DNA of 64,000 nt. It comes from Calditrichales bacterium. GTDB taxonomy: Bacteria > Calditrichota > Calditrichia > Calditrichales > J004. Numbering within the stretch: the first letter of the stretch is position 1; the number at the start of each line of letters is the position of its first letter. Shown piece by piece: positions 1 through 64,000 of the stretch. Below the pieces are notes generated by a model that made no database searches, was not told where the DNA came from, and saw only the letters and a list, made by a program, of their open reading frames with translations. The position numbers and the translations under genes are program-made. Location of the stretch: NCBI GenBank assembly GCA_015493745.1, contig WGCN01000029.1, positions 5,137-69,136 of the forward strand, given 5' to 3'.

Positions 1-1584
1 CATGGGCTCCAGTTCAAAGTTGGCATTGCCGATATCGGCGTTGTCAATCCGGATAGGGGTGGCATCTTCCCATGTCTCGGCATGATCATAAACCTGGGGT
101 TTGTAATCATAACCGGCCCAGCATTGCAGATAAACCGTGCTTCCGCTGGGGAAGATGGCGTCAAAGGAGTAGTTACCTAATGAATCAACCATAACATAGG
201 TGACACCGATATTGGTGGCGGTGGTATAAGCGGTTACCTGACCGAAAGGAATGGGATTGCCCAACGTATCGGTAACCGTACCGCTGATCTTATAACCGTT
301 GCTGGTATCCAGCGTGTCGAGACCAAAATCCAGCGTAATAACATCATTGGGATGAAAAACAACCTTGTCGGCCGTCAGGAATGTTGTTTGGTTGTCATAA
401 AACTCGGCGAAGAAACCGTCCGCGTTGACAAAGGCGATCAGGGAATCTTCAGCCAGCAGTGTCTGAGCATTGATGGTGTACATCCCTTTTTCATCGGTGA
501 CGGCATCGTAGCTGCGCATGGTATTTTGCGCGGCATTAACGCTGACGATGGTTACATGAGCCCCGGATATGGCAGCACCACTCTGGTTGCTGGTAACCAT
601 ACCGGTAACGGTAAAGGGCGATACATCCGGATTGGGTAAGGTGAAATCGATACCCTGGGTATCCCCTTCAATCATTACATGATCCGCCTCGGACGGTTTG
701 GATTTGCCATCATAGTAACCTATGTAGGTATAAGCTTCTTCATCAACAAAGAAAAAGGCGGTCACCTGAAATACATATTCACCCGGCGCCACATCCAGGT
801 TGAAAGTACCGTCCTGCATATTGACGTCGGTGGAGAAAGGACGTCCGGCGTTGATGGAAAAGGCACCGACCTTTATATAGCTGTAACCTTCAAAATTAGA
901 CACGGTACCGGATACGGTAACCTTCTCTACCAGATTGATGGCAAAGGCGGATATATCTCCGCTGGCTTCAAAAGCAGACCAGTAAGGCAGGTATTGGTCA
1001 TTGCCGGGAACATAGATTACATACTTCCCGAACAACAGACCACCGTTAAAGTTGCCATTGTCATCGGACATGAAATGATAAGAGGCCCAGCGCACCGGAA
1101 CAACCGGCGGGGCATAGTAGCTTTCCACCTCCTCGAAGTTGGAGAGGTCAACGCTGTCATCCAGTTTCAGCAGATAGATATCGGTGGCCACGGCGTTACC
1201 CTGAAAAGCCACGGAACCGGCGAACTGTGCATCCTGGGCACGCGCCTCCAGAGCGATATCGATGATGTAGTTGTTGGTTCCTTCCGCCGTGAATGACTTT
1301 TCGAAAGGCATGTAGGAGAATGTATCGTAGGCCGTAATAGTATAACTTACTCCCGGAATTAAGTTATAACTATATGTTCCGTCTTCCGCGGTTTCCTGCG
1401 GTAAGCCGGGAATATTCAGAGTTGTGTCCGTCGGCGAAAGAAATAGCGTAAAGCCCGGTACGGGGATGCTGTCAAGCGTCACCGTTCCCGAAACCGTCGG
1501 GAAAAGCTGGGCCTGAGCCGTGCCCATAAATAAAAACATGGTTGCAATCATAAGGGGCAACCGTCTGGTAAATATGTTTTTCAT
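1..1584 (-). CDS. Secreted protein with repeated carboxypeptidase-regulatory-like (beta-sandwich) segments; the C-terminus runs off the left edge of the window
   Basis: Hand translation of the reverse strand from the ATG at 1584..1582 (AGGAGG lies 5 nt upstream) gives MKNIFTRRLPLMIATMFLFMGTAQAQLFPTVSGTVTLDSIPVPG, a signal peptide. The segments I checked stay in frame down to position 1. SGTVT..G.P strings recur, e.g. NGYKISGTVTDTLGNPIPFG from 300..241. It is missing from the ORF track because its stop lies outside the window. Confidence 0.6.
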   Translation of the reverse strand, partial: MKNIFTRRLPLMIATMFLFMGTAQAQLFPTVSGTVTLDSIPVPGFTLFLSPTDTTLNIPGLPQETAEDGTYSYNLIPGVSYTITAYDTFSYMPFEKSFTAEGTNNYIIDIALEARAQDAQFAGSVAFQGNAVATDIYLLKLDDSVDLSNFEEVESYYAPPVVPVRWASYHFMSDDNGNFNGGLLFGKYVIYVPGNDQYLPYWSAFEASGDISAFAINLVEKVTVSGTVSNFEGYSYIKVGAFSINAGRPFSTDVNMQDGTFNLDVAPGEYVFQVTAFFFVDEEAYTYIGYYDGKSKPSEADHVMIEGDTQGIDFTLPNPDVSPFTVTGMVTSNQSGAAISGAHVTIVSVNAAQNTMRSYDAVTDEKGMYTINAQTLLAEDSLIAFVNADGFFAEFYDNQTTFLTADKVVFHPNDVITLDFGLDTLDTSNGYKISGTVTDTLGNPIPFGQVTAYTTATNIGVTYVMVDSLGNYSFDAIFPSGSTVYLQCWAGYDYKPQVYDHAETWEDATPIRIDNADIGNANFELEPM

Positions 1585-1628
1585 ATTAACCTCCTGTGAT
1601 AATGGATACTTTTGAACATCAACATCAT

Positions 1629-1644
1629 AGCAACAGGTATGCCA
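1629..1644 (-). promoter_or_regulatory. Putative sigma-54 (-24/-12) promoter for the 1..1584 gene
   Basis: The reverse strand reads TGGCATacctgTTGCT. The GG and GC dinucleotides have exactly the spacing of the consensus TGGCAC-N5-TTGCW. The element ends 44 nt upstream of the ATG at 1584. A sigma-54 activator gene lies nearby at 4071..5525. Confidence 0.55.
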
Positions 1645-1721
1645 GAACCTGTTAACCGTTGCTCTCAGCGGGATAAGGAAAAGGTTATGCGATATTTAAA
1701 TACGAAATGTCATAAAAGACT

Positions 1722-1756
1722 ATGAAAAAAATGCATAGTAATGAAAAAAATGCATA
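1722..1756 (-). repeat. Two perfect 16-bp direct repeats (atgaaaaaaatgcata on the + strand) separated by gta; a candidate upstream activator site
   Basis: The copies at 1722..1737 and 1741..1756 are identical, giving a 19-bp period. Each contains the palindrome ATGCAT. They lie about 80-130 bp upstream of the sigma-54 element, in the 176-bp intergenic gap. Confidence 0.5.
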
Positions 1757-1760
1757 TGCT

Positions 1761-2543
1761 TCAGGGCAGCGGTATTTTAATACCGAGGGAAAGCGACCCC
1801 GGAGGACTCTTTACCTGTAAAACAGGCATAGAGCGGGATAAATCAAAAATATTATATATACCCCAAATGATATAGCCGGCAATGAGTATATTGCGGCTTT
1901 TATACATCCGGTTATAGCTGCTGTACTTATCCGCGAAGGCGGAAGATTGCGATACGGACAGATAGTCTTCTTCCAGTTGCCTGGTGCGTATTGAGGTTAT
2001 GACGATAGAGGCCAGCCAGGCGCTACTGACGGCGGATTTATAGTAGGCGTCCGGTTTCATGTTCGCCTGCCAGTGTCCGCTGCCGGGTAACACAAGCGTG
2101 GATAAAACCATGGCCGGCGTGGGGTTTTGTTTAAGCGCAAAGGTTGCTTCCTCCTCTGCCGGGGGAGTGGCTTTAGGATAGCGCGGTCGTTGCTTTTTCA
2201 CCATTTCAAACAGCTCGATTATTTTAGGAGAGGTGGTTTTGGCGTCCATGCTGTAATCGTGATTTATATCCAGAATACGGTTAATATAGTTTCTGGCCCG
2301 GGCTGTATCCTGCAGGGCATAAGCCGCGTTGAGCAGGTAGGTGTATATCGCCAGGGAGTCCTTTTGGCTGATATAGGCTTCGCCCAGAAAATATTCTCCT
2401 TTTTTCAGAACCTCCCGGTATGAGAAGCGCGAGAAATCCCGGTCCAGCTCATCCAGGGCTTTTTGCGCGGACTGGGCCTGTAGTGAAAGTCCCGGGGCGC
2501 TTATTAAAAGTACGATGAGCATGCGTTTGATAAGGGTGGTCAT
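1761..2543 (-). CDS. Hypothetical protein: signal peptide, TPR-like N-terminal half, hydrophobic C-terminal half
   Basis: 260-aa ORF. The N-terminus is MTTLIKRMLIVLLISAPGLSLQAQS. Helical repeat-like text follows (YFLGEAYISQKDSLAIYTYLLNAAYALQD). C-terminal hydrophobic stretches are present (ILIAGYIIWGIYNIF). Its start overlaps the kinase stop by 4 bp. Confidence 0.55.
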   Translation of the reverse strand: MTTLIKRMLIVLLISAPGLSLQAQSAQKALDELDRDFSRFSYREVLKKGEYFLGEAYISQKDSLAIYTYLLNAAYALQDTARARNYINRILDINHDYSMDAKTTSPKIIELFEMVKKQRPRYPKATPPAEEEATFALKQNPTPAMVLSTLVLPGSGHWQANMKPDAYYKSAVSSAWLASIVITSIRTRQLEEDYLSVSQSSAFADKYSSYNRMYKSRNILIAGYIIWGIYNIFDLSRSMPVLQVKSPPGSLSLGIKIPLP

Positions 2544-4069
2544 TGTATTTCTGCCTTTTTTTCCAGCACAATGCGGCGATCAACGATAGGGGAACCGTCC
2601 CAGTTCAATGTTTCGGTATATGTCTTATAAAATTTGTTTTTAATAGTAAGCGTTTTATTGGCTTTAGTCAACAATAACGGTTTACCCAAAGGGGTTTCCC
2701 CGATGAAAATGTTGTCGACATATACCTTACCCCAGGGTTGAACCTGCAACCTCATGCTATAGCAAAGGGAGTCCAGATGATAGCCCACCTCTTTAAACTC
2801 TCCGGATTTGATAAACAGGGAGTCCGTCCAGGTGGCATAGGCCGGGTTTTGCAGTTGTATCTTGTGCCAGCCCGGCTCCAGGCTTAAGGTGTCCTTCAGC
2901 GGAGTAATGTCAATGAAATTATAATCCACATAAACACGGGCCCAGGGGTAGGCATTGATCCATAAGCGGGCCGGACCCTTCCTGCCCGTTTCCGAGGGCG
3001 ATCGGTCGCTGTTTTCTTTTGGCCTGTTTGTAACGGGGAGTCCATCCTTTTTGGCGGAAGGCGTAGCGGTCCGGCTTACCGTGTCGGGTGAAAGAACCCG
3101 GCTGGAATCGGGAACACGGATACTGCCATCGGGGGCATTCTGCAGACGGTCCCTGACCATGGTGAACATAATATAAAGCAAAAGAGGAATGATCAGAATC
3201 AACGCTCCGGCCAGAGGGTGTATGCCCTTCCTTTCATCCTCTTCAGCCGGCCCGGCGGGTGGGGAAGAGCTAAGCGTCTCTCCGGTCTGTTGTTGAAAAA
3301 GCATGGCAACAGACTGTAAATCTGTTGGTCTTCGTTCGGCCTTTTTCTGCATCATCTTCTCAACCAAAGCGGAAAACCATTCAGGGATATCCTCCGCAGC
3401 CTGAGCTAGCGGCGGTGGTTGATGGCTTATGATTTTTGCAAAGATTTCACCGTAGGAAGGCGCATCAAAAGGGTGCGCCGCGAAAAGAGAATAAAAAATG
3501 GTTCCCAGTGTAAAAATATCCGTTTGACGGGTAACCGGCAGGTTGTTTACCTGTTCCGGAGCCATGTACAAGGGGGTGCCGGTAAGTTTTTGCTCCGGAG
3601 TATGTTTTTTTATCGCTTCATGGAGTGATATGCCGAAGTCGGTTATTTTTATGCGGCCATCCCCGGTCACAAGGATATTTTCCGGTTTAAGGTCACGGTG
3701 AATGTAGCCTTTGCTGTGTATATAGGCTACCGCCTGTACGATCCGGGCACAAAGGCGGATGCGTTGTTCCCTGTCCGGTTGTTGACGCGATATGTATTGG
3801 CTCAGGTTTCCGCCTTCCACAAATTCCGCGGCAATAAAAAAGAGGTGCTCATTGGCAAAGCCGAAATCATAAATCCGGGCCACATGGTCGGATTCAAGAG
3901 CCGCCACAATGCGGGCCTCCTCCTCAAACTGAGCGATAAGCTCCTTGTCAGCGCCATCATATACTTTTAAGAGGGTTGTCCGTTTTAAGATGTCATGATG
4001 GGCGCGGTAGACGGTAATGGGGCCGTTGCGGGCGATCTCTTCGTCTATGTGGTAGCGGTCGATGATCAT
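2540..4069 (-). CDS. Hanks-type Ser/Thr protein kinase with a transmembrane segment and C-terminal PEGA-like repeats
   Basis: Kinase motifs YIHRDLKPENILV, ITDFGIS and GTPLYMAPEQ are present. A TM stretch (LAGALILIIPLLLYIMF) follows. There are two PEGA-like repeats (ARVYVDYNFIDITPL..LEPGWHKIQLQ and GKVYVDNIFIGETPL..TLTIKNKFY). Confidence 0.9.
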   Translation of the reverse strand: MIIDRYHIDEEIARNGPITVYRAHHDILKRTTLLKVYDGADKELIAQFEEEARIVAALESDHVARIYDFGFANEHLFFIAAEFVEGGNLSQYISRQQPDREQRIRLCARIVQAVAYIHSKGYIHRDLKPENILVTGDGRIKITDFGISLHEAIKKHTPEQKLTGTPLYMAPEQVNNLPVTRQTDIFTLGTIFYSLFAAHPFDAPSYGEIFAKIISHQPPPLAQAAEDIPEWFSALVEKMMQKKAERRPTDLQSVAMLFQQQTGETLSSSPPAGPAEEDERKGIHPLAGALILIIPLLLYIMFTMVRDRLQNAPDGSIRVPDSSRVLSPDTVSRTATPSAKKDGLPVTNRPKENSDRSPSETGRKGPARLWINAYPWARVYVDYNFIDITPLKDTLSLEPGWHKIQLQNPAYATWTDSLFIKSGEFKEVGYHLDSLCYSMRLQVQPWGKVYVDNIFIGETPLGKPLLLTKANKTLTIKNKFYKTYTETLNWDGSPIVDRRIVLEKKAEIQ

Positions 4070-4070
4070 C

Positions 4071-5525
4071 TTACAGTCCCAACTCCTTGGCTTTCATTTG
4101 CAGGGAACGCAGAGAAATATCCAGGCTTTTTGCCGCCAGAGTTTTATTGCCGTTAAACTGTTCTATCCTTTGGCGGATAAGCTTGTTTTTCAGCTCTTCC
4201 AGGGTACCGTCCATGCTTTCCGCCATATCGTCCAGCAGGATATCATTCTCGCGAATCACATGGCCTTCACTGACGATATGCGCCCGCTGAAGAATGTTCT
4301 CCAATTGTCGCACGTTACCCGGCCAGTTGTAGACCATCAGTTTTTTTATGGCCGCGGGAGAAATCTCCTTTACCTCTTCCCCGGAAAATTTTGTCAGGAT
4401 ATGCCGGGCCAGCAACGGAATATCATCACGGCGTTCCCGCAGGGGGGGGACGGTGATGGATATAACATTGAGCCGGTAGTATAGGTCTTCCCGGAAACGG
4501 CCTTCGGCAATCATCTGTTTTAAATCTTTATTGGTGGCGGCTAAAATACGGACATCTATTTTGCGGATGATATTCTCACCAAGCCGTTTGATCTCTTTAT
4601 TTTGTAAAACGCGCAGCAGCTTGGTTTGCAGGTCGGGAGACAATTCGGATATCTCATCCAGAAAAAGTGTACCGCCGTCCAGCGCCTCGAACAGCCCCAT
4701 CTTATCCGCATGGGCACCGGTAAAGGCTCCCTTTTTATAGCCGAACAGTTCGCTTTCCAGAATAGAGGCCGGCAGATTGCCGACAAACTGAGCCATAAAG
4801 GGTTTATCATGCCTTTTGCTCAGGCGGTGTATGGCCTGGGCCACCAAATCCTTACCGACGCCGTTTTCACCGAGTATGAGCACGGAGGCGTCGGTTGGTG
4901 CGACCTTGTGAACCAGTTTGGTTACCTGGTGTATGGCATTGGACTCTCCGATGATATTGGGCAGGTTCTCCTGGGGGAGGCGGCTTTTTAACAAGACATT
5001 CTCCCGGCGTATTTCCTTGCCCCTTAGGGCCCGGGCCAGGGTCAGGGAGGCGATCGGCGCGAAAAAAGCCAGCAATTGCCGGGATTCCTCGGTAAACTTT
5101 TGCCTGCTGTGGCGGCTGTCGAAATACATGATGCCGTAAACCTGATCATTGATGATCAGCGGAAAGGCCAGGATGGCATGGATTTGGTTGATGACGATAC
5201 TTTTGGTCTGACTGTAACCGTCGCTGCTTTCCGTATCGAAACTAAGGTGCGCCCGGCGGCTTTCCAATATCTTGCGGAAAACGGTTTGAGAAAAATACTT
5301 TGTTTCATCATGTACCGGTAGGGTGGATTCGATCAAACGCACCTCAAAACGATCGTCCGGCCGGTTGTAGTAAATGAAAGCCCCCACCTCGGCGCCAATC
5401 TGTATAACAAAGTGCTTGAGTACCGTTTTCAGGATATCCTGGTCATCCTCAAGGGTAGCCATCTTTTCCGTAAGAGCATGCAAGGCTTCCAGATCACTTA
5501 AGTTGATGGAGTCAAATTGAGACAT
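4071..5525 (-). CDS. Sigma-54-dependent transcriptional activator (GAF sensor, AAA+ core, Fis-type HTH)
   Basis: Walker A GENGVGKDL; GAFTGA sigma-54 contact loop (YKKGAFTGA); RFREDLYYRLNV; C-terminal HTH GNKTLAAKSLDISLRSLQMKAKELGL; GAF-like N-terminus. There is a 1-bp gap to the kinase gene. Confidence 0.9.
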   Translation of the reverse strand: MSQFDSINLSDLEALHALTEKMATLEDDQDILKTVLKHFVIQIGAEVGAFIYYNRPDDRFEVRLIESTLPVHDETKYFSQTVFRKILESRRAHLSFDTESSDGYSQTKSIVINQIHAILAFPLIINDQVYGIMYFDSRHSRQKFTEESRQLLAFFAPIASLTLARALRGKEIRRENVLLKSRLPQENLPNIIGESNAIHQVTKLVHKVAPTDASVLILGENGVGKDLVAQAIHRLSKRHDKPFMAQFVGNLPASILESELFGYKKGAFTGAHADKMGLFEALDGGTLFLDEISELSPDLQTKLLRVLQNKEIKRLGENIIRKIDVRILAATNKDLKQMIAEGRFREDLYYRLNVISITVPPLRERRDDIPLLARHILTKFSGEEVKEISPAAIKKLMVYNWPGNVRQLENILQRAHIVSEGHVIRENDILLDDMAESMDGTLEELKNKLIRQRIEQFNGNKTLAAKSLDISLRSLQMKAKELGL

Positions 5526-5528
5526 AAT

Positions 5529-6506
5529 TTACGGCCCATAAGTAAAAAAGAGTGGAACGGAATAGCAGATGTTGCCGGAGTTGTCTACAATGCTGACACG
5601 CGCAAAGTTGTTTACCGCCGAAAGCAAATCCAAAACGGCGCTTTCGGAAATGGTTTTGCTGTTTGTGCCGGCGGGAAGGGCGGTGTAGCTCTTTATCAGA
5701 CGGAAACTGTTGTCGATAATGGAAAAGATTTCCAATTCAAAGGTATGGGAAAAGTCAAGATTGACGTTGTTCCATTTGAAAGTGATGGTTCCGCTCAGGT
5801 TGCTTTGCGGAGCGGGCTCGGTAAAAAACAGCTCCTGTTCGATAACCCGCGTGATCGTTACCGGTATCGTTTGCAGGGAATCTCCGTTTTGATTGAACAC
5901 GCTAAAGACAAAATGCATTTCCGGCAAAGTACCGGCGGTTATATCCGCATCGATATTTATGATGTTTTTATTGGTCAGAAAAATACCGCTCATCCCGTCC
6001 AGTACCTGCAAAGTGTCCCGGTAGGAGTTCTCCAGGATACTCAGCTCGACCCGGCGTATATCCGTTGGGCCGTCATCATCGCTCACTTCCAGCCGCGCCA
6101 GATATTCCGTGGATTTGTTGGTGTTATTGTATATGGAATGGAGATTTTGAGTATGTACCACCGGTTTGGCGTTTAACAACAAGGGATCGTTAAATCCTCC
6201 GCCCCTGACGGTGGCAGCGGCTTTAAAGTAGAGGTCGCTTAATGTTTGCACCTGGTAGTAATCGACTTTACCATGGGAAAAAAGAATTTCACCGTTGGCG
6301 TCGCTTACCCCGCTCAGACCCAGCTCCGGGGCAATCACCGTTACCGAGGATACCGGCAAGGTCGGGTTGCTTAAACGGCGTAACTGGAGGAGTTCGGATT
6401 GAAGCTGATAGTTTTGTGCGTCCGGATCCAGGGGATTCAAACGCGGGGCATCACAGCTTTGTGCCGTCAACAGTACGATGGTTGCAAAAAAAAGTATTTG
6501 TTTCAT
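5529..6506 (-). CDS. Hypothetical lipoprotein
   Basis: 325-aa ORF with a lipobox-like N-terminus (MKQILFFATIVLLTAQSCDAP). No other family motif recognised. 3-bp gap to the activator gene. Confidence 0.6.
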   Translation of the reverse strand: MKQILFFATIVLLTAQSCDAPRLNPLDPDAQNYQLQSELLQLRRLSNPTLPVSSVTVIAPELGLSGVSDANGEILFSHGKVDYYQVQTLSDLYFKAAATVRGGGFNDPLLLNAKPVVHTQNLHSIYNNTNKSTEYLARLEVSDDDGPTDIRRVELSILENSYRDTLQVLDGMSGIFLTNKNIINIDADITAGTLPEMHFVFSVFNQNGDSLQTIPVTITRVIEQELFFTEPAPQSNLSGTITFKWNNVNLDFSHTFELEIFSIIDNSFRLIKSYTALPAGTNSKTISESAVLDLLSAVNNFARVSIVDNSGNICYSVPLFFTYGP

Positions 6507-6548
6507 GGCCTTTGTTAGGTCTGTGGATCAACAGCTAATTTACAAAAA

Positions 6549-7613
6549 TTACAGCTTGTAATTCCATTCCTGTAAATAGGGTTCCCAATGCCGCTGTATT
6601 TTATCCACGGTCTCCCGGCTTAATGCCGGGTATTTGTTTTTTGTATAGCTTAAACCGTTCAGGTGTGTGCTTAAACCGGGCTTGAAGTCCTCGTAACCCG
6701 AAAGTCCGTGATATCGATATATCTTCTCCACGGTCTTAAGGGGTTCTTTGTCAAGTTCATCATAGGAAATCTCCAGTAATTTTTCCCCGGGGATAAGAGC
6801 GCGTTGTTCCAGATAGGCCGAGTGAATCTGCCTGTAACGTTCTATAATCCGGCCGGTGACGTCATAGTCCGGTTTTTGCAGGGAGGAACGGGCAATGGCC
6901 GTATCGTATAAGCGGATGGTGGAGTTAAACACCTCATAGGGATGACGGTGCAGGAAGATAAACCGGGCCGCGGGAAATATCTCATGGAGCTTTTTTATCC
7001 GGGCCGTATTGAGCGGAGACTTGGACAGAATCCGTTTCCCCGGGGTCATAAAGCGGATTTTATTAAAAAAGTGGATATAACTTTTACCCCAGTTCTCAAG
7101 CAGTTCCCGGTTACATGTTTCAAAAGTGGTATAGCGATCGTAATGTGTCTGTCTTTGAGGAAACAACCAGCCGACTATGGGAGAACGCAGGGTCAGTGCC
7201 GCCAGGGCAAACTCATCCTCCGCCGGAGAAAGAAGCGATACCTTTACGTTGTCCATCGATCGCTTTTTGGCGGTTCTTTCACGCAACAACGCATTATATT
7301 TTTGATGGATATGTAGAAAGGTATGGGGATTGTTTACCTGAAAGGTACGGGGAAAGGTGAATTGTTCATCCCGGCTCAGGAGGTTATGCAAAAAGGTGGT
7401 TCCACTGCGCCAATGGCCGATAATAAAAACAGGGGCATGCTCGCCGTTAACCGTTGTTTTTCCGGGATATATTTTCTTTTCCCGGGCCAGGAACCGGTGG
7501 TTTCTGACCGTCAGGGCACTTATCAGCGCCATCCGTGCCGGACGGGCCTTAAAGCGGTTCTCCTTTAGCAGCTTAAACCATTGTCCTGGTAAAAGCCCGA
7601 TAACACTATCCAT
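6549..7613 (-). CDS. Sulfotransferase family protein (tandem paralogue 1)
   Basis: PAPS 5'-phosphosulfate loop GHWRSGTTFLHNLL. SKSPLNTARIKKLHEIFPAARFIFLHRHPYEVFNS is the 3'-phosphate motif region. The longest ORF reaches 7643. The ATG at 7613..7611 is preferred for three reasons. It has an AGGGAG Shine-Dalgarno 5 nt upstream. It forms a TAATG overlap with the upstream paralogue's stop. It also makes the two paralogue N-termini nearly equal in length. Confidence 0.85.
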   Translation of the reverse strand: MDSVIGLLPGQWFKLLKENRFKARPARMALISALTVRNHRFLAREKKIYPGKTTVNGEHAPVFIIGHWRSGTTFLHNLLSRDEQFTFPRTFQVNNPHTFLHIHQKYNALLRERTAKKRSMDNVKVSLLSPAEDEFALAALTLRSPIVGWLFPQRQTHYDRYTTFETCNRELLENWGKSYIHFFNKIRFMTPGKRILSKSPLNTARIKKLHEIFPAARFIFLHRHPYEVFNSTIRLYDTAIARSSLQKPDYDVTGRIIERYRQIHSAYLEQRALIPGEKLLEISYDELDKEPLKTVEKIYRYHGLSGYEDFKPGLSTHLNGLSYTKNKYPALSRETVDKIQRHWEPYLQEWNYKL

Positions 7614-8710
7614 TAGTTCTCCCTGTTTAGAGGATAATTCCATTTATCAAAAGCAAAGGCCCATTCCCGGTTAATGCGCGATAGCCAGGGCTCGGCCACG
7701 GGGCTATATTTATTTTTCTTATAGCTTCCTATACTTTCAAGATGCGCTTCCAGCAAGGGCTTATAGGAGGCGTAGTCCTCAAAACCGAAATGCCGGAAAA
7801 TACGCTCGATCAGTTGGAGAGGCTGCCGGTCCAGCTCCTCATAACTGACATCCAAAAACTGATCCGCCGGTAAAAGGGCGCTCTCCGTAAAAAAATTCCG
7901 GTACATGTTGCGATAACGGCCGATAATTCCTTCACGCATTTGATTCGCATCGATGCTGTCGGTCATTTGCATGGGACGGACGGTTTTTTCATATAACTTA
8001 ACCGTTGAGTTGTATACATCATAGGGATTGCGATGGACATGGATAAAGCGTGCCCGCGGAAACATCTCCCGCAGTAGTTTTATGCGTGCCGTGTGTTGCG
8101 GAGACTTAAGGATAACCGGTTTGGGGTTCCGCGTGTTCAGCTTTTTCATGAAATAGAGAAACTGTTCCTTCCAGTAGTCGATTTCTTTTTGATCGACCTC
8201 TTCAAAGGTCAGATAGCGGTCATAAAAGGCCGTTGACTTAGGAAACACCCAGGCCAGCACGGGAGACATTAAAGACATTACCGCCAGGGCAAACTCATCC
8301 TCACCGGGATCGTTGAATTTGATCTTCATTTGATCCATGGGGCGTTTTTGTTCTCCGGCTTTGGCCATTTTTTCTTCCAGCATCGGGGCCGTGTAGAGAA
8401 ACGAGTGCGGGCTGTAGATGTCAAAAACCGTGGGAAAGGTAAATTGTTTCCCCAGGCTTAAAAGCTGATGCAGGTGTGAGGTACCGCTGCGCCAATGGCC
8501 CAAAACGAATACCGGTTGGGGATGGATGACCGCATTGCGGATTTTATCACCGTAGGCTTGCAACTCTTTTGCTTCATAACGGTCGTTACGGAAATAGGTG
8601 GTGATGGTGAGCTTAAGTGCCATCGCCAGCTTATCCGCCGGGATTTCCCGGAAATGGCGCCCGGTCAGTTTTAACCAGTTCTTTAGTTTTGTTCCGACAA
8701 GTATCTGCAT
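7613..8710 (-). CDS. Sulfotransferase family protein (tandem paralogue 2)
   Basis: GHWRSGTSHLHQLL PAPS loop; LKSPQHTARIKLLREMFPRARFIHVHRNPYDVYNS. Colinear with the 6549..7613 product over its full length, with clearly related sequence. Confidence 0.85.
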   Translation of the reverse strand: MQILVGTKLKNWLKLTGRHFREIPADKLAMALKLTITTYFRNDRYEAKELQAYGDKIRNAVIHPQPVFVLGHWRSGTSHLHQLLSLGKQFTFPTVFDIYSPHSFLYTAPMLEEKMAKAGEQKRPMDQMKIKFNDPGEDEFALAVMSLMSPVLAWVFPKSTAFYDRYLTFEEVDQKEIDYWKEQFLYFMKKLNTRNPKPVILKSPQHTARIKLLREMFPRARFIHVHRNPYDVYNSTVKLYEKTVRPMQMTDSIDANQMREGIIGRYRNMYRNFFTESALLPADQFLDVSYEELDRQPLQLIERIFRHFGFEDYASYKPLLEAHLESIGSYKKNKYSPVAEPWLSRINREWAFAFDKWNYPLNREN

Positions 8711-8725
8711 GGTTTTCTCTTCGGT

Positions 8726-9448
8726 TTATTGTGTTTGCCACAAGCGTAGCCGGGGGGCACGATGTTTTATGCAAAAGGCCCCGGCATAGGGCGGGGAAAC
8801 AGGCAGGGCCCGCAACAGCCAATCCCCGGCCTGATATCCCGGATGGCGGACATCAAGCAGACGGGCCTCTTGCCCCGGAGTCAGGGTGACGTCAAAAGAG
8901 TGCAGGGGCATGGAGAGACCGAGTCCCGCCGCCTTTATAAAAGCTTCCTTACGGGTCCAGGCATTGAAAAATCCTTCTTCCCGCTGTTCGTCATTCAAGG
9001 CCAGGAAAGCCTGCACTTCCTTGTTGGAAAAAAAACGCTCGGCAATTTTGACCGTGGTCGTTTCCTTGCGAAAGTGTTCAATATCCACTCCCACCGGTGC
9101 CAGGGGGCTGATGGCGACAAGTCCCTTCTTCCCGGAGTGGGAGACGTTAAAGAAAAAGGGAGAGCTCGCCCAATAGGGTTTTCCCTGTTTGTTATATTCA
9201 AACTCTATCCGTGCCGGGGCGAGGCCGCTAAAGCCTCCCAGCCGTTCCTTCAGATAACCGCGGGTAATGGTATAGGCCCGTCGGTCCCTCTCAAAATAAA
9301 AACGCGCGGCCCGCGCCTTCTCCTTATCGGAAAGCAGGGCTTCAAACCGCGACAGGGAGGGGTAATCCTCAAAATCCAGCAGCCAGATGAAAAGTTCATT
9401 ACCGGCCGGTTGCTCTCCTTTGTAGTGCTGCCACATTACGGGTTTCAC
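8726..9448 (-). CDS. Sfp-type 4'-phosphopantetheinyl transferase
   Basis: Motifs GKPYW, FNVSHSG, VGVDIE and FFNAWTRKEAFIKAAG. The ORF-track start is a GTG; an in-frame ATG lies 12 nt downstream at 9436. Confidence 0.9.
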   Translation of the reverse strand: MKPVMWQHYKGEQPAGNELFIWLLDFEDYPSLSRFEALLSDKEKARAARFYFERDRRAYTITRGYLKERLGGFSGLAPARIEFEYNKQGKPYWASSPFFFNVSHSGKKGLVAISPLAPVGVDIEHFRKETTTVKIAERFFSNKEVQAFLALNDEQREEGFFNAWTRKEAFIKAAGLGLSMPLHSFDVTLTPGQEARLLDVRHPGYQAGDWLLRALPVSPPYAGAFCIKHRAPRLRLWQTQ

Positions 9449-9454
9449 GGAAAG

Positions 9455-10222
9455 TTACAGGGCCATGACGGCGCTGAGATCACGCATGATCAGTTCCAGT
9501 ATTTGTGCCGTATGTTTTTGCAGAAAAAAATGACCTCCGGGAAACATGCGCACGGAAAAAGAGGCGGTGGTATAGCCCTGCCAGGCATCCAAATGTTCCC
9601 GGGGCGTGCTTTCATCTTCCAGACCGCCGAGAATGGTCATGGGGATATTCAACGGCGGACGGCTTTGATGCACATAGGTTTCCACCATCTTAAAATCGGC
9701 GCGGATGATAGGCAGCAGCAGTTCCATCAGCTCCTTGTGTTGCAAAATTTCCGGTGGCGTGCCTTCGAAGCTGCGTATCTTTTCCCAAAAATCCTCATCG
9801 TTTAATTGATGAATGGGTTCTTCCCGGTCATTGAGGTGCGGTGCGCTGCGTCCGGACAGGAAAAGGAACGCCGGTTCGTTGTTATAACGGGCGGCCAGAT
9901 GATGGCTGAGTTCATAAGCCAGCGTAGCTCCCATGCTGTGTCCGAAAAAAGCGTAAGGCCGGTCCAGTTCGCCTTGAATGTTCTCGGCAATCTGTTTTAC
10001 CAGATCGGGTAAATGGGTCACCAGCGGTTCCATCAGACGCTGTCCCCGTCCGGGAATCTCCAGAGCTATGGTCTCAACGCTTTCGGGAAGGAGGCGGCCC
10101 CATTCCCGGTAAGCGACACTGCTGCCCCCGGCAAAGGGCAGGCAGATCAATTTTAATTTGGAATTCCGTTTTATTACGCTCCTGACCAACCATGGATTTT
10201 GAGTGACGTGCATTGTTTTCAT
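9455..10222 (-). CDS. Type II (editing) thioesterase
   Basis: LICLPFAGGSSVAYREW, nucleophile elbow GHSMGA, and a C-terminal GGHFF. The ~255-aa size is typical of stand-alone NRPS/PKS TEII enzymes. Confidence 0.9.
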   Translation of the reverse strand: MKTMHVTQNPWLVRSVIKRNSKLKLICLPFAGGSSVAYREWGRLLPESVETIALEIPGRGQRLMEPLVTHLPDLVKQIAENIQGELDRPYAFFGHSMGATLAYELSHHLAARYNNEPAFLFLSGRSAPHLNDREEPIHQLNDEDFWEKIRSFEGTPPEILQHKELMELLLPIIRADFKMVETYVHQSRPPLNIPMTILGGLEDESTPREHLDAWQGYTTASFSVRMFPGGHFFLQKHTAQILELIMRDLSAVMAL

Positions 10223-10834
10223 CTACCTTGCTTCTTTTCGATTGTAATAATAATGTCCCCAGGCGGTGATGACCGAGCCCAGGCTGGCCAGGGCCATATC
10301 CTTATGGGCGTCCCACACGTCGCCCTGGGTACCCAGATAGGCCTGCCCCAGATCACCGCCAAAAAGTTCCGCCACCAGCCATTCGATCAATTCATAGATC
10401 ATGGAGGTGGACATGATCAGGGTGACCGGCAGCAGATATTTTATAAACCCCTTTAGATTGAAGCGCGCCACCAGCCACTCCATCACCGGGATGGTAAACA
10501 AAAAGCCGTAGAGGAAATGCACCAGCCGGTCAAATTGGTTGCGTCCGGGGCCTAAATCCCAGCCGAACAGAGTGGCGGCCCATTCCTTATACGGCACATT
10601 GGCATAGGTGTAGTGTGAGCCCAGTACATGGAAATAAAGGAATAGAAACAGCATCACATAGGAAGAAACAGAGAGCATCTTCCTTTGATGGCTGTACCAT
10701 AACACCGGTAAAAAAAGAATAACCAGTATATTTTCCAGCAGCCAGTCCTTGCGGTCGAAAGGGGCGACGGCCGCCCAGATCCATTCCAAAACAAATAGGA
10801 TTATCAGAAGGCGCAGTAATTTTTTTTCATCCAC
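10223..10834 (-). CDS. Small polytopic membrane protein (possibly YjdF/DUF2238-like)
   Basis: 203-aa ORF with several hydrophobic helices (LLRLLIILFVLEWIWAAVAP, ILVILFLPVLWY, VMLFLFLYFHVLG). GTG start. No gap to the TEII gene. The family name is from memory only. Confidence 0.5.
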   Translation of the reverse strand: MDEKKLLRLLIILFVLEWIWAAVAPFDRKDWLLENILVILFLPVLWYSHQRKMLSVSSYVMLFLFLYFHVLGSHYTYANVPYKEWAATLFGWDLGPGRNQFDRLVHFLYGFLFTIPVMEWLVARFNLKGFIKYLLPVTLIMSTSMIYELIEWLVAELFGGDLGQAYLGTQGDVWDAHKDMALASLGSVITAWGHYYYNRKEAR

Positions 10835-10942
10835 AATGCTGTCCCTGCCTTAAATAAACCGTGACTCGGGTTCTTAACCGGATTTCCCGACAATACAGGG
10901 GCATAACCGGTAAATAAATATCTGCTAAAACAGTCCTGGAAC

Positions 10943-10964
10943 CATCGCCGGTAAACCGGCGATG
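10943..10964 (-). terminator. Perfect 9-bp stem / 4-nt loop hairpin 7 nt downstream of the MbtH-like gene stop
   Basis: The + strand reads catcgccgg-taaa-ccggcgatg. On the transcript it is followed by GUUCC rather than a U tract, so terminator function is uncertain. Confidence 0.3.
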
Positions 10965-10971
10965 AAAAGGT

Positions 10972-11184
10972 CTAGTTTTGCGCGTCCATTTTTTCGCGCA
11001 GGCTTTTAGGCCGCATATCGGTCCAAACCTCTTTTACATAGTCCAGGCACTCCTGCTTGCTGCCGGATTTACCGGCATCTTTCCAACCCGGTGCGTTTTC
11101 ACGGTCGGCCGGCCAAATTGAGTATTGCTCTTCATCGTTAACAACAACCTTGTAAACGGTTTTGTCTTCGCGTTCTTCACTCAT
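10972..11184 (-). CDS. MbtH-like protein
   Basis: 70 aa carrying the signature [28 protein letters not shown]...[15 protein letters not shown]. 4-bp ATGA overlap with the MFS gene. Confidence 0.95.
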
Positions 11185-12596
11185 AATTGACTCCTTGTTT
11201 TTTTGAATTGTTCTTCAATGAAACGTTGTTTTTGTTCTAAAATCTGATCCTTGTGTACTTTTTTTATGGTGTAGCTAAATCCGGTATGGCCGCGTTGTTC
11301 CGGTGTTTGATAGGATATAAAACGCCGGAAATCGGAACTCAGCGATATCAGTATCACCGTGACCATGATGCCCCCGCCGGCGATGGAGTAGATTACGCTG
11401 ATGTCTTTGTCGAAAAAGTCATACATAAAGCCGCCCAGGGCCATACCCAGGGGAGCAATGGCTCCGGAAAGGGTGGTCAGCGTGCCGAAAACGCGTCCCC
11501 GTATCTTGCTGGGGGTGGTGATCTGCATCAGGGTAAAAATGCTGATGGTACTGAAACCATTCATCACGCCACCGATAAAAATAAGCCCCATGGCCTGCTC
11601 CGCCGTGCTGACCCGGCCCAGAAGAATGTATCCGATCGCTTCGAACATTAAAAAGAGAATCAGCAGAATCTTACGTCCCGCCCCGTGAACATTAAAGATG
11701 CTGTACAATACCGTTCCCGCCAGGGCGCCGAGACCGAAATCGATTAAAAGATAGCCGTACCACTGGTCGCCCAGCTTTAAAAAGTCGCGTACATAAAATA
11801 TGAGCAAAATGATAATCGGTGTGGAAAAAAAGGCGGTGGCGATGGAGAGATAAAGCAGCTTCTTCAAGCCTCGGTTTTGGCCGATATAGCGCAATCCTTC
11901 CCCGATGTCACTTTTAAAAGCTTTGAGATAGGCGGCAAACCCCCTGGCCTTTTCCGGCAGGCGCTGCGGGATTTTGATAAAGGACTCGCTGAGCGCCGAC
12001 AGCAGATAACTGATGCCGTTGGCAATGACCAGCACCGGCAAGCCTAAAATCATCAACAGTTGGCTGCCGAAAAAATAGCCGAAGAACTGGCTGATTTTTT
12101 CCGAAAACTTCCCCATGGAGTTGGCGCCGGCGATACGCTTCTCCGGTACCAGGTCGGGGATGGCGGCATTGATGGCCGGGGCAAAAAAAGCGCGCATGGT
12201 GGACATGGTCATCCCGGCAATAAAAACACCGGCGATGCTGTAAAGCGGCGGCATGTCCAGATAAAAGGTGGCGGCCAAAACCAGCATGGCCAGACCGCTG
12301 ATGATATCGGTACCGACTATGATGGCCTTGCGCGGAAAGCGGTCGGCCACGGCCCCGCCCAACGCACTCATCAGGATCATCGGCAGGGCCGTAACAGCGC
12401 CGAAAATACCCATGATGGTGCCCGAGTCGGTCATCTCCTTTAGCCATATCATGATGGCAATGTTGTAAACGCTGTTTCCCAGACGACTGACAAATTGCCC
12501 CTGAAACAGCATCAGGTAGTTTCGGTTAAACAACTTGTTGCTCGTAGACAGGCTGCGTGCTTCGTCTTTCAGAATCGCGGTTTGGTTTTGACTCAT
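11181..12596 (-). CDS. MFS transporter (DHA3/EntS-like putative exporter)
   Basis: 471 aa and about 12 hydrophobic helices. MFS-type loop [17 protein letters not shown]-terminal [22 protein letters not shown]. Confidence 0.85.
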
Positions 12597-12690
12597 ATTT
12601 TCTACTTTATGCTGTACTTTTTGCCCGATAAACTTAACTTTTTTTTACTATGGAACAAAAAAATTAGTTTACGGCGCCGTCTTCCTTTTG

Positions 12691-15600
12691 TTAACCTGTT
12701 TTTTCCCGGAGCAGCCGGTCCATAGCCGCCGCCAGTTCCCGCACATCGGGATTTTGCAGCATCGCTATATGGTCTCCGGGCACATCAATGATGTCGACAC
12801 GGTCACACAACTCTCCCCAACGCAAATCCTCTTTATCACGGTTCTCTGCGGAACGAAACAGGTGGATGGCGCCCGGCAGCGGTTTATGTTTGTATTTGAG
12901 CCAGGCCTGAATCTGGGTTTCGTTTACCGTGATATAGCGCTGAAAGTCGGCCACCCGGACAAAACGGGGAACCACTTTTACCTTTTTGGCCTTTTTCAAT
13001 ACCACTTTAAACTGCTCATCCTCGGGCAGCTTGCGCAGGGCCGCGGTATCCACCTTGAAGTAACGCTTGAACATCTCCGTCAGCATTTCGGCCGTATCTT
13101 CGGGACTTTTATGTTCTACGAAGGGACCCTGATCCAGTTGCATCAACAGGGACACCTCATCTCCGCGTGCGCGGAGCTGCCGCGCCATTTCATAGGAGAT
13201 GATCACCCCCAGCGACCAGCTCCCCAGAATATAGGGGCCTTCGGGCTGTTCTTCCTTCAGGGCGCTGATATAGGCCTCGGCCATCTCCTCCACGGTTTTA
13301 TGCAAGGCGGTTTTGCCGTCCAGCCCCTGGGCCTGAATACCGTAAAAACGCAGACCCGTGGTCAGGCGCCCGGCCAGTTCCTGATAGTGGTGTACGGCCC
13401 CTCCGGAGGGGTGCACAAAAAAGATGGCCGGTTTTTTTGTATCGCCCTTGGCCAGCAGCATCAGTTTTACACCACTTTCTTCTTTGCTTTCTTCCGTCAG
13501 CAGGGCGGCCAGGTGTTCGATGGTCGGTTCCTTGAAAAAGTCGATCAGGGTGACGTCTTTTTTAAATTGCTTCTCAATGGCGTTCAGCAACTGCATGGCC
13601 ATCAGTGAGTGGCCGCCCAATTCAAAAAAGTTATGGCGCACACCGATTGGATTGATACCGAGAATGGTTTCCCAGATTTCGGCCAGGCGTGTTTCCATGG
13701 CATTGCGCGGGGCGATAAACTCGCTGCCGCTCTCTTCCGGTCGTATGGCGGCTTCGGGCAGGGCGCGGTAATCCACCTTGCCGTTGGGCGTCAACGGTAT
13801 CTGTTCGATGCCGGTAAAAACGGCGGGTATCATATAGTCCGGTAACTGTTCGCTCAGGGCCGATTTTAAAGCGGCCGCATCAGCTTTTTCCTTCCAGATG
13901 ACATAAGCGGCCAGATAGGACAGGCCGTTGTCATCGCGTTGCAGGCTTAAAACGGCATCCTTCACGGCGGGGTGCGCGCGCATCCGTGCTTCGATCTCAC
14001 CCGGCTCAATGCGGAAACCGCGCACTTTCAGCTGGCTGTCCGCCCGGCCCAGGAATTCCAGATGTCCGCTTTCCAGCCAGCGCACCTTGTCCCCGGTACG
14101 GTACATACGCGCGCCGGGTTTTCCGGAAAAGGGATCGGGCAGGAAACGCTCCGCCGTCAGAGCGGGGCGGTTCAGGTAACCGCGGGCCAGATTGGTTCCG
14201 GCCAGATAAAGCTCGCCCGGAATACCGGTAGGGCTCAGGTTCATATTTTCATCCAGAACATAGAGCCGCACATTGCCCAGGGCGGTGCCGATGGGAATGG
14301 TGGCCCGGCTGTCGGCGTCGCGTACCTCATAGCGGCTGGCACATACGGTGTTTTCCGTCGGGCCGTAGGCGTTAAGCAGGCGGCATTTGGCTGACCAGTG
14401 ACGCGCCAGATCCGGAGCCAGGGCTTCACCGGCGGAGATAAGGGTATGCAGATCCGGCAGCGCTTCATCCTTGATTATGTTAAGCAGCGATGGTGGCAGG
14501 GTTACCGTGGAGATGCGGCTGTCACGCATCAGGTTGGTCAGACGGGTTGTGGATGTTTGCGTGGCCCTGTCCATCAGGTAGAGAGCCGCGCCGCTGACCA
14601 GCGTGGTAAATATTTCCGATACGGAGGCGTCGAAGCTGAAACTGGCAAACTGCAGACAGCGCCGTTCCGGAGTCAGTTGGAAGTCCTCGATCTGCCGCAG
14701 GGTCAGGTTGCACAAACCGCGGTGGGTAAGCATGGTCCCCTTGGGCCGGCCGGTGGATCCGCTGGTATAAATGACATAAGCCAGGTTATCCGGTTGATTG
14801 AGATAGATCGGATTTTCCGTCTTGTTGCCGTAGGTGCCGGGAAGGGCTTCGTCCAGCAAAATGAGCCGGGCGTCCAGGTCCCGGAAGCGATCCTTAAGCG
14901 AACGGGAAGTCAGTAGCCAGGGACTGTTGGCGTCCTTTAAGATGTAGGCGATACGTTCCAGCGGATAGTCCGGGTCCACGGGAACATAAACCCCGCCGGC
15001 CTTGATGACGGCCAGCAATCCCACCACCATCTCCATGGAACGTTCCACCGATATGGCCACCAGTTTTTCCGGCCCGACACCGCTCGCGCGCAGTAAATGG
15101 GCCAGGCGGTTGGCCTGGGCGTTCAACTCCCTGAATGTCAGGGAACGATCCTTAAAAACCACCGCCGTTTGATGGGGATAACGCAGTACCGTTTCTTCAA
15201 ACAGATGCTGGATCAGGGGCTGTCCGGGAGCGGGATGCTGCTCGCCCCGCCCGAGGGCGAGAACCTTTTCCCGTTCCTTTTCCGGCAAAAGGGAGAGCCG
15301 GAGCAGCGGACGGTCGTACTTTTCGGCCAGTATATCCAGAAGATAGGCAAAGCGTTCCTGCATGCGCCGGATGGTTTTTTCACGGAACAGATCGGTATTG
15401 TATTCAAACTCCACCATCAAGCCGTGCTCGGCCTCCATGGCAATCAGCGACAGATCGTATTTGGCGATTTTTTGTTCCGCTTCGATGGGACGTATGCGGC
15501 TGTCCTCCATGTCCACTTCACCGCTGGGGGTGTTCTGCAGGACAAACATCACCTGGAAAATGGGGGAGTGGCTCATATTTCTTTCCGGCTGAAGTATCTC

Positions 15601-18600
15601 CACCAGTTGTTCGAAGGGCAGATCCTGGTGACCGTAGGCATCCAGAGTATCCCGGCGGGTGCGGGTCAGAAGCTGGCGGAAGGTCAGTCGGTCGTCAAAG
15701 TCCGCGCGAAAGACCAGTGTGTTCACGAAGAAACCGATCAGCGCTTCCGTCTCCGAGCGGGTACGATTGGCAATGGGCGAACCGACCAATATCTCATCCT
15801 GCCCGCTGTAGTGGCGCAGAAAGGTTTGAAAGGCGGCCAAGAGGGTCATGAACAGGGTTACCCCTTCCCGCTGCCCAAAGGCTTTCAGCTTTTCCAGCGT
15901 CTCCTTTTCCACGGTGAAGGGAATGCTGTCGCCATTAAAGGTCTGTACGGCGGGGCGTTGGAAATCCAACGGCAGTTGCAGGGCCGGCGGGTTAAGGCCG
16001 ATGTGCCGTTTCCAATAGTCGATCTGTTTTTGCAGCACCTCATCCTTTAGCCAGGAGCGCTGCCAGACGGCATAATCGGCATACTGCAGGGGCAACGGCG
16101 GCAAGGGGTTTTCCCGGCCGCGCTCAAAGCTTTGATAGAGAATGGTGAACTCACGCATCAGGATGCCGACGCTCCAGCCGTCGGAAATAATGTGATGCAT
16201 GGTGAACAGCACCAGATGGTCATTGGGCGCTATGATGACTATTTTGGCGCGGAACAGCGGTCCCAGCTCCAGGTCAAAGGGCTCATTGGCTTCATCATTG
16301 ACCAGCCGCCGGGCCTCTTCCTCGCGGATATCCTCCGAGAGACCTGACAGGTCGATAACATCCACTTCGGTGATGGAGCGCGGATGAACATGCTGGTAGG
16401 GTTGTCCCTCTTCCACGTTAAAGGTGGTACGCAGCACTTCATGGCGCATGATCAGCGCCTCAACGGTTTTTTTGAAGGCCTCGATGTTCAGCTTGCCGCG
16501 GTGGCGGATGGAGGCCGGGATATTGTAAAAGGATTGATCCGGCGCCAGTTGATCGAGAAACCACAACCGTTGCTGGGCAAAGGAGAGCGGCAGCCGCCGG
16601 TCGCGCTCCACGGGCACCAGCGGAATGGACCGGCCGGCGCCCCCCTGGCGGGCGCTTTGCAGCACCAGAGCGGTGAAGGCGCTGATGGTCGGCGCCTCAA
16701 ACAACAGGCGCAGCTCCACTTCGGTTTCAAAACGATCGCGTACCCGGCTGACCAACTGCGTGGCCAGCAGCGAATGGCCGCCGATTTCGAAAAAGTTGTC
16801 ATGGATACTGATCTTTTCCTGTTTCAGTACCTCGCACCAAATGTCGGTCATCTTTTGCTCATCGTCGTTCCTCGGCGCCTGGTAGGGGCGGCGGGCGTCT
16901 GTTTCCGTCCATTGCGGTTCCGGCAGGGCGCGCTTATCCACTTTTCCGTTGGGCGTTAAGGGAAAGGACTGTAAATGCACATAGGCCGCCGGTTGCATGT
17001 AGTGGGGCAGGCGGCCGGCCATATGGGCGCGTAAGGCGGCGGCGTCAATCTTTTCCGGGGCGACGTAGTAGGCTGCCAGCTGTTGCTGATCACCGGCATT
17101 GCGCACCATGATCACGGCATCGGCTATACCGGGATAGTGGCTCAGTTGATGCTCAATCTCACCGGGCTCAATGCGAAAGCCGCGCAGCTTTAACTGTTCA
17201 TCCATGCGTCCTAAAAATTCGAGTACGCCGCTGTCCAGCAGCCGCACGCGGTCACCGGTGCGGTACATACGTGCACCGGGAATCCCGCTGAAAGGTTCCG
17301 GGACAAAGCGTTCCGCCGTCAGCTCGGGTCGTTTAAAATATCCGCGGGTCAGGCTGTCCCCGGCCAGATACAGTTCGCCGGGCACGCCAAAGGGTTGGGG
17401 GTGCATGCGGCTGTCCAGCACATAAACCCGGACATTGTCAATGGGCGACCCGATGGGCACGGTAGACTGCTCCGCCGGCCGGTTGAGCACAAAGCGGGTG
17501 GCGCAGACGGTGTTTTCCGTGGGCCCATAGGCATTAATCAGGCGCCGGTTATTGCTCCGCCAGCGGTTGGCCACCTCCATCGGCAGCGCTTCCCCGGCGG
17601 AGACCAGGGTATCCAGTTCCGGAAAATCTTCCGGGTTGAGCAGGGCCGACACCGAAGGAGGCAGGGTGATCGTCGTGATATGCTCATCGCGCATCAGCTT
17701 AACCAGACCGGGGCCGGGCATCATCTCTTCCTTGTCGGCCAGCACCAGAGTGGCCCCGCTGACCAACGTGGTGAAAATTTCCGATACGGAGGCGTCAAAG
17801 CTAAAACTGGCAAATTGCAGGCAGCGCTTGTGTTCGTTAAGCAGAAAGTCCTTGATCTGAAAGGTGGTCAGGTTACACAGGCTGCGATGTTCCACCATGG
17901 TGCCCTTGGGCCTGCCCGTGGAGCCCGAGGTGTAGATCATATAGGCCATGTTGCGCGGATGGTTGACGGGGGCGGGATTGGTCTCCGGGAATTCCCCGTC
18001 GATTTCCTCGTCCAGAAAAAGGATGGTATCCGGCCCGGCCTCCCGCAACACACCCTTCATCCGCTGCATCGTTTTTTGCGTGGTCAGCAGCATGCCGATG
18101 CCGGCATCCTCCAGAATGTAGCGGATGCGCTCATCGGGATATTCGGGGTCTATGGGCACATATACGCCACCGGCCTTGAGCACGGCCAGCAGGGCGATAA
18201 CCATATGGGGTGAGCGCTCCAGGGAGATGCCGACCAGCTGCTCCGCTTTCAGTCCCGCCTTACGCAACTGATGGGCCCGGCGGTTGGCCGCCCGGTTTAA
18301 ATCGGCAAAAGTAAAGCTCTGATGTTTGTAACGCAGGGCCTCCTTTGTGGCAAAGGTTTCCGCGGTCTGCTCAAATAGCTGCTGGATGAGATGGTTATCG
18401 GGAAAGGGACGCGACTCCCCGGCAAGCAGACGGGCCTGACCGGCAAGGGCGGCCGCATCCATCAGACTCAGGGCGCCGATGGGTTGAGCGGGGTTTTGGG
18501 TCACCTGTTGCAATAACAGCTTAAAATGTTCCATTAGCCGCCGGGCCGTGGCTGCTTTAAAAAGATCGGTGTTGTATTCCAGTTGCGCCTTAAGGGTGGA

Positions 18601-21600
18601 ATCGCCCTCCAGCATGGAGAGGGTCAGGTCGAATTTGGATATCTGCTCGTCACTTTCAAACGCCTCGATGGTTAGCCGGTCGCTTTCCATGTTGGCCACC
18701 GGGGTGTTTTGCAACACGAACATCACCTGAAACAGGGGAGAGCGGCTCATGTCACGATCGCGGACCAGGGCGTCCACCAACTGCTCAAAGGGGATATCCT
18801 GATGGGCCTGCGCTTCAAGGCTGTTTTGGCGTACCTGCCGCAGCACATCCATAAAAGTCAAACGGTTGTCCATATCGGCGCGCATCACCAGGGTATTGAC
18901 GAAAAAGCCGATCAACGGTTCCGTTTCCCGGAAACGGCGGTTGGCCACGGGGGTGCCGGTGAAAAAGGTTTCCTGTCCGCTGTACTTGTACATCAGCGTG
19001 TTCCAGGCGGCCATTAATACCATGTACAGGGTAAAATTGTTTTCCAGGGCCAGAGCCTTAACCGCTTCCGTCAGCTTTTCATCCAGACTGAAATCCAGCA
19101 CGGCACCGTTAAAGGTTTGCATGGCCGGGCGGGCAAAGTCCGTGGGCAGTTGTAGCGGCGGCGGGTTGATGCCTATTTTGTTTTTCCAGTATGCAAGTTG
19201 CTGTTCCAGCACCTCGTCAACCAGCCAGCGGCGCTGCCAGATAGCGTAATCGGTATACTGCAGGGGCAGCGGCGGCAACGGAGCTTCTTCTCCGCGGGCA
19301 AAAGCCCGGTACAGGATGCTCACTTCGCGCATCAGCACCGAAGTGGACCAGCCGTCCGATATGATATGATGCATGTTGAGCATCAGCAGATGGCTTTGCT
19401 CCTCAAGGCGCACCACGGTCAGGCGTAGCAGCGGGCCCCGGTGCAGGTCAAAGGGCTTAACGGCCTCTGTGGCGGCAATCTGCCGGGCGCGCCGCAAGCG
19501 CTCCGCCGCTTCCATTTCGCGGATATCCATGAAATCAACGGCCGGTTTGAGCCGCTCATGTATAACCACAAAGGGTTTGCCCTGATCGCTGTCAAAAGTG
19601 CTGCGCAGGGTCTCATGACGCTCGACGATGGCTTCCAGGGTACGCCGCAGGGCTTCATGATCCAGGTGGCCCTTTAACACAAAAGCGGCGGGGATATTAT
19701 AGAGGGCGCTGCCGGGGTTGAGCTGATCCAGAAACCACAGGCGTTGCTGGGCGAAAGAGAGGGGCAGGGGCTCCTCGCGGGGCAGGGCCGTCAACGGCGG
19801 CAGGGCCGTCAGACCGCTTTGATCCAGTTGATCCAACTGAGCGGCCAGGCCTTCCAGCGTCGGACTTTCAAACAACAGGCGCAGGGGAGCTTCCAGGGAA
19901 AACTGTTCGCGGATGCGGGCCATCAGTTGTGTGGCCAACAGGGAATGGCCGCCCAGTTCGAAAAAATTATCCAGCCTGCCCACCTGATCCACCTGCAGCA
20001 GGGCCTCCCAGATTTCCGCCAGTTTTTGCTCGCTCTCCGTTTCCGGGGCGATGTATTTACGGGAAAGCGCGGAACGGTCCAACTCCGGCGCGGGCAGGGC
20101 CTGGCGATCCACTTTACCGTTGGGGGTGAGCGGAATGTTCTCCAGAGCCACATAGGCCGAAGGCTGCATATATTCGGGCAGGGCGCGGGCCAGGGCCTGG
20201 CGGATGGTTTCCGTTTGCGCCGTTTCATCGGCGGGAACCCAGTAGGCCACAATACGCTTGTCGCCGGGAACATCCTCGCGAACGATGGCCACCGCTTCCC
20301 TGACCGCTTCCTGTTCATTGAGCAGGGCTTCAATCTCACCCAGTTCGATACGGTACCCGCGAACTTTAACCTGATCATCCGCGCGGCCCAAAAATATCAA
20401 CTGTCCGTTATTGAGATAGCGAACGATATCGCCGGTTTTATACATGCGGCTGCCGGGCCGGCCAAAGGGATCGGGTAAAAAACGCTCGGCGGTAAGCGCC
20501 GGACGCAAATGATAACCGCGGGCCACACCCGCCCCCCCGATATAGAGCTCGCCGGGAACACCGTGGGGAACCGGTTGCAGACGGCTGTCCAAAACATAAA
20601 CCGGCGTGCCGGGGATGGAACGGCCGATGGGCACGGAACCCTGGCCCTGCCAGCCGCGCGCGTCAAAAACCACGCAGCCCACCACCGTTTCCGTGGGGCC
20701 GTATTCGTTAAACAGATGGGTATCCGCGGCCTGTTGTTGCCAAAAGGCGATCTGGTCGGCGCTCAGGTTTTCCCCGCCGATCACAAAAGCGCGGGTCAGC
20801 GAGGCGGCCTGATCCGCGGGAATCTGATGCGCCAGCAGATCGAGGTGGGCCGGGGTGATCTTGACGATATTAAAATCCTTGTAGCGCAACAGGGCCCCGG
20901 CCAATGCTTCCAGATCGTTTCCGGCGGAGGCCAGGGTGATGGTTTGCCCGTTTATCAAAGGGGTGTATACGGCGGTCACCGTGGCGTCAAAGGCCAGGGT
21001 GGCATGCACCAGGGAACCGCGTCCCTCCCCAAGGGGATAGCCCTGCGCCGTCCAGCTCAGATAGTGCATCAGACCGGCGTGCGTAATCAGTGTGCCCTTG
21101 GGCTTACCGGTGGAGCCGGAGGTGTAAATCATATAAGCCAGTTGTTGCGGCTCCGGGGATGGGCGCGGATTTTCAACGGACTCGGCGGCCAGTTCATCCC
21201 CGCCGATGGTAACCTCTATACGGGGCACGGATACGGTCAGCCCCTCCAAAACCCCGGCTGTGGGCTGATGATGCAGGAGCAGGGCCAGGTTGGCGTCATG
21301 CACCATATAGGTGATGCGTTCCGCGGGATAGGCCGGGTCTATGGGCACATAGGCGGCGCCGCTTTTAAGGATGGCGAACAGGGCTATGATCATTTCCGGG
21401 CTGCGCTGGAAACAGAGACCGACGCGTTGCTCGGGGCCCAGGCCTTTTTTAATCAACAGATGGGCCAGGCGGTTGATCTCTTCGTTAAATTGACGGTAGC
21501 TGTAACGCGCGTCATCCTGTTCCAGAGCGGTTTTTTCAGCGGAGACGTCAGCCTGATGTTCCAGCAGGCGCACCACATTGTCGAAAGGCGGTTGCGGCGC

Positions 21601-24600
21601 CGGGGTGCTGTTGTATTCCCGGATAAGCCGATCCAGTTCCGGGGGATCGATAAAGGGAACGGCGTCCACCGGCACATGGGGCTGGCGGATAAGTTGCAGG
21701 GTCAGCCGCTTAAAGTGTCCGGCCATGCGCTCCATGGTGTCGGCGTCAAACAGGTCGGTGGCATATTCAAAGGCGCCGGCCCAGGCACCGTTCTCTTCCA
21801 GCATGAACAGGGTGATGTCAAACTTGGACATACCGCTGTGCGCCTCCACCGGTTCCACGCGAAAGGCGGCATCGGGGTCTTCGGCCCGCTCGCGGGCCGG
21901 TTTCCCGGCGTTTTGCAGGGCGAACATCACCTGAAAGAGCGGCGTGTGGCTCATACTGCGATCCGGTTGCAGCCGGTCGACGATTTTTTCAAACGGAACA
22001 TCCTGATGGGCAAAGGCATCCAGGGCGGTTTCCCGGATCTGTTCCAGCAAAGCGCTGAAAGTGGGTTGCCCTTCCAGCCGGACCGGCAAGACCAGGGTGT
22101 TTACAAAGAAACCGATCAGAGGTTCTGTTTCGGCGCGGTTACGGTTGGCGATAGGCGTGCCGATGTTGAAACTCTCCTGTCCGCTGTAGCGATAAAGCAG
22201 GGTTTCAAAGGCCGCCAGCAGGGTCATAAAGGGCGTCAGGCCGTGATCCCGGGTAAAGGTGTTGATGGCCGCGCTCTCCCCGGGGGTAAAGGCAAAGGTC
22301 AGGTAGCTGCCTTTTTGCGAGGGCATTTTGGACCGTGGCCGGTCGGTGGGCAACTCCAGTACCGGCGCCACACCGGCAAGGGTTTCCTGCCAAAAACGTA
22401 GCTGCTCTTCCAGCACCTCGCCGGAGAGCCAGGTTTGCTGCCAGTGGGCAAAATCGGCGTACTGTACCGGCAGAGGGGGCAGGGGCGAGGACTCTCCCTT
22501 CAGGAAGGCCTCGTACAAAATACCCAGCTCGCGGATAAAAACCTGCGTGGACCAGTCATCGCTGATAATATGATGGATGGTTATCAGCAGGATAAAGTCA
22601 TCTTCATTCATGTGCACCAAACCGGCGCGCAACAGGGGACCTTCGGAAAGGTTGAAAATGGTTTTGGCAAAACGGTCGGCGATGCGCAGGGCCTCTTTTT
22701 CCCGGGTCGCTTCATCCATTTCACGCAGATCAAAGCGTTCCAGCTCCACGGTGCGTTCCTTATGGATCACCAGCGCCGGATGACCGTCCCGGCTGATAAA
22801 ATTGGTGCGCAGGTTTTCATGCCGGGCGATGATGGTGTTCAGGCAGCGCTGAAAAAGGGCGGCATCCAGTTTGCCCTTGATACGTACCGATTCGGGGATG
22901 TTGTAGTTGGCCGTGCCCGGTTCCAGTTCTTCCAGAAACCACAAGCGCTGCTGGGAAAAGGAGAGCGGCAGTTCCTGAGAGCGGGAAACGGCCATGATCG
23001 GCGGCGCCTGCACCGTGGGCGTGCCCCGCTGTGTAATCTCGATCTTTTCCGCCAGTCCGGCCACGGTAGGGTATTCGAAAATGGATCGCAGGGGGATGTC
23101 GAGATCAAAGGCTTCCCGTACCCGGGAGATCAATTGGGTGGCCAGCAGGGAATGACCGCCCAGGTCAAAAAAGTTGCTGTTGATGCCCACCTTTTCCAGG
23201 CCCAGCACCTCTCCCCACACGGCGGCCATTTTTTCCTCGGTCTCGTTGCGCGGGGCCACATAACTTTCACCGGAGCCATAGTCCTTCTCCGCCGGTTTGG
23301 GCAGGGCCTTGCGATCCACCTTACCGTTGGGGGTCAGCGGGATTTTATCCAGACGAACAAAGGCGTTGGGGATCATATAGTCGGGCAGCTTTTCCAGCAG
23401 GAAGGATTTCAGTGCCGACAGTCCGGGAGCGGGTTCCTGTTCCAGGGTGTAGTAGGCCACCAGCCGCTTGTCGCCGGGGCTATCTTCGCGGACGATGACC
23501 ACGGCATGGTCAATGGCCGGGTGGCGGGCCAGGGCGGACTCGATTTCACCCAGTTCAATGCGGAAACCGCGCAGTTTTACCTGGAAATCGATACGGCCCA
23601 TAAACTCGATGTTGCCGTCGGGCAGGAATTTCCCCTTATCGCCGGTGCGGTACATGCGCGCGCCCGCTTGTTCGCCGAAGGGATCGGGAATGAATTTTTC
23701 CGCCGTCAGGGCCGGACGTCCATGATAGCCGCGGGCCACGCCGGCGCCGCCGACGCATATCTCTCCCGGCACGCCGATGGGCTGCGGGTTCAGGTGGCTG
23801 TCCACGATGTATATTTGCATGTTGGCAAAGGGGCGGCCGATGGGCACATTGCGATCGGCGGGCAGATCGAGCTTGCTGGCTTCAAAATAGGTGCTGTCGA
23901 TGGCGGCTTCGGTAAGGCCGAAGGAGTTGATCAGACGGGTTGCGCTTCCGCCATACTCCAAAAACCGGCGATATTCGCCCACATACCAGGCATCGGAACC
24001 GGCGATCAGACAGCGCATGAAGGAAAGGTCTTTACCGATCTCGTCGAGATAGCTTGTCAGATTGCGTAAAACCGCCGGAACAAACTCGGCGATGGTGACC
24101 TCTTCGCGAAGCATCTCACGGTACAGTTTTTCGGCATTGAGCAGCGTTTCCCTGGGGATCAGGGTCAGCTTGCCGCCGGAACACAAGGCGCGGATGGTAT
24201 CGCCGGCAAAAACATCAAAGGAAAAGTTGGCCATCTGCAAGTGGGAGCGGCAACGGGTTTTGAGCTCATAGGCCTCTTCCCAGGCGTAATAGGAGTTCAC
24301 CCAGCTTTGATGGCTGATGACGGTACCCTTGGCCTGCCCCGTGGTGCCGGAGGTGTAAATCATATAGGCCATGTTTTGCGGGTTAAGCGGGACATCCGGA
24401 TTGTCCGCTTCATATTGTTCCAGGGTCTCCTGCTCGCGGTCCAGGCAAATAAACTTTGCCGCGCTTTGCGGAAGGCGCTCCACCAGGCTGCCGTGAGTGA
24501 TCAATACCGGCGTGGCCGAATCCTCGATCATGTAGGCCAGACGCTCGGGCGGATAGTCGGGATCCATGGGCACATAACCGCCGCCTGCTTTGAGCACAGC

Positions 24601-26247
24601 CAGCACGGCCACCATCAGATCCGGTGACTTTTCCAGGCTGATGCCCACGGGGACTTCGGCCCCAACGCCCAGGGAACGTAAATGGCGGGCCAGTTGGTTG
24701 GCGCGGCGGTTTAATTGCTCATAGGTGATATGGGCGCCGTCAATGGCCACGGCCACGGCCGCGGGCTGCCGGCGGACCTGCTCTTCCACCAGATGGTGCA
24801 TACAGCGCTGCCAGTTGTAGTGGACAGCGGAACGGTTCCACTCTTTCAGAATAAGATGCCGTTCCTGTTCACTGAGAACGGAAAGATCGCTGATACGGCT
24901 TTGCGGGTGGGCGGCCACGGCCGCCAACAGGTTTTCATATTGGCGGATAAAACGTTCTATGGTTTCCTGTTCGAAAAGATCGGTGCAATATTCCACCGAA
25001 GCCAACAGCCCCCGGGTCTGATCGGCCAGGGAAACGGTGATGTCAAAGGTGGCCGTGCCGGCATCCACTTCGATCTGTTCCATTTGGATGGAGGAAACAG
25101 CCGCCGTGTTATCTGCGCCCATGGCGCCGCCGGTGGCGTTTTGCAAAATGAACATGACCTGGAACAGGGGAGAATGGCTCATGCTGCGTTCCGGCTGTAA
25201 CACTTCCACCAGCATTTCAAAAGGAACGTCCTGATGGGCGTAAGATTCCAAAGTGCGCTTGCGGGTACGTTGCAGCAATTCACTAAAAGTGGGATTGCCG
25301 CTCAGGTCGGTGCGCAGGACCAGGGTGTTGACAAAAAAGCCGATCAGCCCTTCGGTTTCGCTTTGGGTGCGGTTGGCAATGGGCGTGCCGACACAGATAT
25401 CTTCCTGACCGCTGTAGCGGTAGAGTAAAATATTGAATACGGCCAGCAGAGACATAAAGGGCGTAACCCCTTCCCGGCGGCTGAGCGCGATGATCTGCTC
25501 ATACAACTCCCGGGGAATGCGGTGGTGGAAATTGGCGCCCCGGCTGGACTGGATGGCCGGACGTGGTTTGTCGGTGGGCAGCTCCAGCACAGGCGTAACC
25601 GGGCCCAGAGTCTCTTTCCAGTAGTTAAGCTGTTTCTCAAGCACTTCCCCCTGTAACCAGTCCCGCTGCCATTTGGAAAAATCGGCGTACTGGATGGGCA
25701 GTTCCGGCAGGGGCACATCCTGATCCCTGGTAAAGGCGTCGTAGATCAGGGCCACTTCGCGCATAAACACACCGATGCTCCAGCCGTCGCTGATGATGTG
25801 ATGCATGGTGACCAGCATGATGGCTTCATCATCCTGAAGACGGATCAGCCGGGAGCGGAACAGGGGGCCTTTTTGCAGATCAAAGGGGGTGCGGGCTTCG
25901 TTCAGGGCCAGCCGCTGTCCTTCGGCTTCACGCTCCTCTTTTTCCAGTGAGCGCAGATCGATTATTTCCAGCGGACATTCCATATCCGGGTGGATCACTT
26001 GTACCGGTTCGTTGTTTTCCTTGTCAAAGGTGGTGCGCAGGGATTCATGGCGGTAGACGATTTCGTCTATGGTGTCCTGCAGGGCCGCAATGTCCAGCGT
26101 TCCCTTTATGCGCACCGCGGTGGGAATATTGTAAAAGGGAGAACCGGGCTCAAACTGATCCAGAAACCACAACCGTTGCTGGGCAAAGGATGTGGGGAAT
26201 ATGTACAGTTCCTGTTCCGCCATTTCATTCTGGTTTTTATCTGTCAT
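12691..26247 (-). CDS. NRPS, modules 10-13 plus terminal thioesterase (C-A-T x4, then TE)
   Basis: Four HHIISD(G/D)WS C motifs. Four A3 motifs (YTSGTTGQAKG and three YTSGSTG(K/R)PKG). Four carriers (GGHSLLATQ x3, GGHSLMAMQ). TE with FFVHPSGG and GSWSLG. Hand-extracted codes: DVGEIGSIDK (Orn), DATKVGEVGK (Asn), DASTVAAVCK (Tyr), DASTIAAVCK (Tyr). Confidence 0.97.
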   Translation of the reverse strand: MTDKNQNEMAEQELYIFPTSFAQQRLWFLDQFEPGSPFYNIPTAVRIKGTLDIAALQDTIDEIVYRHESLRTTFDKENNEPVQVIHPDMECPLEIIDLRSLEKEEREAEGQRLALNEARTPFDLQKGPLFRSRLIRLQDDEAIMLVTMHHIISDGWSIGVFMREVALIYDAFTRDQDVPLPELPIQYADFSKWQRDWLQGEVLEKQLNYWKETLGPVTPVLELPTDKPRPAIQSSRGANFHHRIPRELYEQIIALSRREGVTPFMSLLAVFNILLYRYSGQEDICVGTPIANRTQSETEGLIGFFVNTLVLRTDLSGNPTFSELLQRTRKRTLESYAHQDVPFEMLVEVLQPERSMSHSPLFQVMFILQNATGGAMGADNTAAVSSIQMEQIEVDAGTATFDITVSLADQTRGLLASVEYCTDLFEQETIERFIRQYENLLAAVAAHPQSRISDLSVLSEQERHLILKEWNRSAVHYNWQRCMHHLVEEQVRRQPAAVAVAIDGAHITYEQLNRRANQLARHLRSLGVGAEVPVGISLEKSPDLMVAVLAVLKAGGGYVPMDPDYPPERLAYMIEDSATPVLITHGSLVERLPQSAAKFICLDREQETLEQYEADNPDVPLNPQNMAYMIYTSGTTGQAKGTVISHQSWVNSYYAWEEAYELKTRCRSHLQMANFSFDVFAGDTIRALCSGGKLTLIPRETLLNAEKLYREMLREEVTIAEFVPAVLRNLTSYLDEIGKDLSFMRCLIAGSDAWYVGEYRRFLEYGGSATRLINSFGLTEAAIDSTYFEASKLDLPADRNVPIGRPFANMQIYIVDSHLNPQPIGVPGEICVGGAGVARGYHGRPALTAEKFIPDPFGEQAGARMYRTGDKGKFLPDGNIEFMGRIDFQVKLRGFRIELGEIESALARHPAIDHAVVIVREDSPGDKRLVAYYTLEQEPAPGLSALKSFLLEKLPDYMIPNAFVRLDKIPLTPNGKVDRKALPKPAEKDYGSGESYVAPRNETEEKMAAVWGEVLGLEKVGINSNFFDLGGHSLLATQLISRVREAFDLDIPLRSIFEYPTVAGLAEKIEITQRGTPTVQAPPIMAVSRSQELPLSFSQQRLWFLEELEPGTANYNIPESVRIKGKLDAALFQRCLNTIIARHENLRTNFISRDGHPALVIHKERTVELERFDLREMDEATREKEALRIADRFAKTIFNLSEGPLLRAGLVHMNEDDFILLITIHHIISDDWSTQVFIRELGILYEAFLKGESSPLPPLPVQYADFAHWQQTWLSGEVLEEQLRFWQETLAGVAPVLELPTDRPRSKMPSQKGSYLTFAFTPGESAAINTFTRDHGLTPFMTLLAAFETLLYRYSGQESFNIGTPIANRNRAETEPLIGFFVNTLVLPVRLEGQPTFSALLEQIRETALDAFAHQDVPFEKIVDRLQPDRSMSHTPLFQVMFALQNAGKPARERAEDPDAAFRVEPVEAHSGMSKFDITLFMLEENGAWAGAFEYATDLFDADTMERMAGHFKRLTLQLIRQPHVPVDAVPFIDPPELDRLIREYNSTPAPQPPFDNVVRLLEHQADVSAEKTALEQDDARYSYRQFNEEINRLAHLLIKKGLGPEQRVGLCFQRSPEMIIALFAILKSGAAYVPIDPAYPAERITYMVHDANLALLLHHQPTAGVLEGLTVSVPRIEVTIGGDELAAESVENPRPSPEPQQLAYMIYTSGSTGKPKGTLITHAGLMHYLSWTAQGYPLGEGRGSLVHATLAFDATVTAVYTPLINGQTITLASAGNDLEALAGALLRYKDFNIVKITPAHLDLLAHQIPADQAASLTRAFVIGGENLSADQIAFWQQQAADTHLFNEYGPTETVVGCVVFDARGWQGQGSVPIGRSIPGTPVYVLDSRLQPVPHGVPGELYIGGAGVARGYHLRPALTAERFLPDPFGRPGSRMYKTGDIVRYLNNGQLIFLGRADDQVKVRGYRIELGEIEALLNEQEAVREAVAIVREDVPGDKRIVAYWVPADETAQTETIRQALARALPEYMQPSAYVALENIPLTPNGKVDRQALPAPELDRSALSRKYIAPETESEQKLAEIWEALLQVDQVGRLDNFFELGGHSLLATQLMARIREQFSLEAPLRLLFESPTLEGLAAQLDQLDQSGLTALPPLTALPREEPLPLSFAQQRLWFLDQLNPGSALYNIPAAFVLKGHLDHEALRRTLEAIVERHETLRSTFDSDQGKPFVVIHERLKPAVDFMDIREMEAAERLRRARQIAATEAVKPFDLHRGPLLRLTVVRLEEQSHLLMLNMHHIISDGWSTSVLMREVSILYRAFARGEEAPLPPLPLQYTDYAIWQRRWLVDEVLEQQLAYWKNKIGINPPPLQLPTDFARPAMQTFNGAVLDFSLDEKLTEAVKALALENNFTLYMVLMAAWNTLMYKYSGQETFFTGTPVANRRFRETEPLIGFFVNTLVMRADMDNRLTFMDVLRQVRQNSLEAQAHQDIPFEQLVDALVRDRDMSRSPLFQVMFVLQNTPVANMESDRLTIEAFESDEQISKFDLTLSMLEGDSTLKAQLEYNTDLFKAATARRLMEHFKLLLQQVTQNPAQPIGALSLMDAAALAGQARLLAGESRPFPDNHLIQQLFEQTAETFATKEALRYKHQSFTFADLNRAANRRAHQLRKAGLKAEQLVGISLERSPHMVIALLAVLKAGGVYVPIDPEYPDERIRYILEDAGIGMLLTTQKTMQRMKGVLREAGPDTILFLDEEIDGEFPETNPAPVNHPRNMAYMIYTSGSTGRPKGTMVEHRSLCNLTTFQIKDFLLNEHKRCLQFASFSFDASVSEIFTTLVSGATLVLADKEEMMPGPGLVKLMRDEHITTITLPPSVSALLNPEDFPELDTLVSAGEALPMEVANRWRSNNRRLINAYGPTENTVCATRFVLNRPAEQSTVPIGSPIDNVRVYVLDSRMHPQPFGVPGELYLAGDSLTRGYFKRPELTAERFVPEPFSGIPGARMYRTGDRVRLLDSGVLEFLGRMDEQLKLRGFRIEPGEIEHQLSHYPGIADAVIMVRNAGDQQQLAAYYVAPEKIDAAALRAHMAGRLPHYMQPAAYVHLQSFPLTPNGKVDKRALPEPQWTETDARRPYQAPRNDDEQKMTDIWCEVLKQEKISIHDNFFEIGGHSLLATQLVSRVRDRFETEVELRLLFEAPTISAFTALVLQSARQGGAGRSIPLVPVERDRRLPLSFAQQRLWFLDQLAPDQSFYNIPASIRHRGKLNIEAFKKTVEALIMRHEVLRTTFNVEEGQPYQHVHPRSITEVDVIDLSGLSEDIREEEARRLVNDEANEPFDLELGPLFRAKIVIIAPNDHLVLFTMHHIISDGWSVGILMREFTILYQSFERGRENPLPPLPLQYADYAVWQRSWLKDEVLQKQIDYWKRHIGLNPPALQLPLDFQRPAVQTFNGDSIPFTVEKETLEKLKAFGQREGVTLFMTLLAAFQTFLRHYSGQDEILVGSPIANRTRSETEALIGFFVNTLVFRADFDDRLTFRQLLTRTRRDTLDAYGHQDLPFEQLVEILQPERNMSHSPIFQVMFVLQNTPSGEVDMEDSRIRPIEAEQKIAKYDLSLIAMEAEHGLMVEFEYNTDLFREKTIRRMQERFAYLLDILAEKYDRPLLRLSLLPEKEREKVLALGRGEQHPAPGQPLIQHLFEETVLRYPHQTAVVFKDRSLTFRELNAQANRLAHLLRASGVGPEKLVAISVERSMEMVVGLLAVIKAGGVYVPVDPDYPLERIAYILKDANSPWLLTSRSLKDRFRDLDARLILLDEALPGTYGNKTENPIYLNQPDNLAYVIYTSGSTGRPKGTMLTHRGLCNLTLRQIEDFQLTPERRCLQFASFSFDASVSEIFTTLVSGAALYLMDRATQTSTTRLTNLMRDSRISTVTLPPSLLNIIKDEALPDLHTLISAGEALAPDLARHWSAKCRLLNAYGPTENTVCASRYEVRDADSRATIPIGTALGNVRLYVLDENMNLSPTGIPGELYLAGTNLARGYLNRPALTAERFLPDPFSGKPGARMYRTGDKVRWLESGHLEFLGRADSQLKVRGFRIEPGEIEARMRAHPAVKDAVLSLQRDDNGLSYLAAYVIWKEKADAAALKSALSEQLPDYMIPAVFTGIEQIPLTPNGKVDYRALPEAAIRPEESGSEFIAPRNAMETRLAEIWETILGINPIGVRHNFFELGGHSLMAMQLLNAIEKQFKKDVTLIDFFKEPTIEHLAALLTEESKEESGVKLMLLAKGDTKKPAIFFVHPSGGAVHHYQELAGRLTTGLRFYGIQAQGLDGKTALHKTVEEMAEAYISALKEEQPEGPYILGSWSLGVIISYEMARQLRARGDEVSLLMQLDQGPFVEHKSPEDTAEMLTEMFKRYFKVDTAALRKLPEDEQFKVVLKKAKKVKVVPRFVRVADFQRYITVNETQIQAWLKYKHKPLPGAIHLFRSAENRDKEDLRWGELCDRVDIIDVPGDHIAMLQNPDVRELAAAMDRLLREKTG
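12694..13464 (-). other. Terminal thioesterase (TE) domain of the 4518-aa NRPS
   Basis: Follows the last carrier (Ser codon at 13606..13608). Motifs KKPAIFFVHPSGGAVHHY, YILGSWSLGVIISYE and DVPGDHIAML. Confidence 0.85.
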
Positions 26248-26285
26248 CGATTTTTAAATCTCGTCTATGGTTATACCGTATGGGT

Positions 26286-29200
26286 TTAAGGCTTCCGTGA
26301 CCGGCGCGCCGGGCGTTTGGCGGCACGCGGGCCGCGTTCCACTTTCTCAATCTTCGGCTTGGCTTTAATGCCGCTGGCTTTGGCCACCTCCACGGCATCG
26401 GCCAGTTCGGCAACGGTCGGTTTTTCGAACAGGGTCAGCAGCGGCAGTTCGATGTCAAAGGTTTCCCTTATGCGCGACATAAACTGTGTGGCCAGCAGGG
26501 AGTGGCCGCCCAGGTCAAAAAAGTTATCAAAGACCCCCACCTTTTCATGGTGCAACAGCGCGGCCACAATCGTGACCAGGGTTTCTTCAATCTCGTTGCG
26601 TGGCGCCATATACTCCACGGTCAGGGTGGCACGATCCCGCTGCGGCAAGGGCAGGGCTTTGCGATCCACCTTGCCGTTGGGAGTCAGCGGCATGCTCTCC
26701 AACAGCATAAAATCGGCCGGTACCATATAATCGGGCAAGTGCTTTTTCAGATGGGCGATGACCGGCGCCGGATCACTATTTTCCTTTTCCGCGGCCACCC
26801 AATAGGCCACCAGCCGGTTCTCACCCCCCGCATCGGGCCACACGGTTACAAATTGATCGCGTACCAGCGGCGATTGGCTCATCACCGCCTCTATTTCGCC
26901 CAGTTCGATACGGAAACCGCGTACTTTGACCTGGTCATCTATTCGGCCCAGGAATTCCAGTTGACCGTCCGGCCGCCGCCGCACCAGATCCCCGGTGCGA
27001 TATAGCCGTTCACCGGGATTATCGGCGTAAGGGTGGGGGACAAATTTTTCCACGGTCAGTTCCGGCCGGTTATGATAACCGCGGGCCACACCGGTTCCCG
27101 ACACGCACAACTCACCGGGAACACCGGTTGCAACCGGGTTGAGCTTATCATCCAGTACGTAGGTTTTAAAATTGGCGTTGGCCATGCCGATGGGCGGCGT
27201 GGAGCTGTAGTTTCCTTCGCAGCGGTGCATGGTGGCGCAGACGGTGGTTTCCGTGGGGCCGTAGGCGTTGAAGAAACGGCGATCCCGGCTCCACTTATTG
27301 ACCAGGGGGCCGGGGACGGCCTCACCGGCGGTAATGATTGTCGTTAAATCCGGCAGTTGTTTATCCGGCCAAACCGCCAAAACGGAAGGCGGCAGGGTAA
27401 TGGTGGTAACCTTTTGCTCTTCCAGAAGGGTGGTTAACGCTTCAGCGTCGGCAATGGTCTCTTTCGAGGTCAGCACCAGCGCGGAACCGGAAAGCAGGGC
27501 CATCAGAAACTCCCAGGTGGCGGCGTCGAAACTGAGTGAGGCAAATTGCAGGATGCGACTGCCGGGGCCGGTTTCAAAGGCCTGTTGTTGCAGGGCGGCC
27601 AGATTGCAGGCGCCGCCGTGATGCAGCAGCGTGCCCTTGGGCCGGCCGCTGGAACCGGAAGTGTAGATGACATAGGCGAGATTGTCGGCATGCAGGCTAA
27701 CCCGGGGGGACTCCTCACTAAAACCGGCAAAGGCCTCGCTCCGGTCAACCGTGATGGTTTCTACCCGCTCATGGGTAAAAAGCGCCGACAGTTTTTCGCT
27801 GGTTACGATCTTTTGCAGACCGGAATCCCCGATCATGTAGGCGATACGCTCCCGGGGATATTGCGGATCGATGGGCAGATAGGCGGCGCCGCTTTTCAGG
27901 ATGCCCAGCATGGCAATGATCATTTCCGGGCCGCGTTCCACGGAGATGCCGATGATCTCTTCCCGCCGTACCCCGTCCTGAAGCAGCATATGCGCCAGAC
28001 GGTTGGCGGCGCGGTTCAGTTGCTCATAGGAGAGGATGACACTCTCCCTGCCGGGAGCGGACTGGAAAATAAGGGCCGGTTCACCGGGATGGCGTTGCGC
28101 CATGTCCTCGAACTTACCGGGGACGGTATGGGGTCCCCCGAATTCCGTTTCCGTTTGGTTGCCGTCCCGCAACAAGCGCTTTTTCTCTTCTTCGTCAAGG
28201 TATTCCGCTTCATCCACGGGAACTTCGATGTCTTCCAATACAGTATGCAGAATATTCTCAAAATGACCCATCATGCGCCGGATGGTTTCTTCACGGAAAA
28301 GGTCGCTGTTGTATTCAAACTGCCAGGCCATCGACTCGCCGGGGCTCACCGTAACCGACAGGTCGAATTTCGCGGTATGGGATGTATGTTCCAGAGCTTC
28401 CAGTTGAATGCCGGAAACCTCCACCGCGCTCTGCGGCAGGTTCTGATAGACGAACATAACCTGAAAAATGGGTGAGCGGCTGGTATCGCGCCGGGTGACC
28501 AGGGCGTCCACAATCTGCTCGAAGGGCACATCCTGATGGGCGTAAGCCTCCAGCATAAAATCACGTACCTCTAGTACCAGCGTTTCAAAATCGGGTTGGC
28601 CGCTGAAGTCGCTTTTCAGTATCAGGTTATTGACAAAAAAACCGATCAGCTTTTCCGTGCCGCTGTGGTTGCGGTTGGCGATGGGTGAACCGACGATGAT
28701 CTCGTCTTGCCGGCTATAACGGTGCAGCAGTGTTTGAAATGCGGCCAGCATGAACATAAAGGGGGTTACGCCGAGGGCGGCGCTTTCTTCACGGATGCGG
28801 GCGCTGAGCTCAGGCGAAAGGGTTTGCTGCACGGCGGCGCCGTTAAAGGTTTGCACGGCGGGCCGGGGAAAATCGTAAGGCAGTTCCAGCACCGGCGGGT
28901 TGTTGCCCAGGGAGGAACGCCAAAAATCGATCTGCCGCTCAAGAACCTCGCCCTGAAGCCATTGCTGCTGCCACAGGGCATAGTCGGCGTACTGCACTTC
29001 CAGGGGCGGAAGCTGGGCCGTTTTTTGCTCGCTGAAGGCGCGGTAAAGTTCGGCCATCTCGGAGATAAAGACCCCCATGGACCAGCCGTCGGCTATGGTG
29101 TGGTGCAGGGTGAGGGTGAAAATATGCGAGCCGGGACTTAGCACATGCAGACAGCTATGCCACAAGGGGCCGCGGGCCAGGTTGAAAACCTGACGGGCCG

Positions 29201-32200
29201 CCGCCTGTACCGCCCGGGATATTTTTTCATCCCGCTCCTCCGGGGATAGAGCCGAATGGTCTTCCACGGAAAAGGGCAGGGGGGCCTGATCATGAATCAC
29301 CTGTACCGGTTTTCCGCCGTTATCGGCAAAGGTGGTCCGCAGCACTTCATGCCGGCGGACGATGGCGGCCAGGGCCTTTTCCAGGGCGTCGACGTTCAGC
29401 GGGCCCTTGATGGCAAAGGCCGCCGGAATATTGTAAAAGGTACCGCCAGGTTGTAACTGATCCAAAAACCACAAACGCTGCTGGGCAAAGGAAAGCGGAA
29501 TATCCGCCGGACGGTCCATCGCTTTTAACGGGGGCAGGGTATACCCTTTTTCGGAATTCATTTCCTCCTCGATGAGCCGGGCCAGCCAGGCAATGGTCGG
29601 TTGCTCAAACAGGCGACGCAAGGGAATCTCCACATCAAAGGCGTCACGTATGCGGGAAACCAGCTGGGTGGCCAGCAGGGAGTGTCCGCCGATGTGAAAG
29701 AAATTATCGTTAACGGAGATGTTTTCCATATTCAGCACATCGCGCCACAGGGCCAGCAGCAGCTCCTGAACCGGTGTGGCCGCCGTCGTGTCCGTTGCCG
29801 TGCCCGCCTGTTCAAAATCGGGCTCGGGCAGGGCGCGGCGGTTAACCTTGCCGTTATGGGTCAGCGGAAAGGCGTCCATAAGGGTGAACGATGCGGGTTG
29901 CATATATTCCGGCAGCCGTTCCCGCAGGTCGTTCCGTAGTTTATCCACGTCAAAATCATCCGTGGCGGGAACAACGTAGGCCGCCAGCCGAAGACTTTGC
30001 GGATCGGCGCCGACGGCACGTACCACGGCTTCCTTAACGCTCTTTTCCCGGAGAAGGGCGGCTTCAATCTCGCCCAGTTCGATGCGGTTGCCGCGGATCT
30101 TAACCTGAAAATCGATGCGCCCGATAAACTCTATGGTGCCGTCATCCAGCCAGCGGGCCAGATCGCCGGAAAGGTATAAACGGCTGTCGCCGTCGGCGGA
30201 AAAAGGATTGGCCACAAAACGCTCGGCCGTCAGTTCGCTGCGGTGCAGATAGCCGTAGGCCAGGCCGGGACTCTCGATACACAGTTCCCCGGGAACGCCC
30301 ACCGGCTGCGGATGCATAAAGGGGTCGACGATGTAAATACGGTCATTGTAAATAGGCTTCCCGATGGGAGCGGTATGCGTCTCATCGGACAGGGATTCCA
30401 CTTGTCCCCAGACGCAGCCGATGGTTGCTTCCGTCGGGCCGTAACCGTTAAAAAAACGGCAGCGTTTCATCCATTGCCGGGCCAGGGGGACGGGACAGGC
30501 TTCACCCACGGAGATCACCGTTTCCAGGTGGGGCAGCTTCACATCGGTGAGCAGTGTCAGCAACGAAGGCGGCAGGGTGACATAGCTGATCCTGTGCCCG
30601 TTTAAAAAGGCGGTGAATTCATCCCTGGAGAGAATGGTTTCCTTTTCGATGATATAGAGGGCGGCGCCGCTGAGCAGGGCGGAAAAAACCTCACTGACGG
30701 CGGCGTCAAAGCTGTAACTGGCAAATTGCAAACCGCGCGATTCCGGGGTGATGCGGAAATCGAGCTGTTGGGCATAAATGGTATTGATCAACCCTTGATG
30801 ATGCAGTAAGACGCCCTTGGGCTTGCCGGTAGAGCCTGATGTATAGATGATATAGGCCGTTTCCGGGCTTTCAATTTTCAGGTTAAGATTGCTTTCGTCC
30901 TGCTCCGCGCCGTTCAGCTCTTCCGGGAACAGGGTGCGGAGGGAGGCGGTATCGATTTTGTCCATCAGCACCGCATCGGTAATCAGCACCTGTACCCCGG
31001 CGTCCTTCAGCATGTAGTTGATGCGTTCGGCGGGATAATCGGCGTCAATGGGCACATAGGCCGCCGCGCATTTCAATATGGCCAGGGTGGCGATAATCAT
31101 CTCCGGGGAACGTGGCAGGCAAAGAGCCACATAGTCGCCACGCTGCACGCCGTGGCTTTGCAATACACGCGCCCAGCGATTGGCCCGGGCGTTAAGGGTA
31201 CGGTAGTCCAGCTTTTGTTCATGGTGCACCACGGCCGCATGATCCGGATATTGCTCCACAATGGCCTCGAAAAGGCTGACCACGGACTGATCCAGGGGGA
31301 AATCCCGCGCCGTATCGTTCCACGCCGTCAATACCTGTTTGCTCTCGGCGGGGGTAAGCAGGGAAATATCCCGGAGTAGCAGTTGTGGATTCCCGGCCAT
31401 CAGTTCCAGCACCCGCAGCATGTGTCCGGCCAGGCGGTCCACGGCGGTTTCCGGCAGGCGTCCGCTGTCAAAAGCCATTTCCATGGCAATGGGGTTGCCG
31501 GGAGCGGCCACGATGGTCAACGGATAGTTGCTGCGTTCGATCATCCGCACATCACTGACGGAAAGGTCGGACTTCTGCTGTTGCATGGTTTCGCCGACGG
31601 GATAGTTTTCAAAAACAAAAAGTGTTTCGAACAGGGGCTGATCGGCGCTCAGTTCGCTGGCTTTTTGTATTTCCACCAACGGGGTGAATTCCCAGGCCCG
31701 GGCTTCGTTTTGTTCGGCATGCAGTTGTTTTAAAAAGTTTTGCAGACTGTCCGCGTAGTTTATGCGCGCCCGTACCGGCAGGGTGTTGATAAACAGGCCG
31801 ACCATGGTTTCAATCCCCGGAATTTCGGCCGGGCGTCCGGAAACGGTGGCGCCGAAGACAACATCGTCGCTGCGGTTGTAAATGGCCTGAACCAGGGCCC
31901 AGGCGCCCTGCATAATCGTATTGAGCGTGATGCGCATCTCCCGGGCCAGAGTATGCAGCTTGTCGCTGGACTCCGGGGAAAGGGTGTAGCGTTTTTTCAG
32001 ATAGGGCTGATTCTCTTGCGGCATATTGCGATCCACCACCAGGGCGGTGGGGCTGTAAAATCCCCGCAACCGTTCGCGCCAGAAGGAGGCAGCCTGGTCC
32101 TTGTCTTGCTCCTGTAGCCAGGCGATATAGTTTTTAAAGGGCAGGGTGGGCGGCAGATGCGGTGCCAGCCCCTTGTCCAGGCGGTCATACAGTTGAAAAA

Positions 32201-32669
32201 CCTCACCGAGCACCAGCGGCATGGCCCAGCCGTCCAGCAGGATGTGGTGATAGGTAAAGATAAAGGCGTGTGCCTCCGGGGAAAGCCGGATCAGGATAAT
32301 GCGCAGCAGGGGAGCGTCGGTCAGTTCAAAACCCCGGTCACGCTCCCTGAGTCGCAAATCATCCAGGGCTCTGTTTTGTGCTTCGGTGTCGCGGTCGCTC
32401 CAATCCAAAAGTTCAAAGGGCAGTTCCAGGCTTTCATGCACCACCTGCAACGGTTCCTCCACATCTTCCCATACAAAGGCGGTGCGCAGCACGTCATGGC
32501 GGTTAAGCACCGCCTGCCAGGCATTCTTAAAAGCACCGGTGTTTAAGGTGCCGTTAAAAACAGCGCTCATCTGTTCGGTGTAATTACCGCTCTCCGGTGC
32601 GTAAAGGGTGTGAAACAGCATACCCTGCTGCATGGGTGACAAAGGATAAATATCTTGAATGTTTTCCAT
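26286..32669 (-). CDS. NRPS, modules 8-9 (DCL-type C-A-T-C-A-T)
   Basis: The N-terminus IQDIYPLSPMQQGMLFH is the type seen after E domains. HHILLDGWA and HHTIADGWS. Carriers GGHSLLATQ x2. Codes DASTIVGIGK (unassigned) and DAWTIAAVCK (Phe). Basic C-terminal tail RGPRAAKRPARRSRKP. Confidence 0.97.
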   Translation of the reverse strand: MENIQDIYPLSPMQQGMLFHTLYAPESGNYTEQMSAVFNGTLNTGAFKNAWQAVLNRHDVLRTAFVWEDVEEPLQVVHESLELPFELLDWSDRDTEAQNRALDDLRLRERDRGFELTDAPLLRIILIRLSPEAHAFIFTYHHILLDGWAMPLVLGEVFQLYDRLDKGLAPHLPPTLPFKNYIAWLQEQDKDQAASFWRERLRGFYSPTALVVDRNMPQENQPYLKKRYTLSPESSDKLHTLAREMRITLNTIMQGAWALVQAIYNRSDDVVFGATVSGRPAEIPGIETMVGLFINTLPVRARINYADSLQNFLKQLHAEQNEARAWEFTPLVEIQKASELSADQPLFETLFVFENYPVGETMQQQKSDLSVSDVRMIERSNYPLTIVAAPGNPIAMEMAFDSGRLPETAVDRLAGHMLRVLELMAGNPQLLLRDISLLTPAESKQVLTAWNDTARDFPLDQSVVSLFEAIVEQYPDHAAVVHHEQKLDYRTLNARANRWARVLQSHGVQRGDYVALCLPRSPEMIIATLAILKCAAAYVPIDADYPAERINYMLKDAGVQVLITDAVLMDKIDTASLRTLFPEELNGAEQDESNLNLKIESPETAYIIYTSGSTGKPKGVLLHHQGLINTIYAQQLDFRITPESRGLQFASYSFDAAVSEVFSALLSGAALYIIEKETILSRDEFTAFLNGHRISYVTLPPSLLTLLTDVKLPHLETVISVGEACPVPLARQWMKRCRFFNGYGPTEATIGCVWGQVESLSDETHTAPIGKPIYNDRIYIVDPFMHPQPVGVPGELCIESPGLAYGYLHRSELTAERFVANPFSADGDSRLYLSGDLARWLDDGTIEFIGRIDFQVKIRGNRIELGEIEAALLREKSVKEAVVRAVGADPQSLRLAAYVVPATDDFDVDKLRNDLRERLPEYMQPASFTLMDAFPLTHNGKVNRRALPEPDFEQAGTATDTTAATPVQELLLALWRDVLNMENISVNDNFFHIGGHSLLATQLVSRIRDAFDVEIPLRRLFEQPTIAWLARLIEEEMNSEKGYTLPPLKAMDRPADIPLSFAQQRLWFLDQLQPGGTFYNIPAAFAIKGPLNVDALEKALAAIVRRHEVLRTTFADNGGKPVQVIHDQAPLPFSVEDHSALSPEERDEKISRAVQAAARQVFNLARGPLWHSCLHVLSPGSHIFTLTLHHTIADGWSMGVFISEMAELYRAFSEQKTAQLPPLEVQYADYALWQQQWLQGEVLERQIDFWRSSLGNNPPVLELPYDFPRPAVQTFNGAAVQQTLSPELSARIREESAALGVTPFMFMLAAFQTLLHRYSRQDEIIVGSPIANRNHSGTEKLIGFFVNNLILKSDFSGQPDFETLVLEVRDFMLEAYAHQDVPFEQIVDALVTRRDTSRSPIFQVMFVYQNLPQSAVEVSGIQLEALEHTSHTAKFDLSVTVSPGESMAWQFEYNSDLFREETIRRMMGHFENILHTVLEDIEVPVDEAEYLDEEEKKRLLRDGNQTETEFGGPHTVPGKFEDMAQRHPGEPALIFQSAPGRESVILSYEQLNRAANRLAHMLLQDGVRREEIIGISVERGPEMIIAMLGILKSGAAYLPIDPQYPRERIAYMIGDSGLQKIVTSEKLSALFTHERVETITVDRSEAFAGFSEESPRVSLHADNLAYVIYTSGSSGRPKGTLLHHGGACNLAALQQQAFETGPGSRILQFASLSFDAATWEFLMALLSGSALVLTSKETIADAEALTTLLEEQKVTTITLPPSVLAVWPDKQLPDLTTIITAGEAVPGPLVNKWSRDRRFFNAYGPTETTVCATMHRCEGNYSSTPPIGMANANFKTYVLDDKLNPVATGVPGELCVSGTGVARGYHNRPELTVEKFVPHPYADNPGERLYRTGDLVRRRPDGQLEFLGRIDDQVKVRGFRIELGEIEAVMSQSPLVRDQFVTVWPDAGGENRLVAYWVAAEKENSDPAPVIAHLKKHLPDYMVPADFMLLESMPLTPNGKVDRKALPLPQRDRATLTVEYMAPRNEIEETLVTIVAALLHHEKVGVFDNFFDLGGHSLLATQFMSRIRETFDIELPLLTLFEKPTVAELADAVEVAKASGIKAKPKIEKVERGPRAAKRPARRSRKP

Positions 32670-32726
32670 AGAAATAATCGTAAATCCTCATTGATTAGCT
32701 TTTAAAAAGGAGCCCGGCGGCGCCGG

Positions 32727-35700
32727 TTAACGGCGGCGGCCCTTTTTCTTTTTCCCCAATTGACCCAGGACTTTGTCGAGTTTTTTGTTATCCAGTCCGG
32801 CCATTTTAAAGTCGGAAGCGGTTTTGACGGCCGCCTGCGGATTCTTACAATGCTCCAATATCCCGCGGAGCTCCGCGATAAAGTCCTCAGCCCAGGAACG
32901 GATCGTTTCCTCGCGATGGAGTTCCCGGCTGTAACTGAACGTAAATTTAAGTATTCCGGCGCTGATCTGGCCGTTTATTTCCACGGCGGCCAGCCGCTCG
33001 GCGCCGGGATCATGATCCGGCCCCTGCCAGCTCCCGGATTCCCGGAACGGGCCTTCTTCCTCACCGCCGTCAAATTGTCCCAGATAGTTAAATATTATCT
33101 GCATCTTGTCCAACGGCTTTAGCGCATCCCGCATGGTTTTATCAGCAGACAAATAACGTAACACACCGAAACTTAGTCCATTGTGCGGAATCGCATGAAA
33201 CTGCTCTTTTATCGCTTTGATCTGCTCGCCGGTATCAACCGCCTTGCCCAGATCCAGCAACAGAGGATAAAGGGCGGTGAACCAGCCGATGGTATGGGAA
33301 ACATCCAGACTTTCCCGTATCTGTTCCCGGCCATGTCCTTCCAGATGAAGCAACATGCGCCGCTGCCCGCTCCATTTCCCGTAAGCGCGGATCAAGGCGC
33401 TGAGCAGAAGATCATTGATTTCCGTGTTGTAAGCCTTGTGCGCTTCACCGGTCAGCAACCGGCTTTGTTCGGCATCCAGGGAGACACTGATGTCGGCCTT
33501 GTCCTTTTCCAGATTGCGACCCCCGTTATAATCAACGGGTATTTGGGGCAGATTCTTACGACTCATGGCCTGCCAATAGGGGGCGTCTTCGCGGGCCTTG
33601 TCTGCCGCAAACTCCATTAAGGCCGCCGCCCATTGACGGTAGGAGCTGGTTTTTGCGGAAAGAATAATCTCCTGATCCAGGACGGCCAGGGCATAGGCCT
33701 GTTGAAAATCCTCCAGCAGGATTCGCCAACTGACGCCATCCATGGCCAGGTGATGAACGATAATGGCCAGATGGTCGTCCTTCTCTCCCCGGAAATACAA
33801 CACCTTTACGATGGGGCCCTTTTCCAGGTCGAATGAAGCCTGGGCCCGACGGCAATGACCTTCGATCTCATTATTTTCGTCACCGGAAAGGGCTATCTCT
33901 TCCAGTACGGCGTCGATGGCCGTGTTGTCGTCATAAAAGGCCTGCCGCCCTTCCCCGGAACTCCGGAACCGTAAACGCAGGGCGTCATGACGGGCGATCA
34001 GGGCCTGTACGGTTTTATGAAGGGCCGTGCTTTGCAGTTTTTCCGTCAGTTGGAACAGCACCGACTGATTCCAGTGCTGCATATGGGTTAAATTCCGCTC
34101 AAAGAAAAAATGCTGAATGGGCGTCAGGGGAAGTTCACCGCTTAGAACCCCTTCCTCGGTGTCCGTTTCCTTTCCTTTTTGGGCCACCAGCGCCAACTGG
34201 GCAATGGTCTGGTTCTGGAACATCTGCATGGGGGTCAGAAACAGCCCCTGCTCCCGGGCGCGGGAGATGACCTGGATGCTCATGATCGAATCCCCGCCCA
34301 GTTCAAAAAAGTTGTCATGGATGCCGACCTGTTTGATTTTCAGCACACCGCAAACGATATCGGCCAGAATCTTTTCATTCTCCGTGGAGGGTGCTACAAA
34401 TTTTGTTTCCAACTCCGGACGCGTATTATCGGGAAGGGGCAGGGCCTTGATGTCAATTTTTTTGTTGGGCGTCAGAGGAAAGGACTCCAGCCAGATGAAT
34501 ACGGCGGGAACCATATAATCCGGCAGGTGGGCCTTAAGAGTATCACGCAACTGGGGTACGGAGGGCCTGGCTCCTTCGCCGGCTGTCAGATAGGCCACCA
34601 GTCTTTGCATGCCCGGGCTGTCCTCACGGACGATGACCACGGCGTCCCGCACCCCGGAGGCTTCCTTCAGCCGGGATTCAATTTCACCCAGCTCGATGCG
34701 GAAGCCGCGCACCTTGACCTGATGATCTGCCCGGCCGATAAACTGTACCTGGCCGTCCCTGCGGTAACGCACAAGATCGCCCGTCCGGTACATGCGGGCG
34801 CCGGCCTTATCCGTAAACGGATCGGGAAGAAATTTTTCCGCGGTCAGTCCGGGCCGTTTCAGATAGCCCCGGGCCAGACCGGCCCCGGAGATGTAAAGTT
34901 CTCCGGCCACGCCCGGCGGTACGGGCTGCATATGGTCGTCGAGTATGTAGAAGGCGGCATTGGCCACCGGTTTGCCGATCACCGGGGTTTCGCCCGCCTC
35001 CCGGAGGTCGCAGATGGTGGAATCCACCGCGCATTCGGTGGGGCCGTACATGTTGAAGGTGGCCACATCCCGCGCTTCACGCAGTGTGTTCCATACCGAA
35101 GCGTCCAGGGCTTCGCCACCGGGCAAGAGCACCCGGGGTTTAAAGTGTTCGCCATCGAGCAGTCCGGCCTCGAGAATCAGTTTAAGTTGCGAGGGAACGC
35201 AGTCATAAACGGCAATGTGCTGTCCGCGGATGTATTCCAGCAACTGCCGGCCGTCGGCGCGGATTTCATCGGGGATGATAACCAGGCAATGTCCCAGAGC
35301 CATCATGACGATCTGCTGCATGGAAGCGTCAAAGGGCAGCGGCGCGTTAAGACTGATGCGCTGTTTCTCCGGCCCAAGGGGGGCATAGACTGTTGCCCGC
35401 AGGTTGTGCATCAGGTTGAGCGCGGCCCGGTGGCTGATCATTACCCCCTTGGGGCGCCCCGTGGAGCCGGAAGTGTAAATGACATAGGCCAGTTGGCGCG
35501 TATCCGCGACCAGGGGGGGGCAACTGTCGGTGTAGCTTTCAAAGCGCTCCCGGTCATCGATATCCACGGCCCGGGTTTGAGCCAGTTCCTCCAGGGCCAT
35601 GCCCGCGCGCATCAGGCAGAAGGCGGCCCGGGAATCCTTGAGCATGTAACTTATCCGCTCGGGAGGATAAAAGGGGTCCAGCGGCAGGTAGACGCCCCCG

Positions 35701-38700
35701 GCCTTCATTATCGCCCACAAAGCAATAAGCGCCTCCGGGGAACGGGGCATATAAACGGCGACGATGTCTTCCTTTTGCAGCCCCTGATCCAAAAGATAGC
35801 GGGCCAGACGGTTGGAACGTTTTTCCACTTCGGCAAAGCTCAGCGTCTGTTCACCCATAACGATTGCCGGGGCCGCGGGCGTTTTCGAGGCCTGCGCGGA
35901 AAAAAGAGCGGGCAGGGGGGCGTCCAGATCAAATTCCGCCGTCGTGCGGTTCCACTCCCTGAGAAGCCGGTCTTGTTCCTTGTCGCTTAAAAGCGCCAGA
36001 TCGGATATGGTGCTGTCGGGTTGACGGATAAAATTCTCCGTCAGTTGGATATAATGGCTGATCAGGGCCTCTATGGTGGCAGCGTCAAAAAGATCGGTGT
36101 TGTATTCCACATCGCCTATGATCTGTTCATCCGACTCGGTTAAATTTAAGGTCAGATCGAATTTGGACAGTTTGTTCTCCACTTCGATGAAAGCCATGTT
36201 CAGGTCACCGGAACGGGTTTCCCGCCGGGGTTGGTTTTGCAGGGCAAACATCACCTGAAACAGGGGGCTGTAACTGGGGTCGCGCACGGCATCCAAAACA
36301 TCCACAACCTTTTCAAAGGGCAGGTTTTGATGAGCAAAGGCATCAAAGGCGATGTGTTTTACCTGACGCAGATAGTCCCGTACCCGGCTAGTGGAGTCGA
36401 CACGGCTGCGCAGAACCAGGGTGTTGACAAAAAAACCGATCAGCGGTTCCAGTTCCGACAGGGGGCGGTTGGCAACCGGCGTACCCACGCTTATGTCATC
36501 CTGACCGCTGTATTTGGACAGCAGAATCTTGAACAGCCCCAGGGTGGTCATAAATAGCGTCAGCCCCTCCCGGCGTGAGAAATCGTTAAGGGCGGCCGAT
36601 GTTTGCGGCGAGAGTTTAAAATAGATATGGGCACCGTTATAGCTTTGAACCGCCGGACGCGGCCGGTCGGCGGGCAGCTCCAGCAAAGCCGGGGCGCCGG
36701 CCAGGGTTTGCCTCCAGAAGGCACTCAGTTGTTCGAGGGGCTCTCCCCGCAGCCACTGCCGCTGCCACCGGGCATAATCTTTATACTGTACCGGAAGCGC
36801 CGGCAATGACAGCTTCTCATCCTTGTCAAAATGGGCGTAGTATTGGCCGATTTCATAAAACAGAATATTGACCGACCAGCCGTCCGATATGATGTGGTGC
36901 ATATTCAGCAATAAGACCGATTCCCCGGCGGCCATACGGATAATGTGTACGTGAAAAAGCGGCGGCCGCGCTAAATCGAAGGAGCGGCGGGCCTCCCGGA
37001 AAATAGCCTGCCGGATGTGTGATTCCTGTTCATCCGCCGGCAGCGCGGAGATATCCTCCTCGCTCAGCGGGAGGGGAACCGCGTCGGTCACAAAGACCTC
37101 CGGCTGGCCCGCGCTGGTTCTGAATCCGGTGCGGAAGGACTCCTGCCGGCGGATGATCTCTTCCAGGGCCCGGCCAAAGGCTTCCCGGTTCAGGCGACCC
37201 GAGGCGCGGATGGCCACGGGAATATTGTATTGCGGGCTGCCGGGCTCCAGTTGATCCAGAAACCAGAGCCGCTGCTGGGAAAAGGATAGCACCAGGGGGT
37301 GTTCATCACCGGTGGCGGTCAGGGGCGGCAGTTTTATGGCCGCCGGTGAATCGGCGCTGGTTTCGATACGCCGGGCCAGATCCTGCACGGTATGTGTTTC
37401 GAAAATGGCGCGGACTTCCAGTTCAATGTCAAAAACATCGCGGATGCGTGAAATCAATCGCGTGGCCAGCAGGGAATGGCCTCCCAGATCAAAAAAGCTG
37501 TCGTTCCGCCCCACCTTATCCACGGAAAGCAGTCCGGCGAAAATGGCGGCCAGTTCGCGCTCCGTTTCTCCCTCGGGGGCCACATATTCCTTTTCACTTT
37601 CGATGGTCACATCCATGGCCAGCAGGGCGCGCCGGTCTACCTTGCCGCTGGGGGAGAGGGGAATGGCCTGTAAAAACAGAAACAGGCCGGGCACCATGTA
37701 GTCGGGCAGATTGCGGGCCAGGGATTGGCGCAGCGTCTCCTCATCCGTTTCATCGGCAAGCTGTACATAAGCCACCAGCCGTTGATCATCCGCGCCAAAA
37801 TCCTTAACCAACACCACGGCGTCGGCCACGGCTTCCATATTCTTCAGGGCGTTTTCGATTTCACCCAGTTCAATGCGCAGGCCGCGCAGCTTTACCTGAT
37901 GATCGATACGTCCCAGGAACTCCACGGCGCCGTTTTCCATAAATCGGGCCAGATCGCCGGTGCGGTACAAACGGCTTCCGGGCCGGTCGCTGAAAGGATC
38001 GGGGATAAATTTCTCCGCGGTCAGCTCCGGCCGCCGGTGGTAGCTGCGTGCCAGTTGCACTCCGCCGATAAGCAATTCTCCGGCAACACCGGGGGGTAAA
38101 AGATGCTGTTGGCTGTCAACGATATAGATTTGGGTATTGGCAATGGCCTGTCCGATGGGCGTGCTGCCATGCTGGTCATCGGCATGACACAGCCATTGGG
38201 TCACATCCACCGCCGCTTCCGTGGGGCCGTAGAGGTTATGCAGCTCCGCCGTGCTGGCCCGGTAAAATTGTTGTACCAACTCGCGGGAAAGGGCTTCGCC
38301 GGAGCAGATTACCCGTTTTAACGCCGTGCAGGAAGAGATATCCGCGCTGTTGAGAAAGGCCTGCAACATGGAGGGCACAAAGTGGATGGTGGTGATCTTT
38401 TCGGTCGCCATCAGTTGCCGCAGATAGGCGGGATCCTTATGACCGCCGGGTTTGGCGATCACCAGGGTCGCCCCGCATTGCAGGGGCCAGAAAAACTCCC
38501 AGACGGAAACATCGAAACTGTAAGGGGTTTTTTGCAGCACGCGGTCTTCTGCGGTTAAACCGTATTTTTCCTGCATCCATTGCAGGCGGTTCCAGATGGC
38601 GCGGTGGCTGATAACCACCCCCTTGGGCCTGCCGGTGGAACCCGAAGTGTAAATCATATAGGCCGCCTGATCGACATCCCGCTCCACGGGGCGTAAAGGG

Positions 38701-40550
38701 GCTGATTCGGGGATATCGTCGCACAGCAGCACCGCTTGTCCGCTGAGCGCGGGATGGCCCCTGAGGGCTTTTTCGCTAATGATCACCCCGGCTCCGGCGT
38801 CTTCAATCATATAGCGAATGCGCTCTTCGGGGTAGTCAGGGTCCAGGGGCACGTAGGCGGCGCCGGCCTTCAGGATGGCGTACATGGCGATGACCAGCCG
38901 CGGTGATCGTTCCAGGTAAAGACCGACAAAGTGTTCGGGGCCGACACCTCTTTCCTGCAAACGGGCCGCCAGCTCTCCGGCGGCGCGGTCAAGACCGGCA
39001 TAGGAGATATCTTCATCACCGAACCTGAGGGCGATATGATCGGGAGTCTTTTTTACCTGATCCTCAAAAAGGGATAAAAGCGGCCGGGCTGCGGGATAGG
39101 CGGTGGCGGTGTCATTCCATACCTTTAAAATACGCTCTTTTTCCGTCGCTGTGATAAGTTCGATGTCGGAGATGCCGGCCGGTCGCTTTTCGCTCAGACG
39201 GCTCAGCAAGCCGACGAAGTGGTCGGCCAGGCGCCCGCAAAAGGTGTCGGAATAGAGGTCGCTGTTGTACTCAAAGGTAATGGTTAAGCCATTGTCCGTT
39301 TCCTGGGTAAACAGGGAGAGTTCAAACTTGGCACTGGTGATTTCAATATCCAGGGGTTCGATGGAAAAGGGTCCCGGCCGGGCGGGCAGGGCGCTGCGCG
39401 GCGTATGGGTGAAAAAGGCCTGAAACAGCGGACTGTGGCTCATATCCCGTGCCGGCTGCAACTCCTGAACCAGCATCTCAAAGGGAATATCCTGATGGGC
39501 AAAGGCGGAAAGCGCCGTCTCCCGCACACGCTTAAAGAAAGTTTCGGGACTGTCGTTTTCATCAAAAGCACACCTTAACACCAGCGTGTTGACAAAAAAA
39601 CCGATCAGCGATTCGGTTTCGGCCCGGTTGCGGTTGGCCACCGGTGTTCCGATGCAGATATCCTCCTGGCGGGTGTAGCGATGTAACAGCAGGTAAAAGG
39701 CGCCAAGCAGCAGCATAAAATCGGTGAGTTGTTCCGCCGAGGCCTGATCTTTTAGCTTTTTCCAGATAGCATTGTCCAGATGACGGTAAATCTGGGCGCC
39801 GCGATTGGAGAGTTGCCGGGGGCGGGGCTTGTCGCCCGGCAATTCCAGAACCGGCGGTGACGAGGTCAGCGTTTTGCGCCAATAAGTCAACTGCTGTTGC
39901 AGCCGTTCGCCCTCCAGCCATTTTTTTTGCCAGGCGGCGAAATCGGCGTATTGAATTTTAAGCGGCGGCAGGGGGCTTTCCTTTTCCTGTCTCAGGGCGT
40001 CATAGATTACACTGAACTCACGGATCAGCACCCCCATGGACCAGCCGTCGGAAATGATATGATGCATGACCATCACCATCACATATTCTCCGGGGGCCAG
40101 GGTGATAAGGCTGATGAGTCCCAGGGGGCCCTTTTCAAGATCGAAGGAGGTTTGGGCCTTTTGACGCACCAGGCTTTCGATCTCTCCGGCGCCGGCCTCC
40201 AGACGTTCGATGCCGATGCTTGCTTTTGTGCTGACCACCTGGCGCACTTCCCCCTTAACCTCGCGGAAGGTGGTACGCAGAATTTCATGACGGCGGATAA
40301 TCTTTTTAATGGCCGCTTCAAAAATATCCGGCTTCAGATCACCCTTTATCCGGATGGCAAAAGGCAGGTTGTATACCGGGCTGCCGGGATTCAGGCGTTC
40401 CAGAAACCACATGCGCTGCTGGGCATAGGAGAGGGGGAACAGGTGAATCTGTTTTTTTGCCTTTAACTTCTGAGCCAGTAGCTTTTTCTGTTCCGGGCTA
40501 AGGTGAGCCAGTTTATCCGCGGCTTTACTCATGTTCGTCTTCGTCTCCAT
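32727..40550 (-). CDS. NRPS, modules 6-7 (C-A-T-C-A-T-E)
   Basis: HHIISDGWS x2. Codes DVWHISLVDK (Ser) and DAQDLGMVDK (Gln-like). The second carrier is GGDSIMSIQ. E motif HHLAMDGVSWRIL. An alternative start at 40532 (MSKAADK) forms an ATGAGTAA overlap with the upstream stop. Confidence 0.97.
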   Translation of the reverse strand: METKTNMSKAADKLAHLSPEQKKLLAQKLKAKKQIHLFPLSYAQQRMWFLERLNPGSPVYNLPFAIRIKGDLKPDIFEAAIKKIIRRHEILRTTFREVKGEVRQVVSTKASIGIERLEAGAGEIESLVRQKAQTSFDLEKGPLGLISLITLAPGEYVMVMVMHHIISDGWSMGVLIREFSVIYDALRQEKESPLPPLKIQYADFAAWQKKWLEGERLQQQLTYWRKTLTSSPPVLELPGDKPRPRQLSNRGAQIYRHLDNAIWKKLKDQASAEQLTDFMLLLGAFYLLLHRYTRQEDICIGTPVANRNRAETESLIGFFVNTLVLRCAFDENDSPETFFKRVRETALSAFAHQDIPFEMLVQELQPARDMSHSPLFQAFFTHTPRSALPARPGPFSIEPLDIEITSAKFELSLFTQETDNGLTITFEYNSDLYSDTFCGRLADHFVGLLSRLSEKRPAGISDIELITATEKERILKVWNDTATAYPAARPLLSLFEDQVKKTPDHIALRFGDEDISYAGLDRAAGELAARLQERGVGPEHFVGLYLERSPRLVIAMYAILKAGAAYVPLDPDYPEERIRYMIEDAGAGVIISEKALRGHPALSGQAVLLCDDIPESAPLRPVERDVDQAAYMIYTSGSTGRPKGVVISHRAIWNRLQWMQEKYGLTAEDRVLQKTPYSFDVSVWEFFWPLQCGATLVIAKPGGHKDPAYLRQLMATEKITTIHFVPSMLQAFLNSADISSCTALKRVICSGEALSRELVQQFYRASTAELHNLYGPTEAAVDVTQWLCHADDQHGSTPIGQAIANTQIYIVDSQQHLLPPGVAGELLIGGVQLARSYHRRPELTAEKFIPDPFSDRPGSRLYRTGDLARFMENGAVEFLGRIDHQVKLRGLRIELGEIENALKNMEAVADAVVLVKDFGADDQRLVAYVQLADETDEETLRQSLARNLPDYMVPGLFLFLQAIPLSPSGKVDRRALLAMDVTIESEKEYVAPEGETERELAAIFAGLLSVDKVGRNDSFFDLGGHSLLATRLISRIRDVFDIELEVRAIFETHTVQDLARRIETSADSPAAIKLPPLTATGDEHPLVLSFSQQRLWFLDQLEPGSPQYNIPVAIRASGRLNREAFGRALEEIIRRQESFRTGFRTSAGQPEVFVTDAVPLPLSEEDISALPADEQESHIRQAIFREARRSFDLARPPLFHVHIIRMAAGESVLLLNMHHIISDGWSVNILFYEIGQYYAHFDKDEKLSLPALPVQYKDYARWQRQWLRGEPLEQLSAFWRQTLAGAPALLELPADRPRPAVQSYNGAHIYFKLSPQTSAALNDFSRREGLTLFMTTLGLFKILLSKYSGQDDISVGTPVANRPLSELEPLIGFFVNTLVLRSRVDSTSRVRDYLRQVKHIAFDAFAHQNLPFEKVVDVLDAVRDPSYSPLFQVMFALQNQPRRETRSGDLNMAFIEVENKLSKFDLTLNLTESDEQIIGDVEYNTDLFDAATIEALISHYIQLTENFIRQPDSTISDLALLSDKEQDRLLREWNRTTAEFDLDAPLPALFSAQASKTPAAPAIVMGEQTLSFAEVEKRSNRLARYLLDQGLQKEDIVAVYMPRSPEALIALWAIMKAGGVYLPLDPFYPPERISYMLKDSRAAFCLMRAGMALEELAQTRAVDIDDRERFESYTDSCPPLVADTRQLAYVIYTSGSTGRPKGVMISHRAALNLMHNLRATVYAPLGPEKQRISLNAPLPFDASMQQIVMMALGHCLVIIPDEIRADGRQLLEYIRGQHIAVYDCVPSQLKLILEAGLLDGEHFKPRVLLPGGEALDASVWNTLREARDVATFNMYGPTECAVDSTICDLREAGETPVIGKPVANAAFYILDDHMQPVPPGVAGELYISGAGLARGYLKRPGLTAEKFLPDPFTDKAGARMYRTGDLVRYRRDGQVQFIGRADHQVKVRGFRIELGEIESRLKEASGVRDAVVIVREDSPGMQRLVAYLTAGEGARPSVPQLRDTLKAHLPDYMVPAVFIWLESFPLTPNKKIDIKALPLPDNTRPELETKFVAPSTENEKILADIVCGVLKIKQVGIHDNFFELGGDSIMSIQVISRAREQGLFLTPMQMFQNQTIAQLALVAQKGKETDTEEGVLSGELPLTPIQHFFFERNLTHMQHWNQSVLFQLTEKLQSTALHKTVQALIARHDALRLRFRSSGEGRQAFYDDNTAIDAVLEEIALSGDENNEIEGHCRRAQASFDLEKGPIVKVLYFRGEKDDHLAIIVHHLAMDGVSWRILLEDFQQAYALAVLDQEIILSAKTSSYRQWAAALMEFAADKAREDAPYWQAMSRKNLPQIPVDYNGGRNLEKDKADISVSLDAEQSRLLTGEAHKAYNTEINDLLLSALIRAYGKWSGQRRMLLHLEGHGREQIRESLDVSHTIGWFTALYPLLLDLGKAVDTGEQIKAIKEQFHAIPHNGLSFGVLRYLSADKTMRDALKPLDKMQIIFNYLGQFDGGEEEGPFRESGSWQGPDHDPGAERLAAVEINGQISAGILKFTFSYSRELHREETIRSWAEDFIAELRGILEHCKNPQAAVKTASDFKMAGLDNKKLDKVLGQLGKKKKGRRR
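32826..34154 (-). other. Epimerization (E) domain, module 7
   Basis: Preceded by a GGDSI-type carrier (Ser codon 34287..34289). Contains VHHLAMDGVSWRILLEDF. The next gene starts with a DCL-type C domain. Confidence 0.85.
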
Positions 40551-43500
40551 CGCTGTCGTTCAATAAGGCGTTCAATTCATCTTCGGAGAGATCATCAAGG
40601 CTGTCCAGCAGTTCATCGTCATCTTCCTGCTCGCGATCCAGCGCTTCCAGAAGCGGTTCGTCTTTATCGATGATACGCACATCGGGACCGGACAGGACAC
40701 GGGCCATTCCTTCAATGGTGGGGTTTTCAAACAGCAGACGCAGGGGCACCTCCACGGCCAGGTTATCCCGCAGCCGGGCCACAAAACGGGTGGCCAGCAG
40801 GGAGTGGCCGCCCAATTCAAAAAAGTTGTCATGGATGCCCACCTGCTCCAGATGCAGCAGATCGCGGACAATGGCGGCAATGGTTTCTTCCTGTTCGTTG
40901 CGCGGCGCCACAAATTCCGTGGAAAGCTGTTCACGATCCATCTCCGGTACCGGCAGGGCCGCGCGATCGACCTTGCCGTTGCTTGTCAGGGGCAGGCTTT
41001 TCATAAACACAAAAGAGGCCGGGATCATATATTCCGGCAGATGCTCGGCCAGCACCTTTCTCAGAGCCACACTTTTCAACTCTTCGGCCGTGGCAATATA
41101 GGCGGTTAACCGTTGCTCTCCGGTGATATCTTCCCGTACCATCACATAAGCGTCCTGTACCTCATCGATAGCAAGCAGACTGTTTTGGATTTCCCCCAAT
41201 TCGATACGGAAACCCCTCAATTTGACCTGATGATCGATACGGCCCAGAAACTCGATGGCCCCGTCGTCTCGTCGCTTTACCAGGTCGCCGCTGCGATAGA
41301 GCCGCGCTCCGGGAGGGCCATAGGGGTGGGCGATAAATTTTTCTTCCGTAAGATCGGGGCGATTGAGATAGCCGTGAGCCAGGCCCACGCCCCCGATGCA
41401 CAGCTCCCCGGGTACGCCCACGGGCAGAAGTTGCAAATGTTCGTCAAGGACATGTAGATCAAAGCCGCCGAGGGGATAGCCGATGGGCGGATCGGCCTCT
41501 TCGCGGGCATCGGTCTCATACAGGCTGGCACAAACGGTGGTTTCCGTGGGGCCATAGGCATTGACCATCTGACGTCCGGGTTGAAAACGTTTAACCAGCG
41601 CCTGGGGACATTTTTCTCCGGCGGTGATAATGGTACGCAGGCCGGGCATGGGCCGGTCATCGAAAAGTGACAGCACCGAAGGCGGCAGGGTAACGGTGCT
41701 AATGTTTCGTTCCACCAGCGCTTCCTGCAGCTTTTCCACCGAGGCCTGTGTTTCGCTGTCGATCAATATCAGGGTGGCGCCGTTGAGCAGGGCCATAAAG
41801 GTTTCCCAGGTGGCGGCGTCAAAACTAAGCGACGCAAATTGCAGTATGCGGCTCTCTTTGTCTATGTGGAAAGCCTTTTTTTGTTCGCGGGCCAGGTTCA
41901 GCAGGCCGGCATGATGCAACAGGGTTCCTTTGGGTTTACCCGTTGAACCGGAAGTGTATATAACATAAGCCGTCTGCTGCGGGTGAATCTCCGGCATTTC
42001 TTGTGATGTATCCTTCAAATCCAGCAGGGTTTCCAAGGTATATTGGCTGATATGTTCACCAAATACGGCCCGGCTGTGGGCGGCGGTTTCCGCGTTGGTT
42101 AATATGCGCGTGGTGTTGGAGTCTCCGGTCATATAACGCAGGCGTTCCGCCGGATAGGTGGGGTCAAGCGGCAGGTAGGCCGCGCCCGCCTTTAGAATGG
42201 CCAGCATGGCGATGATCATTTCCGGGCCGCGGGACATGCATATACCCACCAGGCTTCCCGGTGTCACGCCCATGTTAATCAACTTCCCGGCCACGGAATC
42301 CGACAGGGTATCCAGTTCTCCGTAAGAGACAATCCGCTCATTCATAATCAAGGCCGCATGGCCGGGATCCCCGGCGGCCACGGCTTTAAAGGCCCGGGGA
42401 ACAGCGGAAAAGGGTATGTCTTCCTGCGCTGCGGCCCGCGCGCCGGAAAGCAGCAGGGCTTGTTCCTCATCCGGCATGAAATTTAATCGGCTTACGCGAC
42501 CGGCGGGGTTGGCCGTCATGGAAGATAGCAGCATGCTCAGATGCCGGGCCATGCGTTCAATGGTGTTTTCCCGGAACAGATCGCTGTTGTATTCCAGCCG
42601 TAAACGCAGCCCTTCACGGGTTTCGCTGGCATAGAGGCTGATGTCAACCTTGGCCACCACCGAATCGGGAACGATCTCCTCAAACCGCAGCCCGGAGATT
42701 TCCGGTTCCGTTGTTTGCCGGTTCTGCAGGATAAAGGCCGCCTGGAACAAGGGAGGATGGGACAGATCGCGCTCGGGCTGCAGCAAATCCACCAACTGTT
42801 CAAACGGCAGGGATTGATGGGCATGCGCCTCCAGTACGTTCCGGCGTATGCGCATCAGGGCCTCCTTCAGGGTGGTATCGCTGTCGTATTGGCCCTTGAT
42901 CACCAGCGTGTTGACGAAAAAACCGATCAGGGCATTGGCCTCCTCCAGCAGGCGGCCCGTAACCGGCGTTCCGATGAGGATGGTGTGCTGACGGCTGTAA
43001 CGGTGCAGCAGGATTTGCCAGGCGGTCATCAGCGTCATAAACAGAGTGACCCCGTTTTCCCGGCTGAAACGGTTCAGGGCCTGCGTCAGGCCGGATTCCA
43101 GTTCAAAATCAAATTGACGGCCGTTAAAGGTTTGCACGGCGGGCCGGGGAAAATCGGTCGGTAACTCCAAAACAGGCGGCTGAAGGCCGATATGTTCTTT
43201 CCAGTAGCCGATATGCCGTTCGAGTATATCGCCGCTCAGCCATTGACGCTGCCAGTGGGCATAGTCGGCGTACTGAAAGGGCAAAGGAGGCGGTTGCGGA
43301 TTTTCCCCGCGGGAAAGAGCATCGTAGTTTTGCAACACTTCCCGGATCAGGATGCCCATGGAGAGACCGTCGCTGATGATGTGATGGATTACCCCGCAGA
43401 GCAGATAATCTTCTTCACCGAGGGCGATGATCTTCATGCGCAATAAGGGCAGTTTGCTCAGGTCAAAAACCGTGGCGGCCATTTCCGAGGTGGCTGACCG

Positions 43501-46500
43501 TATCAGATCGGTCATGCGCTGCGGCTTTGTATTCTGGTCAAATTCCAGCTCGAAACGGTATTCGGGATGAATGGTCAGATAAGGGGTACCGTCGCGGTTG
43601 GTAAAAGAAGTTCTCAATATCTCATGACGTTCCACCACCAACCGGATGCTTTGCTGCAGAATCTCCCGCTCCAGGGGGCCGTGTATGCGCAAAGCCAGAT
43701 TGATATTGTAAGCTGTGGTGCCCGGGTTAAACTGATCGATAAACCACAGGCGCTGTTGCGGCAGGGAAACCGGTAAGCGGTCATTCCGGGACACGGGTTC
43801 CAGCGGAGGAAGGGCCGGTTTATTGCCCATGGCCTGCTCCATTTCCACCAGCAGGGCCTGGCGGGCGATGGTGGTGGCCTCGAACAGGGCCGCCAGGGGG
43901 ATTTCCACGTCAAAGGCCTGGCGAAAGCGCGTCACCAGCCGCGTTGCGAGGATGGAGTGTCCTCCCAACTGAAAAAAATCGGTATGGATACTGATGTTGT
44001 CCGTTTCCAGAATGTCCTGCCAGATGGAGTGGATTGTCCGTTCGATCTCATTGGTGGGAGCGACGACGGTTTGCGGGCTGTCCGTTACGGGGCCCGGCTT
44101 CGGCAGGGCCCGGCGATCCACCTTACCGTTGGGAGTGAGCGGGAAGTCTTCCAGGGGGATGATATGCACGGGGATCATATAATCCGGCAGCCGGGAGGCC
44201 AGGGCGGAACGCATGCCTTGCGGGTCGATCTCCGCCCGGGATGCGGGTATGACATACGCCGCCAGTTGTTTGTTGCCCGCCTGGGGCTCATACACCGTGA
44301 CAACGGCCTCACGAATTTGCGGAAGCTGCGCCAGATGATGTTCAATTTCGCCCAGCTCGATGCGGAAACCGCGTATTTTCAGTTGAAAATCGATCCGTGA
44401 CAGATAGTCGATATGGCCATCGGGCAAACGGCGCACCAGATCGCCGGTGCGGTACATACGGGTACCGGGGACGGATGCGTAGGGATCGGCGATAAATTTT
44501 TCCGCCGTCAGGCCCGGTCGGCGGTGATAGCCGCGCGCCAGTTGCACGCCGGCGATGAACAATTCACCGGGTACGCCCACCGGCACGGGATTCAGCCGCT
44601 CATCCAGAACATAGATACGGGTATTGGCCACCGGCAATCCTATGGGAAGCAGGGCGTAGGGTGATTCCACGGGACAGGGGTACCAGGTGACGTCAACGGC
44701 CGCTTCCGTGGGACCGTAAAGATTGTGCAGTTCGGCGTTCAGTTTTGAGAAAAAGCGATTTTTCAGATCATAGGGAAGCGCTTCGCCGCTGCAGATTACT
44801 CTTTTCAGCGACCGGCACGTTTCCACCTGCCATGCTTCCAGAAAAACCTGCAACATGGGCGGCACAAAGTGTATGGTTGTAACCTGATGATCACGGATAG
44901 CCTCCACCAGATAGGCGGTATCCTTATGTCCGCCGGGACGGGCAATGACCAGCGTGGCGCCATACATCAGGGGCCAGAAAAACTCCCAGACGGAAACGTC
45001 AAAGGTGAAGGGGGTTTTTTGTAAAATACGATCCTCCTCGGTGAGGGGGAAGGTGTCCTGCATCCATTGCAGGCGATTGCGTATGGCCTCGTGGGAAACC
45101 AGTGTGCCCTTGGGCCGGCCGGTGGAACCGGAGGTGTAAATCATATAGGCCGCTTGTTGCGGCTCCGGATGCAGCGGCGGATTGTCGTCACGCTCTTCGG
45201 GCAGGGCCTGGCGATCCACCACCAGGATGTTTTGTCCCCTGAGCAGGGCATCATCCTTATGGTGCGCCGTGCATAGCAACAGACGGGCATTACTGTCTTC
45301 CAGCATGAAAAGGACACGATCGCGCGGGTTATCGGGGGCGATGGGCACATAGGCGGCCCCGGCTTTATGGATGGCGTAAAGGGCAAGCACCAGTTCGATG
45401 GAGCGCTCCATATACACCGCGATACGGTCATCCGGCCGTACGCCCATTTTTATCAGGTGATGGGCCAGGCGATTGACGGCACGGTTGAACTGCGAATAAC
45501 TTAACCGTTCCTCCTCAAAAACAAGCGCCGTCCGTCCGGGGGTTGCCGCGGCCTGGCGCTCAAAGCGGACGGGCAGGATTTCAGCGGCATCATAGGCCGT
45601 TTCCGTTTCGTTCCAATGGCGGATCATCTCTTTCGCCTGCGGCGGGGAGAGAAGCTGGTGATACCGTAACGGGGCCGTGCCGTTACGGGCCAGGGAAAGA
45701 ATCAGGTTCTTCATGTGTTGCAGCATGGAAGCGATGGCCTCTTCCGTAAAACGGGTGGGCTGGTAGGAGGCGTCGATGATCAGTTCGCGGTCGGCCGCTA
45801 TCAGGAGTGTCAGCGGGAAGTTGGTCTGTTCGTAAACGGCAAAATCGGTCAGAGTCAGGCTGGTTTTTTGTTTACCCATCTCCTCTTCCACCGGGTAGTT
45901 TTCAAAAACCAGAATGCTCTCAAAAAGGGGCAGGGTTCCTTCCACGCCGCTTTGTTTTTGAACATCGGCCAGGGCGCTGTATTCATAGTCGCGCAAGGCG
46001 AGCCCCTGTTGCTGGATTTCCCGCAACCAGAAATTGGTGGCTTTTTCGCCCTCCAGGTTTACGCGCATGGGCAGGGTATTGATAAACAGGCCCACCATAT
46101 TTTGCACATCGGGAATCTGAGCCGGGCGTCCCGAAACCGTGGCGCCGAAAATAACTTTTTCCTCACGGCTGTAGTGGTGCAGCAGCAGACTCCAGGCCCC
46201 CTGAACCACGGTATTGATGGTAACGTTTTCCCGCCGGGCCATCTGCCGTACCTGCTCCGCCTCCTCCACGGTAAGGCGGATACTTTTCTTGCCATAACGA
46301 TCGGCCCGGGTTACGGGATTGGGCAGCCTGTCCACATTAAAGGGCGTGGGGGCGCTGACATCGGCCAGAAGTTCCTTCCAGTACCGGGTCGCTTGTTCCT
46401 TATCCTGTTTTTGCAGCCAGACGATGTATTCTTTAAAGGGCCGGGCCGGCGGCAAGTCCACCCGGCCGCCCCGCATGGCGGATTCATAAAAGAAAAAGAG

Positions 46501-46989
46501 CTCCTTCAGCAGCACCGGGTTGGACCAGCCGTCCAGAATAATATGGTGATTGCTCCACAATACCTGCCACCGTTCTTTGTTCAGGCGGATAAGATGGATG
46601 CGCAGTAACGGCGCCTTGGACAGATTAAACCCCCGGCGCCGGTCTTCGTCCAACAGCCGTCGGAAAGCCCTGTCCTGTTCATCGGCGGACAGATCCTGCC
46701 AGTCCAGCAAGGTCAACGGCAGATCAACGGTTTTACGAACCACCTGAAGCAGTTTTTCACTTTTTTTGTAGATAAAGGCCGTGCGTAAAACGGCATGCCG
46801 CTGTATGAGGTTGCTCAGGGCCTGTTTAAAACGCTCCATATCTATCGTGCCGCGGAGCTTGAAAAACATCTGCTCGTTATAGGTCGGGCTGTCCGGTTCC
46901 AGCAGGGCATGGAACAACATGCCTTGCTGCATCGGTGACAGGGGATAGATATCTTCTATATTTTTTTTAGGGGACGTATTTTTATTCAT
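40525..46989 (-). CDS. NRPS, modules 4-5 (DCL-type C-A-T-C-A-T)
   Basis: N-terminus IEDIYPLSPMQQGMLFH. HHIILDGWS and HHIISDGLS. Codes DVWHISLVDK (Ser) and DAWTIAAVCK (Phe). Carriers GGHSILATR and GGHSLLATR. Acidic tail LDDLSEDELNALLNDSDGDEDEHE. Confidence 0.97.
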   Translation of the reverse strand: MNKNTSPKKNIEDIYPLSPMQQGMLFHALLEPDSPTYNEQMFFKLRGTIDMERFKQALSNLIQRHAVLRTAFIYKKSEKLLQVVRKTVDLPLTLLDWQDLSADEQDRAFRRLLDEDRRRGFNLSKAPLLRIHLIRLNKERWQVLWSNHHIILDGWSNPVLLKELFFFYESAMRGGRVDLPPARPFKEYIVWLQKQDKEQATRYWKELLADVSAPTPFNVDRLPNPVTRADRYGKKSIRLTVEEAEQVRQMARRENVTINTVVQGAWSLLLHHYSREEKVIFGATVSGRPAQIPDVQNMVGLFINTLPMRVNLEGEKATNFWLREIQQQGLALRDYEYSALADVQKQSGVEGTLPLFESILVFENYPVEEEMGKQKTSLTLTDFAVYEQTNFPLTLLIAADRELIIDASYQPTRFTEEAIASMLQHMKNLILSLARNGTAPLRYHQLLSPPQAKEMIRHWNETETAYDAAEILPVRFERQAAATPGRTALVFEEERLSYSQFNRAVNRLAHHLIKMGVRPDDRIAVYMERSIELVLALYAIHKAGAAYVPIAPDNPRDRVLFMLEDSNARLLLCTAHHKDDALLRGQNILVVDRQALPEERDDNPPLHPEPQQAAYMIYTSGSTGRPKGTLVSHEAIRNRLQWMQDTFPLTEEDRILQKTPFTFDVSVWEFFWPLMYGATLVIARPGGHKDTAYLVEAIRDHQVTTIHFVPPMLQVFLEAWQVETCRSLKRVICSGEALPYDLKNRFFSKLNAELHNLYGPTEAAVDVTWYPCPVESPYALLPIGLPVANTRIYVLDERLNPVPVGVPGELFIAGVQLARGYHRRPGLTAEKFIADPYASVPGTRMYRTGDLVRRLPDGHIDYLSRIDFQLKIRGFRIELGEIEHHLAQLPQIREAVVTVYEPQAGNKQLAAYVIPASRAEIDPQGMRSALASRLPDYMIPVHIIPLEDFPLTPNGKVDRRALPKPGPVTDSPQTVVAPTNEIERTIHSIWQDILETDNISIHTDFFQLGGHSILATRLVTRFRQAFDVEIPLAALFEATTIARQALLVEMEQAMGNKPALPPLEPVSRNDRLPVSLPQQRLWFIDQFNPGTTAYNINLALRIHGPLEREILQQSIRLVVERHEILRTSFTNRDGTPYLTIHPEYRFELEFDQNTKPQRMTDLIRSATSEMAATVFDLSKLPLLRMKIIALGEEDYLLCGVIHHIISDGLSMGILIREVLQNYDALSRGENPQPPPLPFQYADYAHWQRQWLSGDILERHIGYWKEHIGLQPPVLELPTDFPRPAVQTFNGRQFDFELESGLTQALNRFSRENGVTLFMTLMTAWQILLHRYSRQHTILIGTPVTGRLLEEANALIGFFVNTLVIKGQYDSDTTLKEALMRIRRNVLEAHAHQSLPFEQLVDLLQPERDLSHPPLFQAAFILQNRQTTEPEISGLRFEEIVPDSVVAKVDISLYASETREGLRLRLEYNSDLFRENTIERMARHLSMLLSSMTANPAGRVSRLNFMPDEEQALLLSGARAAAQEDIPFSAVPRAFKAVAAGDPGHAALIMNERIVSYGELDTLSDSVAGKLINMGVTPGSLVGICMSRGPEMIIAMLAILKAGAAYLPLDPTYPAERLRYMTGDSNTTRILTNAETAAHSRAVFGEHISQYTLETLLDLKDTSQEMPEIHPQQTAYVIYTSGSTGKPKGTLLHHAGLLNLAREQKKAFHIDKESRILQFASLSFDAATWETFMALLNGATLILIDSETQASVEKLQEALVERNISTVTLPPSVLSLFDDRPMPGLRTIITAGEKCPQALVKRFQPGRQMVNAYGPTETTVCASLYETDAREEADPPIGYPLGGFDLHVLDEHLQLLPVGVPGELCIGGVGLAHGYLNRPDLTEEKFIAHPYGPPGARLYRSGDLVKRRDDGAIEFLGRIDHQVKLRGFRIELGEIQNSLLAIDEVQDAYVMVREDITGEQRLTAYIATAEELKSVALRKVLAEHLPEYMIPASFVFMKSLPLTSNGKVDRAALPVPEMDREQLSTEFVAPRNEQEETIAAIVRDLLHLEQVGIHDNFFELGGHSLLATRFVARLRDNLAVEVPLRLLFENPTIEGMARVLSGPDVRIIDKDEPLLEALDREQEDDDELLDSLDDLSEDELNALLNDSDGDEDEHE

Positions 46990-46998
46990 ATAGGCTTA

Positions 46999-47946
46999 TT
47001 AATTCCAATCTTCATCGCTGTATAGTTTATCGCTTACCGGGGAGGTTAAATGACGAATCGTATCTATTTCCCCGGTGGATAGCTGGGACTGCCATATCTT
47101 TATGTTCTCCAGACTGTTGCGCCGGAGAGTGTGCATTTTACCCTCCTTAGCCGCCGTGCGGTTTTGGGCGCCCGTGAATTTTTCTATTTGTCTTATTATC
47201 GAATCATCATAGACAAGACCAATTTCCCGGTATATTTTTTTAAAACTTTCGATAGGTTTCCTGGAAAGGTCTTCATGGCGGTAAAAAAGCCAGTCCTTGT
47301 GTCCATCGCGATACCGCAGCATAACCGTGGTAAAGATATTCCACACCAGGGCCTGGGTTTCGATGCTAAAGGGAATGAACTCTTGCGGCGCCCATTTGAG
47401 TATCTCGTCTCTGAAGTCCGCCAGCACTTCCTCCATAAGCGCCTCCTGCCGGGCCAGCCAGTCAAAGTTAAAGCCCCACTTCATCCTTTTCATACTGTTG
47501 ATGTATGCCGCGGGATGGCGGAACAGAAAAAGCATGCGGATATCGAGCCGGCGGCCAAGCCAGGGGGCCATGAAGATGGCAAAGGGATCCTGAATAACGG
47601 GGCGCATATGTTTTTTAAGGCGATGGTTGAGGGTAAAGTAACGCACCAGGTGATACAAATGGTACTTGGGCGAGGATGACTGCTTCATGTATATCTTTAA
47701 TTCCTGCCCGCTCAGACTAAGCCCCAGTCCGCTGCGCATTTTAAGAAACAACTCTTCATCCACTTCGGGAAAAAACGGGAAATTGGTACCGGCCCCAAAC
47801 AGGTGGATCGGTTCCCTTAAAAAATTAAACGGTTCCAGAACGTAAAACATCTCCGGTGACAAGGCGATCATTTTCGCCGTCCAGGTTGTACCGGATCGTT
47901 GCAGGCCGCTGACCAGAAGTGGTTTTTTGGTGTAATTTTCAGACAT
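46999..47946 (-). CDS. Sulfotransferase family protein (third free-standing copy, between two NRPS genes)
   Basis: 315 aa. PAPS loop SGLQRSGTTWTAKM near the N-terminus. LFLFRHPAAYINSMKR is the 3'-phosphate motif region. 9-bp gap to the downstream NRPS start and 203-bp gap to the upstream NRPS stop. Confidence 0.8.
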   Translation of the reverse strand: MSENYTKKPLLVSGLQRSGTTWTAKMIALSPEMFYVLEPFNFLREPIHLFGAGTNFPFFPEVDEELFLKMRSGLGLSLSGQELKIYMKQSSSPKYHLYHLVRYFTLNHRLKKHMRPVIQDPFAIFMAPWLGRRLDIRMLFLFRHPAAYINSMKRMKWGFNFDWLARQEALMEEVLADFRDEILKWAPQEFIPFSIETQALVWNIFTTVMLRYRDGHKDWLFYRHEDLSRKPIESFKKIYREIGLVYDDSIIRQIEKFTGAQNRTAAKEGKMHTLRRNSLENIKIWQSQLSTGEIDTIRHLTSPVSDKLYSDEDWN

Positions 47947-48149
47947 GGGTTACGCTTCTGTTTAGTATTTTTCTCTTGAATGCCGGTATCACATCCCCGC
48001 CGTTTCTTCCCGATAAAACAGGATTCTCGGGGAAAAGGGCAATTTATCCGTTTTTTCCGCTTTGCCGTATTCCGTATGTCACAAAATAAGCTGTAAAACT
48101 TTTATCATCATTTGCTTTTTTTGCAGAGCCCTTAAACCCCGGCAGGCGG

Positions 48150-51100
48150 CTATTCCAGGTCATCCAGCTCGGACAGAATATCATCCAACTCGTCCTGATC
48201 CACGCCCGCTTCACTGAAATCCGATGGCGTATAGCCGCCCGCATCCCCGCTCAGGCTGTGTTCAATGATTTCCTCAAGGGCCGCTATAAGCTGCCGGGCC
48301 AGGGACTCGATTCCGCTTTCTTCAAGCGTACCGGCGGAATAGTTAAAGTTGAAATTCAATTTACCGTCCAAAATACTTGAAGTAATCTCAAGCAGGTGAC
48401 TGCGCCTGTTCAGCGGCCCCACCTCGTCCCCGGTTTCGCCGGGCATCATCTCAAAACGTCTTTTCATGGCTTCATCCTGCTCAAACTGACCGAGATAGTT
48501 AAACAGGACGGTGGCCCGGGGCAGCCCGGCCATGGCCGCGCGTATTTCATCCCCGGCCAGGTAGCGCATCAGCCCGTAGCCCATGCCGTTTCCGGGAATG
48601 GAACGGAAATCTTCCTTAATGTTTTTAATGATTTCACCCGTATCCCCGGCCGTGGTATGCAGATGAAAGGGGTAGAGCGTGGTAAACCAGCCGATGGTAC
48701 GGGCCAGATCCACCTCTTCGAACAGGGCTTCCCGGCCGTGACCCTCCATGTCGATGAGCAGGCTCCGTTTTCCGTGAAGCCGGCGCCAGGCCATGAACAG
48801 AGCGCTGAGTATATTTTCCACGATGCGTGTGTTATAGGTCTCCGGCACTTCCCGTTGCAGCTTGTCGGTTAAGGCGGCCGACAGGCTTACCGAAAGGGTT
48901 TTCATCTCCTTTTGCAGGTTTTCGCCTTTACCGTCGGCCGTAAGCGTAACGGCCTCCGCGCCGATATGCCGCTGCCAGAAATTCAGTTCATCCTGCCAGT
49001 CGTGTTCCCGGGCATATCTTTGTAAGCGTTCGGCCCAATAGCGGAACGAGGTCGATTTGGCAGGCAAAGAGGGTTCCGCCCCTTCCTGCAGCCGGGCATA
49101 GGCCCATTGCAGGTCTTCCAGTAAAATACGCCAGGAAACGGCGTCCACCACCGTATGGTGCATGGAGATAAACAGACGGTCTCCCAAACGGCCGTCCAGG
49201 GAAATATAGACCATTTTAAACAGGGGACCGTTTATAAAATCATGTCCCGCCTGCGTGCGGCGGACTATTGCCTGCAATTCTTCCTGTTGCCGTTTCAGGT
49301 CAAGCTTTTTTAGGTCATACCGGGCAAAAATATCCTGTTCCGCAGGCGCAGCGATCTCGGGACCACTATCCGGCCAGCGCAGGCGCAGCATGTCATGATG
49401 GGTGAAAAGGGTGTGCGCCACTTTTTCCAAAAGGGTGGTATCCAGCTCTTCATGACTTTTCAGCATGATCGACTGGTTCCAATGATGACGCCGGGCCAGG
49501 GGGAGTTCCGAAAACCAGCGGAGTATGGGAGTGGCGGTAAGCGCGCCGGAGACCGGCTCCTGTTCGGCGTGTATGGCCACACCCTCGCGGGCCACGGCCG
49601 CCAGTCCTTCGATGGTCGGGTATTCAAACAACTCGCGGGGGGTAAAGCTGAGTCCCGCGCGTCCGGCGGCGGAAATAAGCTGTATGCCCACGATGGAATC
49701 ACCGCCCAGTTCAAAGAAATTGTCCAAAACACCCACTTTTTCCAATTTGAGCGTTTTCTGCCAAAGTTCGGCCAGCAGGGCCTCCCGTTCATTCCGGGGA
49801 GCCACATAACTTGTTTCCAACCGGCTGCGACCCAGTTCCGAGGGATCGGGCAGGGCTTTGCGGTCGATCTTTCCGTTGGCGGTCAGGGGAATGGCCTCCA
49901 CAAAAATCCAGGCCGAGGGAATCATATAATCGGGCAGGGCCGATTTTAGCTCCTCACGCAGGGCACCCGGCGACGGCTGTTCGTCACGGCTGACGATATA
50001 GGCCACCAGGGCTTTTTCACTGCTGCCGAAAGCACGTACCAGTACCACGCAATCCTCCACGGAGGGCAGGTGGCGCAGAGCCTGTTCGATCTCCCCCAGT
50101 TCAATACGGAAACCGCGCACCTTGACCTGATGGTCGATGCGGCTGATGTATTCGATCTCCCCGTTTGGCAGAAAACGGCACACATCGCCGGTTTTATACA
50201 TGCGTGCGCCGGGACGGCTGCTGAAAGGATCCGGGATAAACTTCTCTGCGGTCAGATCGGGACGGTTGGCGTAGCCGCGGGCCAGTTGAACGCCGCCGAT
50301 ATGCAGTTCACCGGAAACACCCACGGGCACCGGGTTCAATGCCGGATTGAGAATGTAGAGCTGTGTATTGGCCACGGGACGGCCGATGGGCAGTTTCTCA
50401 TCCTCCCGTTGACTTGGGCAGGTGTAGTGGCTGACGTCGATGGAGGCCTCCGTGGGGCCGTAAAGGTTATGCAGCCGCGCCGAGGGCAGAATGCGGTAAA
50501 AATCGCGGCTCAGGGCGTAGGGCAGGGCCTCGCCCGAGCAGATAACATTTTTCAGGGAAGCACAGCCGGCGGCGGCAGGATCCTCCAGGAATACCTTGAG
50601 CATGGGCGGCACAAAATGCATGGTGGTGATATGTTCCCGTCGGATCAGCTCCGTAAGATAGGCCGTATCCTTGTGTCCTTCCTCCCGGGCCACCACCAGT
50701 CGCGCGCCATACATAAAAGGCCAGAAAAATTCCCAGACAGAAACATCAAAACTAAAGGGGGTTTTTTGCAGAACCGTATCCGCTTCCGTCAGCGGGTAGG
50801 CCTGCTGCATCCATTGCAAACGGTTAAGAAAACCCTCATGGGGTAACAGGGTACCCTTGGGCTTGCCTGTCGAGCCGGAGGTGTATATCATATAGGCCAG
50901 TTGCCGGGGATGGAAATCCGTTTTTGGCACAGGCGCGCCTGTACCGTCCAGCTCTTTATCCCAGTGGTCGGTTAGCACCAACCGGGTCGTCGTATCGGCA
51001 AATTTTTCGCTCAGGTCTGAGGAGGTGATAACGATCGGCGCTCCGGCGTCTTCCAGCATAAAACGTGTACGCTCCAGCGGATGCGCCGGATCCAGCGGCA

Positions 51101-54100
51101 CATAAACGCCTCCGGCGCGCATAATGCCGTGCAGGGCGATTACCAGCTTATCGGAGCGCTGCAGGCATACGCCCACGCGGTCTTCCTTTTTCAAACCGCT
51201 TTCCCTCAGGATGTGAACCAGCCGGTTTATCCGCCGGTCAAACTCATCGTAAGGGATCGTTTTGCCCTCATAGGTCAATGCCGGAGCGTCGGGTGTTTTC
51301 CCCGCCTGCTCCATGATCCGTTCCGGTACGGTTTTCCCCGTGTCGTAGCGCACCTCCGTCCGGTTCCACTGATAAAGGAGCTTGCCTTGCTCATCACCGG
51401 TACAGAGGGTGATGTTCCGCACCGGGGTATCCGTAGCGCTAACCACCTGCCGCAGGAGGTGTTTATAATGTTCCAGCAGCCGTTCAATGGTGTCATCGCG
51501 GAACAGGGCGCTGTTGTACTCAAAGGCGCCGCGTAAATTATCACTGTCAAACATTTCCAGCAACAGGTCAAATTTGGCCGTACCGCTGTCGGTGCGGTAA
51601 GGCTTTACCTGAAAGTGTTTGCTAAACTCGCGGGTATCATCCCCCTGCATGGAAAACATCACCTGAAAAAGAGGGGTGTGTTCCAGACTGCGTTCCACCT
51701 TAAGGGCGTCCAGCAGCTTTTCAAAAGGGTAATCCTGATGGCTGAGTATTTCCCGCGCCTTCTCCTGAACCCGGGCCAAAACATCGCGAAAACGGTCACC
51801 TTCTTTAAAACGGGTACGCATAACGATGGTATTGACAAAAAAGCCGATCAGGGCTTCCATTTCTTTTTGTGTTCGTCCGGCCACGGGGGTGCCGATAAGC
51901 ACATCGTTCTGGTTGGCATAATGATGCATCAATGTCTGAAAGGCAGCCATGAGAACCATAAAGGCGGTGGTGCCTTCGTCGGTACAGCAGTTGCGTATTT
52001 GCCGGGAAAGGTCTTCGCCCAGATCAAAATAAATGCGCCTCCCCTCGGCCTGGCCTCCCGCTTTGCGCGGAAAATCGGTGGGGATTTCCAGCAGCGGAGG
52101 CGCTCCCGCCAGTTCTTTCTCCCAAAATTGCAACTGACGGCGGGCATGGTCGCTTTCGATCCACTCGCGCTGCCAGACGGCCACATCTACATATTGTATG
52201 GCCAGGGGAGCCGTGTCCGGCTGCTGTTTTTCCACAAGACGGTCGTAATTCCGGCTCAGCTCGTGAATGAATATACCGTTCGACCAACCGTCGGTAATGA
52301 TGTGGTGGGCCACCAGCACCAGTATGGATTCATCTTCCCGCAAACGGATCAGATCCGTATGAAACAGGGGCAGCGTATCCAGTTGAAAGCTCACCCGGGA
52401 AAGGGCTTCCACCAGTTGGCGCGCTTTGTCTTCCGCCTCGCCAAAGGGCAGGGCGCGCAGGTCGTGTACCCTGAGCTTACAATGAAAACGGCCGTGGATT
52501 TTTTGCATGCCCTGTCCTTCCACCGTGTGAAAGGTGGTGCGCAGGATTTCATGCCGGTTTATCAGAAAATTCAGGCTTTGCTCAAACAGCCTGCTCTCCA
52601 CCGCTCCGTGGATGCGTATGGCTCCCGGTACGTTGTATTGCTTGTTACCCGGTTCCAGCTGGTCAATAAACCACAGACGCTGCTGGGCAAAGGAAAGCGG
52701 CATATAGGTTTGCCGGGCCACGCTTTTGATACGGGTCAGTTCGGCGGAAAAAACAGACGGGGATATTTCCGTCCGGGTTTCGTAATTAAACAAGGCGGCC
52801 AGTTCTTCCGTCCGCGCCGACAGAAAATCTTCCTTATGGAATTTGCGCCATTTATCGGCAACATTGTTGTTGATGTTTTGATGCAGGTAAAATTTAAAAT
52901 CACCAACCATCTGTGAGCTGTCCTTAAGGCCGTCGGTCATTTTTTGCCCCTGATACGGCTGAAGCATTTCTTCGGAAAAGGGGAGGGACAGAAAATCACA
53001 CAGACGCCGTATTTCCGCTTCCGGCCGGAAAAGCAAATCTTCAAAACGCAGCAGGATATGCCGCTCACCCGGTATCCGCTGCAAAAAGTCCAGAATATTT
53101 TGATGACTGTTAAGCCAGATCAGTTCTGCCAGTTGCTGACGGTTAAAGGGGTGTTTGTACTTAAAAAAGTTTTTATCCAGCTTGGCTTCGATAAAAGAAT
53201 AGATCATGGCGTAGGGATGCCGCAACAGATGGATATAGAGCGGCTGGTCAAAATCCTCTTCGGCCCGTTGCAGGATGGCCGGATCCAGGGCATAGGACGG
53301 TGTCTTGTCGACCAGCAGTTTCTGCTGGAGCCCCTCCTGCAGAAAATGATAAAAGTCCTTTACCGTGGTATCCTTGTTTTCGATATCACGCATAATCTTT
53401 TCGGCCTCTGCGGTGGAGAGGTGTTTGATCTCTTTCAGGGCCTGGGTGGTGGCTTCCAGCCACAGCGGCAGCTTTTCTTCCTTAAAAAAGCGATAACGCT
53501 CGCCCATGGTATTGAAGGAGAGAAGGTCTAACTCCGGTGGTGAAAACAGACCCGGATTCCCGGCCAACATGACCCGCAACAGGGTGGAGCCTGAGCGTGG
53601 CGGGGAAAGCAGAAAAACGGCTTTTTTATTTTTAGCCTTGTGCACCGGAGGAACCGTGCGCGGGGCCAGGGGCCGTACAATGCCCCGGAAGAGTTCGATG
53701 TCTTCCTCACGCAGCTTGTTTTTGGCCGATATGGGACTGCTGGACAGGACATAGTTCTTTTGTTCGGGAAAGGAAACATTGAATTGTTTCAGCACTTCCT
53801 GGGAAAAATATTCCTGGGCAAACATGGCAAATTCGGCGATACGCGGAGCCTGAAAGATCATGCCCACATGCAATTTTTGCTCCACCACCTCCTGCAAGCG
53901 GTTCATCAGCACCGCCGCCTTAAGCGAGTTCCCCCCCAGATCGAAGAAATTGTCATACATACTGATTCTCGAAACACCGAGAATATCCTGCCAGACCTCT
54001 GCCAGGTAAGACTCCAGCCGGTTCCGGGGGGAAACAAAACGGGCCTTGGCACGGGAAGTCTCTATGTTGATGTCCGGCAAGGCGCGGCGGTCGATTTTCC

Positions 54101-57056
54101 CGTTGGCGGTTAGCGGAAAGCTTTTTAGGGCGATGAAAAAGCCGGGAATCATATAGTCGGGAAGTTTCCGGCCGGCATATTGGCGCAGGTCGTCCGTCGG
54201 AATTTCCTGACCGTTTTCCGTAACATACCAGGCGGTGATGGCCTTTTCCGCGGACTCACCCCGTACCAGTACGACACATTCTTTAATTTTCGGGTGATCA
54301 AGCAACACCGCTTCTATTTCACCCAGTTCGATGCGGAAACCGCGCACCTTAACCTGATGGTCGATACGTTCCAGATATTCGATGTTGCCGTCGGGAAGAT
54401 AGCGGCACAGGTCGCCGGTTTTATACATCCGGCCGCCGTTGGCGGAGGTATAGGGATTGGCTATGAATTTTTCCGCGGTCAGAGCCGGCCGGTTGGCATA
54501 ACCGCGCGCCAGTTGCACCCCGGCGATGTAGAGCTCGCCCGCCACGCCCGGCGGTACGGGATTGAGGGCCTCATCCAGGATATAAACCCGGGTATTGGCT
54601 ATCGGCTTGCCGATGGGCAGCTTTTTATCGGATCGCTCCTGTGGGCAGATATAGGCGGTTACATCAACCGCTGCTTCCGTCGGCCCGTACAGGTTGATCA
54701 GGGTCGTATCCGGCAGGGTGCGGTAAAATTGTTGGCTCAGGGCATAGGGCAAAGCCTCTCCCGAGCAGATAACCCGTTTCAGCGAGCGGCATTCCGCGCT
54801 TTGCCGGTTTTCCAGAAAGACCTTGAGCATGGGTGGTACAAAGTGCATGGTGGTAACGCCGTGGCTCCGGATGATGTCGCAAAGATAGGCGGTATCCTTA
54901 TGACCCTCGGCATGAGCCACGGCCAGGGTGGCACCGTACATGAAGGGCCAAAAAAACTCCCAGACGGAGACGTCGAAGCTGAACGGTGTTTTTTGCAAAA
55001 CAACATCGCTCATGCCCAGGGGATAGCTCCTTTGCATCCAGATCAGACGGTTGAGGATGGCGCGATGTTCCAGCAGGGTGCCCTTGGGTTTACCCGTGGA
55101 ACCGGAGGTGTAGATCATGTAGGCCAATTGACGCGGGTCGATTTCAACCTGCGGAGCATCGGCCGCCTGGGAATTGAGCATTCCCAAATCCCTCTCGAGA
55201 ACAAGGGTTTTAACCGGCTGTTTATCAAACAATCCCTTAAGTGCCGGCTGGGTAATCATCAGCTTTACGCCGGAATCTTTCAACATATAGGCGCGGCGGT
55301 CGGCGGGATGGTGCGGATCGAATGGAACATAGGCGCCACCGGCCTTTAAAATCGCGTGCAGGGTGATTACCATTTCCACCGAACGTTCCATGCAAACACC
55401 GACACGGTTGTCCCGTCCCACGCCTTCGGCGATCAACAGGCGGGCCAGTTGATTGCTGCGCCGCTCAAAATCGGCATAGCTGATCCGGCCCTCATCAAAC
55501 AACAGGGCGGGGTGTTCCGGATGTTCCCGGGCGAAACGCTCCGTGTACTGATGGATGAACGGCCTTTGCGGGTAGTCCTCTTCCGTTTGATTCCAGTCCC
55601 CGAGTATGGCCTTTTTCTCTGCCGGCGTCAGAAGATTGATGTGATTCAGGGCGGTGCGCGGCTCGCGGCCGATCTGTTCCAGTAGATGGGTGAAATGGTG
55701 CATCATGCGTTCGATCGTTTCCGGTTCAAACAGGGCGCTGTTGTATTCGATGACACCATGGAGGCTGTCACGGCAGTCTTCCATGATCAACAGCAGATCA
55801 AATTTTGCCGTACCCGTTTCAAAATCTATGTTTTCCAGGGTCAGATCGCCGAAATTGAGCCCGGCCAGGGCGTCGCCCTGAAGTTCAAACATCACCTGGA
55901 AAAGAGGGGAAACCTGGTTGTTCCTTTGGGGTTGTACCTTCTCCACCACCTGTTCAAACGGCACATCCTGATGGTCATAGGCCTGGAAGGCCCGTTTTTT
56001 AACCCGGGAGAGAAAATCGAGAAAAGAGATATCTCCCTGACAGCGGGCGCGGATCACCAGAGTGTTGACAAAAAATCCGATCAGGGTTTCCAGCTCTTTT
56101 TTATTGCGGTTGGCAATGGGGATGCCCACGCCGAAGTCATCCTGATGGGAATAGCGGTACAGCAGGGTCTGGAAGGCGGCCAGCAGAGTAATGAATAAGG
56201 TGGTACCCGCCTGCCGGGATAATTCATGCAGTCTTTTTGTGGTGGCCGCGTCAATGGAAAAGTGATGATGACTTCCCTTAAAACTTTGCACGGCCTCACG
56301 CTTATGGTCGAAGGGCAATTCCAGCAGTGTGGGCATGCCTTTCAGTTCGGAAGACCAGAAATCGAGTTGTTTACGCAGCTTTTTTTCATCGGCGGCATTT
56401 TTTTGCCACCAGGCATAATCAAAATACTGGATGGGCAGGGCCTCGAGCGTGACGGAGGTATCTCCGTTGAAACGGCGGTAAAAGCGGGCCGTCTCATTGA
56501 TGAAAACGCCCATGGACCAGCCATCGGCCACAATGTGGTGGATGGTCAGCATCAAAACATGTGTCTGTTCGTCCAGACGGATCAGCCGGGTACGGATAAG
56601 CGGGGCCCGGGTTAGGTCAAAAGGAGTCTGGGCCTCGGCGGCGGCGATCTCTTCCAGGGAACGGGCATCCTTATTTTCCATGATCAGGGGGATAAAAAGC
56701 CCCTCCGCCTTATGCTGAACAGGCGCCCCTTTTTCGGTGCGGAAGAAAACCTGCAAAACCTCATGACGCTCGACAACGGCATTGATGCTTTTTTCCAGAT
56801 GGGCCGCGTTTAAGGGGCCGTAAAACTTAACCGCCGCACTGATGTTGTACAGCGGGCTTCCGGGAACAAGCTGGTCAAAAAACCATAAACGCTCCTGGGC
56901 ATAGGAGAGGGGATAGCTCTCCCTGTCCGGCCGGGGTTGTATGGTTTCCGGGCGGCTTTCTGCCGTACTCTTTTTTTTGCGGGCCTGTAATTTTTTCAGG
57001 AGAAGTTCGCGCTGTTCAGGGCTTAGGTTTTGCAGCTTTTTGGAAAGATCGCTCAT
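48150..57056 (-). CDS. NRPS, modules 2-3, with an embedded sulfotransferase domain (C-A-T-ST-C-A-T-E)
   Basis: HHIVADGWS and HHIITDGWS. Both A domains carry Ser-type codes (DVWHISLVDK, DVWHISLIDK). Carrier 1 is GGNSLKAAV. A ~280-aa ST insert follows. Carrier 2 is GGDSIVGIQ. E motif MHHTVVDAVSWRIL. Acidic tail DELDDILSELDDLE. Confidence 0.97.
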   Translation of the reverse strand: MSDLSKKLQNLSPEQRELLLKKLQARKKKSTAESRPETIQPRPDRESYPLSYAQERLWFFDQLVPGSPLYNISAAVKFYGPLNAAHLEKSINAVVERHEVLQVFFRTEKGAPVQHKAEGLFIPLIMENKDARSLEEIAAAEAQTPFDLTRAPLIRTRLIRLDEQTHVLMLTIHHIVADGWSMGVFINETARFYRRFNGDTSVTLEALPIQYFDYAWWQKNAADEKKLRKQLDFWSSELKGMPTLLELPFDHKREAVQSFKGSHHHFSIDAATTKRLHELSRQAGTTLFITLLAAFQTLLYRYSHQDDFGVGIPIANRNKKELETLIGFFVNTLVIRARCQGDISFLDFLSRVKKRAFQAYDHQDVPFEQVVEKVQPQRNNQVSPLFQVMFELQGDALAGLNFGDLTLENIDFETGTAKFDLLLIMEDCRDSLHGVIEYNSALFEPETIERMMHHFTHLLEQIGREPRTALNHINLLTPAEKKAILGDWNQTEEDYPQRPFIHQYTERFAREHPEHPALLFDEGRISYADFERRSNQLARLLIAEGVGRDNRVGVCMERSVEMVITLHAILKAGGAYVPFDPHHPADRRAYMLKDSGVKLMITQPALKGLFDKQPVKTLVLERDLGMLNSQAADAPQVEIDPRQLAYMIYTSGSTGKPKGTLLEHRAILNRLIWMQRSYPLGMSDVVLQKTPFSFDVSVWEFFWPFMYGATLAVAHAEGHKDTAYLCDIIRSHGVTTMHFVPPMLKVFLENRQSAECRSLKRVICSGEALPYALSQQFYRTLPDTTLINLYGPTEAAVDVTAYICPQERSDKKLPIGKPIANTRVYILDEALNPVPPGVAGELYIAGVQLARGYANRPALTAEKFIANPYTSANGGRMYKTGDLCRYLPDGNIEYLERIDHQVKVRGFRIELGEIEAVLLDHPKIKECVVLVRGESAEKAITAWYVTENGQEIPTDDLRQYAGRKLPDYMIPGFFIALKSFPLTANGKIDRRALPDINIETSRAKARFVSPRNRLESYLAEVWQDILGVSRISMYDNFFDLGGNSLKAAVLMNRLQEVVEQKLHVGMIFQAPRIAEFAMFAQEYFSQEVLKQFNVSFPEQKNYVLSSSPISAKNKLREEDIELFRGIVRPLAPRTVPPVHKAKNKKAVFLLSPPRSGSTLLRVMLAGNPGLFSPPELDLLSFNTMGERYRFFKEEKLPLWLEATTQALKEIKHLSTAEAEKIMRDIENKDTTVKDFYHFLQEGLQQKLLVDKTPSYALDPAILQRAEEDFDQPLYIHLLRHPYAMIYSFIEAKLDKNFFKYKHPFNRQQLAELIWLNSHQNILDFLQRIPGERHILLRFEDLLFRPEAEIRRLCDFLSLPFSEEMLQPYQGQKMTDGLKDSSQMVGDFKFYLHQNINNNVADKWRKFHKEDFLSARTEELAALFNYETRTEISPSVFSAELTRIKSVARQTYMPLSFAQQRLWFIDQLEPGNKQYNVPGAIRIHGAVESRLFEQSLNFLINRHEILRTTFHTVEGQGMQKIHGRFHCKLRVHDLRALPFGEAEDKARQLVEALSRVSFQLDTLPLFHTDLIRLREDESILVLVAHHIITDGWSNGIFIHELSRNYDRLVEKQQPDTAPLAIQYVDVAVWQREWIESDHARRQLQFWEKELAGAPPLLEIPTDFPRKAGGQAEGRRIYFDLGEDLSRQIRNCCTDEGTTAFMVLMAAFQTLMHHYANQNDVLIGTPVAGRTQKEMEALIGFFVNTIVMRTRFKEGDRFRDVLARVQEKAREILSHQDYPFEKLLDALKVERSLEHTPLFQVMFSMQGDDTREFSKHFQVKPYRTDSGTAKFDLLLEMFDSDNLRGAFEYNSALFRDDTIERLLEHYKHLLRQVVSATDTPVRNITLCTGDEQGKLLYQWNRTEVRYDTGKTVPERIMEQAGKTPDAPALTYEGKTIPYDEFDRRINRLVHILRESGLKKEDRVGVCLQRSDKLVIALHGIMRAGGVYVPLDPAHPLERTRFMLEDAGAPIVITSSDLSEKFADTTTRLVLTDHWDKELDGTGAPVPKTDFHPRQLAYMIYTSGSTGKPKGTLLPHEGFLNRLQWMQQAYPLTEADTVLQKTPFSFDVSVWEFFWPFMYGARLVVAREEGHKDTAYLTELIRREHITTMHFVPPMLKVFLEDPAAAGCASLKNVICSGEALPYALSRDFYRILPSARLHNLYGPTEASIDVSHYTCPSQREDEKLPIGRPVANTQLYILNPALNPVPVGVSGELHIGGVQLARGYANRPDLTAEKFIPDPFSSRPGARMYKTGDVCRFLPNGEIEYISRIDHQVKVRGFRIELGEIEQALRHLPSVEDCVVLVRAFGSSEKALVAYIVSRDEQPSPGALREELKSALPDYMIPSAWIFVEAIPLTANGKIDRKALPDPSELGRSRLETSYVAPRNEREALLAELWQKTLKLEKVGVLDNFFELGGDSIVGIQLISAAGRAGLSFTPRELFEYPTIEGLAAVAREGVAIHAEQEPVSGALTATPILRWFSELPLARRHHWNQSIMLKSHEELDTTLLEKVAHTLFTHHDMLRLRWPDSGPEIAAPAEQDIFARYDLKKLDLKRQQEELQAIVRRTQAGHDFINGPLFKMVYISLDGRLGDRLFISMHHTVVDAVSWRILLEDLQWAYARLQEGAEPSLPAKSTSFRYWAERLQRYAREHDWQDELNFWQRHIGAEAVTLTADGKGENLQKEMKTLSVSLSAALTDKLQREVPETYNTRIVENILSALFMAWRRLHGKRSLLIDMEGHGREALFEEVDLARTIGWFTTLYPFHLHTTAGDTGEIIKNIKEDFRSIPGNGMGYGLMRYLAGDEIRAAMAGLPRATVLFNYLGQFEQDEAMKRRFEMMPGETGDEVGPLNRRSHLLEITSSILDGKLNFNFNYSAGTLEESGIESLARQLIAALEEIIEHSLSGDAGGYTPSDFSEAGVDQDELDDILSELDDLE
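48237..49559 (-). other. Epimerization (E) domain, module 3
   Basis: Downstream of the GGDSI carrier (Ser codon 49695..49697). Contains HHTVVDAVSWRILLEDLQWAY. The next NRPS in the line begins with a DCL-type C domain. Confidence 0.85.
52782..53627 (-). other. Embedded CurM/olefin-synthase-type sulfotransferase (ST) domain, aa ~1144-1425 of the 2968-aa NRPS
   Basis: AVFLLSPPRSGSTLLRVMLAGNPGLFSPPELDLL (the Ala codon is at 53621..53619), LLVDKTPSY, YIHLLRHPYAMIYSF and LLRFEDLLFRPEAEIRRLCDFLSLPF. It lies between carrier Ser 1044 (53925..53927) and the next C domain, which starts MPLSFAQQRLWF at ~52715. Confidence 0.85.
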
Positions 57057-57079
57057 AAAGGTTGTTAATTCCTGTCGTT

Positions 57080-60000
57080 CTAATCTTCATTTAATAGGGC
57101 GTTGAGATCGTCATCGGATAAGTCGGTGACGTCTCCCAGTAAATCGGCCAGTTCCTCTTCATCCAGGGATTCGGTCAGCGCCTCGGTTATGGCGGCGGCG
57201 ATACCGTCCACGGTGGGGTTCTCAAACAGCACACGCAGGGGGACTTCCACCGCGAATTTTTCCTGTATCAGGGACATTACCTGTGTTCCCAGCATGGAGT
57301 GGCCGCCCAGTTCGAAAAAATTGTCATAAACCCCCACTTTCTCAATGCGCAACACCGAGGCGACGATGGCGGCCAGTTCTTCTTCCGTTTCGGTGCGCGG
57401 CGCCACATATTCGGCGCTGAGCTGGCTGCGCAGGTCTTCGGGAACCGGCAGGGCGCGGCGGTTGACCTTGCCGCCGGGAAGCATGGGGATGGTGTCCAAC
57501 TCGATAAAAGCCGCGGGTACCATGTAAGGCGGCAGTTGTTTTTGCAGGAAGTCTCTTAATGCGCTGATCTCCGGCCGGCTACCGGCATGGGGGCGGAAAT
57601 AGCCCACCAGTTGTTTTTCGCCATGACCATCCCTTTTAACCGCCACCAGGGCCGTATCCAGATCGGGATGCGCGGCCAGGATGTTTTCCACCTCGCCGGG
57701 TTCGATTCGGAAGCCGCGAATTTTTACCTGCTGATCCACGCGGCCCATAAATTCCAGATTCCCGTCATCATGCAGGCGCACCTTGTCTCCCGTGCGATAC
57801 ATCCGCCCCTTCTCCGCAAACGGATGGGGGACAAAAGCGGCGCTTTCCTCCTCCGGACGGTTCAGATAACCCAGGGCCAGATTGTCGCCGGCAATGCACA
57901 GTTCGCCGGGCAGACCCGGGGGCAGCAGGTTGCGGTGGTTATCCAACACATAAAGCTCGCGGTTGGCGTTGGCCGTGCCGATGGGGATACTGTGATAGCG
58001 TTCCAGGACAGTCTCATCGGCGGGCACGTCATAACAGGTGGCGGTAATGACCGTCTCCGTGGGCCCGTAGGCATTGATCAGTCTTACCTGCCGGAAAGGC
58101 GAGGCCCACCACTGTTTTAAGGCGGCGGGGCTCATGGCATCGCCACCGGAAATTACCAGACGCAGGGTGGGACAGGTGATTTCCTTTTCGTTTTTTTGCA
58201 GATAGGCACACCACAGGTTCCAGTAAGCGGTAGTGGGATTGACCACGGTCAGGCCGTATTCGTTTATCTTTTCGGCGAAGCGTTCCACGGGCCAGATATC
58301 CTCATCACGCATAACGATGGTGGCCCCGGCCAGCAGGGGGGATAATATCTGCTCCAGGGAGGCGTCAAAGTTCATGGCCGCGAATTGCAGGGTCACATCA
58401 TCCGCGCTCAGGGTAAAGTATTGCGTCATGTCCACGGTATGGTCGGCCATGGCGCGATGACTGACGAGCACGCCCTTGGGTTTCCCAGTGGAGCCGGAGG
58501 TATAAATCAGATAGGCGGGGGCCTCTTCCCCCGGCGCGTCCCCGGGCTCTGCCGCGGCAGCCTGATCATTTGTATCCATTACCGTTAAGCGCTCGCCGGA
58601 AAACAATTCCTTTCCCAAAGAGGCCAGTTCTTCTTCCACCATCAGGGTGACGGCTCCGCTGTCTTCCAGCATAAATTGTAAACGCTCCCGCGGGTAGGAC
58701 GGGTCTATGGGTAAATAGACGGCGCCGTGTCCCATAACCGCCAGCATGGCGGCCACGGTGTGTGGTGAGCGCCGGGCCAGCACGGCCACTACCTGACCGG
58801 GTTGGATATGTTTATCCCGCAGTTGCTTCCTCAGACTATAAATCCGTTTTCTCAGCCCGGCATAGCTCATCGAAGTGTTGCCGGCACGCAGGGCCGTTTT
58901 TTCGCCCCGTAGTTCACATTGTGCCAGTATGGAAGGGATGAGAAGTTCCGTGGCCCGTACCCGTCTGCTGTTTTTCTTACTCCGGTGCAACGCTTGTTCT
59001 TGTTCGGCGGAGCTTAGCAGGGGCAGCAGTTCGATTTCCCGGGTGGCCTCCCGGCTCATCTCCCGCACGATGCGTTCAAAGTGGCGGATCATGCGTTTAA
59101 CGGTTTCGCCCTTAAACAGATCGGTGTTATACTCGACCTTGCCATCGAGGCGTTCATTCTGTTCCGTAAAATTAAAAATGAGATCAAATTTTGTGGTTTT
59201 GTTTTCAAACTCAAGCAGTTCCAGTTCAACGCCGGGCAATTTCAGGGCGCCCACGGGGGCATTGTTAAACACCAGCATGGTCTGGAACAGGGGAGAGTGG
59301 CTCATGCTTCTTTCGGGATCGAGTTTCTCCACCAGGGTTTCAAAGGGCAAATCCTGATGACCGTAAGCGCCGATCATGGTCTCCTTTACCCGTTTTAACA
59401 AAGTGGCCACGCTGGGATTGTCGCGCACATCGGCACGGATGACCAGGGTGTTGATAAAAAAACCGATCAGCGGCTCGGTTTCGGCGCGGTTGCGGTTGGC
59501 GATGGGGGTGCCGACGGCAAAATCATCCTGGCCGCTATAACGCAGCATCAGAATCTCAAAAGCGGCCATTAAGGCCATGAACAGGGTGACGTCATGGGCG
59601 TCGGCCAGCTTTTTTAAGGCTGCCGTGTTTTCGGTATCAAGCTGAAAGGTAATGTAATCCCCGTTATGGCTTTGATAGGCCGGCCGGGGAAAGTCCGTGG
59701 GCAGGTCAAGCACCGGAGGCAGACCGTCCAGCTTTTCCGTCCAGTAATCCAGTTGTTTTTGCAGGGTTTTCCCGGAGAGCCATTTACGCTGCCAGGCGGC
59801 AAAATCGGCATACTGTATGGTCAAGGGGGTAAAGTCAACCGTTTTTCCTGCGGCCAGGGGCGGGTAGAGCTCCATAAACTCTTTTATCAGCACACCGGTG
59901 GACCAGTTGTCCGATACAATGTGATGCAGGGTCAATACCAGCACATGTTCCTTGTCATGCTGGCGAAACAGACGAACACGTATCGGGGCCTTATCCCTCA

Positions 60001-60433
60001 GGTTAAAGGAATGGCCGGCCTCCGCCTTGATGGCCTCGTGAATATCTCCGGTGGCGCCGTGATCGATAATTTCAAAATCCAGCTTAAAGTCACTATGAAC
60101 TTTTTGCCGGGCTTCGGCGCCCTCTTTAAAAAAAGTGGTGCGCAGCACTTCATGCTTGTTCACGATCAGCTCAAAGGCCCGGCGCAGGGCCTCAACATTA
60201 AGCTCTCCGGTAATGCGCACCGGCGAACAAATATTATAAAGCGGACTGCCCGGTTCCAGCTGATCCAGGAACCATAAACGCTGCTGGGCAAAGGAGAGGG
60301 GAAAGCTCTCCTCATCACCGCTGCGGGGCAGTATGGGCATTTGTGAAAGATCCACCCCCTGTTCCTGAAGCATCATCTCTAACACCGCCCGTTTTTCAGG
60401 GGGCAGCTTGGCTATTTGGTCGTAAATCGACAT
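57080..60433 (-). CDS. NRPS, module 1 (C-A-T)
   Basis: FPLSFAQQRLWFLDQLEPG, HHIVSDNWS, YTSGSTGKPKG, carrier GGHSMLGTQ. Hand-extracted code DAENIGAITK; the nearest canonical code I recall is Lys, DAESIGSVCK. Acidic tail DLSDDDLNALLNED. Confidence 0.95.
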   Translation of the reverse strand: MSIYDQIAKLPPEKRAVLEMMLQEQGVDLSQMPILPRSGDEESFPLSFAQQRLWFLDQLEPGSPLYNICSPVRITGELNVEALRRAFELIVNKHEVLRTTFFKEGAEARQKVHSDFKLDFEIIDHGATGDIHEAIKAEAGHSFNLRDKAPIRVRLFRQHDKEHVLVLTLHHIVSDNWSTGVLIKEFMELYPPLAAGKTVDFTPLTIQYADFAAWQRKWLSGKTLQKQLDYWTEKLDGLPPVLDLPTDFPRPAYQSHNGDYITFQLDTENTAALKKLADAHDVTLFMALMAAFEILMLRYSGQDDFAVGTPIANRNRAETEPLIGFFINTLVIRADVRDNPSVATLLKRVKETMIGAYGHQDLPFETLVEKLDPERSMSHSPLFQTMLVFNNAPVGALKLPGVELELLEFENKTTKFDLIFNFTEQNERLDGKVEYNTDLFKGETVKRMIRHFERIVREMSREATREIELLPLLSSAEQEQALHRSKKNSRRVRATELLIPSILAQCELRGEKTALRAGNTSMSYAGLRKRIYSLRKQLRDKHIQPGQVVAVLARRSPHTVAAMLAVMGHGAVYLPIDPSYPRERLQFMLEDSGAVTLMVEEELASLGKELFSGERLTVMDTNDQAAAAEPGDAPGEEAPAYLIYTSGSTGKPKGVLVSHRAMADHTVDMTQYFTLSADDVTLQFAAMNFDASLEQILSPLLAGATIVMRDEDIWPVERFAEKINEYGLTVVNPTTAYWNLWCAYLQKNEKEITCPTLRLVISGGDAMSPAALKQWWASPFRQVRLINAYGPTETVITATCYDVPADETVLERYHSIPIGTANANRELYVLDNHRNLLPPGLPGELCIAGDNLALGYLNRPEEESAAFVPHPFAEKGRMYRTGDKVRLHDDGNLEFMGRVDQQVKIRGFRIEPGEVENILAAHPDLDTALVAVKRDGHGEKQLVGYFRPHAGSRPEISALRDFLQKQLPPYMVPAAFIELDTIPMLPGGKVNRRALPVPEDLRSQLSAEYVAPRTETEEELAAIVASVLRIEKVGVYDNFFELGGHSMLGTQVMSLIQEKFAVEVPLRVLFENPTVDGIAAAITEALTESLDEEELADLLGDVTDLSDDDLNALLNED

Positions 60434-60471
60434 ATGTGTTTTCTTTTTCCTTTAAAACCAGCGGTTGCTAA

Positions 60472-63400
60472 TTAAGAATCGTTCCTTTTCAGCATGGCTT
60501 TGATCTCTTCCTCACTCATATTTTCCACCTTGCTCAGCATGTCGCTTAACATATCTTCCTGCTTCTCCGTGGTAGAACGGGCCTGTTCAATCTGCACGGC
60601 CACACCGGCGATGGTCGGATTCTCAAAAAGGCTTTTAACCGGTACATCCACTTTAAAGCGTTCACGCATGCGTGATATAAGCTGGGTGCCCATCAGTGAG
60701 TTGCCCCCCAGGTCGAAAAAGTCGTCATGAATGCCCACCTGTCCGATACCTAAAAGCTGTTGCCAGACCGTGGCGATCTCTTTTTCCAGATCGTTGCGCG
60801 GCGCGACATAAGGGGTGGGCAGGTTGGGGCGGTCATACAGGGTACGCTCTTCCGCGTCATTTTCCCCCTCCGCGGCCCGGCCGTACTGCCACTTTTCAAA
60901 ACGTTCATCCAGGTTCTCCGTGGAAACGGCCATCTGGTTGATGTGGGTTTGTGAAAAAAGAAGGTCAAACAATGCCGGAGCCTGTTCCGCCTTAATGCCA
61001 TGCCCCGAATCGCCGGGGTTAAAAATCCAGCCGTCCCAGTTTACCGTGATCAATCCCGCTTGCTCATGGGAAAGCGCCAGCGCATCCATATAGGCATTGG
61101 CCGTTCCGTAGGCGCCGAAACCGTATCCCCCCAGAAGGGCCGAAAGGGACGATTGGAGGAATACCCGGGGCACATTATGTTCCCGGGCAAATTTTACAAC
61201 ATGGTCGCTTCCTTTGACCTTGGCGGAAAAGGTCTCTTCGGCAGACCCGTCCGTCCGGCCCGCCACGGGGACGATGATACTGTTTCCCACAAGACCGGCG
61301 GCATGGATCAGGATATCCGGCGACAAGTCCGCGGGCCAGACTTTTTCCAGGGCGCCCTCCACGCTGATGTCGGCTTGCAAAAAGGAAATACGGCTGCCCC
61401 TTTTTTCGGCACGGGCATATATCTCCGCTTTGCGCTGTTGTGCCTCATTCAGGGCACCGGGGGCGTTCCACGTCTTAGCCTCCGGAAATCCGGAGCGGCT
61501 CAGCAGATAAAAACGGGCGCTGCATTTTTGACTGATATAGTCTATGTACAAGGCGGCCAGATTGCCTGTTCCGCCGGTGATCAGAATAACGGGCTGATTG
61601 AAATTATCCCAGAAGGCACCGTCGCTTTTTGCCGGAAGGTGTTCGAATTCCTGCGTAAAGAGCTGTCCGTTACGCAGGGCGGTTAGCTTATTGTTGAAGG
61701 TCTTGCCGTCCAGCAGGGCGGGGATGCGTTCCAGGCTCTGGCGGTCGCTGTCAACCCAACTGAAGCTAAAAGCGGCCTGCTCCACAACCAGTGAACGTAA
61801 CAGGGCCGTCAGCGCCGCGATAGCCGGCACACCCTTTTCATCCGGTAAAACCTTAAAGGCCTGTGTGGTGATCAGGAAGAGGTGGCGGGGGCTGTCAAAA
61901 GATAGCTCCGACAGGGCGGATTTCAGGCGGTTGAAGTTTTGGGCCAGATCTTCTCCGGAATCGGGGGAAAATATCAGATTTTCGCCCTTATCATCCGCGC
62001 TGTAACTTTTCAGGTTCAGCCTGTGGTTTGCAAAAACATCTTTCAGTTCAGCGGGCAAATCACCCAGGGTGAGGAGATAACCGGATACTTCGGCGCGGGG
62101 ATTTTCAAAAGACCGTTTCCAGTAGGGTGCGTAGAACCATTGCCGGGGATTGTTGCCGCTGCCGATGACCTTTGCCCCCCCTTTGGGTATGGCCAGCAAA
62201 TAGGGTTTCTTTTCAAAAGGATAGGTGGGCAGGGGGACACGCAACCGTTTCTCATCCTCAAAAAGTGTTTCCGGCTTCAGCGGCAAACCGGCCAGCCAAA
62301 AGCGGCCCAGGGTGGTCAGGAAGAAAGAGACGTCGTCCATTTCTTCCCGCGGATGACGCATGGAGGAGAGGATGACCCGGTTTAAATCCTTGGACGGGTG
62401 CCGTACTGCCAGGGAGTTGAGGGTTTTCCCGGGACCCACCTCCAGAAGAATACCGTCAAAATCCTGATAAAGGGTACTCAGATTGTCGTTGAAACGAACC
62501 GTGGAACGTAAATGACGGGCATAGTAGGACGGTGAGGTCGCCTCTTCCGCGGTGATCCAGTCGCCGCTGACATTGGAGAGGTAGGCAATTTGCGGTTTGT
62601 GCATGGGGATTTGCGCGCAAACCTGCTCAAACTCTTTTAGAATCGGATCCATCATCGGGGAATGAAATGCGTGAGAGGTATGCAGCGACCGGCATTCGAT
62701 CCCCTTTGCTTTCAAGGCCTCCGCCACGGCGGAGATGGCCTCTCCCGTACCGGAAAGGACCGTCGAGCCTTTACTGTTTATGGCGCCGATGACCACCTCA
62801 CCGGAAAGATACGGAGCCACGGCATGTTCATCGAGGGGCACGCTGAGCATGGCACCCTCCGGCAGGGATTGCATCAGACGGCCGCGCAGGGCCACCAGTT
62901 TCAAAGCATCATCCAACGAGAAAACCCCGGCCAAATGGGCGGCCACATATTCGCCGATGGAATGTCCGGCCATGGCTTGCGGCGTAACGCCAAAGCTTTC
63001 CCATAAACGGCTGAGCGCATACTCGGTTACAAAAAGGGCCGGCTGGGTGTATTGCGTTTGCATCAAATGCAGGGCGGCCGTTTCGCGATCCTTGTCATCT
63101 GCCAGGATTAGATCGCGGATATCCCTGTTGAGATGGGGCTGCAAACTTTCGGCGCATTCATCCACCGCATTGCGGTAAACGGAATATTTTTGATAAAGCC
63201 CTTTACCCATAAGGGCATACTGACTGCCCTGTCCGGAAAATAAAAAGGCGGTCTTGGGGGGATGGGGGTCTTTTTTATGTCCCATGCCCAGCAGCCGCTT
63301 GGGATCGCTGCCGCGCAGCAGTTCCACGGCTTCCCGGGCCGAGTGTGCCAGAACAAAACGGCGTTGGGAAAAAGCCTTGCGTCCCACGATAAGCGTATGG

Positions 63401-64000
63401 GCAATGTCTGCCGGATTTTGCTCCGGGTGGGCTTCAATATGATCCACCAGGCGCCGGGTTTGTGCATCAAGGGCCGCCGGGGTCTTGGCCGAAAGGGTCA
63501 ATAAAAAAGGCCCCGGTGATGACATGCTTTCAACCGGGGGGGGCTCCTGGATGATCACATGGGCGTTGGTACCGCCGATGCCGAAGGAGCTTATGGCCGC
63601 CCGGCGGGGCAGACCGTTTTTGACAGGCCAGTCCTGTAAGCGGTTATTGACATAAAAGGGGGTCTGGCTAAAGTCGATTTGCGGATTGGGACTTTGATAA
63701 TGAACCGTGGGTGGAATCTGTTTATGCTGCAAGGCCAGCACGCTTTTGATAAAACCGGCGATTCCGGCGGCGGCGTCCAGATGACCGATATTGCTTTTGA
63801 CCGATCCGATGGCGATGCTTTGCGGCTGCCACTCTTCCTCAGTGAAAATTTGTTTTAAGGCGGCCACTTCGATGGGGTCACCCAGTTCGGTACCGGTGCC
63901 GTGGCACTCGATATAACCTATATCCGCGGGAGAGATTCCGGCCAGGGCCTGGGCCGTGGCGATGGCGTCAGCCTGACCTTCCACGCTGGGGGCGGTATAA
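60472..64000 (-). CDS. Type I PKS module (KS-AT-KR-carrier); the 5' end lies beyond the right edge of the window
   Basis: The reading frame is open to position 64000, so the M at 63984 is internal. KS C-terminal motifs ECHGTGTELGDP and NIGHLDAAAG. AT motifs GQGSQ, GHSIGE and HAFHS (malonyl type). KR motifs ITGGTGNLA, AKVKG and YGTANAY. Carrier FFDLGGNSL. Confidence 0.95.
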   Translation of the reverse strand, partial: YTAPSVEGQADAIATAQALAGISPADIGYIECHGTGTELGDPIEVAALKQIFTEEEWQPQSIAIGSVKSNIGHLDAAAGIAGFIKSVLALQHKQIPPTVHYQSPNPQIDFSQTPFYVNNRLQDWPVKNGLPRRAAISSFGIGGTNAHVIIQEPPPVESMSSPGPFLLTLSAKTPAALDAQTRRLVDHIEAHPEQNPADIAHTLIVGRKAFSQRRFVLAHSAREAVELLRGSDPKRLLGMGHKKDPHPPKTAFLFSGQGSQYALMGKGLYQKYSVYRNAVDECAESLQPHLNRDIRDLILADDKDRETAALHLMQTQYTQPALFVTEYALSRLWESFGVTPQAMAGHSIGEYVAAHLAGVFSLDDALKLVALRGRLMQSLPEGAMLSVPLDEHAVAPYLSGEVVIGAINSKGSTVLSGTGEAISAVAEALKAKGIECRSLHTSHAFHSPMMDPILKEFEQVCAQIPMHKPQIAYLSNVSGDWITAEEATSPSYYARHLRSTVRFNDNLSTLYQDFDGILLEVGPGKTLNSLAVRHPSKDLNRVILSSMRHPREEMDDVSFFLTTLGRFWLAGLPLKPETLFEDEKRLRVPLPTYPFEKKPYLLAIPKGGAKVIGSGNNPRQWFYAPYWKRSFENPRAEVSGYLLTLGDLPAELKDVFANHRLNLKSYSADDKGENLIFSPDSGEDLAQNFNRLKSALSELSFDSPRHLFLITTQAFKVLPDEKGVPAIAALTALLRSLVVEQAAFSFSWVDSDRQSLERIPALLDGKTFNNKLTALRNGQLFTQEFEHLPAKSDGAFWDNFNQPVILITGGTGNLAALYIDYISQKCSARFYLLSRSGFPEAKTWNAPGALNEAQQRKAEIYARAEKRGSRISFLQADISVEGALEKVWPADLSPDILIHAAGLVGNSIIVPVAGRTDGSAEETFSAKVKGSDHVVKFAREHNVPRVFLQSSLSALLGGYGFGAYGTANAYMDALALSHEQAGLITVNWDGWIFNPGDSGHGIKAEQAPALFDLLFSQTHINQMAVSTENLDERFEKWQYGRAAEGENDAEERTLYDRPNLPTPYVAPRNDLEKEIATVWQQLLGIGQVGIHDDFFDLGGNSLMGTQLISRMRERFKVDVPVKSLFENPTIAGVAVQIEQARSTTEKQEDMLSDMLSKVENMSEEEIKAMLKRNDS
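60580..60798 (-). other. Carrier domain of the PKS module, with PCP-like sequence
   Basis: YVAPRNDLEKEIATVWQQLLGIGQVGIHDDFFDLGGNSLMGTQLISRMRERF. This follows the same YVAPRN...FF.LGG.SL pattern as the NRPS carriers in this window. Confidence 0.75.
60910..61593 (-). other. Ketoreductase catalytic subdomain
   Basis: VILITGGTGNLAALY Rossmann motif, then K (AKVKG), S (LQSSLSA) and Y (AYGTANAY). There is no LDD motif after HAAG (HAAGLVGNS), which suggests an A-type KR, at low confidence. Confidence 0.7.
62350..63252 (-). other. Acyltransferase domain, malonyl-CoA type
   Basis: FLFSGQGSQY; GHSIGE (Ser codon 62959..62961); HTSHAFHSPMM, i.e. the HAFH motif associated with malonate rather than YASH. 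Confidence 0.8.
63541..64000 (-). other. KS domain, C-terminal part
   Basis: YIECHGTGTELGDPIE, SVKSNIGHLDAAAGIAG and GGTNAHVIIQEPP. Confidence 0.85.

What the first reader, a model, noticed from the sequence alone, without database searches (positions are those of the whole stretch)
52782..53627. CurM/olefin-synthase-type sulfotransferase domain embedded inside an NRPS module (T-ST-C), paired with a Ser-type A domain
Seen in sequence: aa ~1144-1425 of the 2968-aa NRPS form an insert between a carrier (FFDLGGNSLKAAV) and the next C domain (MPLSFAQQRLWFIDQLEPG). The insert carries [34 protein letters not shown] (a PAPS-binding loop), LLVDKTPSY and YIHLLRHPYAMIYSF. Established knowledge: from memory, this string closely resembles the ST domains of CurM (curacin A) and the cyanobacterial olefin synthase. 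In those systems the order is ACP-ST-TE at the end of a PKS, and sulfonation of a beta-hydroxyl creates a leaving group for decarboxylative alkene formation. Here the ST is internal, sits in an NRPS, and is followed by a C domain rather than a TE. The A domain of the same module has the hand-extracted code DVWHISLVDK (Ser). Inference: a seryl or peptidyl-seryl thioester is chemically a beta-hydroxyacyl thioester, so it is a plausible ST substrate. Two outcomes are possible: retained O-sulfoserine, or sulfate elimination to dehydroalanine. The second would parallel the CurM leaving-group logic and the phosphorylation/glutamylation-elimination routes known from RiPPs. In-trans sulfonation of a carrier-bound intermediate is known from sulfazecin. 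I know of no described in-line ST within an NRPS module.
Basis: partly seen in the sequence, partly recalled or inferred. Interest (0 to 1): 0.92.

Follow-up and report, generated by a model that had tools for sequence, protein, structure and literature searches.

The report
Sulfotransferase domain inside an NRPS module

Summary
Residues 1144-1425 of the minus-strand 2968-aa NRPS (48150-57056) form a CurM/OLS-type sulfotransferase (ST): PDB 4gbm E=5e-71, 42-43% identity, model TM 0.87-0.91. The PAPS loop and the Arg/Glu/Lys catalytic residues are intact. The order is C-A(Ser code DVWHISLVDK)-T-ST-C-A(Ser)-T-E.

- In-line STs in NRPSs are already described (OciA, DysB), there acting on a sulfated glycerate starter.
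- A-T-ST-C modules are abundant in metagenomes. About 90 were recovered, and 1130 protein clusters match at E<=1e-30.
- Overall these STs sit after Ser/Thr modules far more often than expected (48/83 versus 8/70).

This window's ST, however, belongs to a distinct clade. Its orthologues follow Val or Ile modules, and in two sampled clusters no hydroxylase was recognised. The preceding residue always carries a diamino-acid code, and the ST shows no Ser-specific changes. An extra ST gene appears only in the Ser-rich clusters.

Most likely the domain sulfonates the T-tethered lipopeptidyl chain and the sulfo group is retained. The cluster has four STs. The acceptor is probably in the conserved N-terminal head rather than Ser2. 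Elimination to dehydroalanine is the least supported reading. I rate it a new variant of a known kind, biochemically untested.

The parts
48150..57056 (-). NRPS gene N2 (2968 aa): C-A(Ser)-T-ST-C-A(Ser)-T-E
   Evidence: ORF, translation, Pfam, domain map, coordinates
54087..55556 (-). A domain of the ST module (aa 501-990), specificity code DVWHISLVDK (Ser type)
   Evidence: code positions mapped by alignment
53802..54026 (-). T (carrier) domain aa 1011-1085. Its Ppant serine is Ser1044 in GGNSL. It is the most divergent T domain of the cluster (30-49% identity to the others)
52782..53627 (-). CurM/OLS-type sulfotransferase domain (aa 1144-1425). PAPS loop SPPRSGST at 53583-53606. Arg1154, Glu1175 and Lys1251 correspond to CurM Arg39, Glu60 and Lys133. 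Asp1177 stands where CurM/OLS have His62. A flap-like segment SQMVGDFKFYLH lies at 52881-52916
51372..52721 (-). C domain directly after the ST (aa 1446-1895), HHIITDGWS motif. It is 37-42% identical to the cluster's C domains that do not follow an E domain, and I read it as LCL-type by eye
48153..51293 (-). Second module of N2: A (Ser code DVWHISLIDK), T, E (HHTVVDAVS)
46999..47946 (-). Stand-alone 315-aa sulfotransferase between N2 and N3. Orthologues occur only in the Ser-rich sister clusters L002 and L003
57080..60433 (-). NRPS N1 (C-A-T), code DAENIGAITK. Glu at code position 3 marks 'mode 1' diamino-acid binding. The code is invariant across the ST clade
   Evidence: PMC12042044
60472..63984 (-). 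PKS module KS-AT-KR-ACP, cut by the window end. On the source contig it follows FAAL-ACP-KS-AT-...ER-KR-ACP-C-A(Tyr)-T, so it should build a statine-like gamma-amino-beta-hydroxy unit
6549..8710 (-). Two tandem Stf-like stand-alone sulfotransferases (364 and 365 aa, 40% identical to each other). They are conserved in the tails of related clusters
12691..46989 (-). Remaining NRPS genes N3-N6 (10 modules, terminal TE). Codes include Ser x2, Phe x2, Gln, Asn, Tyr-type x2-3 and a DVGELASID diamino type

Best explanation
The insert is a functional PAPS-dependent sulfotransferase domain of the CurM/OLS family, fused to the carrier domain of an NRPS elongation module. It belongs to a hybrid PKS/NRPS assembly line from an uncultured Calditrichia bacterium in a hydrothermal-vent metagenome. 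The line runs FAAL-PKS-Tyr module-PKS(KR), then 13 NRPS modules and a TE.

Shown:
- family membership, fold and intact PAPS-binding and catalytic residues;
- the T-ST-C order;
- three further ST genes in the cluster;
- the same head architecture in many related clusters: PKS(KR), then C-A(diamino code)-T, then C-A(x)-T-ST-C-A-T-E.

Inferred mechanism: while the chain sits on the ST's own T domain as acyl-(Tyr-statine-like unit)-AA1-Ser-S-T, the ST transfers sulfonate from PAPS to a nucleophile on that chain. The downstream C domain passes the sulfonated chain on, and the sulfo group stays in the final polysulfated lipopeptide.

The acceptor is most likely in the conserved N-terminal head. That means either the side-chain amine of the invariant diamino-acid residue AA1 (N-sulfonation, as SulN does on T-bound Dap in sulfazecin) or the beta-hydroxyl made by the PKS KR. 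It is less likely the Ser2 hydroxyl, because the ST is conserved when residue 2 is Val or Ile.

Rough step probabilities: active ST 0.9; acts on the chain on its own T 0.8; sulfo group retained 0.75; acceptor in the head 0.55 against Ser2 0.3.
For: ST identity and integrity:
- establish family and fold.
- The residues matching CurM Arg39, Glu60 and Lys133 are invariant in 131-133, 130 and 133 of 133 aligned homologues, including this window and L004.

Clade structure: an NJ tree separates clade A from a mainly Ser/Thr/Tyr/Dap-associated clade B. Clade A holds the window, L001-4 and L080-L096.

In clade A:
- The own-module A code is Ile/Val in 11 loci plus L004, a diamino type in 3, Asn/Asp-like in 1, and Ser only in the window and L001-3.
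- The A code one module upstream has Glu at position 3 in 15/15 cases (D[APQ]ENIGAIT in 14). Outside the clade the figure is 7/43.
- In L088 and L093 the ST closest to the window's (62% and 57%) sits directly after that diamino-acid module, as A-T-T-ST.

L004 (Val2):
- T and ST are 76% and 67% identical to the window, in line with L003 at 83% and 71%.
- The cluster tail is syntenic with the window and has no hydroxylase. The unsampled gap is filled by NRPS genes.
- The tail of the L080-type cluster also lacks a hydroxylase.

No adaptation to Ser: there are only two K/R changes specific to the Ser group. All clade-A-specific residues are kept, namely position 62 next to the catalytic Glu and four positions in the low-pLDDT flap-like segment.

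ST315 is present only in the Ser-rich clusters (window, L002, L003).

Retention:
- four STs in this cluster;
- Stf-like ST pairs conserved in related clusters;
- the described in-line NRPS STs (OciA, DysB) give retained sulfates;
- STs at least 70% identical to each other serve Ser, Thr and Dap-like modules, and an N-sulfo group on Dap is not an obvious leaving group.

Sulfonation of a T-bound peptide has a precedent in sulfazecin SulN (PMC11298585).
Against: - No biochemistry exists for any A-T-ST-C module that I could find.
- By usual assembly-line logic, and in the described cases (CurM, OLS, OciA, DysB), the ST acts on the beta-hydroxyl of the unit on the adjacent carrier. Here that is Ser2.
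- The class-wide Ser/Thr enrichment (48/83 versus 8/70) supports that logic.
- A hydroxylase encoded elsewhere, or an unrecognised one, could hydroxylate Val/Ile in the sister clusters.
- The tree is a crude NJ tree without support values.
- Most clade-A loci share one conserved head, so the 15/15 count is not 15 independent observations.
- Stachelhaus codes are predictions. The identity of AA1 (Dap, Dab, Orn or Lys) is unknown.
- The CurM residue roles are recalled from the McCarthy 2012 paper, which I could not open.
Confidence: 0.5

Rival explanations
1. The ST O-sulfonates the side-chain hydroxyl of Ser2 while it is seryl- or peptidyl-seryl-S-T, and the O-sulfoserine is retained in the peptide.
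For: The ST is fused to the T domain loaded by a Ser-coded A domain. Seryl-S-T is a beta-hydroxyacyl thioester, like the CurM/OLS substrates. It is also the amino analogue of the glyceryl-S-T presumed for OciA and DysB. In-line STs follow Ser/Thr modules in 48/83 cases, against 8/70 for the downstream control (Fisher p=1.5e-9, loci not independent). Three further cases follow SulA3-like Dap codes, which also place a beta-nucleophile there. Some clade-B loci (L107, L127, L136, L005) have a D[AV]E[ND]-type diamino code at n-1 followed by a Ser/Thr-ST module, which resembles this window.
Against: The window ST's own clade is mostly behind Ile/Val modules. Sister L004 has Val2 with an intact ST and no recognisable hydroxylase. 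There is no Ser-specific change in the ST. An extra ST gene (ST315) was gained together with the Ser residues. Only one of the four Ser modules has the ST.
Confidence: 0.24
2. Ser2 is O-sulfonated to make a leaving group. Sulfate is then eliminated to give dehydroalanine, or is displaced intramolecularly to give an oxazoline, aziridine or beta-lactam. This happens before or during transfer by the downstream C domain.
For: The chemistry is plausible: an acidic alpha-H on a thioester with a beta-sulfate. Sulfate serves as a leaving group in CurM/OLS. Other ST-fold enzymes that use sulfation for dehydration or ring closure appear among the fold hits: retinol dehydratase 1x8k and LGS1 22ga. No E domain follows any of 91 T-ST units, against 23/168 other T domains (p=4e-5). 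That would fit loss of the alpha stereocentre, but an architectural constraint explains it equally well, and it also holds for the Val/Ile modules.
Against: Everything listed against Ser2 as the acceptor applies here too. The downstream C domain has an ordinary HHxxxDG motif and shows no dual-E/C-like feature by eye. The cluster's three other STs and the conserved Stf-like pairs argue for a sulfated end product. The described NRPS in-line STs retain sulfate. I found no literature on ST-mediated Dha/Dhb formation in NRPSs.
Confidence: 0.08
3. The ST domain is a catalytically silent relic or a structural spacer in this cluster.
For: No activity data exist. Position 62 is Asp where CurM and OLS have His.
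Against: Arg, Glu, Lys and the PAPS loop are invariant. Position 62 varies across the whole family: H 64, E 23, Y 22, Q 9 of 133. The ST is conserved at 64-79% identity across Calditrichia orthologues and 52-62% across distant metagenomic relatives, as well as or better than the neighbouring C, A and E domains. The model is confident.
Confidence: 0.05

Closest known systems
CurM ST (curacin A) and OLS ST (Synechococcus olefin synthase), PDB 4GBM / 4GOX
   Same: Same domain family and fold: E 5e-71 and 5e-67, 42-43% identity, TM 0.84-0.91. Same PAPS loop, same Arg/Glu/Lys active-site residues, and the same fusion to the C-terminus of a carrier domain.
   Different: Those domains sit as ACP-ST-TE at the end of a PKS, and the sulfate is a leaving group for TE-catalysed decarboxylative alkene formation. 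Here the ST is internal to an NRPS, follows an amino-acid module and precedes a C domain. Position 62 is Asp, not His, and the flap-like segment differs.
In-line ST domains of OciA (cyanopeptolin-1138/oscillapeptin, Planktothrix) and DysB (dysinosin, sponge cyanobiont)
   Same: An ST domain embedded in an NRPS protein. It is assigned to sulfonating a carrier-bound unit, and the sulfate is retained in the peptide (PMC2533009, PMC6520454).
   Different: Those STs belong to starter modules that load glyceric acid through a GA/FkbH-type domain. Here there is no FkbH domain. The ST is in an elongation module with a normal A domain, and the acceptor may not be the module's own unit.
Sulfazecin SulN acting on SulM
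   Same: PAPS-dependent sulfonation of a peptide still tethered to an NRPS carrier domain, with a diamino-acid side chain as acceptor (PMC11298585, PMC12042044). The clade-A pattern of a diamino-acid code at or next to the ST module is reminiscent of this.
   Different: SulN is a separate protein acting in trans on the last module before a beta-lactam-forming TE. Here the ST is in cis and mid-line. AA1 has a 'mode 1' code (Glu at position 3), not the SulA3 Dap code.
Uncharacterised metagenomic A-T-ST-C, A-T-ST-TE and T-ST-T-ST NRPS modules (loci L001-L006, L008, L074, L080-L158)
   Same: Same architecture. The window is a member of one clade of them, sharing the PKS(KR) | C-A(diamino)-T | C-A-T-ST-C-A-T-E head.
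   Different: Most other members, in clade B, pair the ST with Thr, Ser, Tyr or Dap-like codes. None has a known product.

Membership tests
CurM/OLS-type sulfotransferase domain (Pfam PF13469 Sulfotransfer_3) | Significant sequence and fold similarity to CurM ST and OLS ST | tested here: met
   Pfam 92 bits against a cutoff of 27. phmmer E=5e-71 and 5e-67. 42-43% identity. Foldseek TM 0.87/0.91 and 0.84/0.91 on a pLDDT-90 model.
   R1154, E1175 and K1251 are present. These columns are invariant or nearly so in 133 homologues. My numbering was consistent with the 4gbm chain at an offset of 3.
CurM/OLS-type sulfotransferase domain (Pfam PF13469 Sulfotransfer_3) | His62 next to the catalytic Glu, as in CurM and OLS | tested here: not met
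   Asp1177 in the window and all clade-A members. Clade B has Glu, and the myxobacterial PKS-ST has Asn. The column is variable family-wide.
'Activating' ST-TE chain-termination cassette (CurM, OLS) | ACP-ST-TE order at the end of a PKS module that makes a beta-hydroxyacyl-ACP, with a TE that performs decarboxylative elimination | tested here: not met
   The order is A-T-ST-C. The only TE is at the end of N6, about 35 kb downstream in the direction of transcription.
CurM/OLS-type sulfotransferase domain (Pfam PF13469 Sulfotransfer_3) | PAPS-dependent sulfonate transfer to a carrier-bound substrate | not testable with these tools
   Requires an enzyme assay.
NRPS in-line ST for sulfated glyceric acid (OciA/DysB type) | ST domain embedded in an NRPS polypeptide | tested here: met
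   literature.
NRPS in-line ST for sulfated glyceric acid (OciA/DysB type) | Partnered with a glycerate-loading (GA/FkbH-like) domain in the starter module | tested here: not met
   Pfam finds only C, A, T, ST and E in N2. The module is an elongation module with a Ser-coded A domain.
NRPS in-line ST for sulfated glyceric acid (OciA/DysB type) | Sequence relationship to the OciA and DysB ST domains | not tested
Metagenomic A-T-ST-C modules, clade A (defined here) | T-ST-C order; the ST groups with L001-4 and L080-96; Asp at position 62 and the clade-A flap residues; a Glu-at-position-3 (diamino) A code one module upstream | tested here: met
Sulfazecin-type sulfonation of a T-bound diamino acid (SulN/SulM) | Acceptor is the side-chain amine of a carrier-tethered diamino-acid residue | tested here: inconclusive
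   AA1 code DAENIGAITK fits the 'mode 1' diamino-acid binding described in PMC12042044. The acceptor itself cannot be determined from sequence.

The most novel reading that the evidence does not exclude
The in-line ST installs sulfate on the Ser2 beta-hydroxyl as a leaving group, and the assembly line converts it to dehydroalanine (or an oxazoline, aziridine or beta-lactam). If so, the many Ser/Thr-T-ST-C modules in metagenomes would be a PAPS-driven NRPS route to dehydroamino acids. The Thr/Ser-T-ST-TE termini (L097, L121, L135, L148, L158) would then be an NRPS counterpart of CurM, making C-terminal enamides by decarboxylative elimination.
Probability: 0.08. Interest if true: 0.88.

Novelty: new variant of a known kind. 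Interest (0 to 1): 0.6.

Why it matters
Sulfated non-ribosomal peptides are rare. The only in-line NRPS sulfotransferases I found described act on a glycerate starter unit.

This window shows that CurM-type ST domains are also built into ordinary amino-acid elongation modules. The layout is frequent in uncultured bacteria: 1130 protein clusters match at E<=1e-30, and about 90 in-line STs were read here. I found no biochemical study of it.

Working out the acceptor (Ser/Thr hydroxyl, diamino-acid amine or polyketide hydroxyl) and the fate of the sulfate (retained or leaving group) would add a tailoring rule to NRPS product prediction. It could also reveal a new class of polysulfated lipopeptides with a statine-like head, which may be protease inhibitors.

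The comparison also carries a caution: adjacency of a tailoring domain to an A domain does not by itself identify its substrate.

Tried and rejected
- The CurM/OLS ST structure paper (doi 10.1021/cb300385m, PMC3528841) is not held. Catalytic residue roles therefore rest on memory plus the empirical conservation.
- A literature search for Stachelhaus code strings gave nothing useful. Code assignments rest on canonical codes from memory, except the diamino-acid modes, which come from PMC12042044.
- I tested whether the Ser module of N2 is a recent intra-cluster copy of the other Ser modules. It is not; the A domains are only 51-61% identical.
- I looked for a beta-hydroxylase that could rescue the 'own residue' logic for Val/Ile modules. 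None was found in the L004 or L080-type cluster tails, nor in the +/-10 kb around other clade-A loci. The conserved 325-aa neighbour has no Pfam, NCBIfam or PDB hit, and from its sequence I read it as a signal-peptide lipoprotein.
- I tried to read KR stereochemistry from LDD/W motifs. The result was ambiguous.
- I tested for convergent substitutions in the Ser-associated STs toward the Ser/Thr clade and found none.
- Literature searches for ST-mediated Dha/Dhb formation and for sulfated-serine lipopeptides returned nothing relevant.
- I rejected the idea that the plus-strand ORFs overlapping the region (for example 51615-52916 and 52944-3531) are genes. They are antisense to a strongly supported NRPS reading frame.
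Full report
OBSERVATION

The finding lies on the minus strand. A 2968-aa ORF spans 48150..57056, and window 52782-53627 encodes its residues 1144-1425.

Pfam finds Sulfotransfer_3 (E=6.8e-26, aa 1147-1362) and Sulfotransfer_1 between a PP-binding domain and a Condensation domain. The domain order from my own mapping is C(46-490)-A(501-990)-T(1011-1085)-ST(1144-1425)-C(1446-1895)-A(1922-2399)-T-E(2501-2968).

Against all PDB sequences the two top hits are the CurM ST (4gbm, E=5.2e-71) and the olefin-synthase ST (4gox, E=5.2e-67). The next hit is eight orders of magnitude weaker than significance. BLASTP identity is 42% to CurM and 43% to OLS. An AlphaFold2 model (pLDDT 90) superposes on 4gbm and 4gox with TM 0.84-0.91.

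In a 133-sequence alignment the PAPS loop PxRSGST and the residues matching CurM Arg39, Glu60 and Lys133 are essentially invariant and are present here as R1154, E1175 and K1251. The residue roles are from memory of McCarthy et al. 2012, which I could not open. The numbering was consistent with the 4gbm chain.

CONTEXT

All genes of the cluster are on the minus strand. In order of transcription they are:
- a PKS KS-AT-KR-ACP, cut at the window end;
- N1 (C-A-T);
- N2, the ST protein;
- a 315-aa ST;
- N3, N4, N5 and N6 (ten modules, terminal TE);
- MFS, DUF2238, type II TE and PPTase;
- two tandem Stf-like STs of 365 and 364 aa (40% identical; nearest structures are mycobacterial Stf9 and Stf1);
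- a 325-aa protein with no database hit, which I read from its sequence as a signal-peptide lipoprotein, a sigma-54 activator and a Ser/Thr kinase.

The cluster therefore encodes four sulfotransferases.

The source contig comes from hydrothermal-vent metagenomes and a Calditrichia MAG. It shows that the line begins FAAL-ACP-KS-AT-...-ER-KR-ACP-C-A(Tyr code)-T, followed by the KS-AT-KR-ACP module. This predicts an acylated, Tyr-derived statine-like gamma-amino-beta-hydroxy unit ahead of N1.

The predicted codes that follow are:
- DAENIGAITK at AA1, where Glu at position 3 is the 'mode 1' diamino-acid hallmark of PMC12042044;
- Ser, then D-Ser, then Ser, Phe, Ser and Gln;
- a Tyr-like code, Phe and a DVGELASID diamino type;
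- Asn, Tyr and Tyr.

PRIOR ART

The statement that no in-line ST in an NRPS is described is not correct. [quoted passage not shown] DysB of the dysinosin cluster is an octadomain NRPS with FkbH, MT and 'an unusual sulfotransferase domain' assigned to the sulfated glyceric acid (PMC6520454). In both, the sulfate is retained. A SulM genome-mining figure also lists an in-line 'S' domain (PMC11298585). I found nothing on an ST in an amino-acid elongation module, on O-sulfoserine NRPs, or on ST-mediated Dha/Dhb formation.

HOW COMMON IS THE ARCHITECTURE?

It is very common in uncultured bacteria.
- A genome scan found orthologous C-A-T-ST-C-A-T-E proteins in four other Calditrichia MAGs (64-79% identity).
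- It also found A-T-ST-C in Acidobacteriota and a Chthoniobacteraceae MAG, and PKS KS-AT-KR-ACP-ST followed by an NRPS C domain in cultured Myxococcus and Pyxidicoccus.
- A metagenome scan returned 79 more loci, nearly all with the ST inside NRPS modules. These include A-T-ST-TE termini, tandem T-ST-T-ST and A-T-T-ST.
- An exhaustive HMMER search of 1.84 billion representatives gave 1130 clusters at E<=1e-30. The best 150 are mostly 1,000-7,600-aa proteins with an internal ST.

WHAT DOES THE ST ACT ON?

I extracted the Stachelhaus code of the A domain immediately upstream of each in-line ST. Of 83 codes:
- 32 are Thr-type and 16 Ser-type;
- 3 are Tyr;
- 3 are DIWEITADD, which matches the SulA3-like Dap signature D[VI]WE..ADD of PMC12042044;
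- 7 are Glu-position-3 diamino types;
- 11 are canonical Ile/Val codes;
- 11 are others.

The downstream A domains, used as a control, are Ser/Thr in only 8/70 (Fisher p=1.5e-9; the loci are not independent). After de-replication at 70% ST identity, Thr (13) and Ser (5) are still the largest classes among 48 groups. As a class, then, in-line STs do tend to sit behind residues with a beta-nucleophile.

The window's own ST points elsewhere.

1. Clade membership. An NJ tree places it with L001-4 and L080-L096 in clade A. This is separate from the mainly Ser/Thr/Tyr/Dap clade B.

2. A conserved head. Clade A shares the arrangement PKS(KR) | C-A(D[APQ]ENIGAIT)-T | C-A(x)-T-ST-C-A-T-E.

3. A variable residue x. 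It is Ser only in the window and L001-3. It is Val (canonical DALWLGGTF) in the sister cluster L004, Ile/Val-type in eleven loci, a diamino type in L092 and L095, and Asn/Asp-like in L091.

4. An invariant neighbour. The residue before the ST module has a Glu-position-3 code in 15/15 clade-A cases, against 7/43 elsewhere. In L088 and L093 the ST most similar to the window's follows that diamino-acid module directly.

5. L004's ST looks functional. It has all catalytic residues and is as conserved as in the Ser-type orthologues: T 76% and ST 67%, against 83% and 71% for L003.

6. No hydroxylase recognised in L004's cluster. Its tail is syntenic with the window (MFS, MbtH, ST, TEII, PPTase, ST, hyp, sigma-54 activator, kinase). 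The unsampled stretch is accounted for by NRPS genes. An Ile-type cluster tail likewise has two STs and no hydroxylase.

7. No adaptation to Ser. The Ser-associated STs differ from the rest of clade A by only two K/R changes. They keep every clade-A-specific residue. One is Asp at CurM position 62, two residues from the catalytic Glu; clade B has Glu there and CurM/OLS have His. Four others lie in the segment SQMVGDFKFYLH, which is the least confident part of the model and probably the mobile active-site flap.

8. An extra ST gained with the Ser residues. The stand-alone ST315 occurs only in the Ser-rich clusters (window, L002, L003) among all loci fetched. This suggests that a separate enzyme arrived together with the extra Ser residues.

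MECHANISM I COMMIT TO

The domain is an active PAPS-dependent ST that works on the chain tethered to its own T domain. The sulfo group is retained. The acceptor is more likely in the conserved head than on Ser2. The head candidates are the AA1 side-chain amine, by analogy with SulN on T-bound Dap, or the KR-derived beta-hydroxyl of the statine-like unit.

Retention is favoured for four reasons:
- the four STs of this cluster;
- the conserved Stf-like ST pairs in relatives;
- the OciA and DysB precedent;
- the finding that STs at least 70% identical to each other serve Ser, Thr and Dap-like modules.

Ser2 O-sulfonation with retention is the main rival (about 0.24). Sulfonation followed by elimination is chemically attractive but has no specific support (about 0.08). 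The absence of E domains after T-ST (0/91 versus 23/168) is compatible with it. However, that absence also holds for the Val/Ile modules, so it is more likely architectural.

LIMITS

- All substrate assignments are code-based.
- The tree is distance-based and has no support values.
- Clade-A loci share ancestry, so the counts overstate independence.
- A hydroxylase encoded elsewhere cannot be excluded.
- The OciA and DysB ST sequences could not be placed in the tree.

VERDICT

This is a real, intact CurM-family ST embedded in an NRPS elongation module. It is a new variant of a known kind (in-line NRPS ST), it belongs to a large uncharacterised environmental family, and its acceptor is unresolved.

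Noticed in passing
window 46999-47946 (-), 6549-8710 (-): There are three further sulfotransferase genes in the cluster. One is a divergent 315-aa ST between N2 and N3, found only in the Ser-rich sister clusters L002 and L003. The other two are tandem Stf1/Stf9-like STs, conserved in related cluster tails (L162, L163, L091). The product is probably polysulfated.
   Followed up: partly
L164:1-9962 (source contig upstream of the window end): The assembly line starts FAAL-ACP-KS-AT-...ER-KR-ACP-C-A(Tyr code DASTIAAVC)-T, then KS-AT-KR-ACP. This predicts an N-acylated Tyr-derived statine-like (4-amino-3-hydroxy) unit at the head of the peptide.
   Followed up: partly
L097, L121, L135, L148, L158 (also L123, L128, L156): Some NRPS termini read C-A(Thr or Ser)-T-ST-TE. 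This is an NRPS counterpart of the CurM ACP-ST-TE cassette. It could give C-terminal enamides by decarboxylative elimination.
   Followed up: no
L006:10001-11098, L074:10001-11083, L153: A-T-ST-C modules whose A code DIWEITADD matches the SulA3-like L-Dap signature. This would be an in-cis version of the sulfazecin SulN/SulM sulfonation logic, placed mid-line rather than before a TE.
   Followed up: partly
L092, L095 (C-A-T-ST-T-ST); L088, L093 (C-A-T-T-ST): Tandem T-ST-T-ST units and tandem T-T-ST arrangements occur behind diamino-acid-coded A domains. The T-ST pair seems to behave as a duplicable unit.
   Followed up: no
L007:5168-11152, L048:3-5261: Cultured myxobacteria (Myxococcus sp. RHSTA-1-4, Pyxidicoccus caerfyrddinensis CA032A) carry PKS KS-AT-KR-ACP-ST at the end of a protein, followed by an NRPS C-A-T protein rather than a TE. 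These are experimentally accessible relatives.
   Followed up: partly
L008:233-11038: A Chthoniobacteraceae MAG has KS-aminotransferase-luciferase-like monooxygenase-C-A(Gln code)-MT-T-ST, then C-A-T-TE. The ST follows a residue with no side-chain hydroxyl, but the chain probably carries a hydroxylated beta-amino fatty acid.
   Followed up: partly
protein hits P0008-P0120: Hundreds of stand-alone proteins of about 430 aa pair an N-terminal acyl-carrier annotation or PP-binding hit with a C-terminal ST. Those that carry organism names are mostly cyanobacterial, with some from Thiothrix. They are 45-50% identical to this ST. Their function is unknown to me.
   Followed up: no
all loci with T-ST: No epimerisation domain follows any of 91 T-ST units, whereas 23 of 168 other T domains in the same loci are followed by one.
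   Followed up: partly
window 1761-6506 (-) and L162:11111-15843: A block of a 325-aa apparent lipoprotein, a GAF/sigma-54 activator, a Ser/Thr kinase with a PEGA domain and a 260-aa hypothetical protein is syntenic next to the cluster in the window and in the L004 genome. It may be a dedicated regulatory unit.
   Followed up: partly
window 1-12000 versus 12001-64000: G+C is 0.49-0.51 in the tail and regulatory genes but 0.54-0.60 across the NRPS/PKS genes.
   Followed up: no
L163:3375-6969, L088:3-1124, L091:19706-21097: Choline/carnitine O-acyltransferase-family genes accompany several clade-A clusters but are absent from this window.
   Followed up: no
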